From: Chiloscyllium plagiosum
Lineage: Eukaryota
Direction of reading: 5' to 3'
NCBI RefSeq assembly: GCF_004010195.1
Contig: NC_057737.1
Location: 7,886,799 to 7,950,798, forward strand
Length of the DNA stretch: 64,000 nucleotides
Both the position numbers and the translations under genes were made by a program. Of this stretch, positions 1 to 64,000 are shown in pieces (the stretch's first letter is position 1; every line of letters starts with the position of its first letter). The notes beneath the pieces were generated by a model. The model saw only the letters and a program-made list of their open reading frames with translations, was not told where the DNA came from and did not search any database.

Positions 1-364
1 CTAACTGAGTTTTCACATTTTGTCCTAACATAAGCCTTCTTCTTCTTCTTGACCAGGGATTCCACTTCCTTAGTAAACCACGGCTCATGTGTTCTATATC
101 TTCCTCCCTGCCTGACAGGTACATACTTATCTAGGACACACAGGAGCTATTCCTTGAATAAGCTCCACATTTTTAATGTGCTTATCCCCTGCAGATGGAG
201 CCTATGGAGAGAAAATAACAGTCAGGGGTCAAAGAGAGGGGTAATAGCATGCTCAAAGAAAGAAAAGCTGATAATGGGGATTACAAGGAGGTGAAAATGG
301 AAAGCAGCTCATGTCATGACAGGTCCTGGGGTTAGGGTTGAATAAAGGACACAGAAGAAGGTAT

Positions 365-590
365 TCAGGTTTGAGAATTATTGAACTCGATGTTGCATCC
401 TGAATGCTACGGGGTCCCTAAGTGGAAAATGAGATGCTGTTCTTCCAGCCTGAGCTAGGCCTCATTGGAGCACTGCAGCAAGCCTGACGCAAAGATGTTG
501 GCCAGGGAACAGGGTGGTGTGTTGAAGTGGCAGGCAATTAGAAGCTCGGGATCATTTCTATGGACAGAAAATATGTGATCTGCAAAGAGG
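365..590 (-). mobile_element. Decayed Penelope-like GIY-YIG endonuclease C-terminal fragment
   Basis: The minus strand reads NDPELLIACHFNTPPCSLANI...CSNEA*LRLEEQHLIFHLGTP*HSGCNIEFNN, a typical PLE C-terminus, with stop codons. Confidence 0.75.
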
Positions 591-624
591 TCGCCTGTCA
601 AAATATATTGTTAGAGACAAAAAA

Positions 625-1620
625 AAACCTGCCGATGCTGGAATCCAAATAGACAAACAGGAGGCTGGAAGAACAGTGTACAGTTCTGGTCGCCACATTA
701 CAAAAAGGATGTGGTTGCTTTGGAGAGGATGTTGCCTAGTATGGAAGGTGCTAGATATGAAGGGAGGTTGAGTAGGTTAGGTTTGTTTTCATTAGAAAAA
801 AGGAGATGGGGCGACCTGATTGAGATCTACAAAATCATGAAGGGTATAGACAGGATAGATAGAGATAAGTTTTTCCCAGGGTGAAGGATTCAATAACGAG
901 AGGTCACCCTTTCAAGGTGAGAGGTGAAAAGTCTAAGGGGGATACAAGCGGCAAGTACTTTACACAGAGGTCAGTGGGTGCCTGGAACGCATTGCCAGCA
1001 GAGGTGGTAGAGGCAGGCACGGTAGATTCATTTAAAATAAGTCTGGACAGTTGCATGAATAGGTGGGGAGCAGAGGGATACAGATGCTTAGGAATTGGGC
1101 AATAGGTTTAGACAGTAGATTTGGATTGGCTCAGGCTTGGAGGGCCTGTTCCTGGGCTGTAAATTTTCTTTGTTCTAAGAACACAGTAAGCCAGGCAGCT
1201 TCAGGAATTGGAGAAGTCAATGTTTCAGGTATTAAAGGTACTTTTTCCTGTTAAAAACGGTAAAAAGTAAGAAGACAATCCAGGGAGATCAGTAGACAGA
1301 AGACTGAAGACAGCGGAGAAGACAGAGACTGTGTGGACTTGAGATTAATTTAATGTAAGTTTAATAATTATTATTGGAGCAGCATTTTTATAGAGTTGGA
1401 GTCAGATAGTAATTGGTTCAGGGAAAGGAACTTGGATTTGTTAATAGTTTTTGTTTTGCGTTCTGTTAGGAAAATACATTGTTATTTTTCTTTAAGCAGT
1501 GGAAATTAGTCCTCCAACCTTTCTCGTCCGGAAGTAGGGTTAATACCCAAAACATTGACTTCTCCATCTCCTGATGCTGCCTGGCTTGCTGTGTTCTTCC
1601 AGCCTCCTGCTTGTCTACTG
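625..1620. repeat. Inverted pair of Penelope-type terminal repeat pieces (625-675 + 1177-1232 versus 1530-1620)
   Basis: GCCAGGCAGC..CAGGA..TGGAGAAGTCAATGTTT and its reverse complement AAACATTGACTTCTCCA..TCCTGATGCTGCCTGGC. Confidence 0.7.
676..1176 (+). mobile_element. 5'-truncated CR1-clade LINE inserted in a Penelope-type terminal repeat
   Basis: RT C-terminal motifs (TRGH.FKV, FTQR.VGAWNALP). 7-bp TSD AAGAACA at 669-675 and 1177-1183. Confidence 0.85.
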
Positions 1621-1779
1621 AAAAACATTGTTATCTTGATTGCTTTTTTTTTTAAAAAAAAAAGTTTATTCTGGCAGCCAAAACGAAGATGCTAAAGAAC
1701 AATTGAGAAATTCTTCCTAAAGAGGAAAGCTTGAATCGAAACAAAATCCTAGCTGCTGTTTGGCCTCCCAGTTCGGACA

Positions 1780-1918
1780 GACCGAGGGGGCGCCGTAGTC
1801 TGTTCTCCGGGAAGATTGAAAGCGGAGACTCTTGCTACCCCTTCCCTGTCAGGTCGGGTTTTGGACAGTTGCCAGGTTCACAATCAGTCCATGTGCTGTT
1901 GCTTTTCGGGATTTAAAG
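1780..1918 (+). other. NLE1: Probable first (5' UTR) exon / promoter-proximal region of NLE1; 5' end uncertain
   Basis: Locally CpG-richer unique sequence ending in a consensus donor AAAG|GTAAGT (GT at 1919). The NLE1 ATG exon is preceded by acceptor sites, so an upstream exon is required. Confidence 0.55.
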
Positions 1919-2687
1919 GTAAGTTGCAGTCAGTCTTGCTTTTGCTGTTGAATGTGAATGCTTGATGCTGGGGATCTGATTGGGAATTCCTTCAGCTGTA
2001 GGAGTCACTCTCGGGTTAATAACGGTGGGGGCTGGGGGGGGGAAAATCCCCTTTCACCAGGCCACTGCTGAAAACTCTAATCATTGCATCTCCAGCAGAC
2101 TCCCCCCTTCTCGATCCTTTGTTTCTCAGGTGTGTTCCTTTACCTGGCTGCTGGGCTGTGCAGTAGAACCCTGTAACTGTAACAATCTGAATTGTTACTG
2201 TTGCCACGTTCTGAAACTGTAACAATTTCCATCCCCTCGCTTCAGTGTTGCACACCTGAGAGTTTACTTCCCCTTCCCCCAGACTTTTTCATCAGCTTCT
2301 CGAGACCCAAGTAATGTTCTGTGGAGCTAAAATAGAAAACTCCACAGCAGCCTGGCATGCATTCGTGGAGACAAAGCAGAGTTTGATGTTTCAAGACCAG
2401 TTCTTCACAACTGGACTCCAAACACTAACTATGCTTCCTGTCCACATGTTGCCAGAACTGCTGAGTTCCTCCTGCAATTTGTTTTGTTTCAGATTTTTAG
2501 CATCTGCAATTTTGTTTTAATGTCCCATGGATCTGGATTCAAATCTGACCATGGACAATTCTTTTGAGGTACTCAAAGAGAGTACTGCATTGGGTGGTAA
2601 TGGTGTGCAGGGATATGGGGAGAAGGTAGGAGATTGGCGCTAGCTCATAGAGCCAGACTAGACAATAGAGTAGGCATAAGAGACATT

Positions 2688-2795
2688 GAGGTCTGCAGAT
2701 TCTGGAGATCAGAGTTGTGTGCGTTGCTGGAAAAGCACAGCAGGTCAAGCAGCATCCGAGGAGCAGGAAAATCGACGTTTCGGGCTGGAGCCCTG
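2688..2795. mobile_element. Penelope-type terminal repeat fragment (same family as 17179 and 26453)
   Basis: GAGGTCTGCAGAT.CTGGAGATCAGAG...GCTGGAAAAGC.CAGCAGGTCA.GCAGCATC...ATCGACGTTTCGGGC. Confidence 0.75.
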
Positions 2796-5084
2796 TGATC
2801 CTGGGAACTGGAGTTCCCAAGGGACACACATTTGTGGTTGCCCATCCTCACGTGGGCAAAATATATTAGCCACTCCTTTGCTAGGTTGGAAGATCTGGAC
2901 ATCCCTCTCTCTCAGTGGTGTTAGTGCACCCTCACTAACTGGGCTGCAGCAGTACAATGAGGTTGTTCATCACCATTTCCAATGGGTGATTAGAGAATAC
3001 CAGTGATGGGTTACAGCTAATGATGAATCAACAATACATAAAACGTAACTGTATCCATCTGCTCAGAATGTATCAGCTGCTCACTCCATAAACTCATGGG
3101 ACATTACAGAAGTCAATCACTTAGTTTAAGACAAAAATTGTTTTTAATAGACAGCTTGGAATGGTGGAGAACACTTATTTGTTGATGAACTTCTGGGCAG
3201 TAATCTTGCTGAGATTAGAGCCATGTTGCCAATGCTTTTTGTTTAGTGCTCATCAGGATAAATGCAAGAATGCCAAATTTCAAATAATCACAATGATTTA
3301 TACACAGGAGAAAAGGGAGCTGATGAGTTAGTCAGTTGGTTTTGATTGGTTGGATCGTTGTCATATAGAAAGCAATGGCAAACTTTAAGCTCCCCAATCT
3401 CCCAGGTAATTCCAAAAAGGAATAAGTCTTGAACATATTCCTTTTGTTTGCAGAGACTAGGTCACTGTGTATAAACTTGGAGATAGTGAGGATTGCAGAT
3501 GCTTGTATAAATACAAGTTACTTCCAGCAAGTGTAAATGCACCATGTTAAAATCTCCAGTGATATTAACTGATTTAAATTCATTTAGTGTAGCTATTAGT
3601 GCACTTGTGATTGTTCAGTAGCTGCTCAAATGTGGAATCGCATCAAACAGTGAGCACTCTGCTACTTATGAACAGCTGAAGAGCATGTTCTTTGATTAAA
3701 TGAACTAATTGCTGCCGTACAGTAGGAAGCATGGCAAAGAATCTGTCCAAGGATGTGCAGGTTAAGTGGATTAGCCTTGGGAAATGCAGGATAGGGTCAG
3801 GGGTGAGTCTGGGTAGGATGCTCTTCAGAGGACCGGTATGGACTTGATGGGACGAATGGTTTGCTTCCACACTGTAGGGTTTCTATGAATCCAAGCACAG
3901 CACCATCTCTCAAACAGCTTTGAATGGCCAGGAAAATGTTCTTTTTTGTGATGATGGCTGAGGAAAAAATATTGACCGGGACATTGGGTCGCTTTCTCCT
4001 GTCAATCTTCAAGGTGCCATGGAATGCTTTATGGGAGAGAATTAACCAGGGCATGGTTTAATGTCTTCTCTGAAAGTTAATACCTTTGATGATGCTGTGC
4101 TCAATTCTGTCGGTAGTACTCATCACTGTTGTCAGTACTGCACTGGGAATGTTAGCCTAGATTTTGTGTTCAGAACAGGACTTAAATACAGAGCCTTTTG
4201 ACAAATGAGAACGCTTTGTAATGTTTGGGGCTTCGTGAAGTTGTGGAACTTAACCTGTTTCATTTAATTGTGCTCTAGTTTATGTTCTTTGGTGTGAGTT
4301 CTCATTTTTTTGTTAATTTTTGATTTTCTCCTTGAGTTCAGTGTTTGTGCAGCCCCTATATATGGATCCTGTGACCCAGTAACATACAGTATGCCTTCAT
4401 TCACCTGATAGGCAGCAACGGGCGAACCAGGTTCACCGGCCACATAACTCTGTGAACTGGACTCTATTCTGTGATGCAGCATAAAGATACTTAGTTCAGT
4501 AAACACTGCAACTCGGGCAGCAGATTGAACTATTGTCAGTTTAACAAAAATCTGACATCCTGATCCCTCCCTGAAAGCCTCTTCACCGCGAATAGGATTC
4601 AAATCAGGATTGGGATGAAATACTCACCACTTATCTGTGTGGATGTAACCTCGCCAATCTGTAGGAAGCTCCACACCGCTCTGAACAAAGCACTCTGCTT
4701 GTTTGGTGTTTGCTCACCAGGTTTAAAGTCTACCCAACTAAAGACCTCCTGCTGTGAGGCAGCATTTTATGATTAACAAACCTTTTAATATTAGATTGTG
4801 ATTAATGTTCTGGGAGTTTTCACCATTGTGCCTGTGCTGGCCCTCAGATTGAGGGCCGTTGTTAAAAATAACATTCTCCTGCCAACCATTATGCTGCTAC
4901 TGCCAAAAGCTCAGTTGTCATGGTATGGGCAACTCATCCACCTTGTACCTTCCCTCACTGTACATAACCACTTTGTGACATCCGTCATCCAGCAGTTCCC
5001 AGTTTGACGCCTCCACGTGCTTCCTCCATTTTGGTCTTCTCAAAGAGCTCTCTGTAACTTTTCAGTTCTGATCAAGTGACCAAA

Positions 5085-5760
5085 ATAAGGCATAACAAAC
5101 AGGAACCAAGAGTAGGCCATTTGGCCTCTGAGCCTCTTCTCCCATTCAATAGGATTGTGGCTGATATTACATTCCTCACATCCACTTCCCTGCCCTTTCC
5201 CTGTAACCCTTGAGTCCCTGATAGACTCTTGATCAGTCTCTGCCCGAAGTATGCATACAGTATGTGCCCCCCATAGCTCTCTGAGGCAAGGATTTCCAGA
5301 GGAACACAACCCTCTGAGAGAGGAAGTTCCTCTTCATCTCAGTTTATTCTGAGACAATGCTCTCTGGACCTGGACTCTCCCATGAGTGGAAACATCCTCT
5401 CAGCAATTACTCTGTCAAGGCCTTTAAGAATCCTGTAGGTTTCAATGAGGTCTCCTTTCATTCTTCTAAATGCCAATGGGTAGAGTCCCAACCTGTCTAA
5501 CTGGGGATCATCCTCGTGAATTTTCTTTGAACTGCTTCCACTGAAACAAAACCTTCCCTTATAAGGGGGAGCAAAACTGCTCACATTACTTAAGATGTGG
5601 TCTCACACCAGCACCTTGTATAGCACTCTGTTATACTCTAACCGCCTTGAAATAAGGGCCAACATTCCATTAGCCTTCCTGATTACCCGCTGCACCTGTG
5701 TGCTGGCTTTGTGTTTCGTGCACAAGTACCCCGAATCCCTTTTTGTTGCAGCTTTCCGCA
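5085..5760 (-). mobile_element. CR1-clade LINE 3' fragment
   Basis: The minus strand encodes LGLYPLAFRRMKGDLIETYRILKGLDRV...FPLMGESRSR. Confidence 0.85.
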
Positions 5761-5937
5761 TTTTCTTTCATTTTAATTTGACCTTCTTTCATGCAGACCA
5801 TTCTGATTTTGGCCCGATCAGTTGATTTGCTGATAGATCTGCAAAATGATTACAAGTGCTGCAGTTTTCACAGCCCTTGATGGTTGATTGGCTTCTCTCT
5901 CCATTTTTCCTCTCCAGCTCTTATTTAGGGTCCAGCC

Positions 5938-6072
5938 ATGAAGGAGGGCAGCCAGCGACTGCTGGTACAGTTCAAAGATGAGAGCGGGGAGACTCTGGGG
6001 GCACCTTTAGACGTTCCAGTTGACATAACCCCAGACAAGTTGCAGCTTGTGTGCAATGTTCTGTTGGCAAAG
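5938..6072 (+). CDS. NLE1: NLE1 coding exon 1 ([45 protein letters not shown]), NLE/ubiquitin-like domain
   Basis: GCCATG start. Translation matches the Notchless N-terminus ([28 protein letters not shown]). Donor AAG|GTAAGA. Confidence 0.95.
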
Positions 6073-6509
6073 GTAAGATCATTTCACATTTTAAACTGTC
6101 GTGTGTGGAGTACCATGGCACTTACTGTGACTCTTGCATGTCTTCCCACTTCCAATCGTGGCTGTGTGTTTTCAGCTGTATGTGTTAAACGTACAGGAGT
6201 TGAGTTAACAGAGGATTCACCTGTGCTGCACAAGACAGGCACAAGGTCTAAGTTGCACCAATCTGAAGATACCTGAACCTGATTGATCTCTGAAGCAAAC
6301 CCAGGCCTTGGATAGTGAGGGTCTTATGGTGCAGTGCTAGTATCCCCCTTCTCGCCCAGAAGGCCAAGTCCCTCCTGCCCCAGAGGTGTGTCATTACACA
6401 TGCGAACATGTTTTAAAAATGTGTAGGAGCTGACCGATGCTATAGCCATTGGGTTTTTGGAATGGTTTAAGAAGGCAGCTCAGCACCTTCTCCTCTTCCT
6501 CCTGTGCCA

Positions 6510-6862
6510 CTCCCCCCCCCTCCCCAGAGCCTGTAATCCTGCATTTCCTCTGGTCAGTCCACCTAGCCTGTACATTCCTGGACACTATGGGCAATTTCCC
6601 ATGACCAGTCCACCTAGCCTGTACATCTCTGGACATTACGGGCAATTTCCCATGACCAGTCCACCTAGCCTGTACATTCCCGGACACTATGGGCAATTTA
6701 GCCTGGCCAATCCACCTAACCTGCACATCTTCGGACTATGGGAGGAAACCAGAGCACCTGGAGGAAACCCACACAGACACGGGGAGAATGTGCAAACTCC
6801 ATACAGATAGTCGCCCGAGGCTGGAAATGAACCTGAGTCCCTGGCGCTGTGAGGTAGCAGTG
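6510..6862 (-). mobile_element. HE1-like tRNA-derived V-SINE with internal 51-bp tandem amplification
   Basis: V-domain GGAGGAAACC.GAGCACC.GGAGGAAACCCAC.CAGACACGGGGAGAATGTGCAAACTCC. A 51-nt unit starts at 6555, 6606, 6657 and 6708. Confidence 0.85.
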
Positions 6863-7657
6863 CCTTTTCCAATGAATGAATAAGATATGCAAAATAAATT
6901 TTGATAAGGAATTTTCAGTATGGACAAAGAATTGAGAGATTCTCTTAATACTGCAATAGAGTGTCAGCTTAGATTTTTGTGCTCAAGCCCCTGGGATGGG
7001 TTTGAACTCTCAACACTTGACTCCGTGATAAGAGTGCTACCCAGAGAGTTACACATGACCCGGTTATGTCAGTCTGATAGAACATGAGGTCGTGACTGTG
7101 AATACGTGCACAGACTTTATCAGGGCTGTACAGTCACTGGGGGAGTGCTGATAGGAAGGCAGACACCTCCCACTGTCAGAGTTCAACTTTGAGGAATCGA
7201 AAACAGGCCTGCAAGCTGAACTCTTAATCAAGGACACAAGGGGGAGGAAAATCACTGTCTTTTAACTATCTTTGTTACATGAGTAATCAGAAGTTGTATC
7301 AGTCAGGATTGATGACCAGTGGTTCATTTTTTATTTATCCTGATTGACAGGATGTAGGTGTCGCTGACTGGGCCTAGTATTTATTGCCCATCCCTAATTT
7401 TCCCCACTCGGAGACAATTCTAGGATTTTGACTGAGCAACGCTGAAGGAATAGAGATATATTTCCAGGTCAGGATGGTGAGGGGCTTGGGGCATTTGCAG
7501 GTACCTGAGTATCTGCTGTACTTGTCAGTCTGGGGTGACCGAGGTTGTGGGTATGAAAGTACTTTGTTGTTGATCATTGTTGATTTGTAGTAGAACCATT
7601 GGATAGCGGGTGGCCACTGGGGTAAATAAATGAAACTGCATTTTCTGATGATTTCAG

Positions 7658-7875
7658 GATGACCCCCCGCCGTTGGCCTTCTTTGTGCATGAGACTGAGA
7701 TTGTCACCTCGCTGGAGAAGACACTGCAAGAGCAAAAGGTGGAAACGGAAAATGTTATTGACATTATTTACCAACCGCAGGCTGTGTTTCGGGTTCGGGC
7801 TGTGACGCGTTGTACCAGCTCTTTGGAAGGACACGCTGAAGCGGTCATTTCAGTGGCCTTCAGTCCAACTGGGAG
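7658..7875 (+). CDS. NLE1: NLE1 coding exon 2 (DDPPPLAFFVHE...YQPQAVFRVRAVTRCTSSLEGHAEAVISVAFSPTG)
   Basis: TTTCAG acceptor and hallmark YQPQAVFRVRAVTRC motif. Ends at GC donor AG|GCAAGT (218 nt). Confidence 0.95.
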
Positions 7876-8204
7876 GCAAGTCTCTTGAAGAGAAAAATTA
7901 TTTGAATCTGTTCCTTTTACATTAGCTGTGTCCCTGTTGGTAGCTCTCTGATCCCTCAATTACAAACATCCTGCTTCAAGTTCTGTTACAGGTTTTGAGC
8001 TCAAAAACTAAAGCTGCTACTCCAGTACAGTACTGGGGGAATGCTGCACTGTTAGAAATGTACTCTTATACATGATAAAAGGTTTATGCAAAGGTAAAGG
8101 CCATTTGGCCTATCATACTTGCATGGGCTTATTAAACTAGCATCATTGCCTCGTACCCCAGTCTCCTGAATTTTTATCCAAATAAATGGGACTTCTTTCA
8201 CTGG

Positions 8205-8590
8205 ACCATAGGAGGTTGAGAGCGACCTTATAGAGGTTTGTAAAATCATGAGGGGCATAGATAAAGTGAATGGCAGTTGTCTTTTTCCTAGGGTGGGTGA
8301 TTTCATGAGTAGAGGGCACATTTTTAATGTGAGAGGAGAAAGATAAAAGAAAGGACATGAGGGGCAATCTTTTTTTTTAAACAGAGGGTGGTATGTGTGT
8401 GGAATGATCTTCCAGAGGATATAGTGGATGTGGGTGCAGTTACAAGGTTTTAAAGACATTTGGATAAGTCCAAGAATAAGAAATGTTTGGAGGGATATAG
8501 ACGAAGCACAGGTAGTATTTAGTTTGGGATTATGGTCAGCATGGATTGAAGGGACTGTTTCTGTGCTGGATGACTCAGTGACTCTAAATA
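8205..8590 (+). mobile_element. CR1-clade LINE 3' end
   Basis: GACCTTATAGAGGTTT.TAAAATCATGAGGGGCATAGATA...GGAATGA.CTTCCAGAGG, recurring throughout the window. Confidence 0.85.
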
Positions 8591-8989
8591 ATCATCCAAT
8601 GCCCTTTTGAATGCCTCAGTCTCCAGGCACTGTTCCCTGACTACTCGCTGAGTTAGATCATTTCCTCACATCACCCTTAGCACTTTCATGCATCTCTTTA
8701 AATCTTTACCCTGTCATTCTTGTTCCTTTTACAAGTGGATGCAGTTTCTCCCTATCTACTCTACCCAGCCTGCTCAGGGCTTTGAAATGTGATGGTAAAT
8801 CAAAGTCTCAAGTGCCTGCTCAGGTAGATACTGAAGACCCCCTATTCTGAAGAGGAGCCAGGAATTTATCCTCTGTCCTACCCAGTATTTACCCCTCTAC
8901 CAGCATTGCAAAAACTCATTCACACATTGCTGTTTGTGTGAGTTTGCTGTCTGCATATTGGCTGCCATAGTTCCCACATTTCAGCAATG

Positions 8990-9485
8990 GAGTCACTGAG
9001 TCGTACAGTATGGAACCAGACCCTTCGGTCCAACCAGTCCATGCCCAACATAATCCCAAACTCAACTAGTCCCACTTGCCTATGTTTGGCCCATAACTCT
9101 CCAAACATTTTGTGTTTGTGGATTTATCTTTTGTCTTTTAAATGTTGTAACTGTACCCGGATCCACCATTTCCTCTGGAAGATCATTCCATAGACAAAGC
9201 ACTCTCCATGTAAACAAAAAAAGTTGTGCCATATGTCGTTTTTAAATCTTTCTCCTCCAACCTCAAAAATATGCCCCTGGCTATGAACTCACCCACCCTC
9301 GGGATAAGATCCTTTTCACTTACTCTATATATGCTCCCCATGATTTTATAAACCTCAATAAAAGGTCACTCCTCAACCTCCGACGTTCCAGTGAGCAAAG
9401 TGCCAGCCTTTCCAGTCTATTTTTATATCTCAAATCCTCCATTCCTGGCAACATCCTGGTAAGGTAAATCTTTTCTGAACTGTCT
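8990..9485 (-). mobile_element. CR1-clade LINE 3' end (inverted relative to 8205-8590)
   Basis: Reverse complement of the same family (ACAGACCCTTCGGTCCAAC..GTCCATG). Confidence 0.85.
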
Positions 9486-10198
9486 GCACTTCAAAGGCAC
9501 TTCATTGTCTGTAAAAATAATATGAAAAAGTATTAAAACCCACCTTCCCTTGCTTAAGTTTAAACAAAAGCACTTGTGTAGGAATGCATAATGTAATGCA
9601 TAATATTATGCAAAATGCATAACGTAGTAATGCATGATACTTTCTGACATTCTCAAAATGCCCGAGTTTTTCACACAGTAAGTGTGTTTTTGGGCAGGGG
9701 ACGTGAGAGCTTTGGGTGCCCATCTGAACTTAATATCAGGTCTGTGTAGAAACCCGGGAAGTAATTCTTCAGATGACATCCCTTGCTGTAAAGTTGTGTC
9801 ATATGTCATTGAAACTTACCTGGCGTGACATGATGTTCCCCGAGTAGTGGATCCAGAACCAGGGAACTTAGTCTCATGAGGAGGAATTTCCTTTTACAGA
9901 AGGTGGTGAATCTCTGGCATCCTCCATCCCAGAGGCTGCAGAAGCTCTGTCACTGAGTATGTTTCAGACAGCAATCAATAGATTTCTGGATACTAATGAC
10001 ATTAATGGATGTGGAGATAGTGGTGAGATGATCAGCCATGATCTGTTTGAGAGGCGAAGCTGAATTTGATATGTAGAATGGTCTACTGCACCTCTGTTAT
10101 TAACTGTGTAGCACTGCTAATGGTTGGTGTAGTTGAATGTACATGGTGCTAATGGCATACGGTGTGCAGTATTGACCCATTGTCTCTGATGTTTAAAG

Positions 10199-10278
10199 GT
10201 ATCTAGCAAGTGGATCAGGGGACACTACGGTGCGGTTCTGGGATCTGTCAACAGAAACCTCTCAGTTCACATGTAAAG
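10199..10278 (+). CDS. NLE1: NLE1 coding exon 3 (YLASGSGDTTVRFWDLSTETSQFTCKG)
   Basis: WD40 repeat, in frame with both flanking exons. Acceptor TTTAAAG, GC donor AG|GCAAGT (80 nt). Confidence 0.93.
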
Positions 10279-10344
10279 GCAAGTTCACTTTGAGAGTTAC
10301 ACAATTCTTTCCAACACAACACACAACTTTTTTGATTTGATCTG

Positions 10345-11255
10345 ATTTATTATTGTCACACATCAAGGTACAGTAAAACGTTTTGCGTGCTGTCCAGGCA
10401 GATCATACCAAACATGGGGTGATTGAACAAAGCGAGGAATGCAATGTTACGGCTGCAAAGATGGTGCACAAAAATCAAGATCAATATTAGATTTGAAATT
10501 TGAGAGGTCCATTCAGAATTCTAAAAAAGCGAGGAAGAACCTGTTCTTGAACCTATTGGTGCATGGGTTTAAGCTTTTTTTTAGATTAGATTAGATTAGA
10601 TTAGATTACTTACAGTGTGGAAACAGGCCCTTCGGCCCAACAAGTCCACACCGACCCGCCGAAGCGTAACCCACCCATACCCCTACATTTACCCCTTTAC
10701 CTAACACTACGGGCAATTTAGCATGGCCAATTCACCTTACCTGCACATCTTTGGACTGTGGGAGGAAACCGGAGCGCCCGGAGGAAACCCACGCAGACAC
10801 GGGGAGAACGTGCAAACTCCACACAGTCAGTCGCCTGAGTCGGGAATTGAACCCGGGTCTCTGGCGCTGCGAGGCAGCAGTGCTAACCACTGTGCCACCG
10901 TGCCGCCCACCGTATCTTCTGTCTGACAGAAAGGTTGGAGGAGATTATAACCAGGGTGCAAGGGGTCTTTGGTGATGTTGGCTGCCTTTCCACATCATCA
11001 AGAAGCGTCGATGAAGTCAATGGATTGGAGATTGGTGTGGGCCGTGTTCACAACTTTCTATATCTTCTTCATAGTCCAGGGCAGAGCAGTTGCTGTACCA
11101 AGCCGTGATGCATCCAGATAGGATGCTTTCTATGGTGCATCTGTAAAAGTTGTTGAGGTTTCTTCTCGACATGCTGAATTTGGTTAGCCTCCTGAGGAGG
11201 AAGAAGCGTTGCTGTGCTGTCTTGACCATTACATCAATGTGGGTGGTCCCAGATT
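10345..11255 (-). mobile_element. Rex1/Babar-type LINE 3' fragment interrupted by the SINE
   Basis: The minus ORF KTAQQRFFLLRRLTKF...NFYRCTIESILSGCITAWY is characteristic of the Rex-Babar RT C-terminus. Confidence 0.75.
10581..10909 (-). mobile_element. Full-length young HE1-like V-SINE
   Basis: tRNA-like head (GGGCGGCACGGTGGCACAGTGGTTAGCACTGC...GGGTTCAATTCCC) on the minus strand, V-domain and (TCTAA)n tail. Confidence 0.92.
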
Positions 11256-11429
11256 TTTGCTGTCTGGTTTGGAATCCTGATGCATGCAGCACCTCCTGGG
11301 AAGGTGACTGGCCTCCCTTCCAGCCTTACATCAGAACATTTTCAAACAATACTGGGGAGTGAGACCAGAGGACAATGACTTAATTTGTTAGCTTGTACCT
11401 GTAGCTTGATTAAGTTAGTAGCATTTAGC

Positions 11430-12245
11430 GTCGTAGGCATGCAGCACAGAAACAGACCCTTCGGTCCAACTTGTCTGCACCAAACAGACCTTCCAACTTT
11501 GACCTAATCCCATTTGTCAGCATTTGGCCCATATCCCTCTGAACCTTTCCTATTCATATACTTATCCAGATGCCTTTTAAATGTTGTAATTGTACCAGCC
11601 CCCACCATTTCCTCTGGCAGCTCATTCCAGACATGCACTACCCTCTGGGTGAAAACGTTGCCCCTCTGGTCCCTTTTAAATCTTACCCCTCTCACCCTAA
11701 ACATATGCCGTCTAGTTTTGGATTCCCCTATCCTCAAAAAAAAACTTTGGCTATTCACCCTATCCACACCCCTCATGATTAAACCTCTATAAGGTCACCC
11801 CTCAGTCTCTGATGTCCCCGGGCAAACAGCCCCAAGCCTATTCAGCCTCTCCCTATAACTCAAATCCTCCAACCCTCGCAACATCCTTGTAAGTCTTTTC
11901 TGCATGCTCTCAGGTTTAATAACATCCTTCCTGTAGAAGGGTGACACGAATTGTATGCAGTATTCTAAAAGTGGCCTCACCAATGTCCAGTACAGCTACA
12001 ATATGAAGTTCCAACTCTTATCCTTGATGTTCTGACCAATAAAGGTAAGCATACCAAACACCTTTGTCACCACCCTGTCCACCTGTGACTCTATATTCAA
12101 GGAACTATGGACTTGCACCCCTACGTCTCTTTGTTCGGCCACATTTCCCAGGGCCCTACTGTTAACTGTATTAGTGCTGCTGTGGTACGCCTTATCAAAA
12201 TGTAACACCTCACATTTATCTAAATTAAACCCAATCTGCAATAAC
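11430..12245 (-). mobile_element. CR1-clade LINE 3' region
   Basis: Minus ORFs FNLDKCEVLHF, VRPLLEYCIQF, LSYRERLNRLG and FTQRVVHVWNELP. Confidence 0.92.
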
Positions 12246-12639
12246 CTTTTCTCCTGAAACGCAAGACTGAGGATTCAAGCGACCAGTCTGTTTATTTTCT
12301 CGCATTCACCGAAATGTCACAACACAGAAGGAGGCTCTATCTCGTGAATTGAGTGTCATTACCTTGTGTCAATCTTCTGCTTTTTCCCTGCAACGTTGCA
12401 AACTATTTGTACCCAACTATAATGCCTTTTTGCATGCCTTAATTTGAACATGCTTCTACCAGATTTCCAGGCAGTGCATTCCATACCCTAACTCCTCACT
12501 GACTGAAAAAGATTTCTACACTTCACCCTTACTACTTTTCCACATCACATTAAATCTGTGCTCTCTTTTTCTTATTTCTTTTATGAGTGGGAATAGTTTT
12601 CCTTTTCTCCTTTCTTTTTTATGCAGGCCACTCATGGTT

Positions 12640-13290
12640 GTATTCTCTCCAAGGAGGACAGGCCCAATTTATCCAATTTAAACAGAAACTGAAGTTCCTG
12701 ATCCATGGCATCATTGTTATGAACTGCTTCTGCACTCTCTCCAGTGTATTCACATCCTTCCTATAAGATGGTATCCTGAACTGTATACAAAACTTCGCTG
12801 AGTATTGTCTCACACGAGGTCAAATTCACCTCCTTGCTCTTGTTCTCCATCAATAAAGCCAAGGACGCTGTATGCTTTACTTACTGTTCTCTCTACCTTT
12901 CCTGCCACTTTCCGTGGTCTTCGTGTACATACACCCAGGCCCCTCCACTCCAACATCCCCTTTATTGTGTTCTGTATTGTCTTTCAATATTTTTTCTTCC
13001 AAAATACATCACCTCACACTTCATCGCATTGGGTCTTATCTGTCACCTATCCAGCCGCTCTGCCAACTTGTCATTGTCCTTTTGGAGTTCCACACTATCC
13101 TTCTCATGGTTTAAAATTCTTCCAGGCTTTGTGTCATCTACGAGCTTCAAAATTGCCCTGAACGCGAGGAACTAGATTGTTAATATATATGAAGAAAAGC
13201 AATGCTGACCCTTGGGGAATTCCACTCCACCCCCACTCCTAGCCCCAAAAAATCCATCGATTGCGTGGTTCCTGCCATTCATCAATTTTG
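12640..13290 (-). mobile_element. Older CR1-clade LINE fragment
   Basis: CIQF..PSYRKDVNTLERVQKQF motif, and a GIPQG-like motif near 13215. Confidence 0.75.
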
Positions 13291-14199
13291 TATCCAATTT
13301 TAGTAACCTAACCCCCCCCCACCATTCCTTTTGTTCAGTTAATTTTCAGTATATTAGTCCACAATGGTATTTACTGTCTAGCTGCTAACTTCACATTTCT
13401 AACTTGAATATCTTAGAATCTTCCAAGCATGCGCGTGCCGAGCAATTTTAATCATTTTCTCATAATGAGCTATGGCTCGAATCAGAAGCGGTTTTGAATA
13501 TCGCTGTATAGGTGCACTTTTTATTAATAAAGAAAATTCTAATCGACCTGTTCAGAGATGTTGTTACACATCTCTGGAACAGGTGGGACTTGAGTCTAAG
13601 TCTCATAGTACAGAGCTAGGGACACAGCCACAAGAGTCAGAGTGACCCAGATACACCCCCCACCCATATTATCTTCTTTATAATTAAAACCTGGCATGTC
13701 GATGTTCTTTCCCATCTCAACAATGTCATTTGAAATGCAGCAGGTGGCGCTCTTTCTCCAGTTGGGACTGAAGCACTGTAACAGCTTGGGCACAGAATAG
13801 AGGAGGTTTAACTCTATATGAAACCCCCGTTAGTCTCAAGCTGCAAGTAGTATTCCCTCTAAACTGAACATCTGTGTGCAGATGCAGTCACCCCAAAGTT
13901 CTGTGCGTCGCGATTAGCGTTAGCACACCAATTACAATCTGGTTCTGGAAGTCACTCTCATGTGCAGCTGATAGAGGAATCACTGTCTGCCAGTGCATGG
14001 TGCAAAGCAATTACAGAGATGGTTCCATTCCCCCAGCGTTACCTTCCAAGTGATTAGTGTGATATTTATCAAAAAGATGACCGGCTGGTTTTGAGATTCG
14101 AGGTGGTGTTATAGCCTGTGTTGTGTCAAGTGTAGCTCATCAGGTGTTACTGAGTCAGGAGGACTGACCTACTCCTGAGGCTATGGCCCACTGTAATCC

Positions 14200-14530
14200 A
14201 GGCAGCGCCTGAAGGTGTGCCGCATTGTCAGTTCCATGTTTCAGGTGAGATGTGAGATCAAGGTCCTGTCTGCACTCTGTGATGGATCCCAGGGCATTAT
14301 ACCGAGGTGAAATGTAGGGGAATTACTAACGGTGATATGGTCAATCTCTCAATCAACACCCTGCAAAACAAAAGCTGGTGACCTGGTCATTGACACAATT
14401 CTGTGAGTGGGAGCTTGCTGTGCTTTAATTAGCTGTTGCATTTCCTATGTGGCAACACAGAAAAACAGTAGATTGTTGTTATAAAGCACTTTGAAACATG
14501 CTGAGATCATGAATGTACTTTATAAATACC
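14200..14530 (+). mobile_element. SacSINE1/DeuSINE-like ancient SINE
   Basis: GGTCATT..CACA.TT.CTGT..GTGGGAGCTTGCTGTG..AATT.GCTG core and TAAAGCACTTTGA.ACAT.CTGAG tail. Similar copies lie at about 8800, 29430, 38630, 53600, 53930 and 55015. Confidence 0.6.
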
Positions 14531-15026
14531 AATTCTTCTTTATATTCAGTATTGAATTTCTGCTCTACTAACCAGCGTGAAAAGACCTAATAACGTTGGA
14601 TTGAGCCCCTTTGAAGATTGCCATTTGAAGACATAACTTTTATGTGAATCCAATACTGTTACTTTATAATGAGGCATCAACCTATTTAAAATTGTGGACA
14701 ACTCTAATCTTGTTCAATTGAAAACTCAATTTCAAGGCAGTAATGGTCCCACTCTGGCAATTGCAGTTTAAACTTCCTCTTAACTCACACCATTTCTGTG
14801 CCTTGCCTTTGATTATCTGTCTTTCTTTAATTCAGTGCAATTTTTATGGCAGGAGTGAAATGAGATTGAGCCCTTGCGATTATTAATGAACCAATGAAAC
14901 TCCGACAAGTTACAGTGGATGAGTTAATTTTCCATTTGAGCGATGTGTCTTTCATTAATAATTCAAAGTTGGCAAAATGGACAGGAACTAATGTGCCTGA
15001 AAAGGGTTTCATTTCTTTTCCCTTAG

Positions 15027-15103
15027 GTCACAAGCACTGGGTATTGAGCATTGCCTGGTCTCCTGATGGAAAAACACTGGCTTCTGGGTGCAAGAATAGT
15101 CAG
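15027..15103 (+). CDS. NLE1: NLE1 coding exon 4 (HKHWVLSIAWSPDGKTLASGCKNSQ)
   Basis: CCTTAG acceptor, CAG|GTATTT donor, WD40 motif (77 nt). Confidence 0.95.
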
Positions 15104-15472
15104 GTATTTAATCTTTAAAAGAAAGAAAATTACCCTCTAGGGTTTGTCTACATTTATCAAACTGTCAATCAGTGTTAATTATTGGATATTAATTATTTTT
15201 TCACTCTTAAGCTTTCCATTGACTGTCTCAGCAACTAATCCCTGTTTAAGAGGGAGATGGAGCTGTTTAAAAAGTAGGCATTTCAAAATATGGCCATGAA
15301 TTTTACATTTCTCTTGAACACCCTGCTTGTCTAAGTAAAACAACAGGACTCTGAGTGAGGCCTGAATAAGTAAGCTGGAATCTGGGAGTAGAAGCTTTTG
15401 GTGGGTGGTTTCTGAAGTCTCAGTAAGTCGTGTGTTTTTGGGTGAAGTTGTACATTGCCTGTTTAATTTCAG

Positions 15473-15570
15473 ATATTCCTGTGGGATCCCAGGACCGGCA
15501 AGCAAATTGGAAAAGTTCTGACAGGACACTCGAAATGGATTACATATCTTTGCTGGGAACCGCTGCACAT
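15473..15570 (+). CDS. NLE1: NLE1 coding exon 5 (IFLWDPRTGKQIGKVLTGHSKWITYLCWEPLH)
   Basis: TTTCAG acceptor, AT|GTGAGT donor, conserved GHSKWIT..WEPLH (98 nt). Confidence 0.95.
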
Positions 15571-16369
15571 GTGAGTAAATAATTTATAAAGAACTATATA
15601 GCCAGATTTCGAACAGTTGTCCTTTCGACAACACTTTTAACTTCAGTGGCCCACAACTCGAGGACATCCACCTTGAGATGGTGATCAGCACTGTAGCTCA
15701 GTGATTTGAAAAGTAGCACTTCCAACAGTGCAGTACTCTCTTAGACCTGCACAGGACTATTGGCATAGAATTTTGTGCTTGAAGTCCTTGAGTCCGCAAT
15801 TTCAATGAGTGACTAACTGCTTCCGAGCAGTAGAGATTTTGGGACAGATAATTTCCCCTCCATTTGCTGTACTGAACGAGCGATAATGCATTATTTAGAA
15901 GCACTGCAAAGTGGGTCATAGCTAATTGAGGATACACGAGAATTGTTGCTTATAGTTTATAAAATGTGTTGAGGGCTCACACTTGTTACACTCAAGGCAA
16001 CATACAATGTTATTGTATTGCTCCGTACCTTTATATAATGATACAAGTTGCATAAAACACTTGCTTAGCCTGAGCTGGAGTACTCTGTCTAACTCTGAAC
16101 TGCACACACCTTTGGAGGAGAATGCAGGAAAGCTGCACAAAAATGAATCCAAGGATGAAGGACCCCTATCGTGAAGGTCGATTTTAAAAAAGTTTGAGCT
16201 GTTTTCCTGGGGGATGTGGAGATCCGATAGATGCATTCAGAATTGTGGACACTAAGTGGAAGAAAGTGTTGCCCCTCAAGAAAGGATTGACAGTAAGCTG
16301 GCACAGATTCAAAGTGATACATAACAGATGCCAAAAAACACGTGAAAAATTTTTTTCACTGGATCCACT

Positions 16370-17390
16370 GCTTTTTTCTTTCGTTTTATATAAATGATTT
16401 AGATGTGAATATAGAAGGTATTTGGTTAGTAAGTTTGCAGATACCACTGTTGACACTGGAGAAGGTTATCTCAGAGTATAACGGTACCTTGATAATTGGA
16501 CCAAGGATTGGCAGATGGAGTTTAAGTTTAGATTGATAAGGGAAACCAGGGCAGGGCTTACACAGTTAATGGTAGGGCCTTGGGGAGTGTTGCTGAACAA
16601 AAGGTGCATAGTTCCTTGAAGGTGGAGTTGCAAGAAGATAGGGTGCAGAATGTGTTTGGTATACTTACCTAGATTTGGTCAGTGCACTGAGTATAGGAGT
16701 TAGGAGGTCATGTTGTGGCTGTACAGGACATTAGTGAGACCATTTTTAGAATACTGCATTTAATTCTGGTCTCTCTGCTGTAGAAAGGGTGTTGTTATCC
16801 TTGAAAGGGTAAGTTCAGAAAAAAAGTACATAAATGTTGCTGGGATTGTTGGGATTTGAGCTACAGGGAAAGGCTGAATAAGGCTGGGGCGTTTAACCCT
16901 GGAGCGTCAGAGGCTGAGGGATGACCTTACAGAGGTTTATAAAATCATGAGGCTGAATAGCCAAGGTCTTTTTCCCAGGTTGGGGGAGTCCAAAGCTAGA
17001 GGGCATAGGTTTACGATGAGAAGGGAAAGATTAAAAAGAGATCTAAGGGGCAACTTGGGCTGGTTTGTGTATGGAATGAGCTGCCAGAGGAAGTGATGGA
17101 GGCTGATACAATTACAGTATTTAAAAGGCATCTGGATGGGTACATGAATAGGAAGAGTTTGGAGGGATATGGGCCAAAGCTGAAAATGTGTTGCTGGAAA
17201 AGCGCAGCAGGTCAGGCAGCATTCAAGGAACAGGAGAATCGATGTTTCGGGCATAAGCCCTTCTTCAGGAATCAGGATATGGGCCAAATGCTGGCAAAGG
17301 GGATGAGATTAATTTGGGATAGCTGGTTGGAATGGACATGTTGGACCAAAAGGTCTGTTTCTGTTCTGTACATCTCTGTAACTCTATGAC
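16370..17390 (+). mobile_element. CR1-clade LINE RT/3' end with a nested 96-bp Penelope-type insertion
   Basis: F..YINDLD motif through to the CR1 3' tail. The insertion at 17179-17274 splits the tail. Confidence 0.88.
17179..17274 (-). mobile_element. 96-bp Penelope-type insertion carrying a hammerhead-like core
   Basis: 14-bp TSD GGATATGGGCCAAA at 17165-17178 and 17275-17288. The minus strand reads CTGAAGA A GGGC TTAT GCCC GAAA CA TC. Confidence 0.85.
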
Positions 17391-17849
17391 ACACACAGGG
17401 TCATAGAGTGTTTAGGGTCTGGTATGCACTGCCTTGCTGTTAGGGTCTGGTATGCACTGCCTGAGAATGTGGTGGAGGCAGGTTCAATCAATGTTAGTTG
17501 AAAAAGGAAAACATGAAGGGAGGAGGACGAGCAATTTGGTTTTTGTCTTTCGGAGAGCTGGTGCAGACATGTTGGGCTGAATGGCCACCTCCTGCACTGT
17601 AATAGTTCCGTGATATTCTTACTATCCGTTGACCAAAATTTATTAATGCTCTCAGGATGGACAGGTTTGATGTTGGGAAAGGGAAAGTGGGTCTGATAAA
17701 GTTGTGACAGGCTCCGTGCCTAACTGGACTTTCTTTCTCATTCACAGCAATGAAGTTTTAATTCACAAAAAAAGGTACAATTTTTTTTTTTTAAGCACGA
17801 TTCTCGCTCTTTAACAAAGTGCTGTGTTTTGTTTTGCCTGTCCGGGCAG

Positions 17850-18042
17850 AAATCCACAGTGTCGTTACCTGGCCAGTGCGTCCAAGGACTGCAGCGTCCG
17901 AATCTGGGACACGATGCTGGGACTGTGTGATAAGATCCTGACGGGACACACGCAGTCGGTGACCTGTGTGAAGTGGGGCGGTGACGGGCTCATCTTTTCC
18001 TCCTCGCAGGACAGAACGATAAAAGTGTGGAGGGCCCAAGAC
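17850..18042 (+). CDS. NLE1: NLE1 coding exon 6 (NPQCRYLASASKDCSVRIWD...GHTQSVTCVKWGGDGLIFSSSQDRTIKVWRAQD)
   Basis: GGCAG acceptor, GAC|GTGAGT donor, WD40 repeats (193 nt). Confidence 0.95.
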
Positions 18043-18904
18043 GTGAGTGGGGTTCACTTTTTGAAGCAGTGGTCTGAGCGGTACGAAAGCCAGGTGAAAG
18101 AGGCTGGTGGTCTTTGTAGTGACTGGAACGTGGGCCAGGTTAACAGCCACAGTCAGGGAGCCCTGGCAGACACAGATAAACATTTCCCTTATTGGGCTTT
18201 CCGTGTTACTGGTTCACTGGGTGGTTTCCTGGTGGTGGAATTATTGAGTAAAGTTTTCAAAAAAAAAAGAAAAAAATAAATAAACAGGAAATTCAGAGTC
18301 TCCTCAGACTAAGGACTGACTCTTGAGTTAGCTGGTCAGAATCCATGTACTGTGCACATGTAAATAGAGGGTGACTTGGTGACGGGATACTAGACTCTGT
18401 GCAATTAATTCAGTCTTGTGTTATGGAGGGGGTATCTGTGGACTGTGGGGAAAGAGGTTTGTGGGCTGGAGGGTTGATAGTGCTGAGACTGTCCAACTGC
18501 TGTAGATGCACCGTACAATATCCCAAGTTCAACATGAGAACCGGCTCCTCACTGGAAGCAAAAAGGATTCCACAGCATGAAGTAGGTGTTTCAGTAAACA
18601 GTTGAAAGCAATAATAAGCTTTATTGGATATATAAAGTCATTGTCCCTGGACCGAGAGCCCCAGGATCAAGTCCCACCTGCTCCAGAGGTAAGTTATAAC
18701 ATCTCTCTGAACAGGTTGATTAGAAAATTAGGTTAAATAAAAAGTTTATTTCGTGAATTGTTTGGCTCAGTGATGGAGGAGCTCTGCACATGAGGGCAAG
18801 GGACAAGGTTGGAGTGTTTGCATCACCTTCAGCGATAAGTGCTGAGGGGATGATCCATCTGACAAACCCACTTTCAGAGATGTCAAACAAAAGACAAAAC
18901 GCAT

Positions 18905-19200
18905 GGACGGCACAGTGGCTCACAGCACCAGGGACCCGGGTTCGATTCCCTCAGGTCACTGTGTGGAGTTTGCACATTCTCCCTGTGTCTGCATGGGTTT
19001 CCTCCCACAGTCTAAAAATATTCAGGTTAGTGGATTGGACAAGCTGAATTGCCAGTAGTATCCAGGGATATGGTGGATTGGATGTGGGAGAATGTGGGTT
19101 TAAGGGAATAGGGTGGGGTCTGCGTCTGGATGGGTTGCCCTTCAGGGGGTCAGTGTGGACTCACTCGGCAGAAAGACATATTTCCACATTGTAGGGATTC
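18905..19200 (+). mobile_element. Diverged HE1-like V-SINE
   Basis: CCAGGGACCCGGGTTCGATTCCC...GTGTGGAGTTTGCACATTCTCCC. Confidence 0.8.
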
Positions 19201-19744
19201 TACGACAGAGAGGTCATCAGCCTGTCCAAAATCTCATTTCATTGAAACTTTGCTGAATGTGTTTTTTAAAAAAATTCTAGAACCTTGTGGCACAGTGCTA
19301 ATGTCCCTACCTCTGAGCTGGGATTCCTAGGTTCATGTCCCACCTGCTCCAACATGCATTATAACATCTCTGAGCATCTAAGAAAAGAATCTGCCAGTTG
19401 AACGGGTTCTTTTGGTGCAGTGGCAATGTCCCTAGCTCTGAGCCAGGATGTCTCACCTGCACCAGATTTGTATTATTGCAACTCTGAACAGGTTGGTTAG
19501 AAAATGAAGGTTTGACTTTTTTGGATTTATTAGTTATTATATTAGATTTCTGGACTCGAGATTTGGATTCACTATGTGTGGAACCATTTCCTGTACATCA
19601 ACCCCATCACAACCCTTCCTTTATCCTGTCAATTTGATTCTAATTGCTGGCTGTGTATTCTCTCTATAAGGTGAATTTCCCTGGGTATGTTGTCATGGCA
19701 ACAAGGTGTGCTTTTTTTAAAGTCATTGAAGACCATTCAGATGT

Positions 19745-19875
19745 TCAATTCTGAAGATGGATCACTGAACCCGAGATGTTAACTCTGTGTTTTTCTTTCC
19801 ACAGATGCTGCCAGACCTGCTGAGTTTCTCCAACAATTACTGTTTTAGTTTCAGATTTCTGCAGTTCTTTGTTTT
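19745..19875 (+). mobile_element. Penelope-type terminal repeat fragment, second family (also ~2320-2520, 36925-37075, 37480-37585, 53360-53465, 60500-60690)
   Basis: TTCTGAAGA.GG.TCACTG.AC.CGA.A.GTTAACTCTG...CAGATGCTGCCAGACCTGCTGAGTTT.TCCA.CAATT. Confidence 0.7.
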
Positions 19876-19945
19876 ACTCTCAATTCTTTGTTTGTGAGGC
19901 ATCAGTTTCAGTGTTGGAGCTCAGAGGGGGGCTTTGTGTTAAATT

Positions 19946-21823
19946 CTGGATGTAGGTTTGCTCGCTGAGCTGGTAGCTTTGTTCTCCAATGTTTCGTCAC
20001 CATACTAGGTAACATCATCAGTGAGCCTCCAAATGAAGCAATGGTGGTATGGCCTGCTTTCTAATTATGTGTTTAGGTTTCCTTGGGTTGATGATGTCAT
20101 TTCCTGTGGATAAGTCATTTCCTGTTCCTTTTCTCAGGGTTGGTAAATGGGATCAAAGTCAATGTATTTGTTGATAGAGTTCCGGTTGGAATGCCATGCT
20201 TCTAGGAATTCTTGTGTGTGTCTCTGTTTGGCTTGTCCTAGGATGGGTGTGTTGTCCCAGTCGAAGTGGTGTCCTTCCTTATCTATATATGAGGATACTA
20301 GTGAGAGTGGGTCATGTCTTTTTGTGGTTAGCTGATGTTCATGTATCCTGGTGGCTAGTTTTCTGCCTGTTTGTCCAATGCAGTGTTTGTTACAGTTCTT
20401 GCAAGGTATTTTGTAAATAACATTAGTTTTGTTTATTGTCTGTATAGGGCCTTTCAAGTTCATTAGCTGCTGTTTTAGCATGTTGGCGAGTTTGTGGGCT
20501 ACCATGATGCCAAGAGGTCTGAGTAGCCTGGCAGTCATTTCTGAGATGTCTTTGATGTAGGGGAGAGTGGCTAGGGTTTCTGGATGCGTGTTGCCTGCTT
20601 GTTTGGGTTTGTTGCTGAGAAATCTGTGTTCATTGGGTACCCGTTCTTTTTGAATACACGGTTTAGGTGATTTTCCTCTGCTCTGCATAGTTCCTCTGTG
20701 CTGCAGTGTGTGGTGGCTCACTGAAGTAATGTTCTGATGCAGCTCTGTTTGTGGATATTGGGATGATTGCTTCTGTAGTTCAGTATTTGGTCCATATGTG
20801 TTGTTTTCCTGAGGACGCTGGTTTGAAGTTCTCCATTGGCTGTTCGCTCTACTGTGACATCTAGGAATGGCAGTTTGTTGTTGTTTTTCCTCCTCTTTAG
20901 TGAATTTTATGCCAGTAAGGAGATTATTGATGGTCTTGAAGGTTTCCTCTAATTTGTTTCATTTAGTGATGACAAAGGTGTCATCCACGTAGCGGACCCA
21001 AAGTTTGGGTTGGATTGTTGGCAGAGCTGTTTGCTTGAGGCTCTGCTAAGAACCTTGATATCGGAGATCCCATGGGTGTACCTTTGCTTTGTTTTGTAGG
21101 TTTTGTTGTTGAAGGTGAAATGGGTTGTAAGGCATAGGTTCACTAGCTTAGAGTCACAGAGTCATAGAGATGTACAGCATGGAAACAGACCCTTAGGTCC
21201 AACCCGTCCATGCTGACCAGATATCCCAACCCAATCTAGTCCCACCTGCCAGCACCCTGATGATAATTCAAGCTTCAACAACAAAACCTACAGACAGACC
21301 AACGGAACACCCATGTCATTTACAAAATACCTTGCAAGAACTGTATCAAACACTACATTGGACAAACAGGCAGAAAACTAGCTACCAGGATACATGAACA
21401 TCAACTAGCCACAAAAAGATATGACCCTCTCTCATTAGTATCCTTACATATGGATGAGGAAGGACACCACTTTGACTGGGACAACACATCCATCCTAGGA
21501 CAAGCCAAACAGAGACACGCATGAGAATTCCTAGAAGCATGACAATTCCAAATGGAACTCTATCAACAAACACATTGACTTGGATCCCATTTACCACCCC
21601 CTGAGAAAAAGAACAGGAAATGGCGCCACCACAGGAAATGGTGTCATCAACCGAAGGAAACCTAAACACATAAATAGAAAGTGGGCCATACCACCAGTGC
21701 TTCATTCGGAGGCTCACTGATGATGTTATCTTGTGATGAAATGTCAGAAAATGAACCTTCCAGCTCAGCGAGCAAACTTACATCCAGAACCTCAACCTGA
21801 GCTACAAATCTTTTCAAAACTCA
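19946..21823 (-). mobile_element. Penelope-like retroelement with inverted architecture (RT + GIY-YIG on minus, inverted 3' copy on plus)
   Basis: Minus ORF LPYIKDISE...NVIYKIPCKNC..HCIGQTGRKLATRIHEH...FLEAWHS (GIY-YIG), with RT remnants to ~21150. Plus-strand inverted copy at 21260-21823. TSD CTTT(G/A)TGTTAAATT at 19932-19945 and 21824-21837. Confidence 0.92.
21150..21258 (-). mobile_element. CR1 3' tail at the inversion junction of the Penelope element
   Basis: AGAGTCATAGAGATGTACAGCATGGAAACAGACCCTT.GGTCCAACCCGTCCATG, the reverse complement of the tail at ~25250-25340. Confidence 0.8.
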
Positions 21824-21997
21824 CTTTATGTTAAATTGTTTTGTGCACAGTCAGCATATATGTACATACTGATTGCACACTTGATGTTGTGAATGTGCTC
21901 CACTGTATACTAAGGTCTTAGCAAAACAAAACAGAACAAATATTCAGGGGCCAGTTTGGTCACTGTTTTATAAATTGTATGTGTGATCTGTTTTCAG

Positions 21998-22133
21998 GGG
22001 GTTATGTGCAGAACACTCCAGGGCCATGCACACTGGGTAAACACAATGGCACTCAGCACTGACTACGTACTGCGAACTGGGTCCTTCGAACCAGCAGAAG
22101 CCACAATTGTACCACAGGACAGTGATGATTCCC
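21998..22133 (+). CDS. NLE1: NLE1 coding exon 7 (GVMCRTLQGHAHWVNTMALSTDYVLRTGSFEPAEATIVPQDSDDS)
   Basis: TTTTCAG acceptor and the Notchless-specific ALSTDY.LRTG motif. Donor C|GTGGGT keeps frame with the next exon (136 nt). Confidence 0.93.
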
Positions 22134-22554
22134 GTGGGTAATCGCGCTGCCTTTCCATTGCCTGTCTCCTCAGCCAATATTTATATTCTTATATTCAAAG
22201 AGAAACTCCCCAATTTTTGTTGTCTCATTTAAGGATGTACAGCAAGCTTTTCATTAACCAGCATCTATGGGACGCTCGTAGATTGAATATGCCATTTGAT
22301 CAAGTATTCCAGTCCACATAATCCAAATTAAAAACACACGCTGAGTAATAGAACTGTAATGCAGGGGATATACACGTCGCTGTTATACTTTATTTGCGGC
22401 ATAAATCACTTAAATAATGCAACTTTGCTAACGTAAAACTTACTGGCAGAAACCCATCTCACTTGCACCCTCAACTGACTGCCTGGACATCGTAGAGTAT
22501 GCGATAATACAGTTAAACTTCTGATATTTGAGGTATATAATTTCCTCTAACTCC

Positions 22555-23480
22555 ACTGCATTCTGAGGCAGAACTCCAAAGTCACATGGTTCTCTGAGAG
22601 AAGACGTTTCCTCTCTTGTTCCTACGTTAAAAGGACTAAATTTAAAATAGTGTCCCGTTGTTCTGGACTCACCCACATCCTTTCCACATTCACCTTGTTG
22701 AGGCCATTCAGGATTTTCTAACCTCCATCAAATCGCCCCATATTCTTCTAAACTTTTGTAACAACAAGCCCTGTCTGTCTAAACTTTTTCCTCTGAGGCA
22801 TTCAATCATTCTCTAAGCATCATTTTCATAAACCACCTCTGAACTACTCCAACACATTTACACCACTCTCTAAATAGGGAGACCACAAATGCACGCAGTA
22901 CTCAAGATGTGGCCTCACCAATTCCTTTTATAACTAAAGCATAACATCCTTACGTTTGCTTTCAATTCATCATATGATAAAGGATAGCATCCGATTAACC
23001 ATTCTTAGTCACTTGCTGTAGCAGCATCCAAGCCTTTACTGACTTGTGTTCTAGAGCACCTGGATCCTTCTGCAGTCTTTCACTCACTGATTAAATAATC
23101 CTCTGCTTTTTCATTCTTCCTGCTAAAGTGAACAACTTCACGTTATCCCACATCAAACTCCATCTGCCACATTTAACCTGTCTAAAAATAGTCTGCGCCC
23201 TTGTTATGTCACCTTCACAACATACTTTCCGACCTATCTTCGTGTCATCTGTACATTTTGCCATCATGCCTGAACTTTCCTCATCTATGTCAGTGATGTC
23301 AGTTGTAAAAACTTGGGGGCCCAGCACAGATCCCTGTGGGACCCCACTCGTCACAACCTGCCAATCAGAAAAAGACCTATTTCTGTTTACTCTTCTGTCT
23401 GTGTTTGTATCTTACTGTGTGTCCTGAATAACCTTTCATGTAGAATCTTGTCAAATGCCTTTTGGAAATCCAAATGCAGA
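22555..23480 (-). mobile_element. CR1-clade LINE RT fragment
   Basis: Minus ORF VTSGVPQGSVLGPQ.F...K.TDDTKIG. Confidence 0.88.
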
Positions 23481-23559
23481 ACATTTACAGTTCATACTAT
23501 CCATTTTTAACTAGCTTTCTCTCACTCTTATTTGCCTTGATTAACGTTTTAGTCACAGT

Positions 23560-23881
23560 GGGGCGGCACGGTGGCACAGCGGTTAGCACTGCTGCCTCAC
23601 AGCGCCAGGGATCTGGGTTCGATTCCCGCCTCAGGCGACTGTCTGTGCGCAGTTTGCACATTCTCCCTGTGTCTGCACGGGTTTCCTCCGGGTGCTCCGG
23701 TTTCCTCCCACAGTCCAAAGATGTGCAGGTCAGGTGAATTGGCCACGCTAAATTGCCCACAGTGTTAGGTGCATTAGTCAGGGGTAAATATGGGTCTGGG
23801 TGGGTTACACATCAGAGGGTCAGTGTGGACTTGTTGGGCCAAAGGGCCTGTTTCCACACTGTAGGGAATCTAATCTAATCA
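23560..23881 (+). mobile_element. Full-length HE1-like V-SINE
   Basis: GGGCGGCACGGTGGCACAG.GGTTAGCAC head, V-domain, CTAAT repeat tail. Confidence 0.92.
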
Positions 23882-24154
23882 TTCTCTACTTTTCTTTGTA
23901 TTCTCATAAGTCATCATGTCTGCCATGCACCTTTGCCCAAATGTATGCTTTTCCCTTGCATTTGATGCTTTCCCTAACTACTTTAGTTAATCCTGCATGG
24001 GTTAGATTTTGACTGCTGTAAAGTATCTGTCACTCCTCTATTGAACTGTTTCATACTATAATATACTCCAGCTAGCTCAGCCTTCATACCCACACAGTTT
24101 CCCTTATTTAAAAAGGAAGTACTAGTTGTACTCCCGGTTTTCTCCCTTTTAAAC

Positions 24155-25340
24155 TCGATAGTCACAGGTGAGGTGCCGGAAGACTGGAGGTTGGCAAACA
24201 TGGTGGCCTATTTAAGAAGGGTGGTAATGACAAGCCAGGGAACTATAGGCCAGTGAGCCTGACGTCGGTGATGAGCAAATTGTTGGAGGGAATCCTGAGG
24301 GACAGGATTTACGCGTGTTTGGAAAGGCAAGGACTGATTAGGGATAGTCAACATGGCTTTGTGCGTGGGAAATCATGTCTCACAAACTTGATTGAGTTTT
24401 TTGAAGAAGTAACAAAGAAGATTGATGAGGGCAGAGCAGTAGATGTGATCTATATGGACTTCAGTAAGGCATTCGACAAGGTTCCCCATGGGAGACTGAT
24501 TAGCAAGGTTAGATCTCACGGAATACAGGGAGAACTAGCCATTTGGAAACAGAACTGGCTCAAAGGTAGAAGACAGAGGGTGGTGGGTTGTTTTTCAGAC
24601 TGGAGGCCTGTGACCAGNNNNNNNNNNNNNNNNNNNNNNNNNNNNNNNNNNNNNNNNNNNNNNNNNNNNNNNNNNNNNNNNNNNNNNNNNNNNNNNNNNN
24701 NNNNNNNNNNNNNNNNNNNNNNNNNNNNNNNNNNNNNNNNNNNNNNNNNNNNNNNNNNNNNNNNNNNNNNNNNNNNNNNNNNNNNNNNNNNNNNNNNNNN
24801 NCTTTCCTTTATTGGTCAGAGTATTGAGTACAGGAGTTGGAAGGTCATGTTGCGACTGTACAGGACATTGGTTAGGCCACTGTTGGAATATTGTGTGCAC
24901 TTTTGGTCTCCTTCCTATCGGAAAGATGTTGTGAAACTTGAAAGGGTTCAGAAAAGATTTACAAGCATGTTGCCAGGGTTGGAGGATCTGAGTTACAGGG
25001 AGAGGCTGAACAGGCTGGAGCAGTTTTCCCTGGAGCGTCAGAGGTTTACAAAATTATGAGGGGCATGGATAGAGGGGAAAGATATAAAAGAGACCTAAAG
25101 GGCAATTTTTTCACGCAGAGGGTGGTATGTGTTTGGAATGAGCTGCCAGAGGATGTGGTGGAGGCTGGTACAACTGCAACATTTAAGAGGCATTTGAATG
25201 GGTATATGAATAGGAAGGGTTTGGAGGGATATGGGCCAGCTGCTGGCAGGTGGGACTAGATTGGGTTGGGATATCTGATCGGCATGGACGGGTTGGAACG
25301 AAGGGTCTGTTTCCATGCTATACATTTCTACGACTCTATG
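24155..25340 (+). mobile_element. Young CR1-clade LINE RT region and 3' end (spans the assembly gap)
   Basis: ORF GNYRPVSLTSV..KLLE...SQHGFVRGKSCLTNLIEFF...IYMDFSKAFDKVPH. Confidence 0.95.
24618..24801. other. Assembly gap (184 N)
   Basis: Run of N inside the CR1 element. Confidence 1.
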
Positions 25341-25546
25341 TAAAATTCAATCACATTATGATGGCTTCTACCTAGAGGTGCCTTTATTCTGAGGTCATGA
25401 ATTAACCCTGTCACATTACACAATACCAAGTCGAGTACAAGCCTGCTCTCTGGCCATTTTCAGAATATACAGTTTGAAGATACTGAAACCCCTTATCGAG
25501 GTTGTTATCGCCAACATGATGTTTTTTTCAGCTGTAATTGTTTGTA

Positions 25547-25730
25547 CAGGGAGTCCCTGGTTTACAAATGCTCGTACTTATGAACTGATCCCATCCACAA
25601 TTGTAACTTTCAAGACCCAAGCATACTAACATTTCCTGTACTCACAATTGGCTGCTTTACGGTGTCTTGCATTGTGTTCTGACAAACCAACTTCTGAACG
25701 GATTCTCGACTGGAACCCGGGGACTGCCTG
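25547..25730. mobile_element. Tigger/pogo-like (Tc1-mariner superfamily) MITE
   Basis: TA-flanked terminal inverted repeats: CAGGGAGTCCCTGGTTT on the left, and CAGGCAGTCCCCGGGTT as the reverse complement of the right end. Confidence 0.75.
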
Positions 25731-26452
25731 TACATTAAAATCCCTGTAGTTATTGCTGTCCCTTTATCACAAGCTCCTCGTATACCCCTCCCTTCGTCAG
25801 GTACCGTTCACTTACTGCAGATCACACCAACCAATGATTTATTTCCCCTATAGTTGTTCTTCAAAACCCCACAGTCTCTTCATTCTGATCTCCTCAGCTA
25901 ATTATTCCACCAGGATGACCTTTGCTTGGAGTGCCACCCTCTGCCTTTACCAAACTTCCTATACTTTTTGAATGGAATGTACCCTTCAATATCCAGATCC
26001 CAAACTTGTTATTCTGAAACTGTGTCTTTGTGATTGCTATCAGATATTCATTCACTTCAATGAGCAACATAAATGTGTACTTTTGCTTTATGCCATTTGT
26101 AATGTTTGCAGCAAGTGGTGTTGACTGATGGGTTTTTTTTGTTGAACGACCCTTTTCGTCCCTTAATTTTCCACCTAAAATATTTTGTTGTCCTGCCTCA
26201 GCTGTCTCCCTTTCATTGCATGTACGTCAGTCCATCACCTAACCCAACTCGCTTACCTTTAAAGCCCTCTCTGCTTCCCTGGTGTTGGGGCTTGCAAGAG
26301 CACCGGTCCCTGAATGGTTCAGCTGGTGACTGTCCCAGTGGTACACATTTTTTTTCTCTCAAAACTGCTGCCAGTATCCCACGAACCGCAGCTCAGTTCC
26401 CAAATAGTCTTTGAGCCGTACATTCACTTTGCTAGCTTTATTATTCACTGTG

Positions 26453-26604
26453 GAGAAAGTGAGGTCTGCAGATGCTGGAGATCAGAGATGGAAATGTGTT
26501 GCTGGAAAAGCGCAGCAGGTCAGGCAGCATCTAGGGAACAGGAGAATCGACGTTTCGGGCATTAGCCCTTCTTCAGGAATGAATTCCAGCAACACATTTC
26601 CATC
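26453..26604 (-). mobile_element. 152-bp fold-back Penelope-type insertion with an intact hammerhead-like core
   Basis: 15-bp TSD TTATTATTCACTGTG at 26438-26452 and 26605-26619. Internal inverted repeat AGATGGAAATGTGTTGCTGGAA / TTCCAGCAACACATTTCCATCT. Confidence 0.88.
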
Positions 26605-27068
26605 TTATTATTCACTGTGTGCCAGCGTGGTTCAGATAGTAACCCAGAGATGATTACTTTGCTGAGGTTCTATTTTGTAATTAGCACCTAACTTCACTGC
26701 AGACTTTTGTCCCCCCCATGTCGTTGGTGCCGACATGGACCGTGACTGCTGGATCTATATTAATGTGAGTTGTTGTTGTTGAAGCAGCATTGACTTGTAT
26801 AAAGTGTCTCTCTCTCTCCCTCTCTCTACACTCCATCCCTCTCCCACTCTGTAACATGTTCTAAATATAGCCCAGCTTAGTCAAGTCATGCAGGGAGCTG
26901 GAAACAGTGCGACTGGGAAGTCTTTTTCCTGCAGGTTACCACAATTAAAATGCTTTTAAATTGATTTGAGGAGCTGTGATGTTGCTCCATTTATGGCCAT
27001 CAACTGGATGAAAGTCTGTTGATAAAAACTGCTGGAGTCTCATTTTCTCCTAATGTTTTATTTTGCAG

Positions 27069-27115
27069 TGGAAGAACTGAAGCAAAAGGCCCTGCAGAGA
27101 TATGAACAAACCAGG
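27069..27115 (+). CDS. NLE1: NLE1 coding exon 8 (LEELKQKALQRYEQTR)
   Basis: TTTGCAG acceptor, AGG|GTGAGG donor. Matches the L.ELK..AL.RY helix (47 nt). Confidence 0.92.
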
Positions 27116-28123
27116 GTGAGGAAACAAAATAGGAAAAAAAAATCAAAGCTATTGATTTCTAAGATCTGCTGCAGGTGACCTGACATTTAATTGACAATTA
27201 ATAAGTTCTGCACATGGATTTCTTGAATGGATAAATGAAAGACATTGGATGAAACCTTGTGAAGAAGATTGCTAATTAGCTGGGGGGTGGTGATGTGTGG
27301 GCTTAAGGGGAGTTGGTCCTGTTTAGTGCAATGTGATTTGTGTTTCCTAGAGATCTGCACTGAATCTCAGAATTATTTCGGCTTGGAAGGAGGCCGTTTG
27401 GCCCATCATACCTGCACCAGTCCTGTTATCTTGTGGCATTTTACTGCCAGTTCCCAATATCCCTGTGCACACTGGCCTTCGGCCATCACCAGATACCTCC
27501 GTGTGCAGTTTATGTGCAACTGGTGGCAATGCCCAGGTGTTTGCTGCTTATGAGGGGTACGGAAGCAGAGATCATCAATGACTTCAAAAGGAAATTGGAT
27601 GGGTGATTGAGGGATATGAACTTGCAGGAATAGAGTGGTGGAAGGGGGCTGACTGGATTGCTCTAGAGTGCTGGCCTGGACACGATGGACTGAACTGTCT
27701 CCTTTTGTGCAATAATAACCCTAAATCATCAATAGTTAGGATGAAGGGGCAGAGAGTTGTACGTCCAAGGTTACCAATGGCACTGAGTGCAGCAGCACGC
27801 TGAGTGCTTTCAAAATGTTGCAGAGACAGACTGAGTAAATGAGCAGGCAATGTGTGGCTTGTGGAAAAGTGTATGGGGTCTTTTGAGAAAAGAAAATAAA
27901 AATTCAGGACGTTATATTAATTAAGAGGGATGAAGAGATTTGTGTGTCCAAGTACATGAAATGCCCAAAAGCCCAGTGTAATACCCAGCAGGGGCAAAGC
28001 ACATGGCACAAAAGGCTCAAGCCATGGTGGGAATGTGAAGAATCTATATTGGAGCAGACTTTTTTATTCACGTCTCTGTCGACAAATGGTCTTAACGTCC
28101 TCTCCTTTTCGTTATCTCTTTAG

Positions 28124-28326
28124 GGTCAGGAGCAGGAGAGGCTGGTTTCGGGCTCGGACGACTTCACACTTTTCCTCTGGACTCCCGCAGAGTCTAAAAA
28201 GCCCGTGGCACGATTGACGGGCCATCAGGCTCTGATCAATGAAGTCTGTTTCTCCCCTGACACTCGGCTCATTGCCAGTGCATCGTTTGACAAATCAGTG
28301 AAGTTATGGGACAGCAGGACCGGCAA
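28124..28326 (+). CDS. NLE1: NLE1 coding exon 9 (GQEQERLVSGSDDFTLFLW...GHQALINEVCFSPDTRLIASASFDKSVKLWDSRTGK)
   Basis: CTTTAG acceptor, AA|GTAAGA donor, ERLVSGSDDFTLFLW signature (203 nt). Confidence 0.96.
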
Positions 28327-28544
28327 GTAAGATCCCTAAGCTGTTGCCCTTGCAAGACAGGACGTGCATTTCACAATCTCTGATCGTTTGGCTAAGTAGT
28401 TTTCAAAGTTGTAATGTAGGAAGTGCGACCACCAAATTGCAAATAGTGCTGGATCGTCACTAGATAATCTTTTTCTGTAGTGTTCATTGAGGGATTAATA
28501 TTGTTGGGGATATGGCACAATGAATGCTGCTCTTTTTCAAAATG

Positions 28545-28812
28545 ATTACATTCCCTACAGTGTGGAAACAGGCCGTTCAGTCCAATCAGTCCACACCGAC
28601 CCTCTGAAGAGCAACCCACCCATACCCATTACCCTCTGACTATTTCACCTAACACTATGGGCAATTTAGCATGGCCAATTCACCTGACCTGCACATCTTT
28701 GGATTGTGGGAGGAACCCGGAGGAAACCCACGCAGACACGGGAGGATGTGCAAAATCCACACAGACAGTCGCCCGAGGCTGGAGTCGAACTCGTGTACCT
28801 GGTGGTGTGAGG
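28545..28812 (-). mobile_element. HE1-like V-SINE
   Basis: Same V-domain and tail as 10581-10909. Confidence 0.85.
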
Positions 28813-29194
28813 CATCCTGCCCAAAATAGACCGTGGGGTCTTGTATGTCCAGCAGAGATGTTCCAGTTGTGGCCTCAGTTTAACGTTCATTTGAAAGATA
28901 GCTCCTCCAACAGTTCGGCACTTCCTTCAGCAGGGCACCCAGCATGTCAGCCTGTCAGAGCTCAAAGCTTTGTTTAAAAAACAAAGATGAACGGATGCAG
29001 TGGGGCTTAAACCCCAGGCCAGCGAGACCCACTGAACTGAGCTGACATTTTATATGCGGTTTGGAATTGGAAATGAGAAATCGCCACCTACTGGCAGTGA
29101 CTGCTCTGCAGGAGGTTGTCACTGAAGTGCAGAACAAGATTAACATTTCAGGCAGATGTTTACAGGTCCTTAACCAGCGTCACTCTATCATTAG

Positions 29195-29422
29195 AATCAT
29201 AGAATCCCTACAGTATGGATGCAGTCCATTCGGCCCATCAACTCCATGCCTCTGAAGAGCATCCCACCTCTTTACCCTATCCCTATGACTCTGCATTTCC
29301 CATGGCTAACCCACCTGGCCTGCACGTTCCTGTACACCATGATCAATTTAGCATGGCCAATCCGCCTAACCTGCACATTCATGGATGCTATGGGCAATTT
29401 AGCATGGCCAATCCACCTAATT
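29195..29422 (-). mobile_element. HE1-like SINE 3' part with an internal duplication
   Basis: CAATTTAGCATGGCCAATCC occurs twice. Confidence 0.75.
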
Positions 29423-30943
29423 TTAATTGATCATTATCGTATTGCTGCTGTTCATGGAAGCTTGCTGTGTGCATATTGGCTTCCTGCATTACAACTGTGA
29501 CTAAACATCTATCATAGCTCATAGTAAAGTGCTTTGAGACATCCTGAGGGTGTGTGAAAGGTGCTACAAACAGTAATTTCTGTTTGCTGTGGGAAATCCC
29601 GACTAAATGATTTGCAAGGAAGCAAGAGCTCAGGGTTGAATTGGGTGAGTTGGATTGGCACTTCTTCCGTTCATCTTTGTTTTTTAAACAATATATTCTC
29701 ATGTGGAACATGCAGGTCATTGGCCAGCATTTATTGTCTGTTTCTAATTGCCCTTTGAGCAACTTGCTTGGCCATTTCAGAAGGCAGTTAAAGGTCTGGA
29801 GTCCCACATAGGCCAGACTAGATCAAGACAGTTGGTTTCCTTCCCTCAATGAATTTAATGCACCAGATGGGCTTTCAGGACAATAAATGGTAGTTATCAT
29901 AGTCCCCAGCAGTAGGATATTTTATATTCCAGATTTTATTTACTGAATTTAATATAAGCTCTCAGCTTGGGTTTTGAACCCAAGTTCCCCGGAGGATTGG
30001 ACTAGTCAATTACAATACCATTATGCCACCATCTCTTCTTGTTTCAAATCCAGATGAATAAGCAATATCCACTTACATGGTGTGATTAAGGCAAACTGAC
30101 CTTTCTGAGACCACACTTACTGTCCTGATCCGAAATGTTGATTTTCCAGCTCCGATGCCACATGACATGCCCTTTCCAGCCCATTTTTTTTTACCAACAC
30201 TGACTTCCAGCACTTGTAGTCCTTCCTTTCTCCACCTTACTGTCTGTAAGCCTGAGACTGCTCTTCTCTCCTCACAGACATAGCCCGAGAGGCTGTGGTG
30301 AGAGTGACTGGTAATTCACTGTGGGGAGCAGTGCTGGATTACTGAGATAGAAGGGCAGGACTAAGAAACTTCTTTTGTGTTTAGCTGAACAACTTTTCTG
30401 TGTTTCTCTTGTTTTGTCTTCCTCTGCGTCCTTTATGTTTATAGTTTTCATCATTGTGTTTACATCGTCCCACCGACCAGAGTCTCCAACAACCGGCTCC
30501 ACTCGGAGCAATGCCACTATGGTACAAAATACTGATATTGTCAGTTCAAAGTGTTTGTAAAAAAAACTGTTAGATTGAGGTTACCCTTCGTAGAAAGGGT
30601 CAAATGTGGATAAGCTCCAAGTCTCGTGAGCTTCCAAACTCCCTTTCCAAATCTCATCCCCTCTTCCCCTTCTCCTTCAATATATCTACTATTTCTTAAA
30701 TCTGTCTCTTTGACCAGACATTTGACTGCCCTTTGTGATATCTCTCTCTATGACTCGATGGTGAATTTTATTTGATACTTGCACTTGTGCAAAGTCTTAG
30801 AAAGTTTGTTGACGTCAAAGACGTGAATAAATGCCAGTTTTGATTGTTGTTGACTGGAATGCGGTTAGGTAATAATTCAGTTATCCGGACGTACACTTTT
30901 CCTCTTTTAAGCTGAGTGATCCAAATCTTCTGTTTGTTCCTAG

Positions 30944-31103
30944 ATATCTGGCATCTCTCCGAGGTCACGTGTCAGCCGTGTATCAGATCGCGTGGTCAGC
31001 GGACAGTCGACTGTTGGCAAGCGGCAGTAGTGACAGCACATTGAAGGTGTGGGACGTGAAAACACGCAAGTTGTCTGTGGACCTTCCTGGCCATGCAGAT
31101 GAG
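30944..31103 (+). CDS. NLE1: NLE1 coding exon 10 (YLASLRGHVSAVYQIAWSADSRLLASGSSDSTLKVWD...DLPGHADE)
   Basis: TCCTAG acceptor, GAG|GTAATA donor (160 nt). Confidence 0.96.
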
Positions 31104-31594
31104 GTAATATCTCCTCTAGTGTCTTCCCTGAGCCAGCAATGTGGATCGCCGAGGATGCACGGACTGGGGGGGAAAGCAGTTTACCTAAAGTCTTTTCTGT
31201 TGGCAAAAAAGACGTCGGAAGAAATTTGTTGAGTTTCAAAATTGGGATAGATGCAGACTATCAGGCCCAATGAACTATTGAGTTAACTCCAACCATCCAT
31301 ATCACTCGTAGTTTTATCACACCAATGGAGGCTATTTGGCCTAACAGGTCTGTGGTATAATGGAAAATAAGAATGATGATGAACTGATGATGTTACTCTG
31401 ACATCAGTAAAGCAGTTAGGATGAAGAGAAGCAGGCATGAGATGATTCAAAAAAAGTATATGAAGAGAGAGCTCATAGATGTTACACTAGAGATCTGTCT
31501 TCACCAACCTGCACAGATGTAGATAGTGTCACAGTACCAAAGGAGCAGAAGAGCCCAGGATTAGGAGCCAGCAGCTTCTCAGAATGCACGTAGA

Positions 31595-31920
31595 TACATG
31601 TATATAAAATCATGAGGGGTATAGATAAGGTGAATGGCAGGTGTCTTTTCCCTAGGGGGAATTTCAAGACTAGGAAGCATAATTTTAAGATGAGAGGAGA
31701 AGTATTTTAAAAAGACATAAAAACATTTTTTTTTTACATGGTGGGTCATGTGTGCAATGAGCTTCCAGAGGAAGTGGTGGATGTGGGTACAGTTATAACA
31801 TTTAAAAGATGTTTAGAAAGTACATGAATAAGAAATGTTTGGAGGGGTATGGGCCAAGTGCAGGCAAATGTAACTAATTTAGTTTGGAGTTAGGGCCTAT
31901 TTCCAAGCTGTATGACTGTA
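31595..31920 (+). mobile_element. CR1-clade LINE 3' end
   Basis: Same family as 8205-8590. Confidence 0.82.
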
Positions 31921-32794
31921 TACCCACAAGCCAGAGATATGCAGGTAGCAGTATTAGCCTAAAATATAGGTTCCAGACTGCTTTATTCAATGTTTATGTT
32001 CGAACATTCACCTGTGTTTCTTAGTTTCATCCTAGCATACTGTTCCCTTCCACTTATCCAGCTACCCTTTAAAAGCATCTATTGCATAATATGCAATTCT
32101 CTCAAATACCCACTTGGCCACTTTGAGTAAAAGTCTCTTATTGAACTCCCTTCTGTTCCATTCTGCCTTTTGCACATCTCCAGTTATACATGTGCTAAGA
32201 CCAGTGGCAATGCCATTACTGCATCTTTGACATTTCTGTGAGATGCTCATTAAAGCCATGTTTTGTATCATTTGTCCTGATAACTCCTCACATGGCCTGG
32301 CCTCTGATTTTGTTCAGTGATTAATCCTGCACCTTCCAATTCTAAAGACATGATTGGAACCTCATCCACATTCACTCTATCCACTATGAGCTACAGTGAC
32401 AGTGGTGTTTACCATCTACTGTAACAACTCGCCAAGCATCCTCCAACAGCGCCCTCTAACCCAGTGACCTGTACAAACCCGAAGGATCAACTCAGCAGAT
32501 ACTTGCCGGAACACGAGTATCTGCAAGTTCCCCTCCATGCCGCCCTGACTTGGAAATATTTTCTTTCCTTTAGGGTCACTGAATGAAAATCCTGAGAAAG
32601 CTGTCGCAGATAGAGCTTTCCTGTTCCCAATCCCATGGACTACAGCGGTTCAAGTAGGCAGCTCACCACCACCACCTCCAGAGTGTTTAAGTTTGAGTAA
32701 TAAATACAGGCCCAGCTAGCAAACCATAGAAATGATACAGCACAAAAGTGGGCATTCAGTCCAGCTTGTCCATGCTGACACAAAGACACCCAGA

Positions 32795-32968
32795 TTGGAT
32801 TAGATTAGATTATTTACAGTGTGGAAACAGGCCCTTCGGCCTATCAAGTCCACACCGACCCGCCAAAGCGCAACCCACCCAGACCCATTCCCCTACATTT
32901 ACCCCTTCACCTAATCCTACGGGCAATTTAGCATGGCCAATTCACCTAACCTGCACATTTTTGGACTG
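32795..32968 (-). mobile_element. 5'-truncated young HE1-like SINE
   Basis: (GATTA)n tail followed by CAGTGTGGAAACAGGCCCTTCGGCC... Confidence 0.85.
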
Positions 32969-33556
32969 CCCTTTCTAATCCCATCATCCTGCACATGGCC
33001 CTTAGCTCTTACATTCTATGAGCAGATAATGACGAGCATAAATGCAACCTTTTACTACTTTTGAAATGATCACATGACTTTTAAACGTGTCTTGATGACC
33101 CTTTTTGACAACGGAATCTGAATTCACACCTGTGTTGAAAGTCACCCCCTTGCACCCTCCGGTGAAATATTTTAAAGTGCTTTGACCTGAGGCCTTTGAC
33201 ACAATCAGCTCAGAAATGATCACTAAACCATTATACTTAGAGAGAAAGATCATCAAATGTTCAATCAGAAACTGTTTAGCCTTAGAATAATACCTGAGCT
33301 CTCAGATGCTTCAATCTTTGAGTGAATTACATCATGTGTAGTTTTCCAAGGAACAGCCTAACAGTAATCTATCAGTTTACCATTGACTGTATCTGAGAAA
33401 TATTACAGATGTATTTCCAGGGATTCCTTCAGTCCATTCAGTGCCAGTTTGATGCATGCTAAAGCTGGACCAAATGCTGCCATTTGGCTGATGGTTAGAA
33501 GGCTGTGACTTTGTGATAAATGTTTTTCAGAAAATGTTTCTGCTCTGTACTTCCAG

Positions 33557-33627
33557 GTTTTTGCTGTCGATTGGAGTCCTGATGGGCAAAGAGTCGCGAG
33601 TGGCGGAAAAGACAAAGTGCTGAGAAT
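33557..33627 (+). CDS. NLE1: NLE1 coding exon 11 (VFAVDWSPDGQRVASGGKDKVLR)
   Basis: TTCCAG acceptor, AT|GTAAGT donor (71 nt). Confidence 0.95.
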
Positions 33628-34249
33628 GTAAGTAGGGAACGGAGATATAATTGGTCCGTTGGATGTTTGAGGGATTGAGAAAGGTGGACGGGCAAGACCC
33701 CCTGCTAAACTTTCTCCAAAATGTTCAAAATTACTTTATTTAGCTTGGCAAATGAATCGATACTTATTGATATTTTTCGCAAAATCTCCTTATCCTCAGC
33801 AATAAGTAAAAGAGCTGAATGTTTTTTTGAAGTAATGATTAAATGTAAAAAAAAAACTCAGAAAATCCTGTAAACGGATCAGAGAGCTTCAAAATCAGTT
33901 TGGAAGGCCTGAATGTCTGTCTCCCACCCTCTCCCATCCAAACACCTTGTTTGACCAATGAGTTAACATGACAACACAGTTCCACTTTTCTTCTAAGTAT
34001 ATAAAAAAACCATTCCATTTTCTGCAACAAAGCATTTTCCATTTACATTTCAGTAAAATATTTGTTGTCCTCACAGTTGAGAGATCAGTGTGGGATTAGG
34101 GTTTTGATCCAAGGAATGGAGCTAGGAACTCATTGCAATGTTTTGGATTTCCAGTGCCATCTGTCATAGAATAGTAGATATTTCCTCGTCCTGATGAATA
34201 TTGCTAAGTAGTTTGGGGAGATCAGTGACTATCCTTTCCTTTATTATTG

Positions 34250-34690
34250 AAGCTGGATGTTGCTGCCTATCTCAAATTGTCCTGGAGAAGGTGGTGTTGA
34301 GCTTCCTCCTTAACCATCTTCAGTCAGTGGAGAATAGGCCCATCCACAGTGCTGTTAGGAAGGGAGGTCCATGATTTTAACCTAGTGACAGTGGAGGGGC
34401 GGTAATGTATTTCCAACTCTCAATGGTGTGTGCTTTGGAGGGGAACTTGTAGATGGGGAGGTTTTTGTGTATCTGTTGCTCTAGTTCTTCTAGTTGGTAG
34501 AGATCACGGCTTTGGAAAGTGTTGTCAAAGGAGCCTTTGGTGAGTTGCTGACAGAGTGTTTTGTTGGTAGCACTCACTGCTATTCTTGGCAACAATTGAC
34601 AGAGAGTGTGAATGTTGAAGATGGTGGCTGGATGCCAATCAAGCAGATACCAGGTCCTGGATGGTGTGGAGTTTCTTGACTATTATTGGA
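34250..34690 (-). mobile_element. Old LINE (CR1/L2-type) 3' fragment; related pieces at ~7325-7600, 32390-32720 and 37940-38410
   Basis: Shared GAGAAGGTGGTG.TGAGC and TATTTCCA.GTCAG.ATGGTG.GTG.CTTGGAGGGGAA.TTG blocks. Clade and orientation are inferred. Confidence 0.55.
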
Positions 34691-34888
34691 GGTACATATC
34701 AATAACTGCCTTTAGGTTTGCACTTGCAGATAACCCTTCGGGTGCAGTTCATCGACCTTGGCTGTTGGTTGGCTAACATCCTGAGGCACCAGGAGAGCTA
34801 AACCCTAGAGGGTACTCAAATTGTATGTTTATATATATATTGTACTACAGATCTTGCATTGAGCATCTTTTCATGTCTTGTCTTACAG

Positions 34889-34901
34889 CTGGAGGTGGTG
34901 A
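34889..34901 (+). CDS. NLE1: NLE1 last coding exon (I-WRW-stop), followed by 3' UTR
   Basis: TCTTACAG|C TGG AGG TGG TGA completes ...LRIWRW*, comparable to the LRIWRR end of vertebrate NLE1. Total CDS is 1431 nt. Confidence 0.82.
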
Positions 34902-35313
34902 TTGTGTGGAATATTTTGAAGAAATCATGTTTGTTTTTCTCCCCTGGAATGCACCTTTGCAAAACCATCTCCAGTGAAACTTCCTTCGCCACTGAAAATG
35001 TACGTTGTTCAGCCAAGGATTGGAGGTCACTGATCCACAATGACTTTTTTAATTGTATTGGACTCTGTGGGTTTTATCAGTTTTCCTGGGAGTCCCAATT
35101 CCACAGTTTTATATGTTCCTTCGCTCTTTCTCCTCCCAGGACACCCTGGATCAGTGGCCTTATTTGTTATGTGTGGTGTATCTTAATAGCCTTGCCATGT
35201 GGGAGCCCCATTATCTCATGTGGGAATCAGCTGGGTACCTCTGTGAAGATGTGAGGGAGCAAATAGAAAAACAGAGCTCACATATTGATGGTTTATCAGT
35301 CTTTCAGCATTTT

Positions 35314-35319
35314 AATAAA
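35314..35319 (+). terminator. Candidate NLE1 polyadenylation signal AATAAA
   Basis: First canonical AATAAA seen after the stop codon, about 410 nt downstream. Confidence 0.55.
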
Positions 35320-35617
35320 CATCATTGTAACAAAGAGAAGATACACACTTCTCCTTGTGATTAAATCAACATTGACCAGAAATGCACAAGAATCTCTAAC
35401 TGCGGAGTTCCTCATCTCCATCATAGCTTCCTGCCTTTGAAAAAAAAATTCCCTGTGGTGTACAATAACAACCTGTATTTGTGTAGCCTCTTTGAACATG
35501 GTTAAGAACTTCTGAAAATCAAACTTGCCCAACGAAATCTAATTACTATTTCCAATTGTGGGGCCAACCAAAACTCTGGGCCGGTAATGTAAGATACTCG
35601 CTCCGCACAGTGCCACA

Positions 35618-35963
35618 GGGCGGCATGGTGGCTCAGTGGTTAGCACTGCTGCCTCACAATGCCAGGAACCCGGGTTCGATTCCCACCTCTGGTGACCGTC
35701 TGTGTGGAGTTTGCACATTCTCCCCGTGTCAGTGTGAGTTTCGTCTGTGTGCTCCAGTTTCCTCCCACAATCCAAAGATGTGCAGGTTAGGTGAATTGGC
35801 CATGCTAAATTGCCCATAGTGTTCAGAGCTGTGTAGGTGAGGTGCATTAGACAAATATAGAGTAGGGGAATGGGATTGGGTGGGTTAGTCTTCACAGGGT
35901 TGGTGTGGACTTGATGGGCCAAAGGGCCTTTTTCCACACAGTAGGGATTCTCATTCTAATTCT
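35618..35963 (+). mobile_element. HE1-like V-SINE
   Basis: GGGCGGCATGGTGGCTCAGTGGTTAGCACTGC head and V-domain. Confidence 0.9.
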
Positions 35964-38900
35964 AAAGTCCATAAAGAATTTGGGAGAATTTTCTTTGTCC
36001 GTTCTGTGGAGTTGACGGTTGGTGAGGTGGTTCTGGGATGAGTGTAGATGAATTCCCACTCCTGGGAGTTTTGAGGTCAGCAGTCAGTGACTCAGCCTTG
36101 TCTGACTGTAGGAGAGCTCAGTTGGGGGGGGGGTGTGGGGGTGAAGGGAATTCCTGAGCTCAGCTTCTGCAGGCGTGTTTCTCATCAGCACCCCTGCAAG
36201 GCCCACCTCCCCCACTGGGATTACAGAGCCAGCTAGTCTCGGTGACAGCAGCAAGGTTTGTGGAATCACATCCCCGTTTTGGCCTGGTTCCTTATGTCAT
36301 ATTGACAGCTGTGTTACAACAAGGTAGCTCACCACCACATTCTGAAGAGCATGTAAACGGTGGGCAATAAAAGCTGTCCCAGTCAGCAATGCCTGTGTCC
36401 CATGAATAACATAAAAACAAATGTGCATTTAAATTTCTGAATGACCAGAAGATTTGGTCTGTCTTGTAATGGTTGCAAGGATCTGGCATCAGTAAAGGCC
36501 ATGCTTTTCTCTCCAACTTAATTCTCTCACTAACAAGGCAGCTTTGTGACCTTAGCCATTACTGCTGTCCAGTTAACTTTCCTTCACTTGTTGATGGGGT
36601 TTCAGCATTGCTGGCTGGGCCCACCTGTATTACCCATCCCTTATAGTCCTGGAGAAGGTGGTGGCGATCAAGACCAGGGACAGAAAAATGATAGCCTCCA
36701 ATGAAACCTCTCAACATTGCCCTCCTTGGAGTCCTGGACCCTAATTGTTGGGTCCCGATGTATCCCTTCTCCTGAGACTTAGCGCTAAGTTGTCCTCTTG
36801 GAACTGTTGCAGCTGTTGACACAGAGGAACAACCTGTAGGGAGGGGCTCTAAGGACCTGGGCCCAGTGATCATTCAAGGAACTGTATTAAAATAGCTAGG
36901 GTTCTGTTGATGTAAAGAAAGAACTGTAGACATTGGAAATTTGAAACAAAAACAGAGATTGCTGGAAAAACTCTGCAGGTCTGGCAGCATCTGTGCAGAG
37001 AGAAAAATGGAGTTAATGTTTTGAGTCCAGTGGGCCTTTTTCACAGCTGAGTTTTCCAGCAGTTTCTGTTTTTGGGTCGTATTAATATTTGACTCACTTT
37101 ACGATAGGGAATATTGTGGCACAGTGGATGAAACTAACTGAACATGTGGAGGTAACAAACCTTTTTGTCCTAGAATGACGACAATTAATTACTCCATCCT
37201 CCCTGTGATTTGGCTGCCTGTTGTAAAAACGTTACAGTAATCACCTTGTAAATTGAGAATGGTGGGGTTAGTCTTCTGCAAAGCTCAAATGGACCTATTA
37301 TATCAGCAAAAAGCATTATCCTCAGAAGGCTTCCAACAGACTGCTGAAAGCCAAGTTTAAAAAACACTTTTTATTTGCATAAAAATAAACAACTTTATGT
37401 AAAACAGCTACCGAGTTGGATTAATTTAAAGTTGTAATACAACGCCGACACTGCTGTTAGCAAAACACTGAAATTCTGTAGCAAAAACGGAAATTGCTGG
37501 AGAAACTCAGCAGGTCTGGCAGCATCTGTGGAGAGAGAAAAATAGAGTTAATGTTTCAAGTCCAGCGATCCTTCTTCAGAATTGGAATTCTTTGTAAATT
37601 TTGCAAAGCTCTACTTCTACTGGTGCCTTGTTCTGTTTGAACGAAATTTGTTTTTGTTGTTTAGTATTGTGCATATCTTTTCATCAATGAAATTTAAAGA
37701 GCCAAGGGCTGAGTGTGGGATACCTTCAAGGCTTGGATATGATGATTCAGACAAAAGGTGCCTTCAAATAATAATTTGTCTGTTTAAAAATCTCTCATGA
37801 TTGTTACATGGCCTGAAAGGATGATGGAAGCAAACTGAACAATAATTTTCAAGAAGAGAAATTGAATGAATACTTAGAGGAAAGGGTTACCAGCCTGTGG
37901 AGAGACGCAACAGAACCAAATTTTATAAAGGTTTTTTTTTCATTCATTCACAGGATGAGGTGCCACATGCAAGGCCATTTATTGCTTGTCCCAAATTGCC
38001 CATGAGACGGTCAGCTTTGTTGGTGAACTGCTACATTCCTTATGATATATAATCTCCCCCCCCCCCCTTGCAGCATTACAGGATTTTGACCCAGTGACAC
38101 TGAAGGACTGGTAATATATTTCCATGTCAGAATGGTGAGTGGCTTAGAGGGGAATTTGCAAGTAGTGGTGTTCCCATGCATCTGCTGCCCTTCTAATTGG
38201 TAGCTATTGAAGGAGCTTTGACAATGTTGTTGCAGTGTAACGTGTAGATGGTACACATTGCACGTAAGTAATGGAAGGAGTGAACATTGAAGCTGGAGGA
38301 TGGGATGACGAGTGGGCTTGATGGTGTCAAGCTTCTTGAGTTCTTTTTGGAACTGTACCCATCTAGACAAATGGGATGTATTCCATCACACTCCTGACGT
38401 GTGTGGATGGTGGACAGGTTCAGCGGCATAATCTCATAATCATAAAACAAACCAATATTGAAAAAGTGTTGTCATTTAAATCCACAGGACAATACCTCCT
38501 TTCAAAATGTGCCCAAAAAATTACTCTATACTTTAAGATTGTGGAGTTGGTACAGTTCTGATCTCATTTGTTATTGGTTGGGGAAGTGGAGTGGGATTGT
38601 GCCAGGTTCATACTAAGTAAAAAGTTACTGCATTTCTGTAGCACCTTTCGTGACTACAGAACGTTTCAAACCGCTTTACGACTAATGAAATACATTTTGA
38701 AGTGTAGCCGCAGGTGTAATGTAGGAAGTAAAGCAGCCAGCTTCCTATAAAAGGTAAGATCCTCAAATGTCATAGAATCCCTACAGTACCACGGTCCAGA
38801 TCAATGATGGGAACCTGGTGATGGACAGTTGTTTTGCAGTTTATTAATCAAAGGTGGAAGTACAGAGATCGATGGGTAAAAGTCCTGACTTCGACTTCTG

Positions 38901-39004
38901 TTCCATGCATGTACGACAAATTGTGCTTTATATTAACAGAAATAAGAAACTACTCTCGTGCATGAGCTGTTTAGAATAAAATTATCATTAGTAAAACCAA
39001 AACA

Positions 39005-39310
39005 CATTCCTACAGTGTGGAAGCAGGCCATTGAGTCCATGCCCACCCTCTGAAGACCATCCCACCCATATCCACCTTCCTACCCTATCCCTATAACTCT
39101 CCTTTTCCCATGGCCAATCCATCCATCCTGTACATCACTGGACACTACAGACAATTTAGCACGGCCAATCCATCTAACCTGCATACCTTTGGACTGTGGG
39201 AAGAAACACACGCAGATACGGGTGAATGTGCAAACTCCACACAGACAGTTGCTCGAGGCTGGGCTCAAAGCCAATGTGAGACAGCAGTGCTAGCCACTAT
39301 GCCACCCGCA
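39005..39310 (-). mobile_element. Diverged HE1-like V-SINE
   Basis: V-domain and head on the minus strand. Confidence 0.8.
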
Positions 39311-40039
39311 GTTTTTTGTGATATTGATTGAAGAACAGGTATTGGCTGGGACACCGGGAATAACTCCCCTGCCCTCCTTTCGATTCTATTATGAGCTATT
39401 TTACGTCCACATGATGAAAAGACAGGTGGGAACTCAGGTTGATGTGTTGGCTGAAAGATACAGTCGCTGGGAATGTCAACATTGAATTTTACACTGAAGT
39501 TCTGAGTGTTGAATGCACATCAGTTCTGGTCACCACATCACAGTAAGAATATGACCACTGTGGACAAAGTAGAGGAGATTGACAAAAGTGATGCAGGAAT
39601 AGAGAATTTTCACTCTGAACAAAGGCTGCGATTGTTTGTTTAGAACACAGGAGACTGAGAATGATTTCCTTGAGGTGTTTCTTAAGCAAAAAAATGAGCT
39701 GTAATTACAGAATGGGTAGGAATGACACGTTTTCTTTTAGCTAATAATTGGGGGGGGGCTCACATTTTAAGAAATTGGAGGGAGGATTGAGCTGTTTTTT
39801 TTCCAAGCAGAGGGACTCTGGAACTGCTTGAAAGAGTAGCCACCCTCATCTCATTTAAAAGAAAAAAAGTCCTGGGTTGAAGTACTGAAATGGGCTCAGC
39901 ATTGGGAATTTCAATGGATCATGTTTGGGCTGGACTGGATATAATGGCCAGAATGGCCTTCCATCAGCATTTTCTTTTTGACTGTGTGGGCCATGCGGAT
40001 CACACGTGTGGAACCTTGGAGCGGCTGCTTAGAGGGAGT

Positions 40040-42550
40040 ATGGTCATAGAACAGTACAGCGTGGGAGAAGGCCATTTGACCCATGATGTTGTGTCGAACA
40101 TGACAACAAATTAAACTATTCGCTTCTGCCTGCCCTTTTTCCATATCCCTCCATTTCTTGCATATTCATGTGCTCATCAAAAAGTTCCTGAAAGTACCTT
40201 AATCCGCCTCCACCACCACCCTCGGCAGTCCATTCCAGCCTCCTACCATTCTGTGTAAAAAGAAAACCTGCCCCATAACATCTCCTTTGAACATCTTCCC
40301 CCTCTCACCTTAAATGCATGCTCCCTAATTTTAGACATTTCAACTCGGGGGAAAAAGATTCTGACTGTCAACCCTATCTATGCAACTCATAATTTTATAC
40401 ACTTCTACCAACACTCCCTCCAACCTCTGCCATTCTGGAGAAAACAACCTGAGTTTTTCTAGCCTCTTCCAGGCTCTAAATCCTCTTTCGATGTCATAAA
40501 GAATAAAAGGGGATGAGGTGGACATTCCTCCAAGATACCCACATTCTGGCCTCTTGCACATTCCAAATTGTAATTGTCCCACTGCCAAAGGCCATCCTTC
40601 CAGTTGCCCGGGGCTCCCAACTTCTGGAATACTCTCCCAATGCCTCTTCATCTCTCTGCCTTGATTAGTTCCTTTTAAGATACTTCATTAAACCTTCTTG
40701 TTTGACCAAGCTTTTAGCCATCTGTCCTCGTAGATCCCCGGGGTGAAATTAAAACGGAAAATGCTGGAGAAATTCAGTAGGTGGCGCAGCAGCTGATGAG
40801 TTCAAAAAGAGGCTGATACCAAATATGGAGAATCTGTCTGTTTGATGAGGAGAAATTGAATAGATTGGGCCTATCCTCATCAGAATTTAGAAAAATGAAA
40901 GCGATCTTAGAGGTCTTGACAGGGTTGGGATGGAGGGAGAGTCTCGGATCAGACAGCATAATCCTCAGAATAAGGGATTGCAGACTTAATTCACAGATGA
41001 GGAGTAATTTCTTCTCTCAGGGTTGTGAATCTGTGGAATTCTTTACCACAGAGGGCCATCGAGGCTGGGTTGTTAAGTGTATTCAAGGAATCTAGGGTTA
41101 TGGGAGAAAGGCAGGAAAGTGGAGTTGAGGATTATCAGATTAGCCTTGATCTCATTGAATGGTGAAGTAGACCGAATGGGCTGTATGGCCTAATTCTCCT
41201 CTCTCATGGTCTTTTGGCTTGGTGTTATATAAAATAAACTGCTGGAGGAGGTGCTGTGACTAACAGGATAACCAGCCAAAGTAGGGTCTATTGGGTGGGG
41301 AGGAGAGATGGGTTGCATAGATAGGATGAGCCCAATGGCCTCTTTTCTGTACATTTCCATTTTTTTCATTCATTGACGGGATGTGGGCATCACTGGATAA
41401 GCAGACGTTTATTGTTTTCAAGCCCCCTTGAAACGAATGCTTACACTGTATTTGCCTTCCTAACTGCTAACTGAACCTGCATGTTAAACTTAAGAGAATC
41501 CTGAACTAGGATTCCTGAATCTCTTTATGCTTCAGATTTCTGAAACATTTTACCATTTAGAAAATTGTCTCCACCTCTATTATTCCATCTGCCACTTCTT
41601 TGCCCACTCTCCTAGCCTGTCCACCACCTTATGCAGCCTCCCTGCTTCCTGAATATTACCTGCCCCTCCATCTATCTTTGTGTCATTGCCAAACTTAGCG
41701 ATAATGCCCTCAGTTCCTTCATCAAGATTGTTATTGGGTAACATTAATAGTTGTGATTCTGGATTTTTATTGAACTAAAGTTCCACTGCCTGTCATGCAG
41801 GATTTGAACACTATCCCCAGAACGTTATCTGGGTCTCTGTGTGAGGAACATAAGAACAGGAGTAGGCCATTCAGCCCCTTGAGCCTGTCCTGTCACTCAT
41901 TCAGATCCTGGCTGATTTGTGGCTTAACTCAATATATCTGCCTTTGATCCAGAATCCTGAACACATTTGCTAAAGACAAATATATCTATTTCAGATTTAA
42001 AATGAACAATTGCCTGCATTAACTGCTGTTTGTGGAAGAGAGTTCCAAACCTCTACCATCCATTGTGTGTAGAAGTGCTTCCTTATATCTCTCCCAAACG
42101 GTCTGGCCCTAAGTTTTAGACTACACTCCCTAGAATCCCCAACCAGTGAAAATAGTTTATCTACCCTGTCTGACAAATTGTTAAGTGGTAATACCACTTG
42201 GCTATCACCTGTCAATAATCATGTTGCTATGAAAGGATGTTTCCTTGCGGTGGGTAATCTCGAAGTAGAGGTCATAATTTTAGGTAAGAGTTAGCAGATT
42301 TAAAATTGATGAGGAGAAATTTTTTCTCAAAGAATCATGAATTTGTGGAATCATCTGCTTCAGAGTGCGGTTGACGCTGTGACATTGAGTAAATTTAAGG
42401 AGGAGATAGTTTTTTAATTTGTAATGGGTTGAAGGGATAGGGCGAGCAGGCAGGAAAGTGGTGATGAGGCTAAGATCAGCTATGATTGTATTAAATGGTG
42501 GAGTGGGCATGAGGGGCTGAATGGCCTACTCCTGCTCCCAGTTCTCATGT
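40040..42550. mobile_element. Cluster of CR1-clade LINE 3' fragments (40040-40470 -, 40815-41210 +, 41845-42170 -, 42230-42550 +)
   Basis: RLEKLRLFS, NRLGLSSSEFRKM and FYTQ..VEVWNSLP motifs, plus shared AATGGCCTACTCCTG tails. Confidence 0.8.
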
Positions 42551-43275
42551 GTTGCTAAGGTGTACATAGTGAGAAGGAGGACAAGGCCATTGTGTCCTTC
42601 TCTTTGGCTAGTCCATTGTCCCCATTGGAGGGGATGGTGGTCCCTTTAACAGTTGTTACTCAAACTCCTTACATAAGGGACGGAAGTGACGCACAGGCAG
42701 AGGTACGTCACAGACAGGGTCCATCTCTACAAAACAACAAATCATTGCACATTCAATATCTTTATTGAACACAGAGGCACCCAACCAACCAACCACTCTC
42801 ATTGTTGCAGATCCCCATCAGGATGGAATTGTTGTCTGACTCTATCATGTCTCTCCACTGGACTCAAGGGGACATTGAGACCCATTGACTTGTTTCCTAT
42901 TTTGGGGATTGAGGGGGGAACTACTTCGCAGGCGGCGGAGGAGCGCGGGCGGAGCGCGCCCGTGTAAACAAACCCGGCGGAGGGATACGCGTGCGGCTGG
43001 TGAGGCCGTCCGGCGGAGGGAGAAACGAAAACCGTTAGCGTCCGCAGGTGGGGGTGGACTCCTCACGCCGCGGAAAAAAAAAACAAAACCCCGTCCCCCT
43101 CACCCACCCACAGTGGGGGCTGGCAAGCCTTGAGGGCCAGTTCTATCCCTCCGTTCTGTGAAGTTGGGAGGGGGTCTGTGGAAGCGCTCGGAAAGGGAGA
43201 GAAAAGGGCGCACTGTTTGCACGAGGGTGCAGGGAGACGGTGTTGGGGGGGGGACGGGGGAAGGTGCTGCGGCGC

Positions 43276-43311
43276 TATATAAAGCGTGCTGCGGCGGCTG
43301 GCTCCTTCAGT
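43276..43311 (+). promoter_or_regulatory. TATA box (TATATAAAG 43276-43284) plus initiator-like TCAGT (A at 43309)
   Basis: Canonical ~31-33 nt TATA-to-Inr spacing inside the CpG island. Confidence 0.6.
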
Positions 43312-43723
43312 CCGGGTCGTCGTCAGCGGCGGCGGGAAGTTAGGGGGGGGGAGGGAAAATATATAATAACAAAAAAAACCCAGCCCCCCTCCCCGCTACC
43401 ATGACAAAAGAAACAATAAAAACACCGTAGCAACACCACAGGGTTGGGGGTGGGATAGGGTGTATTTTTGTTTTTTGTAGAGAAAGCACCGTCACTTCAG
43501 ATAACCGCCCGCTTTTATTTTTATATATATATATGTTTATAAGTCTACGCTCTATTTAATGCTAAGTATGCGCAGGAATCGGACTCCGGTGGAGTGGGAT
43601 TATGCTGCTGCTGCTTCAGCTGGTTGTCCCGAGGAGCTGCTGCTGTTGTTGCTGTTGTTGCTGCTGGCCTTCGCTGGGGGAGTCGGTATCTGCCGTGCGA
43701 CTAACTCTCTGAGGGAGGGAGAC

Positions 43724-43765
43724 ACCGTGACCCTGACCCTGACCGTGACCCTGACCGTGACCCTG
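43724..43765 (+). repeat. Hexamer tandem repeat (ACCSTG)7 in the ULK2 5' leader
   Basis: ACCGTG ACCCTG ACCCTG ACCGTG ACCCTG ACCGTG ACCCTG. Confidence 0.9.
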
Positions 43766-43854
43766 CCAGCGGCGGCACCACCGCCCCCCGACTCGTCACT
43801 CACCGCTCTCCTGTCGCCCCCTCTCTCCTCTTAGCCCCGCCGTTCCTGCCGGTT

Positions 43855-43944
43855 ATGGAGGTGGTGGGCGATTTCGAGTACAACAGGAAAGATCTCATAG
43901 GACACGGAGCCTTTGCTGTGGTCTTTAAAGGCCGCCACAGGAAG
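43855..43944 (+). CDS. ULK2: ULK2 exon 1 coding part ([30 protein letters not shown])
   Basis: Kinase glycine-rich loop GHGAFAVV. The MEVVGDFEY start is ULK2-type. Donor AAG|GTAATG. Confidence 0.93.
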
Positions 43945-46900
43945 GTAATGAGGGGATGGGGATGTGTCTGAGCGTTTTGTTTTTAAATGTGTTAGTGTTT
44001 GTGTGTATAATTTCGCTTCACGACGCGGGGTGGACTTGTTTGCATTGCGCGCAAACTTGTGAGCTCTTCTCTCAGGCACGGTTTGGAGATGCCACTGTTG
44101 GACTGGGGGGCGCGCGCAAAATAAAACAAAAATCACACGACGCCAGGTTTAGTTGTGTGATTTTTAAAACAAATCTTTCTCGGGTTGTCCCAGACGAGCT
44201 CTGCCACAAATGCAAGCTTTTTTTGTGCGGTGGCTGGCTTGTAATAATAGTAGCCTTGAGGAGGTGCATGCCTGTTACATGTTTGCTGCAAGTGCACCCA
44301 CACTCACTTGGCTCTGCCAGTAGGTGTTGTTGACTGCTTTTTTGCTGGCATGCTCTTTTTTTGTTTGGAAGTTAACCGTTACCTGTATCTGTCGCTGCCT
44401 CTCAAGTGGTGCACTGTATCTAAAACACAATAGATAACAATTTGCTAACATGAGCTGGACTTCTCACACCCTTCTGAAATCCAGGCAAACGTTTCCTTTT
44501 AGTACAGGACAGCATATTTGGTTTTTCTTCTGGATTGTCTCCAGCTCTGTTAAAATGGACAAGGTCTTTCATGATTAAATGAAAAGCCTCTTTGACATTG
44601 GTGGTTGGAGATTCGTTTGGATTACAGCTGGACATGTCATATTGTGACAGATTGTGGAAATCTCATAGCCTTTTCTTTGTCACTGTGAAAGATGTTTTTC
44701 ATGTTTGTCTACTGAAGTTGATCTCTGCTTCCTGAAGTACTTTCTGTAGCATATATTCGCAGTAGCCTGTATTAGCATCTTGGTGTCTGTTTGGATCTCT
44801 GAATGTTCCACCTTGCAAAAGTCGGCACTTTGTTGCTGCTTTCCAATACCATCGGGGAGGTCCAAGCCTGTTCCCAGCTGAGTAGATGCCAGGACTGCCT
44901 TCATGAATCTCTAACAATCCTGGGTTTGAGGGATAGGAGCATTCGAGATCCCTTACCAGTTACTAAAATCTAACCATTGATGCTGGGATTCACTATTATT
45001 GAGATGATTGGAACCCAAAATCAGTGTGATGACTGACCGTCAATAGTTTTGCTAGTTTTTAATCTACCATTGATTTTGGAGAGGATATTAAATACAAATG
45101 ATTATTATTTTTAAAAAGTTCTCATTTTGACCTAAGGGAACCACTGGTGCTGGGATGTGGCTTAAATGGTAGCCTCAGATACCTCCCCAAATAACAATTC
45201 TTATCTTTGACAGTATTGTCAGGATAACAACAGAAGAAAATACTGAAGGAACTTCACACCTTTAGAGGAAGTTGCAATTTGAATTTTGAGTTCCGTGTGA
45301 TTGTTTTGGACCCCAAGGAATCTGTAATCAATTATTGCACTGTCACTACTCTAGTTTAGGTATCCAGGGCAGACCAAAGACTGACCCTGGGATTCAACTA
45401 GGCCATCAATCTCTTCATTGAAAGATTTCTGGCCATATAGGTTTATCTATTCAAGTTATTGGGGGTCACATTTTTTCCTGTTTTTAATTTGTTTCTATGT
45501 CATTTGTTTCTACATAGATATCTGTTTCTAAGTACAAGGCCAGTAATGCTTCCATCAGCTTGTGTGTTAAATATAATGAGAATGGCGTGTGATGTTCCAA
45601 CTTTGAATTTCTTTGTTTCGGCTGAACTTGAGCAGGGATTGCAGGATCTGTACTTTCCTCCACTTGTGTATTAGTACACAAATCTAATGTATTATTTAGC
45701 TTTGTCTAGATGAATTTTGATTTTATACTCGGAAGTTTTCAGCAGTATGGTGTTTATATAATTTGAGGAACACTAACATGATTTTAGCAAGGTCTGTAAA
45801 ATTGATATTTGAGGAAGGATCCAATGAGCTGGTGCACGTGAACTTGCATGATTGTCGGATGTGCACGTGTTGAGCTCCGTCTTTGTAGTGGAAAGATGCC
45901 AGAGAGAAACAGTTGTCACTTATTAAGCCCCATGATATTGGAAATGCATACATTTTAAGGAGTGCAGCCAATATATCCACACAAACAACATGTTAGATGA
46001 TTGAAGGTTTAATAGTGTTGTGCTTGGGTGAAGAATGTTGAACATGCTATTGTTAGAACTCTGTTACGGTTGATTTGATTCAAGGTTGTTTTATGACCAT
46101 TTGTATCATTATATCAGATAGATGCAACCTTAATTTAGAATACTATGCAAAATACAGTCCTCCTAACAATGTAGGAGTATACTGCCTAGTGTAACCTTGG
46201 CTTAAGTATGTATCAGATACTTGGATTGATGACTGAATCCACAATTAAGAAATAAGGGTTCTGACAACTGAGCCAAGCTGATGTTTGTGAGGCATTTGCA
46301 GAGACTTGTCATATAATTGTTTGTGCGTGTTTTACAATATCAGTGGTAGTGACATGAAAGCATATTGTCCCCCATTGTGTGACTTAAAAGGCAAGTAGAG
46401 GGATTTATTTCAATGCAAGTCAGTGTAAGGTTTCTCATTAGTAAAATGCCTCTTCTTCCAGCATTATCTGTCCCAGTTAATTGGGATAGAAATAATTGAA
46501 GAATTGGCTTGGGGCTGAATTCCTGCTGCTGCAGCCCCTGATAACTGTTCCTTTGTTCTGATAACTTCACAGGAATGCCACTTTTGAAAATAGAACAAGA
46601 ATGGTTGTAACTCTTTTCTTCACAGGTTCTGTTTCAATTGAGAGCATCTGATGCAGGAATAATTTACCTTGGTTTAGCCTTGGTTAGTTTTTTGAAAGGT
46701 TTTGGTTATTTTAGATCGATAGCAATGATGATCCTCACCACATGTCCTTGTGTAATCACTAGTACTTCACTCAGTTTTCCCGGATAATGACTTTTTGCTC
46801 CTGAAATGTTGTTCATTCAGAGCTGAATGCTCTTGAGCCAAATTCCCTTTTGAGTGCTATGTAAAAGATCTGCTTGGGTTCAGATTACACGTAGCAAGGA

Positions 46901-47359
46901 CAAATTTGCTTATCTATTATCTGTCAATATTACAGTTCGTTTGCAAGGTCAGTTTAGCATGGGAACAAAGAAATGGCATTGCAGTCTTTAGTACTGCAGT
47001 GACTGGGAAACATAATTCTCTCCTTGTGCAGAATTACTTTTCTAAAATAGACTTGTTTTGTAACCCTTTGTTTGTCTCCCAATGCACCTTGCTATAAGAG
47101 TCCTGAATTGCTCTTGTCTGAGTCTAGGAAAAGGATGAACTACACCAGTGTGCAACATTGTGTTAGCAATAACAGACTTTGTTCACAAGAATTAAAGTCA
47201 CTTGAGTTCAATTTTCCCGGAGTGCAGAGGGTTTATCAGCCATGTCACTGGGGCAGTTAGATGAATTTGGAACAGAATCGGCTGTGCTAGAAGCGAAGGT
47301 CAGTGCTTCTGCTTCTTTAAGAATGTTCAGCTTTCTTTGTTCTGATACATACAAATGTA

Positions 47360-50300
47360 TAAATTAGGAACAGCAGTAGGCCATGTCACCCCTTGAATCT
47401 CCTCTGCCACTCATTAAGATAGTGGCTGATCTGGTTACTCGACATTCCTGTCTACCTCGAGTAATCTTTTACTCTCTTTCCTGATGAGAGTATCCATATA
47501 AGATTATTAAAGGATTGGACACTCTGGAGGCAGGAAACATGTTTCCGCTGATGGGTGAGTGCCGAACCAGAGGACACAGCTTAAAAATACGGGGTAGACC
47601 ATTTAGGACAGAGGTGAGGAGAAACTTCTTCACCAGAGAGTGGTGGCTGTGTGGAATGCTCTGCCCCAGAGGGCAGTGGTTAAGAAAGAGTTGGATAGAG
47701 CTCTCAAGGATAGTGGAATCAAGGGTTATGGAGACAAGGCAGGGACAGGATACTGATTAAGGATGATCAGTCATGATCATATTAAAAAGTGGTGCAGGCT
47801 CGAAGGGCAGAATGGCCTACTCCTGCACCTATTGTCTATTATCTATTGTCTATTGAGTCTATCTGCCTTAAAAATATTCAGAGGCTCAGCTTCCACTGAC
47901 TTTTCAAGATCAGAGTTCCAAAGACACTCAAGCCTCTGAGAAAATAATTCCTTAGCTGCCTTAAATCGGTAGCCCCTTATTTTTAACAGTGACCCTTTAG
48001 TTGTAGGTTGTAGAAAAATGCCCCGCTACATCCAGGAAGCCTCAGATTCTTGTCGATTTCAATCCAGCCACCCCTTATTTTTCTAAACTCCAATGGATAC
48101 AAGCTTAGCCTAACCAACCTTTCTTCACAAGGCAACTCACCCATTTCCAGGTATTAGTCCAGTAAACTTCCTTTGAACATTTCCACTGCATTTACGTTCT
48201 TAAATAAGGAAACCAACATCATACACAGTAATCCAAATGGGATGTCACCAATGTCCTGCACAACTGAAACTTAACCTCCCTATTTTTGTATCCAGTTACC
48301 CTTGCAAAATAATACATTCTAATAGCTTTCCTAATTGCCCGTTTTACCTGCAAATAACTTTTAACAATTCATATACTGGGATATCTAGATCCCTCTGCAT
48401 CTTAGAGATTGCTTGTTGTTTAGATAAATGTCTTTATTTTACTTCCCATGTTTCATGTTTTTTCCACATTTGCCATATCTTTGTCCACTCAGTTAACTTA
48501 TCTACCTCCCTTTAAAGATTCCTTGTGTCATCTTTACATTCTTAACTTTTTTGTGTGTGATTGGCAAGTTTGGCGATTTTATGCTCAGTCCCTTCACTCT
48601 AAGTCATTTATATAAATTGCAAAAACTTGGAGTGCCAGGACTATTCCTTGTAGCACACCACATGTTAAATCTTGACAACCGGAATATTACCCATTTATGA
48701 TCATTCTTTCTTCCCTTTCTATCCTTTATTTATGCTTACATGTTGTCCCCATAAGCTTTTATTTTCCACAATAACCTCTGAGGCATCTTATCTAAAGCTT
48801 TCTCAAAATCAATGCATTCACCAGTTCCCCTTTATCCATAGCATATGTTATTTCCTCAAGGAACTCCAGTAAATTAGATAAATATAATTTTTCTTTCACA
48901 ATGCCTTGTTGACTCTGCATGATTACTTTGAACATTATTAAGTGCTTTGTTGTAACATATTTAATATATTCTTATGTTTTCTCTGTGACAGATGTTAAAC
49001 TAACTAGCCTGCATTTCCTGCTTACTGTCTCCCTTTTTGAATAAAGAAATTATTTTTGCTATTTGCCAATGTATTGGATCCTTCCCCGAATCTAGAGAAG
49101 GTAAGAAAATCAAACCAGTCCATCAACTGTCTTACTAGCCAGTACTTGTAAGGTTCTAGGATGAAGTACATCAGGACTTGGGGACCTGTCAGCCTGCAGC
49201 TCCAACAATTTACTCAGTACCACGCTCCTGGTGATTATCATTTTCTTGTTCATTTTTCCCCCTCCTCTCTTTCCAGATTCTGAACTATTTCTGGGATTTT
49301 ACTTCTAAACACTTCAGTACACCAATACAAAATACCTGTTAATCTGCCATCTTATTTTTCCTTATTAATTCTCCAGACTCACTTTCTCTAGGACCAATGT
49401 TGACACTGTTAATTCTTTACATTTTTTGAAAATCAATAGAAAGGCTCACACTTTTTGTTTTATATTTCTAGCTGCCTTTCTCTTGTAGTCCGATGTTTCT
49501 CTCTGTATTAATGTTTCTTTAAAAAAAATTACACAACGCCAGGTGATAATCCAACAGGCTTATTTGGAAGTTCAAGCTTTCGGAGCGCTGCTCCTTTGTC
49601 AGGTAGCTCCCTGCCGAAGGAGCTGCACTCAGTGCTGTACATCTCTGACACTCCAAAAGCTTGTACTCCCAAATAAACCTGTTGAGAGGTGTTGTGTAAT
49701 TTTTAACTTCCTCCACCCCAGTCCAACACTGGCACCTCCACGTCATACTAATCTTTTGTCAGTCTTTGCTTTTTTTTATATTCTGCTGATCTTCTAACCT
49801 GTCACCCATTGTTTTGCACTTTCTTTTAAGTTTAATGCTCTCTTTAATTTTATTTAGACTGAGCCCTCTCCTTGGATTTTTTTCTTGCCGGAATGTACCC
49901 TTTCTATATAATCTGAATTATCCCCAGAAATGTCTGCCCTTCTCTATTACCTATTCCATTACTAATATTCCAGTTCACTTCAGTTCTGCTGTCACGTCCT
50001 CATAATTTCAGTTTAAAATACTAATCATGGACCCACCTGTCCTCCTCCAAGTGAATATAAAATGTAATCCCTGAAATAATTAATAAATCCTACCTCATTT
50101 CCAAGTCTTGTATAGCCTGCTCTCTAGTCAGCTCTAGCTCTGAGAAAATATCCCAAAAGCATTATATGAACTCTTCATCTATGCTGTCCTTGTCCATGTG
50201 ATTTTACTAGTCTATATGTAGATTAAAATCCCTCATGATTTTTTACAGGCTTCCTGATGAGCTCCCATTATTTCTTCATTTATACACCATCTTACAGTGT

Positions 50301-50430
50301 GGCTTGTTAGGGACCTGTGAATCACTCCCACAAGCGATATCTAGCCTTTATCACTTCTGATGTCTGCTCAAACTGCTTCTACCTCCTGATTTCCTGAACT
50401 TAGACTATTCACAACCCCTGTCCATTGTTC
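47360..50430 (-). mobile_element. Long, heavily decayed CR1-clade LINE with nested younger insertions (CR1 3' end 47497-47835 +; Penelope-type fold-back 49520-49745)
   Basis: 3' tail at the 47360 side and endonuclease-like remnants near 50200-50400. Nested ORF FPLMGECRTRGHSLKIRGRPFRTEVRRNFFT. Confidence 0.7.
49520..49745. mobile_element. Fold-back Penelope-type terminal repeat, third family (also 59675-59782)
   Basis: CCAACAGG.TTATTTGGAAG...AAGCTTT.GGAG and inverted CTCC.AAAGCTTG...CCAAATAAACCTGTTG. Confidence 0.75.
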
Positions 50431-53400
50431 TAATACTTTAACTAGTGGGTATCCACTTTTTCATTTATTCAATGACTTCAGAAGAAGCTGAATCTGGAGA
50501 GGCTGTACTCTGCTATGGAATGTTTAATATTTACCATCCAAAGTTGGCTGATTTTCAATCCTGATTTAGCAGAAGCTTTGTTATGGTAAATAATGGTGCA
50601 CTATTTCATAGCATTGTTGAAACTTAATATATTATGCTAGGTTAATTTGCAGTAAACTAGTCGAACTGTGCTTTTATATCAGTTAACAGACTAATCGTTA
50701 GAGATGAGGTTTTTGATAAGCATAACACATTGAAAGATGGAATTGCCATTTGAGGTATAATTCAAGTGCTGTTCTATTGTACAATTAATAACATTAAGAA
50801 TATCATATTATCTATCAGGTAGAAAAATAAAGTCCATTTGGTCTTTGACTGTAGACTTTTTCTTGTCCCTCATATTTAGCAAAAGATTGATCTCTATGTA
50901 TGTACTGTGCTGCATTATTAAGGCACTCTGCCTTTTAATCAGCTCTGTAGTGAGTTAATTAGGTGTCATATATCTGGAGACAACACTTTCCCATCTGAAG
51001 GAAATAAATCAAAGGTGACTCAGCTGAACGTGTTTGGTACATTCCCCAGTGTCTAACAGTGAGAGATTTGCACATAGCATAACATATAAATGGGCAAAAG
51101 GGAAGACCAAATAAGTGTGAAAGATGAGGCAATTAAATGGAGACAATTTGAATATTGTTTTTATTTGAACACAGACACTCGTTATTTGAACGATAGGTTA
51201 AGTACTATTGTCAAATCTCAGAACTTTCTTAAGTCACAGTATTCTGTATAACTAAATGAAACATTTGGAGCTTTGATTGTATTTTTCGGTGGATAAAGTA
51301 ATTCTCAAGTTATAGATATATTATCTACAGTATTTCTATTTTTTCTGAATTGCTGTGATCGTATAAGGGTTGGAAAATCCATTTGTTCCATGTTGAGATT
51401 TTTTTTAAAGGAGCTTTTAGTCCACTTTATTTGGCAGTTTGTGTTGATTGAACTAATTTTGTGTGTTTGGATAGATTATATTTAATAGCTGTAACTGACA
51501 GTAATTCTGCTTGTTCTATGACTGGCCTTATAATGTAGTTTTTAAATTTCTCCAGTGTTTCAGTTTTATGACCCGACGTTTTAATGCCATTTGTATCGCA
51601 TTTTCCAATATTGCTGATATTAGTGGTAGCTTCCAGTTGGTCTGTGCTTCTGTGGAGTGGAAATGATCCTGTCGCTTGGGTACAGAACTTATTAAATAGC
51701 TTTGTTCAAAGCTGAGTTGAACAGAAGGATCTGTTTCCATGCTGTATAGGTCTATGACTCAATGACAAGAGGAGACTAATTTAGAATATGATTTGATGCC
51801 ACACTTAATTTGGGTTTGACACAGACTGGCTCAGGTTTCCTCCCACAGTCCAAAGATGTGCAGGTTAAGTGGACTGGCTATGGTAAATTGCCGAGAGTGT
51901 CCAGGAATGTGTAGGCTAGGTGGGTTAGCCATGATAAATCCGTGGAATTGGGGATTGGGTGGGGTTTGGGTCTGGGTGGGATGCTCTTCAGACAGTTAGT
52001 GTGCAGTTGATGGGCTAAATGGCCTCTTACTACAGAGATTTTATGACCAAGGAGAAAACAAAATGAAGAACTGTTTTCAGGTTTAGACTCCAAAGTATCA
52101 CTATTTTTAACATAAATACTGCTTTCCATGTTATTGTAGACATACTGGGCTGTGCCTTACATTTACATTGATGAGAGCTAGTCTGTCTTTGTGTGGTCTG
52201 GTCCATGTTGTAGTGTGGTCCATTGTGTCTTTCAGATTTTTGTGTTCTAGCTGTGCCTTTCCTGCTATATATACTTAATGTAGTGCTACTCCCTGTCAAC
52301 TTTGCAAGGTTGCCCCAAGGTCCTGGAGCCCTTACACTAGAATCTACTTGGTTAAGAAAACTTAAATGTAGGCAGGATTCAAATATGAATCCTCAGGCTT
52401 AGAAGTTCCACACTCTGAACCCTATGACAGACTGTCGAGAAGGAAGTACGCAATCCAATATTTGCTGTTGGGCGAATGGTGGATTGGAGACTGAAGAGAA
52501 ATTATAGCACCATTGTTCGGAATACCTCCCAGAAGGGAAGACCAAGATGGAATATTTGCTTTTGGACAAAATATTTAAGAAAGCAGGCTGGACTCTGCGA
52601 GTGTGTGTGTTTGTGTATAAGTTTGTGTTTTTTGTCTGCTGGAGTTAAATAAGGAGGCCTTTCTTGCAATGACTTGTTTCAGTTAAGCTGTTTTATCTGA
52701 TTTATTCAATTAGGCTTTCACTCATTCTCAAACTTGCAAACAAAAAGTTTGACTTTTAATTTCATGACCTGTTTGAATTTGTAGTTGGTATTTTCATGGT
52801 TTTCGGTTATATCTTAATGTTGTTTTTTGAAGTCCAAACATAAACTTTTTTAATGGCATTTTAAAATTCTAATTCTGACAAATTGTCATTCTGCAAAGTC
52901 CACTTTAACATTTCTCTTGCTGACTTTACCTGTAAGTGTCCACTATTTGCCAGTGTCTTGTATAATTCAGAGTTTGGCATTTGTTCCAGGTAGCCATGAT
53001 AGGGGCAGTGAGTGTCCCTAAGCCACCTGATTTTGAAAACCACTAAATTCGATCATATGCACTTACAGGGAGGTTGATGGTTGAGGTGAGGCAAGAGTTA
53101 AAGTACTTGAGCTACCATAATGGTTGTGATCAGCTAATTCCATGCGGCCAGAGCATCTGACCTATCTACCTTTCTAGTCTGAATATTACTGAGTAAAGAT
53201 AGAAATATCAGTGGGATCTACTTACATTTACAATTGAAATCTACTCATCTTTTCCATCTGCACTTTAGAACATTTAATGCTTTGAATTATGTGTCTTTTT
53301 TCTTTACCAAAATAGCTGAAAAAAAATGCGTGTTGCATAAATAAAGAACTATAGATTTGAACTGGAACTCTGAAACAGAAACCGAAATTGCTGGCAAAAC

Positions 53401-56400
53401 TCAGCAGGTTTGCCAGTATCTATGGAAAGAAAGCAGAATTAATGTTTTGGGTGTTGTGATCCTTCTATGCTGCATAAATGTGAGTTTAAAAATCAGTCAT
53501 TAAGGAAGAAATTCCAGATGAGAACAATTTCATTTTGATCTGGTTAGTTACACTTCTGCCTCTGAATGAATAAATTTGAGGATTAAGGTGTTCAAAAAAA
53601 ACATCATAAGGTATTTTTGGAAGAAACTTGTTTTCCAAGTGTCCTGCCCACCGCCCTCCCATAATTAGTTTCATCAAAAGCAGATTAACTGATTTTCATC
53701 CCATTTTTGGTCTTTGAGACAAGCTGCACAATCCTAGGCACAATCACTCCCCTTCAGAAGTAATCCACTGTTTGTGAGGTGCTTTGGTATACATTCTAGG
53801 ATTAAGCAGGATGTGATCTATAAATAGGTTTACTATTTCTGTTGGTGCGGTTGAATTTTACCTACAGCGTTGAAATGTAGAGAAATATTGTTTTAAAAAA
53901 CTGCAGCTGATGGAAAGAATGTCAAAATTTATATTTAAGATCTTTCAAAACCTCATGATACCCAAAAGTGCCTTACAAGCAGTGAAGTGCTTTTGAAGTG
54001 TTCTGAAGTAGGAAACACATGTACGGTTTGGCAGAATCTTGAGTAAATAGATGAATTAAACATTTTGGGTCTAACGAGACATCAGTTCTATTTACTGGAA
54101 GGATCCAACCAGATGCATTCACCTTATTTTCTCCACAGATGCTGTCTGGCTTGCCATGTGTTCCCAACGTTTTTAATTTTTGTTCAAATTCCTTGGGGAT
54201 TTTGTGGTATTGTCTACTGAACTGTTCAGTTTTTTGGTTTAAACCTAACTAGTGAGGTTACATTTCAGTGATATTTTAAATTTGAAAGATGGCTAGTGGA
54301 AAAACTTGGATTTTTGCTCCTCCTACAGACTAATAGGTCATGGTTTATAAAATCTCAAAGTAATTTGACCTCATCCTGGATAAATGCAGTATAATTACCT
54401 TTATATTGCAATCTTCAAAGCATCATCTACTTTATTAGAATGACATTTACCATCTTCATCTTTAGTCAGTAATGATATTTTTTGAATGATTACTGATAAG
54501 CATAGTAATTTTCATGTTCGTCAGTGCAAGCTGCCACAGGAAAGTACATTATCTGAGTTTCAAACTCAGCTTTCAGGAAAGAAAGGATATACCAGCTAAA
54601 TTCCAACTTCCATTCTGCAGTCTTATATCGAATTCAAGCAAGGGATTTGGATTTGTGCAGCATATTGACCTCCAGGCACATAGTGTTGAAAATGGCTCTG
54701 TGTTGCAAGATTTATATTTTGGGAGGCTGAGTCAGTTATTTCAGGGAGTGATTAAATATTTTTGTGGCTGTCACACATCCAGCTCAACAGATGTGAGAAT
54801 GGAAATATTACATTGATGTAGTAAGCAATTTTGAGGCAACATTTAAAATATTTTATTAACAGGGTGAAAAGAGGTTTGTACCAGTCTTGCATGATAAACA
54901 GCTTTGCTTTGTTCTTGCTGTCTGATTTTAAAACTGCTTGTTGGGCTCTGCTTTCCTCTGAAACATGGATTGCCAATGTTTAGATTTTTATTTTGCTGTA
55001 AAAAGAAAGCCTTACATTTATATAATGCTTTTCAAGATAACTGGATGTATCAAAGCTTTGACAGACAATGAAGTACTTTTTGAAGTGTAGTAGTTGTTCT
55101 AGGAATCACGGCAACTGATTTGTGTTTCAGAAGCTCCCACCATCAATAATCTGTTTGTGACTCCATCTGTTTTCATCGTGAAGTTGTCTGAACATATAAT
55201 ATTGGCCAAGAGACTGGGCATAACTCCCCTGTTCCTCTTCAGAATAGTGTCATGGCACCCAAGCAGGCTTAAAATCTCAGTGAGAGCCAACTTTGTGCTG
55301 GACTGGAGCGAGAGCTATTATTTTGATAATTTGAGGTTATTTGGAGGAAACAAAATATACAGAATCCATGTCTCCCAGTTTGCAGTTATTAATCCCAAAA
55401 ATCAACTAAATTTAATTGAATTTTTGTATGGTGTTTTTGAATGTGGACTGAGACTTGGTGTTTGAGACACTGCCAGTTCCATTTGTTTATTGGAACCACG
55501 TAGCTGTTTCTTGCTTCAAACCACTTCCCACAGATTGCACTGCTGGCAGCAGTACAGATCAGTACGCTGTCTTGCAGCATGATTTTTGTTCCCAATTCAC
55601 AACAAGATTCAATAAGTGTGATCACTTGAGTGAGGTCAGGCCATTACTGTATTAAACCTTTGTTAGATCAGACCATGGGTGGCCTTTCGAGCTGCATGTC
55701 CTGGTCCAGTCAACTCCAGTCTGTTCACCCTGAGCATTTTTAGAGATTGAGCCAGACCACCAGCCAATAAATGTACACCACACAGCCACACCTGCAAGTG
55801 TTGCCTCACCAACATTGCCAGGATTCCTGGCTCCGGGCCTGTTGCAACCTTGAGCCATGTGGATAACACCTTCGTGTTCTCCTTGTGTTGGCCTATTCTC
55901 AGGAATTCATAGTTAAAACCTGTCCACTAGAAACAGCTTGTTAAATAAAGACCAAGTGATACCTACCCAGTGAGATTGGGTTGTTAGGTCGCCAAATTAA
56001 TTTCATTTGAAATCTACAACTGTAATATTGTAGCAAATTTTGTATTGTCCTTTTGAAAGAAAAGGACCTCATCTTCGCATACACGTCATCCAGTGGGTTC
56101 CAGCTTAGTTTATGTAAGTAAATAGAGTCTGATATTTTTATTGCTCCATGGATTTGCAGTTGAACATGTCAAGGAAATGAAATATATTTAATGTATTTAT
56201 TACAGCAGTTTTAACAGGCAAATGATCAGACCTGCGTGTTAGGTATAAACCAATGCTGGTAGTTAATTTGGACATCTTTCAACCTAATAGTTGTATACAC
56301 ACAAATAACAATGCAAGTCTTTTTTGTTAATTTCTTTGTGAAACATAAAATTGGAAGGCAGTGAGCAGAGATTAAGCAGTTCATTACGGAAGGAAGCGGA

Positions 56401-57011
56401 GAATGCTAGAAAAATGACTGCTCCTGTATAACACTTTATGAAAGTTGGGTTAATCACCACCACCTCATGGTTGAGTAATAATGTATGGAGAACTGAAGAA
56501 TAAGTCTAAATATAGATAATGTGAAAATGGAAGGAAGGAGAAATTGTCGGCGCTAACACACTTTTTTATAGCATCTGCTGTGTAAAAATGTTACATTGTG
56601 TAGAATTTCCATGCCAAGCTGCAACCTGTCAATTTTCATTCAATGAATTTCTGTAATAGACAAAATCTTAATGTATTTTTAGTTTGGCTTTTGTACTGCA
56701 GTGCTTAAAAACTCATATTCTTTCTTCTGTTCATGTATCCAGTGTTTAAATACTGCCAATAGCTCAGGATGTGGCTGTCGGTATATTTTTATATGCATTT
56801 TGAGAGATCCTATCATGTATCATTCGTTAATGCTATTTGGTTGGGTCTAAGCTGTATAGGTAGAAACAATATACCTCATTGAAGAAAACAATAGATCAAT
56901 ACTGCAAATATATTTGCATTTAGAATGCTACTGTTGCATGTTTTCTTAGTCATTCTGCAACTTTTAATTTCTCATCTGCATTTGTAAATTACCTTGTTTA
57001 TCTTTCCTTAG

Positions 57012-57104
57012 AAATCCGACTGGGAAGTAGCTGTGAAATGCATAAACAAGAAAAATCTGTCAAAATCTCAAATTCTGCTCGGGAAAGAAATCAAGATATT
57101 AAAG
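57012..57104 (+). CDS. ULK2: ULK2 exon 2 ([31 protein letters not shown])
   Basis: VAVK catalytic lysine and alphaC Glu. DWEVA and LSKSQILL fit ULK2 better than ULK1. CCTTAG acceptor, AAG|GTACTA donor. Confidence 0.94.
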
Positions 57105-57221
57105 GTACTATGTCCCTTTGATTTATCACTAGATAAGATAAAGGTTGAGAAATCGCCTTTAGTGCTTGGATTTTGCTTTTCTCCACTAAAAGTAGATATT
57201 CAAGTAAGCTGTTGTTATAAG

Positions 57222-57372
57222 ATAGTGAAGACTGCAGATGTTGGAGAGTCAGAGTAGATAGTGTTCCGCTGGACAAAGCTCTGCAGGTCGGGCAACATGT
57301 GAGGAGCAGGAGAGTCGACATTTCGGGCAGGATCCTTCTTCAGATGCTGCCTGATCTGTTGTGCTTTTTTCA
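57222..57372. mobile_element. Diverged fold-back Penelope-type insertion (family of 26453)
   Basis: GACTGCAGATG.TGGAGA.TCAGAG...GAGTCGACATTTCGGGC..GA.CCTTCTTCAG, followed by inverted GATGCTGCCTGA.CTG. Confidence 0.7.
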
Positions 57373-58188
57373 TGTCGCTGTTGTTGCCCATCAGTACTGT
57401 GCAGTGCTGTTACATTTTAGATCCTGACTCAAGAAGTTTAGTTTGACTCCTAGGTTCTGAAACTGGGTTCAAATTGGCAGGTAATGTGATGTGCATTCTC
57501 AGTATGCCTGTGACAGTTAGTGAATTATTTATTTATATTGTCATGTTGGCAGTTTCATTCTTTGGACAGTACTGCTTTTTGGAAATTGCATTTGATTTAA
57601 AACCAATTACTTTTGCACCTGCTGCAGCACATCTCGTCTTTGCATTTTGATTATCTTTCATTTCCCTCCTTGTGTTTCTTTTGAGAAACTTAATTTAAAA
57701 TCAGACTTAGGACAGTGCTTCAATTTGATTATTTTGTTGCTTCCCAGTAGCAAACATGTAATAAATAGAACATTAATTGCACTGAAAACGTAGATATTTA
57801 ATTTGCACAAATGTCTGTTTGTGTTTAATCTTTGCCAGTGTAATTGAATGCATGTTGCTTTGTTGTAGTATTGATACCCAATGTCTTAATGGAAATTTGA
57901 GGTTAAAAATCGATGCTTTGTACACATGTAACACTGCAGAAGTAGGTGTCGAGGTAACAGCTGAATACTGCTCCCCTTTGATCAATTCAGTTTGATAATC
58001 TTTCTGAACTAAAGACAGCAATTTGGGCAACTACATTTGAAAAGGTCAAATTCCTGTGTTTTCTATTTTGCACTCACATTTACAGAGCTGAAATTAAAGG
58101 GCATTGAAGAGTAAATGTTCTCAAGTTCAATGATTTTCACTGTATTTTTAATACATTTCATTAACAAATTCTGTGCTTTTCCTTTTAG

Positions 58189-58230
58189 GAGCTTCAGCAT
58201 GAGAACATCGTAGCACTTTATGATGTTCAG
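58189..58230 (+). CDS. ULK2: ULK2 exon 3 (ELQHENIVALYDVQ); gene continues beyond the window
   Basis: Matches ULK2 ELQHENIVALYDVQ. TTTTAG acceptor, CAG|GTAATT donor. Confidence 0.94.
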
Positions 58231-58852
58231 GTAATTTAGTTAATTATCGTTTGTTTTCAAAGTAATAATCTTTGAAAGAAAATTTATTATAAGTGTCATT
58301 TTGACCCAACTGGCTAAAATTGCAAGTTAGTTAATATAAAAGTGTCTGACGATTTTCTGCATCTGAATCTTGGGGACATAGGTTAATTTGATTTTACTGC
58401 TGGAAGTTTAAAATAATAAAAAGGTTATTGATTGAAGAGAAGTATTTTCTATCCAGTTTTTCTTTTCAGGATTTTTTAATGCTAAAATCATTATTAACCA
58501 CGTGTAGCATTGTCATCGTTTTACTGCCAGGGCATGGAGTCGTGGTAATACCACTCTTGCAGAAGGTTTACATGCAATTTTCCACCTATTATATTTTGTC
58601 TATAACTTTGATGACTAGCCAAGAGGTTATCAACATTTAACTCATTTAGAGAACATTGCTCTTTCTTCTGCACACTTTGGCACATTGCTGCTGTTATTGA
58701 TATGACACAAGAAAATTCAACTTTTTATTTAAATTATTCCTCCTAAAGAATTGGGCACTGAGAAGCTGAAAGCAGTAAACTAAACTTCTACTTTAGGATA
58801 GACTCCATATTATTTGCTGAGGATGAAAAAAAAACGCCTTTAGAGCATATTA

Positions 58853-59168
58853 CATTAGATTACTTACAGTCTGGAAACAGACCCTTCGGCCCAACAAGTC
58901 CACACCGACCCGCCGAAGCGCACCCACCCAGACCCATTCCCATACATTCACCCCTGCACCTAACACTACAGGCAATTTAGCTTGGCCAGTTCACCTAACC
59001 TGCACATTTTTGGACTCCGGGAGGAAACCATAGCACCCGGGGGAAACCCACGCAGACACGTGGAGAATGTGCAAACTCCACACAGTCAGTCACCTGAGGC
59101 GGGAATTGAACCCGGGTCTCTGGTGCTGTGAGGCAGCAGTGCTAACCACTGTGCCACCGTGCCGCCCA
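58853..59168 (-). mobile_element. Full-length young HE1-like V-SINE
   Basis: Near-identical to 10581-10909. Confidence 0.92.
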
Positions 59169-60091
59169 TTAAAGATGTGGTAATTGCTACATGACTGTCA
59201 ATCAATTTCTTGAGCACAGAAATTCAATAATTAAAGTTTAAAGTAGTGAATTATTTGGAAGACTAATAAAATTTTAATCTCCTAATCCCATCATTCCTTC
59301 TCTTATCTTTCTTTGTGTTTGAATTGATATTGAAATCACTTGCTTGAATTCCCTTTCCTCCTCAGTGCTCCATTGTTTTTAATCCTAAATTCCATTAGTT
59401 AAGAAGGTAAAGTTGTTGATCCTATTCATCAAGCTCACCATGTTATCTTTTCACACTTCCTGAACAAATTTGTTTTTGATTAGCTTGAGGTAATTGTGCT
59501 TTGACGAGAACCTCAAGTAAAAACACTTACTTCTGCTTCAGTATGAGATTTCTATTTTTCACAAAACTTGGCATTATGAGCAAAGTTGTAGGCAGCTTGT
59601 GCCTACCCGTGTCAGAAGCCTTTAACTCTATCTATTTATCCTTTACTATAAATTGTGTCCTATGATCTGCCCCACTAGTTACCTGACAAAGGAGCAATGA
59701 TCCGAAAGCTTGAACTTCCATATAAACCTGTTGGACTATAACCTGGTGTTATGTGAATTTTAACTTTGTCCACTTCAGTCCATCACCGGCACCTTCACAT
59801 CCTCGTCATGTATGACATGTTATTTAATTTCTAAAAGGAAACCAGAGATTAATTTAATCTTGGGCCAGATCTCTCTATATTGCAACCATGCCCATGTGAG
59901 CAATCCCATGCAGCAAAAATCCTCATAAGTTGGGCTGATATTTTTGCAACATCTTCAGATGTATTTTATTCAGGAAGATGGATGTAATTAGAAGGTTGGA
60001 CGCTGCATTGTTCTAGGGAGCAGTTACATCAGTACCGTGGATCATTAACTCATTTAGTGTGCTTTTGAGGTAATTTTAGTCGGATTGTTTG

Positions 60092-60292
60092 ATGGATGTA
60101 AGTTTGCTCGCTGAGCTGGAAGATTCGTTTTCAGACATTTTGTCACCATACTAGGTAACTCCGGCTTCACTGAAGGCTCTCTGATGTTACCTAGTACGGT
60201 GACGAAATGTCTGAAAACGAACCTTTCAGCTCAGCAAGCAAACTTAGATCCAGAACCTCAACCTGAGCTACAAATCTTCTCAAAACCCACTA
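60092..60292. mobile_element. Solo fold-back terminal repeat of the Penelope family at 19946-21823
   Basis: Two inverted copies of the terminal repeat. 10-bp TSD GGATTGTTTG at 60082-60091 and 60293-60302. Confidence 0.88.
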
Positions 60293-62659
60293 GGATTGTT
60301 TGTATTATTTGCTTTGGTGTATTTTTAGGATGGAGAGCACAACTTCATAATTTGTAAATTGTGAAACTATGTATTAAAGTAGCATTAATTGCACCTTGAA
60401 TTAATAATGTGAGTGCTTAAAAAAATAAATTTATGTGGGGAGACATGGTTTGAATGGCCTCTGTTAATGTGTATAGAGAGGGATTGAAGGTCCAGGTGGA
60501 GACAAACAGAAATTGCTAGAGCAACTTAGCAGGTCTGGCAGCATTTGTGGAGAGAAAGCAGAGTTAATGTTTCAGGTCCAGTGATCTTTCCTCAGACTGT
60601 TCTGAAGTGTGAGCTCTGCTTTTCTCCACAGTTGCTGCCAGCCCTGCTAAGTTCCTCCAATTTATGTTTTTTTTAGATCTCTTGTATTTTTTGTTTTACT
60701 CAAGGTGGACAGCTTGTTTGACACTGTTTAGCTCGTTACCTTAAATGGTCCCAAACTGTGAAACAAAACTACCTCGTGATTAGTTACCACAGATGTTGCT
60801 GAATGTGAATACTGATCTATAAGTGCAGGTAACCTTAAAAATCAGAAGAAGCAATGTATTCACAGACTACCGGAGCTTCCAAGGTGCCTCTGTGAGTGTT
60901 GTGAAGTGCGCGTCTGGCTGTTATCCACATTGCAGGAGATGGTAAATTGTGACGTTTAGTTTGAGAAAAATAGTTCTTTGAACACAGGTCAATTCTACAG
61001 AACTGTAGGGTGAACCTGAACTATGCATGTCAGTCCTGTATTTAGTGTTGTTTTATCAACTTCCTCAATCCAGTAGTGAAAAGTAGTTGTCATATAAATA
61101 CATAAAGTTTGGACTTGTGTGAAGCTGCCAACTCATTAATGCCAAGAACTGCAGCTTCCTACGGGGTTAGTAGATGAGGTATTTCACAGCGGAGTGCTTT
61201 AGCTGACAACAGACAGAGATGTTTACAAATGGACCAAACAGTACCTGCTGTTCAGCAGCAGCACAAGCTATAAAATTGGCTGCGGAGGAGTCCTGCCTTG
61301 ACAGCAGGCAGAAGCAGTTAGGACTTGAAGGGAATTAAGTAAAACATAATTACCTAAACCTCTGTCCTACTCTTTATTAGGTGGAAACAACGTTTGTAAG
61401 GATAGAATAATGACAGAAGTATTTTTGTTTTTCTTTCAATCCCCTCTTCAGTCCACCTGCTAAAATAATTTGAGCAATGTTTTTGCAAAAATCAAAGTGC
61501 ATGCTGGATGCCAAAGCCAAACTGTAATTACGGTTTTTCAGAAGGTAGGAATTTGAATATTTTCCCCAGTAGTTGTTTGGTTCTCAGGCTCTGCCCTAAC
61601 AGATTTGCAATGTGGCAGCAAAACAATTTGCTGAAATTGTTTTGTAGTTTATCCACTAAACTGCTTTACCTTAGCTTTTGAGTCTTTGTCTCCTGCAGTT
61701 CATGTGAACAAATGACTAAATTAATGGAAACTTTGTTTTCCTTTTGTCCCAAGAGGAGGATGTCAAATGAAGAAACTTGCTCTGTATATGAAGCAGTAGA
61801 TAACGCAAACTGGAATTATGTCCATGCAGTCATCTAACTGAGGGGATTCAGTTTTTAAAATTGAATTCGAGATGACCTCTGTGACATTGATCATGAATAG
61901 TCTGGATCTGGCTGCAACTGTCATGGTCTTTTACTGTTTAGCTGCTGAAATGGAGCTGTCTAGTCTGGCTTATCCCTTTAGGGCTGAAACTTGGACATTG
62001 TATATGTGTGAGTGAAGTCAGTCAGAGACCAGTTATTGGGGGAAACAATTGTGTAGATTGTTGAAACAAAGCTCTCAAGCATTGGAGAGGCCAGCTTTTC
62101 AAAAAGTAAAAAAAAAAGAAAATGAATATAATTTCTTTACTTATTAAGGCATGTTTTGATTTTATTTGAAGTGTAATGTGTGTGCACTGGATGTGACATG
62201 ATTTTTAATACATGTTAGCAGAATTTGTGTGGTCATGGATTTGTGCAGATCCTCCCTGAGGGATACTGGGTGAAAGTGGATGCTGATATCAGTTGAAGGC
62301 AATTGTTGGAAGCTGCTGCGCCTGGGTTCCTTGATTTGTTATCTCAACCTATTCCCAGTTACCTTGATCAAACAGAGCAGAAAGCTACAGGACCTATTTC
62401 TCAATTTGCAGACAATATTTTTGGGAAAAGAGAGACTGTGGAGGCCTTTTTATTTATTTTCATTACTTTTTCTGGAATTTAGTTCAACTACAGTGCAAAA
62501 CTCTGCTCCTGAATTAAAGCAGTGATGCTGTTCAGGTATAAATGTAATTAAAGTGGAGTTCAGAAATAAACTGTTTCCCCCAATTTTTCAGTCAGAGTCA
62601 TACAGCTGTGCAGCATGGAAACAATTCATAAATATTTTGATGTTACAGATTCACTGTGG

Positions 62660-63312
62660 AATTTCAAGTGCAGAGAGGGACCTGAATGTTCAAGTGAACC
62701 AGTCACAAAATATTAGTCTGCAGGTACAGCAATTAATCAAGAGGGCTAATGGGATAGTATCTTTTATTATGTGAGGCATTAAACATAAAAGTAAGGCTGT
62801 TGGGCTTCAGCTATGTATAAAGCACTTCTGAAATTACATTTCAAATACTGTGTGCAGTTTTGGTCGCCTTCGTTGGAGATTCAGAGGATGTTTACTAAAA
62901 TGATGTGGGGTAAAAGAGGATAGATTGAACAGACTGGGTTTGTTTCCACTGGAGATTAGAACAGTGAGAGGTGACTTGATTGAAGTGTATAGGATCGCAA
63001 ATAGTCTTGACAAGGTGGACGTGGAAAGGACATTTCCTGTTGGGGATCAGTCCAGACCTAAGTAACACTAGTTTGAAATTAAGGGTTGCCTTCTTAGGAC
63101 AGATGAGGAAAGATGTTTTCTTGGAGGATTGTGCATCCTTGGAATTGCGGTGCAGAAAGCAGTGGAGATGGGCGCCATTAAATCATTTTAAGATGTAAGT
63201 AGATTCTTGTTAGGCAAAGTTATCTGGGGCAGCAGATAGTGTGGGATTCAAAACACAAACCGATCAGTTATGATTTTATTGAATGGTGGGGCAGGCTTGA
63301 GGGGCTGAATGA
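62660..63312 (+). mobile_element. Decayed CR1-clade LINE 3' region
   Basis: ERDL.VQV..S, YCVQFWSP and RGDLIEVY motifs. Confidence 0.8.
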
Positions 63313-64000
63313 AGTACAGGTCAACCGCCGTATCCGCGGAATCAGTTTCCGCGATTCCATTTACTGGTGGTTTACTGCGGCTCTAACATATTATAAGGAA
63401 CCTTCTGGGACCAGGGAGCTGCCAGGAAGGCAAGCTTCCCATTTAATTGAGTGGGTTTTGGGCTTCTGTGGTGGTTTTGGATCGTATCCCCATGGGTATG
63501 TGTACTTTGGTTCCTGTTTTATATGTTCATATGAATTTATTGCACTACTTTGCAGTGCAGCAGTGGGGCTGAATGTAGAAAGGTAAAGTCACCATAATCC
63601 CAGAAGACCAAAAGGCAGCACTCCCATTAGGGAGTGACGACTGATGGTGAATTTAACCTGAGGGTCACCATGCCTCAAGAAAGGAGTGAGGTTGAGAAGA
63701 TGGGTTCTTTATGGTGACCTCAGCTGGTGTGGGAATTGAACCTGTGCTGTTTGTGTTACTCTGCATTGCAAGCTAGCTGTCCAGCCAATTGAGCTAACAG
63801 ATCTCCATTGGTATACATGTTTATTGTACACTTTTTTTTGTTTTTTATTCAATGATAGAAGTGAGTTTGTTTCATTCAACACATTCCCATTTCAGGAATG
63901 GTCAGAATTTTTTTAAAATTAGTTTTTTTTTATGCTCTTGGTTTATGAAAATTGGTTTTATTTTTCTTGCTCTTTTTTTCAACAGGGGTGGCACGGTGGC

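Follow-up and report, generated by a model that had tools for sequence, protein, structure and literature searches.

The stretch analysed here, a window of 64,000 nucleotides of the Chiloscyllium plagiosum genome, contains the genes NLE1 and ULK2, both on the (+) strand according to exon translations and PDB matches, together with copies of four repeat families, named here A to D, which carry a hammerhead motif (Table 1). An earlier sequence-only reading had described this motif as a minimal hammerhead core of short Penelope-derived repeats, lying mostly in introns of NLE1 and ULK2. All seven stretches it quoted were found at their coordinates, and the genes are supported, but the copies at 36.9 and 37.5 kb fall in the interval that separates the exons mapped for NLE1 from those mapped for ULK2. 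The focal core, placed at 26541..26580 (-), was confirmed, the minimal type I hammerhead at 26553-26576(-) being intact; together with its target duplications, the insertion that carries it spans 26438..26618. Other genomic copies of its 130-bp fragment are 93-100% identical. In the predicted fold of the family A monomer, the pairs of stem II have probabilities of 0.96-1.0 and those of stem I at most 0.02, as expected of a dimer-type motif; stem I is weak in this family, with two Watson-Crick pairs, a U-U mismatch and then an A-U pair. The hammerhead fold was absent from the minimum free energy prediction for the dimer; energy models are not expected to reveal it. Loop II of family A contains an ATG (window 26536-26563 and relatives) that opens a 26-codon frame across the cut site, and this frame could be an upstream ORF within the leader.

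Table 1. Hammerhead-bearing repeat copies in the window and the parts of the focal insertion. Clade types are those suggested by the linker criterion; TSD, target site duplication.
Feature	Position	Strand	Details
Minimal type I hammerhead, family A	26549..26580	-	Intact; window core scans and pair probabilities
Focal hammerhead, stem I 5' strand	26580-26577	-	
Focal hammerhead, core	26576-26570	-	
Focal hammerhead, stem II	26568-26557	-	
Focal hammerhead, GAAA	26556-26553	-	
Focal hammerhead, CG-UC	26552-26549	-	
Focal hammerhead, predicted cut	26549/26548	-	
Family A end fragment (Neptune-type PLE)	26452..26582	-	Young, 130 bp, hammerhead to tail
Focal insertion, inverted arm	26584..26604	+	Short (21 bp)
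Focal insertion, TSD, 3' copy	26438..26451	-	14-15 bp
Focal insertion, TSD, 5' copy	26605-26618		14-15 bp
Family A solo copy	17175..17272	-	14-bp TSD; stem III CpG decayed
A-like copy, older	57220..57343	-	Core recognisable; short inverted arm
A-like copy	2680..2794	-	Truncated within core
A-like copy	1514..1603	+	Decayed
A-like copy, further	1177-1243		Decayed
A-like copy, further	30130-30235		Decayed
Family B insertion (Poseidon-type PLE)	19946..21824	.	Single insertion; 13-bp TSD, 1 mismatch
Family B minus arm, open frame	20137-20958	-	274 codons; GIY-YIG motif
Family B minus arm, hammerhead	19992-20021	-	
Family B plus arm	21289-21824	+	Decayed hammerhead 21717-21741(+) and tail
Family B inverted pair	60093..60291	.	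Short; core damaged
Family C inverted pair	49524..49745	-	Hammerhead 49578-49602(-), G8 to A, AGCU palindrome
Family C copy	59638..59801	+	Core decayed at 59683
Family D copy (older Neptune-type)	37467..37585	-	
Family D copy	19746-19879	+	
Family D copy	36914-37043	-	
Family D copy	53359-53466	-	
Family D copy	60504-60701	-	
Family D copy	2352-2500	+	
Family D copy	40751-40795	-	

Intact and located within an NLE1 intron, the focal copy at 26553-26576 could be taken for an adopted regulator of the NLE1 pre-mRNA. We consider this extremely improbable, as the copy is antisense to NLE1, belongs to a set of 42,264 young cores that are equivalent to it (exact family A matches genome-wide) and has identical copies elsewhere; its intactness is explained by its youth. 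The same antisense orientation relative to NLE1 or ULK2 is found for the copies at 17268, 20021, 49602, 57343 and 60595; those in sense orientation (19751, 21717 and 59683) show damage. The window copies are probably dead-on-arrival passengers, the best preserved of which are antisense to one of the two genes and inert. Two further repeat families were seen. About a dozen copies of a ~330-bp repeat (58840-59168, 10586-10909, 23561-23888, 28544-28814, 35618-35968 and others) presumably belong with sequences like the shark HE1 V-SINE, and fragments of a longer family (8187-9481, 11426-12198, 16533-17390, 24802-25340, 31594-31887) we take to be, probably, the 3' end of a CR1-like LINE; the family A copy at 17175-17272 sits within one of the latter (16533-17390). 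A fragment resembling an LTR-retrotransposon reverse transcriptase was seen in one fetched locus (L055:2865-3281).

Scanning the window with a strict descriptor (CUGANGA-N-stem II-GAAA) gave four matches (17245-17268-, 19992-20021-, 21717-21741+ and 26553-26576-) as opposed to 0.33±0.65 in 30 dinucleotide shuffles. Ten sites have a core with at most one mismatch, and only 26553-26576 is fully intact; most copies are dead, as the earlier reading had thought probable for many of them. The cores at 17268(-), 21717(+) and 57343(-) are additions to the earlier list, some details of which had to be revised. At 19747-19783 the letters are GAGA-UG-UU and not GAAA-CA-UU, and the copy at 19992, cited for the shared palindrome layout, has lost ACGU, the majority of its family (B) having CG-UC. 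Family B had been regarded as a short repeat, but 19946-21824 is a single 1.9-kb insertion with two inverted arms, a 13-bp TSD and an ORF remnant. The families had been called otherwise dissimilar, but A and D are related (73-75% identity over 84 nt). The mutated G8 reported for family C applies to part of the family and fits CpG decay: among 50 copies, obtained with a query biased to the A form, 24 have C3-G8 and 19 have C3-A8. Two family C copies (L099, L132) were seen with U3 together with G8. No hammerhead family was among the eight matches of an Rfam scan at E≤10, so the motif was not recognised at the level of covariance models; Rfam thus misses a motif that is very abundant in the C. 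plagiosum genome.

An estimate of this abundance comes from 40 stretches of 10 kb that were not selected (384 kb excluding N) and contained 31 core matches versus 0-1 per shuffle in ten shuffles; one or two of the 31 are probably due to chance. The density of ~80 cores per Mb extrapolates to ~290,000 in the 3.56-Gb assembly, based on sampling that was not strictly random (round coordinates on contigs C1-C37). One family A pattern alone has 87,506 exact genome matches and its reversed control none, which bears out the high copy number proposed before. Penelope-like element (PLE) ends are present here as tens to hundreds of thousands of short fragments.

The core CUGANGA-N-stem II-GAAA-NN-UH was found in type I order throughout the families. 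In the majority sequences of ten subfamilies, 75 of 80 predicted pairs are kept (three of stem I, four of stem II and 15.2-16.2 per consensus), as opposed to 44.0±6.4 after permutation of the 3' strands; 0 of 20,000 permutations reach the observed value, although this is not a clean probability because the families are related. The family search patterns contained the core and part of stem II, which makes the core identity of 96% circular and the stem II covariation partly so, and three of the groups had only 3-5 members. Three B subfamilies differ at pair 3 of stem I (U-A, G-C and C-G), which together with the other pairs upholds the covarying stems of the earlier reading. The first stem II pair (G10.1-C11.1) is G-C in 9/10 consensuses, UH is present at the cut site in all ten, and the 15.2-16.2 palindrome is CG in seven, GC in two and a decayed CA in one, with no stem III loop. 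All 5/5 copies of subfamily D2 (L087, L128, L132, L137) have a compensatory U3-A8 core, a swap known from Schistosoma (Cervera and de la Pena, 2014; PMC4209133). By every feature that can be tested on sequence the motif is a minimal PLE hammerhead, its catalysis being predicted.

In all four families, in the fetched loci and in the window, the hammerhead belongs to a PLE terminal repeat and has the same orientation as the ORF. Upstream, longer copies of family A pass from a C-rich UTR to a GIY-YIG endonuclease that has a CX4CxxC linker (L008; Pfam PF01541, E 7e-5). Downstream, family A continues into a long reading frame (L161) with an apparent start ~165 nt past the inferred RNA start; this putative N-terminal frame had no Pfam match, and from its position we presume it to be the start of the PLE ORF. 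Relatives of family B contain a reverse transcriptase (RVT_1, E 3e-13, L056) and a GIY-YIG match below the cut-off (E 0.003, L032), and lack the linker; the 274-codon frame of the window copy had no Pfam match. The family C hammerhead is in the 3'UTR after the C-terminus of a PLE endonuclease and a (CA)n tract (L072, L074, L081, L084, L090), and that of family D is downstream of a GIY-YIG remnant (L097, L129). The reverse transcriptase was thus seen in family B, and in A, C and D the endonuclease end was traced from partial elements. A CX2-5CxxC linker before GIY-YIG is described as characteristic of Neptune and absent in Poseidon (PMC8557442). The linker is present in L008 (A) and in a C-like element (L027), partly present in L129 (D) and absent in B, which suggests that A, C and D are Neptune and B is Poseidon, an assignment resting on the linker criterion and not on a reverse transcriptase tree. 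Window and fetched copies also show the inverted 5' arm, the 30-40-nt tail and the TSD of PLE insertions. As side observations, a family A inverted pair has inserted into a different Neptune-type PLE, in its endonuclease region (L027:330-1400), the RT-thumb and GIY-YIG frame of this second element being nearly open, and tandem amplification of ~29-bp and 73-bp units was seen inside PLE endonuclease regions (L008:2010-2300, L023:1760-2470). Core scans, consensuses and ORF links therefore support the view of a Penelope-type minimal type I hammerhead with a palindromic stem III. The separate ribozyme-bearing mobile RNA system that had been proposed was overstated, as every family continues into a PLE GIY-YIG ORF and the class has been in print since 2014 (PMC4209133).

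The ends of family A copies were mapped in 719 kb that had not been selected on this family, with 158 matches, 87 of them at least 85% identical and 41 reaching the tail. Counted from the C of CUGA, 28 of the 41 begin at -9 to +9, three further upstream and one at the cut (+28), and the 3' ends cluster near +81-95 and +122-127. Genome-wide, the nine templated upstream bases are present in 11,561 of the 42,264 exact young cores (27%) and missing in ~73%; mutation and subfamily variation could lift the upstream-extended share to perhaps 40%. Roughly half of the family C matches listed extend upstream of the start. The 5' ends analysed are those of families A and C, the family D list being mixed with family A matches and therefore set aside. 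A query with the ORF start gave 41 matches, of which 11 were fetched and 10 were informative: upstream 3'UTR was present in 0/10, and five start at -5 to -1, two of these with an extra G. As the copies are intact through the predicted cut and begin ~30 nt upstream of it, ribozyme cleavage does not seem to make the templates. In one of the 41 copies (L159:4204-4455), which has an internal deletion, the downstream joint falls exactly at the predicted cut, and this copy is possibly the cDNA of a cleaved RNA.

This single joint, the very high copy number, the short and similar lengths of the copies and the pLTR-derived retrozymes reported from vertebrates, including one chondrichthyan (bioRxiv 10.64898/2026.07.22.740005), would all suit a non-autonomous mobile RNA of the retrozyme or SINE type, possibly circular, that is released by cleavage and spread by PLE enzymes. 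However, linear products of such an RNA would begin at +28 and circles would give no stop at -4, neither of which is seen; head-to-tail unit arrays are absent among the family A loci listed, and the hammerhead end continues into PLE ORFs on both sides. We therefore judge a mobile RNA of this kind to be very unlikely.

A second line of evidence comes from the base at the junction. At -5, where the element has C, family A copies genome-wide have G in 2161 cases versus 1372 for A and T together, a 4.3-fold G excess at 42% GC. Among the first 100 rows with G, the preceding base at -6 varies (52 A, 40 T and 8 C by eye count), so the excess does not stem from one subfamily. C at -5 is also frequent (17/100 among the matches listed), from which we conclude that starts are spread over about -6 to -1. 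The junction-letter pattern excluded long templated copies by its first letter and was not the source of the proportions given above. The G is not part of the target duplication in L098 or in the copy that starts at 17272 (-), where an extra TG precedes the stem I strand; automatic TSD calling succeeded in 12/50 rows, some of them spurious. In family C, G precedes the A at -8 (that is, at -9) in 9/100 of the matches listed (eye count), 5/9 of which are not explained by the inverted arm, and none of the short copies among the matches listed has A or T there. The start bases stand in the contexts TCATT, TCAGT and CCAC(A/T), which presumably fit the Initiator consensus. An extra G is an accepted mark of cap copying in L1 insertions (PMC11702581). 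Part of the excess could be due to a G-biased terminal transferase activity. Telomerase-like addition of ATTC at the 5' ends was considered because the repeat occurs in query-selected loci, but it was found in 0/100 of the junction rows listed. One insertion (L161:170-985, G000:C14) comprises an inverted arm and two tandem units between its TSDs; each unit is led by G before the stem I strand, the first extends ~550 nt into the reading frame, and the whole looks as if the reverse transcriptase had left one RNA at its cap and resumed inside a second. An RNA run (X24, poly(A) single-cell, ~2% read) showed no pile of starts or ends, a library type that cannot show start or cut sites; its reads come from both strands, with a depth of hundreds on the short repeat versus 0-10 on the ORF, which fits read-through of passenger copies. 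The missing upstream bases, the hammerhead-first ORF copies, the Initiator-like motif and the G excess together argue that the PLE transcript starts at stem I, and for the focal copy we infer the A at 26580 (-) as the transcription start of the family A RNA.

The same 5' clustering might arise if transcription began elsewhere and the reverse transcriptase stalled at a folded or protein-bound hammerhead, or if ends were joined by microhomology near CUGA. The many inverted pairs joined in a near-palindrome around CUGA and the spread of starts over ~18 nt would agree with this, yet solo copies with TSDs share the same start, the stop falls beyond the structure and not before it, and stalling gives no reason to expect, in each of two families, a G at a single fixed position. 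We regard such an origin of the clustering as improbable. It is also doubtful that the motif is catalytically dead and has been retained because it acts in the promoter, binds a protein or lets the RNA dimerise. GAAACG is found ~28 nt past the inferred start, near the usual position of a downstream promoter element; furthermore, the in vitro activity of minimal hammerheads is low (PMC4209133) and Naiad PLEs thrive without canonical hammerheads (PMC8557442). Nevertheless, the U3-A8 swap, the UH in every consensus and the stem I covariation fit selection on catalysis, and the anole PLE hammerhead cleaves with its protein present (PMC11167929), which makes a dead motif rather unlikely.

Taken as a whole, we hold with a probability of about 0.8 that these are known PLE minimal hammerheads, that the RNA is capped, uncut and begins at stem I, and that the short copies are strong-stop-like cDNAs. 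Pol II would initiate from an internal promoter, at an Initiator-like A that precedes CUGA by 4 nt in families A and D and by 8 nt in family C, so that the hammerhead would form the first 32-36 nt of the capped RNA, as the DNA junctions suggest. The PLE protein would nick the target, and reverse transcription would be primed internally at two sites ~35 nt apart, near +90 and +124; two such sites have been shown in vitro for the anole PLE (PMC11167929) and are matched here by the two 3'-end clusters. Priming near the RNA 5' end would yield a cDNA of 90-130 nt running through the uncut hammerhead to the cap, which would often be copied as G. If both target strands were primed, inverted pairs would result, in many of which one arm has the tail and the other lacks it, as seen in family B, and a jump to a second RNA may produce tandem units. 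The hammerhead is predicted to fold only as a dimer, via the ACGU or AGCU palindrome and probably aided by protein, and active elements would keep it by selection. If it were cleaved, the capped 32-nt leader would be lost, and such an RNA would rarely serve as template. In the anole system, insertion does not need hammerhead cleavage and the main substrate is uncut RNA (PMC11167929).

Minimal hammerheads in the pLTRs of metazoan PLEs, including fish Neptune, Poseidon and Xena, were described by Cervera and de la Pena (2014; PMC4209133). Our families share with them the type I core, the extra nucleotide before stem II, G10.1-C11.1, the short stem I and the palindromic 15.2-16.2, and likewise several covarying families per genome, the U3-A8 variant and mostly solo copies. 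Copy numbers given there are ~9,000 for Xenopus and 4,000 for coelacanth, as opposed to 87,506 matches and ~80 cores per Mb here, obtained with a different descriptor; the text consulted there neither names sharks nor takes up a location at the 5' end of the RNA. Similar to the anole Poseidon PAc (Frangieh et al., 2024; PMC11167929) are the two internal starts of reverse transcription that define a 30-40-nt tail, the extension of both target strands, the uncut RNA as main template and the hammerhead at the pLTR-ORF junction. However, the PAc ORF begins in stem II, whereas the long frame here begins apparently ~165 nt past the inferred start, and a cap signature or clustering of 5' ends is not given in the main text on PAc. 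PLE promoters are described as internal with an Initiator, and that of D. virilis Penelope is a TATA-less internal pLTR promoter of this kind (Schostak et al., 2008; PMC2377424). There, the start lies upstream of the hammerhead, which is preceded by a 46-nt exon and a 75-nt intron, in contrast to the apparent start at the first base of stem I here; the hammerhead-first layout is therefore not universal. Non-LTR retrozymes, also in Chondrichthyes, carry type I hammerheads from PLE pLTRs in tandem unit arrays (bioRxiv 10.64898/2026.07.22.740005), whereas the insertions here are dispersed, solo or inverted, and have TSDs; in the window and the fetched copies no tandem hammerhead arrays were found, save the L161 tandem. 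Our literature search found neither a cap signature or start site at PLE hammerheads nor PLE hammerheads in sharks, though subscription papers, Repbase notes and supplements (Fig. S2 of PMC11167929) may hold such data. While the class itself has been known since 2014, the missing upstream bases, the hammerhead-first ORF copies, the Initiator-like start and the G excess are what the present analysis adds.

As the ribozyme class is known, what deserves to be pursued is the evidence on the start site and the cap, which touches on the function of PLE hammerheads. Their role in endonuclease-bearing PLEs has been stated as unclear (PMC8557442), and the current view has them cutting RNA to unit length for circularisation (PMC4209133). 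Against this view, the junctions of young copies, counted in their tens of thousands, indicate templates that are capped and uncut and start at the hammerhead, which would leave removal of the cap, control of translation or pairing of RNAs as possible roles. We propose, tentatively and as less probable than not, that the hammerhead is the first structure of the capped mRNA and serves as a switch which, triggered by dimerisation or by protein, removes the 32-nt leader together with its cap, and that the palindrome may pair templates. If this is true, loss of the leader would shut off translation, or would mark the RNA once a two-subunit RNP has formed, and the palindrome may pair two RNA templates for the two-strand priming behind the inverted arms. 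In that case, the start site of these elements would be recorded base by base in over 100,000 strong-stop-like cDNAs inserted across the genome.
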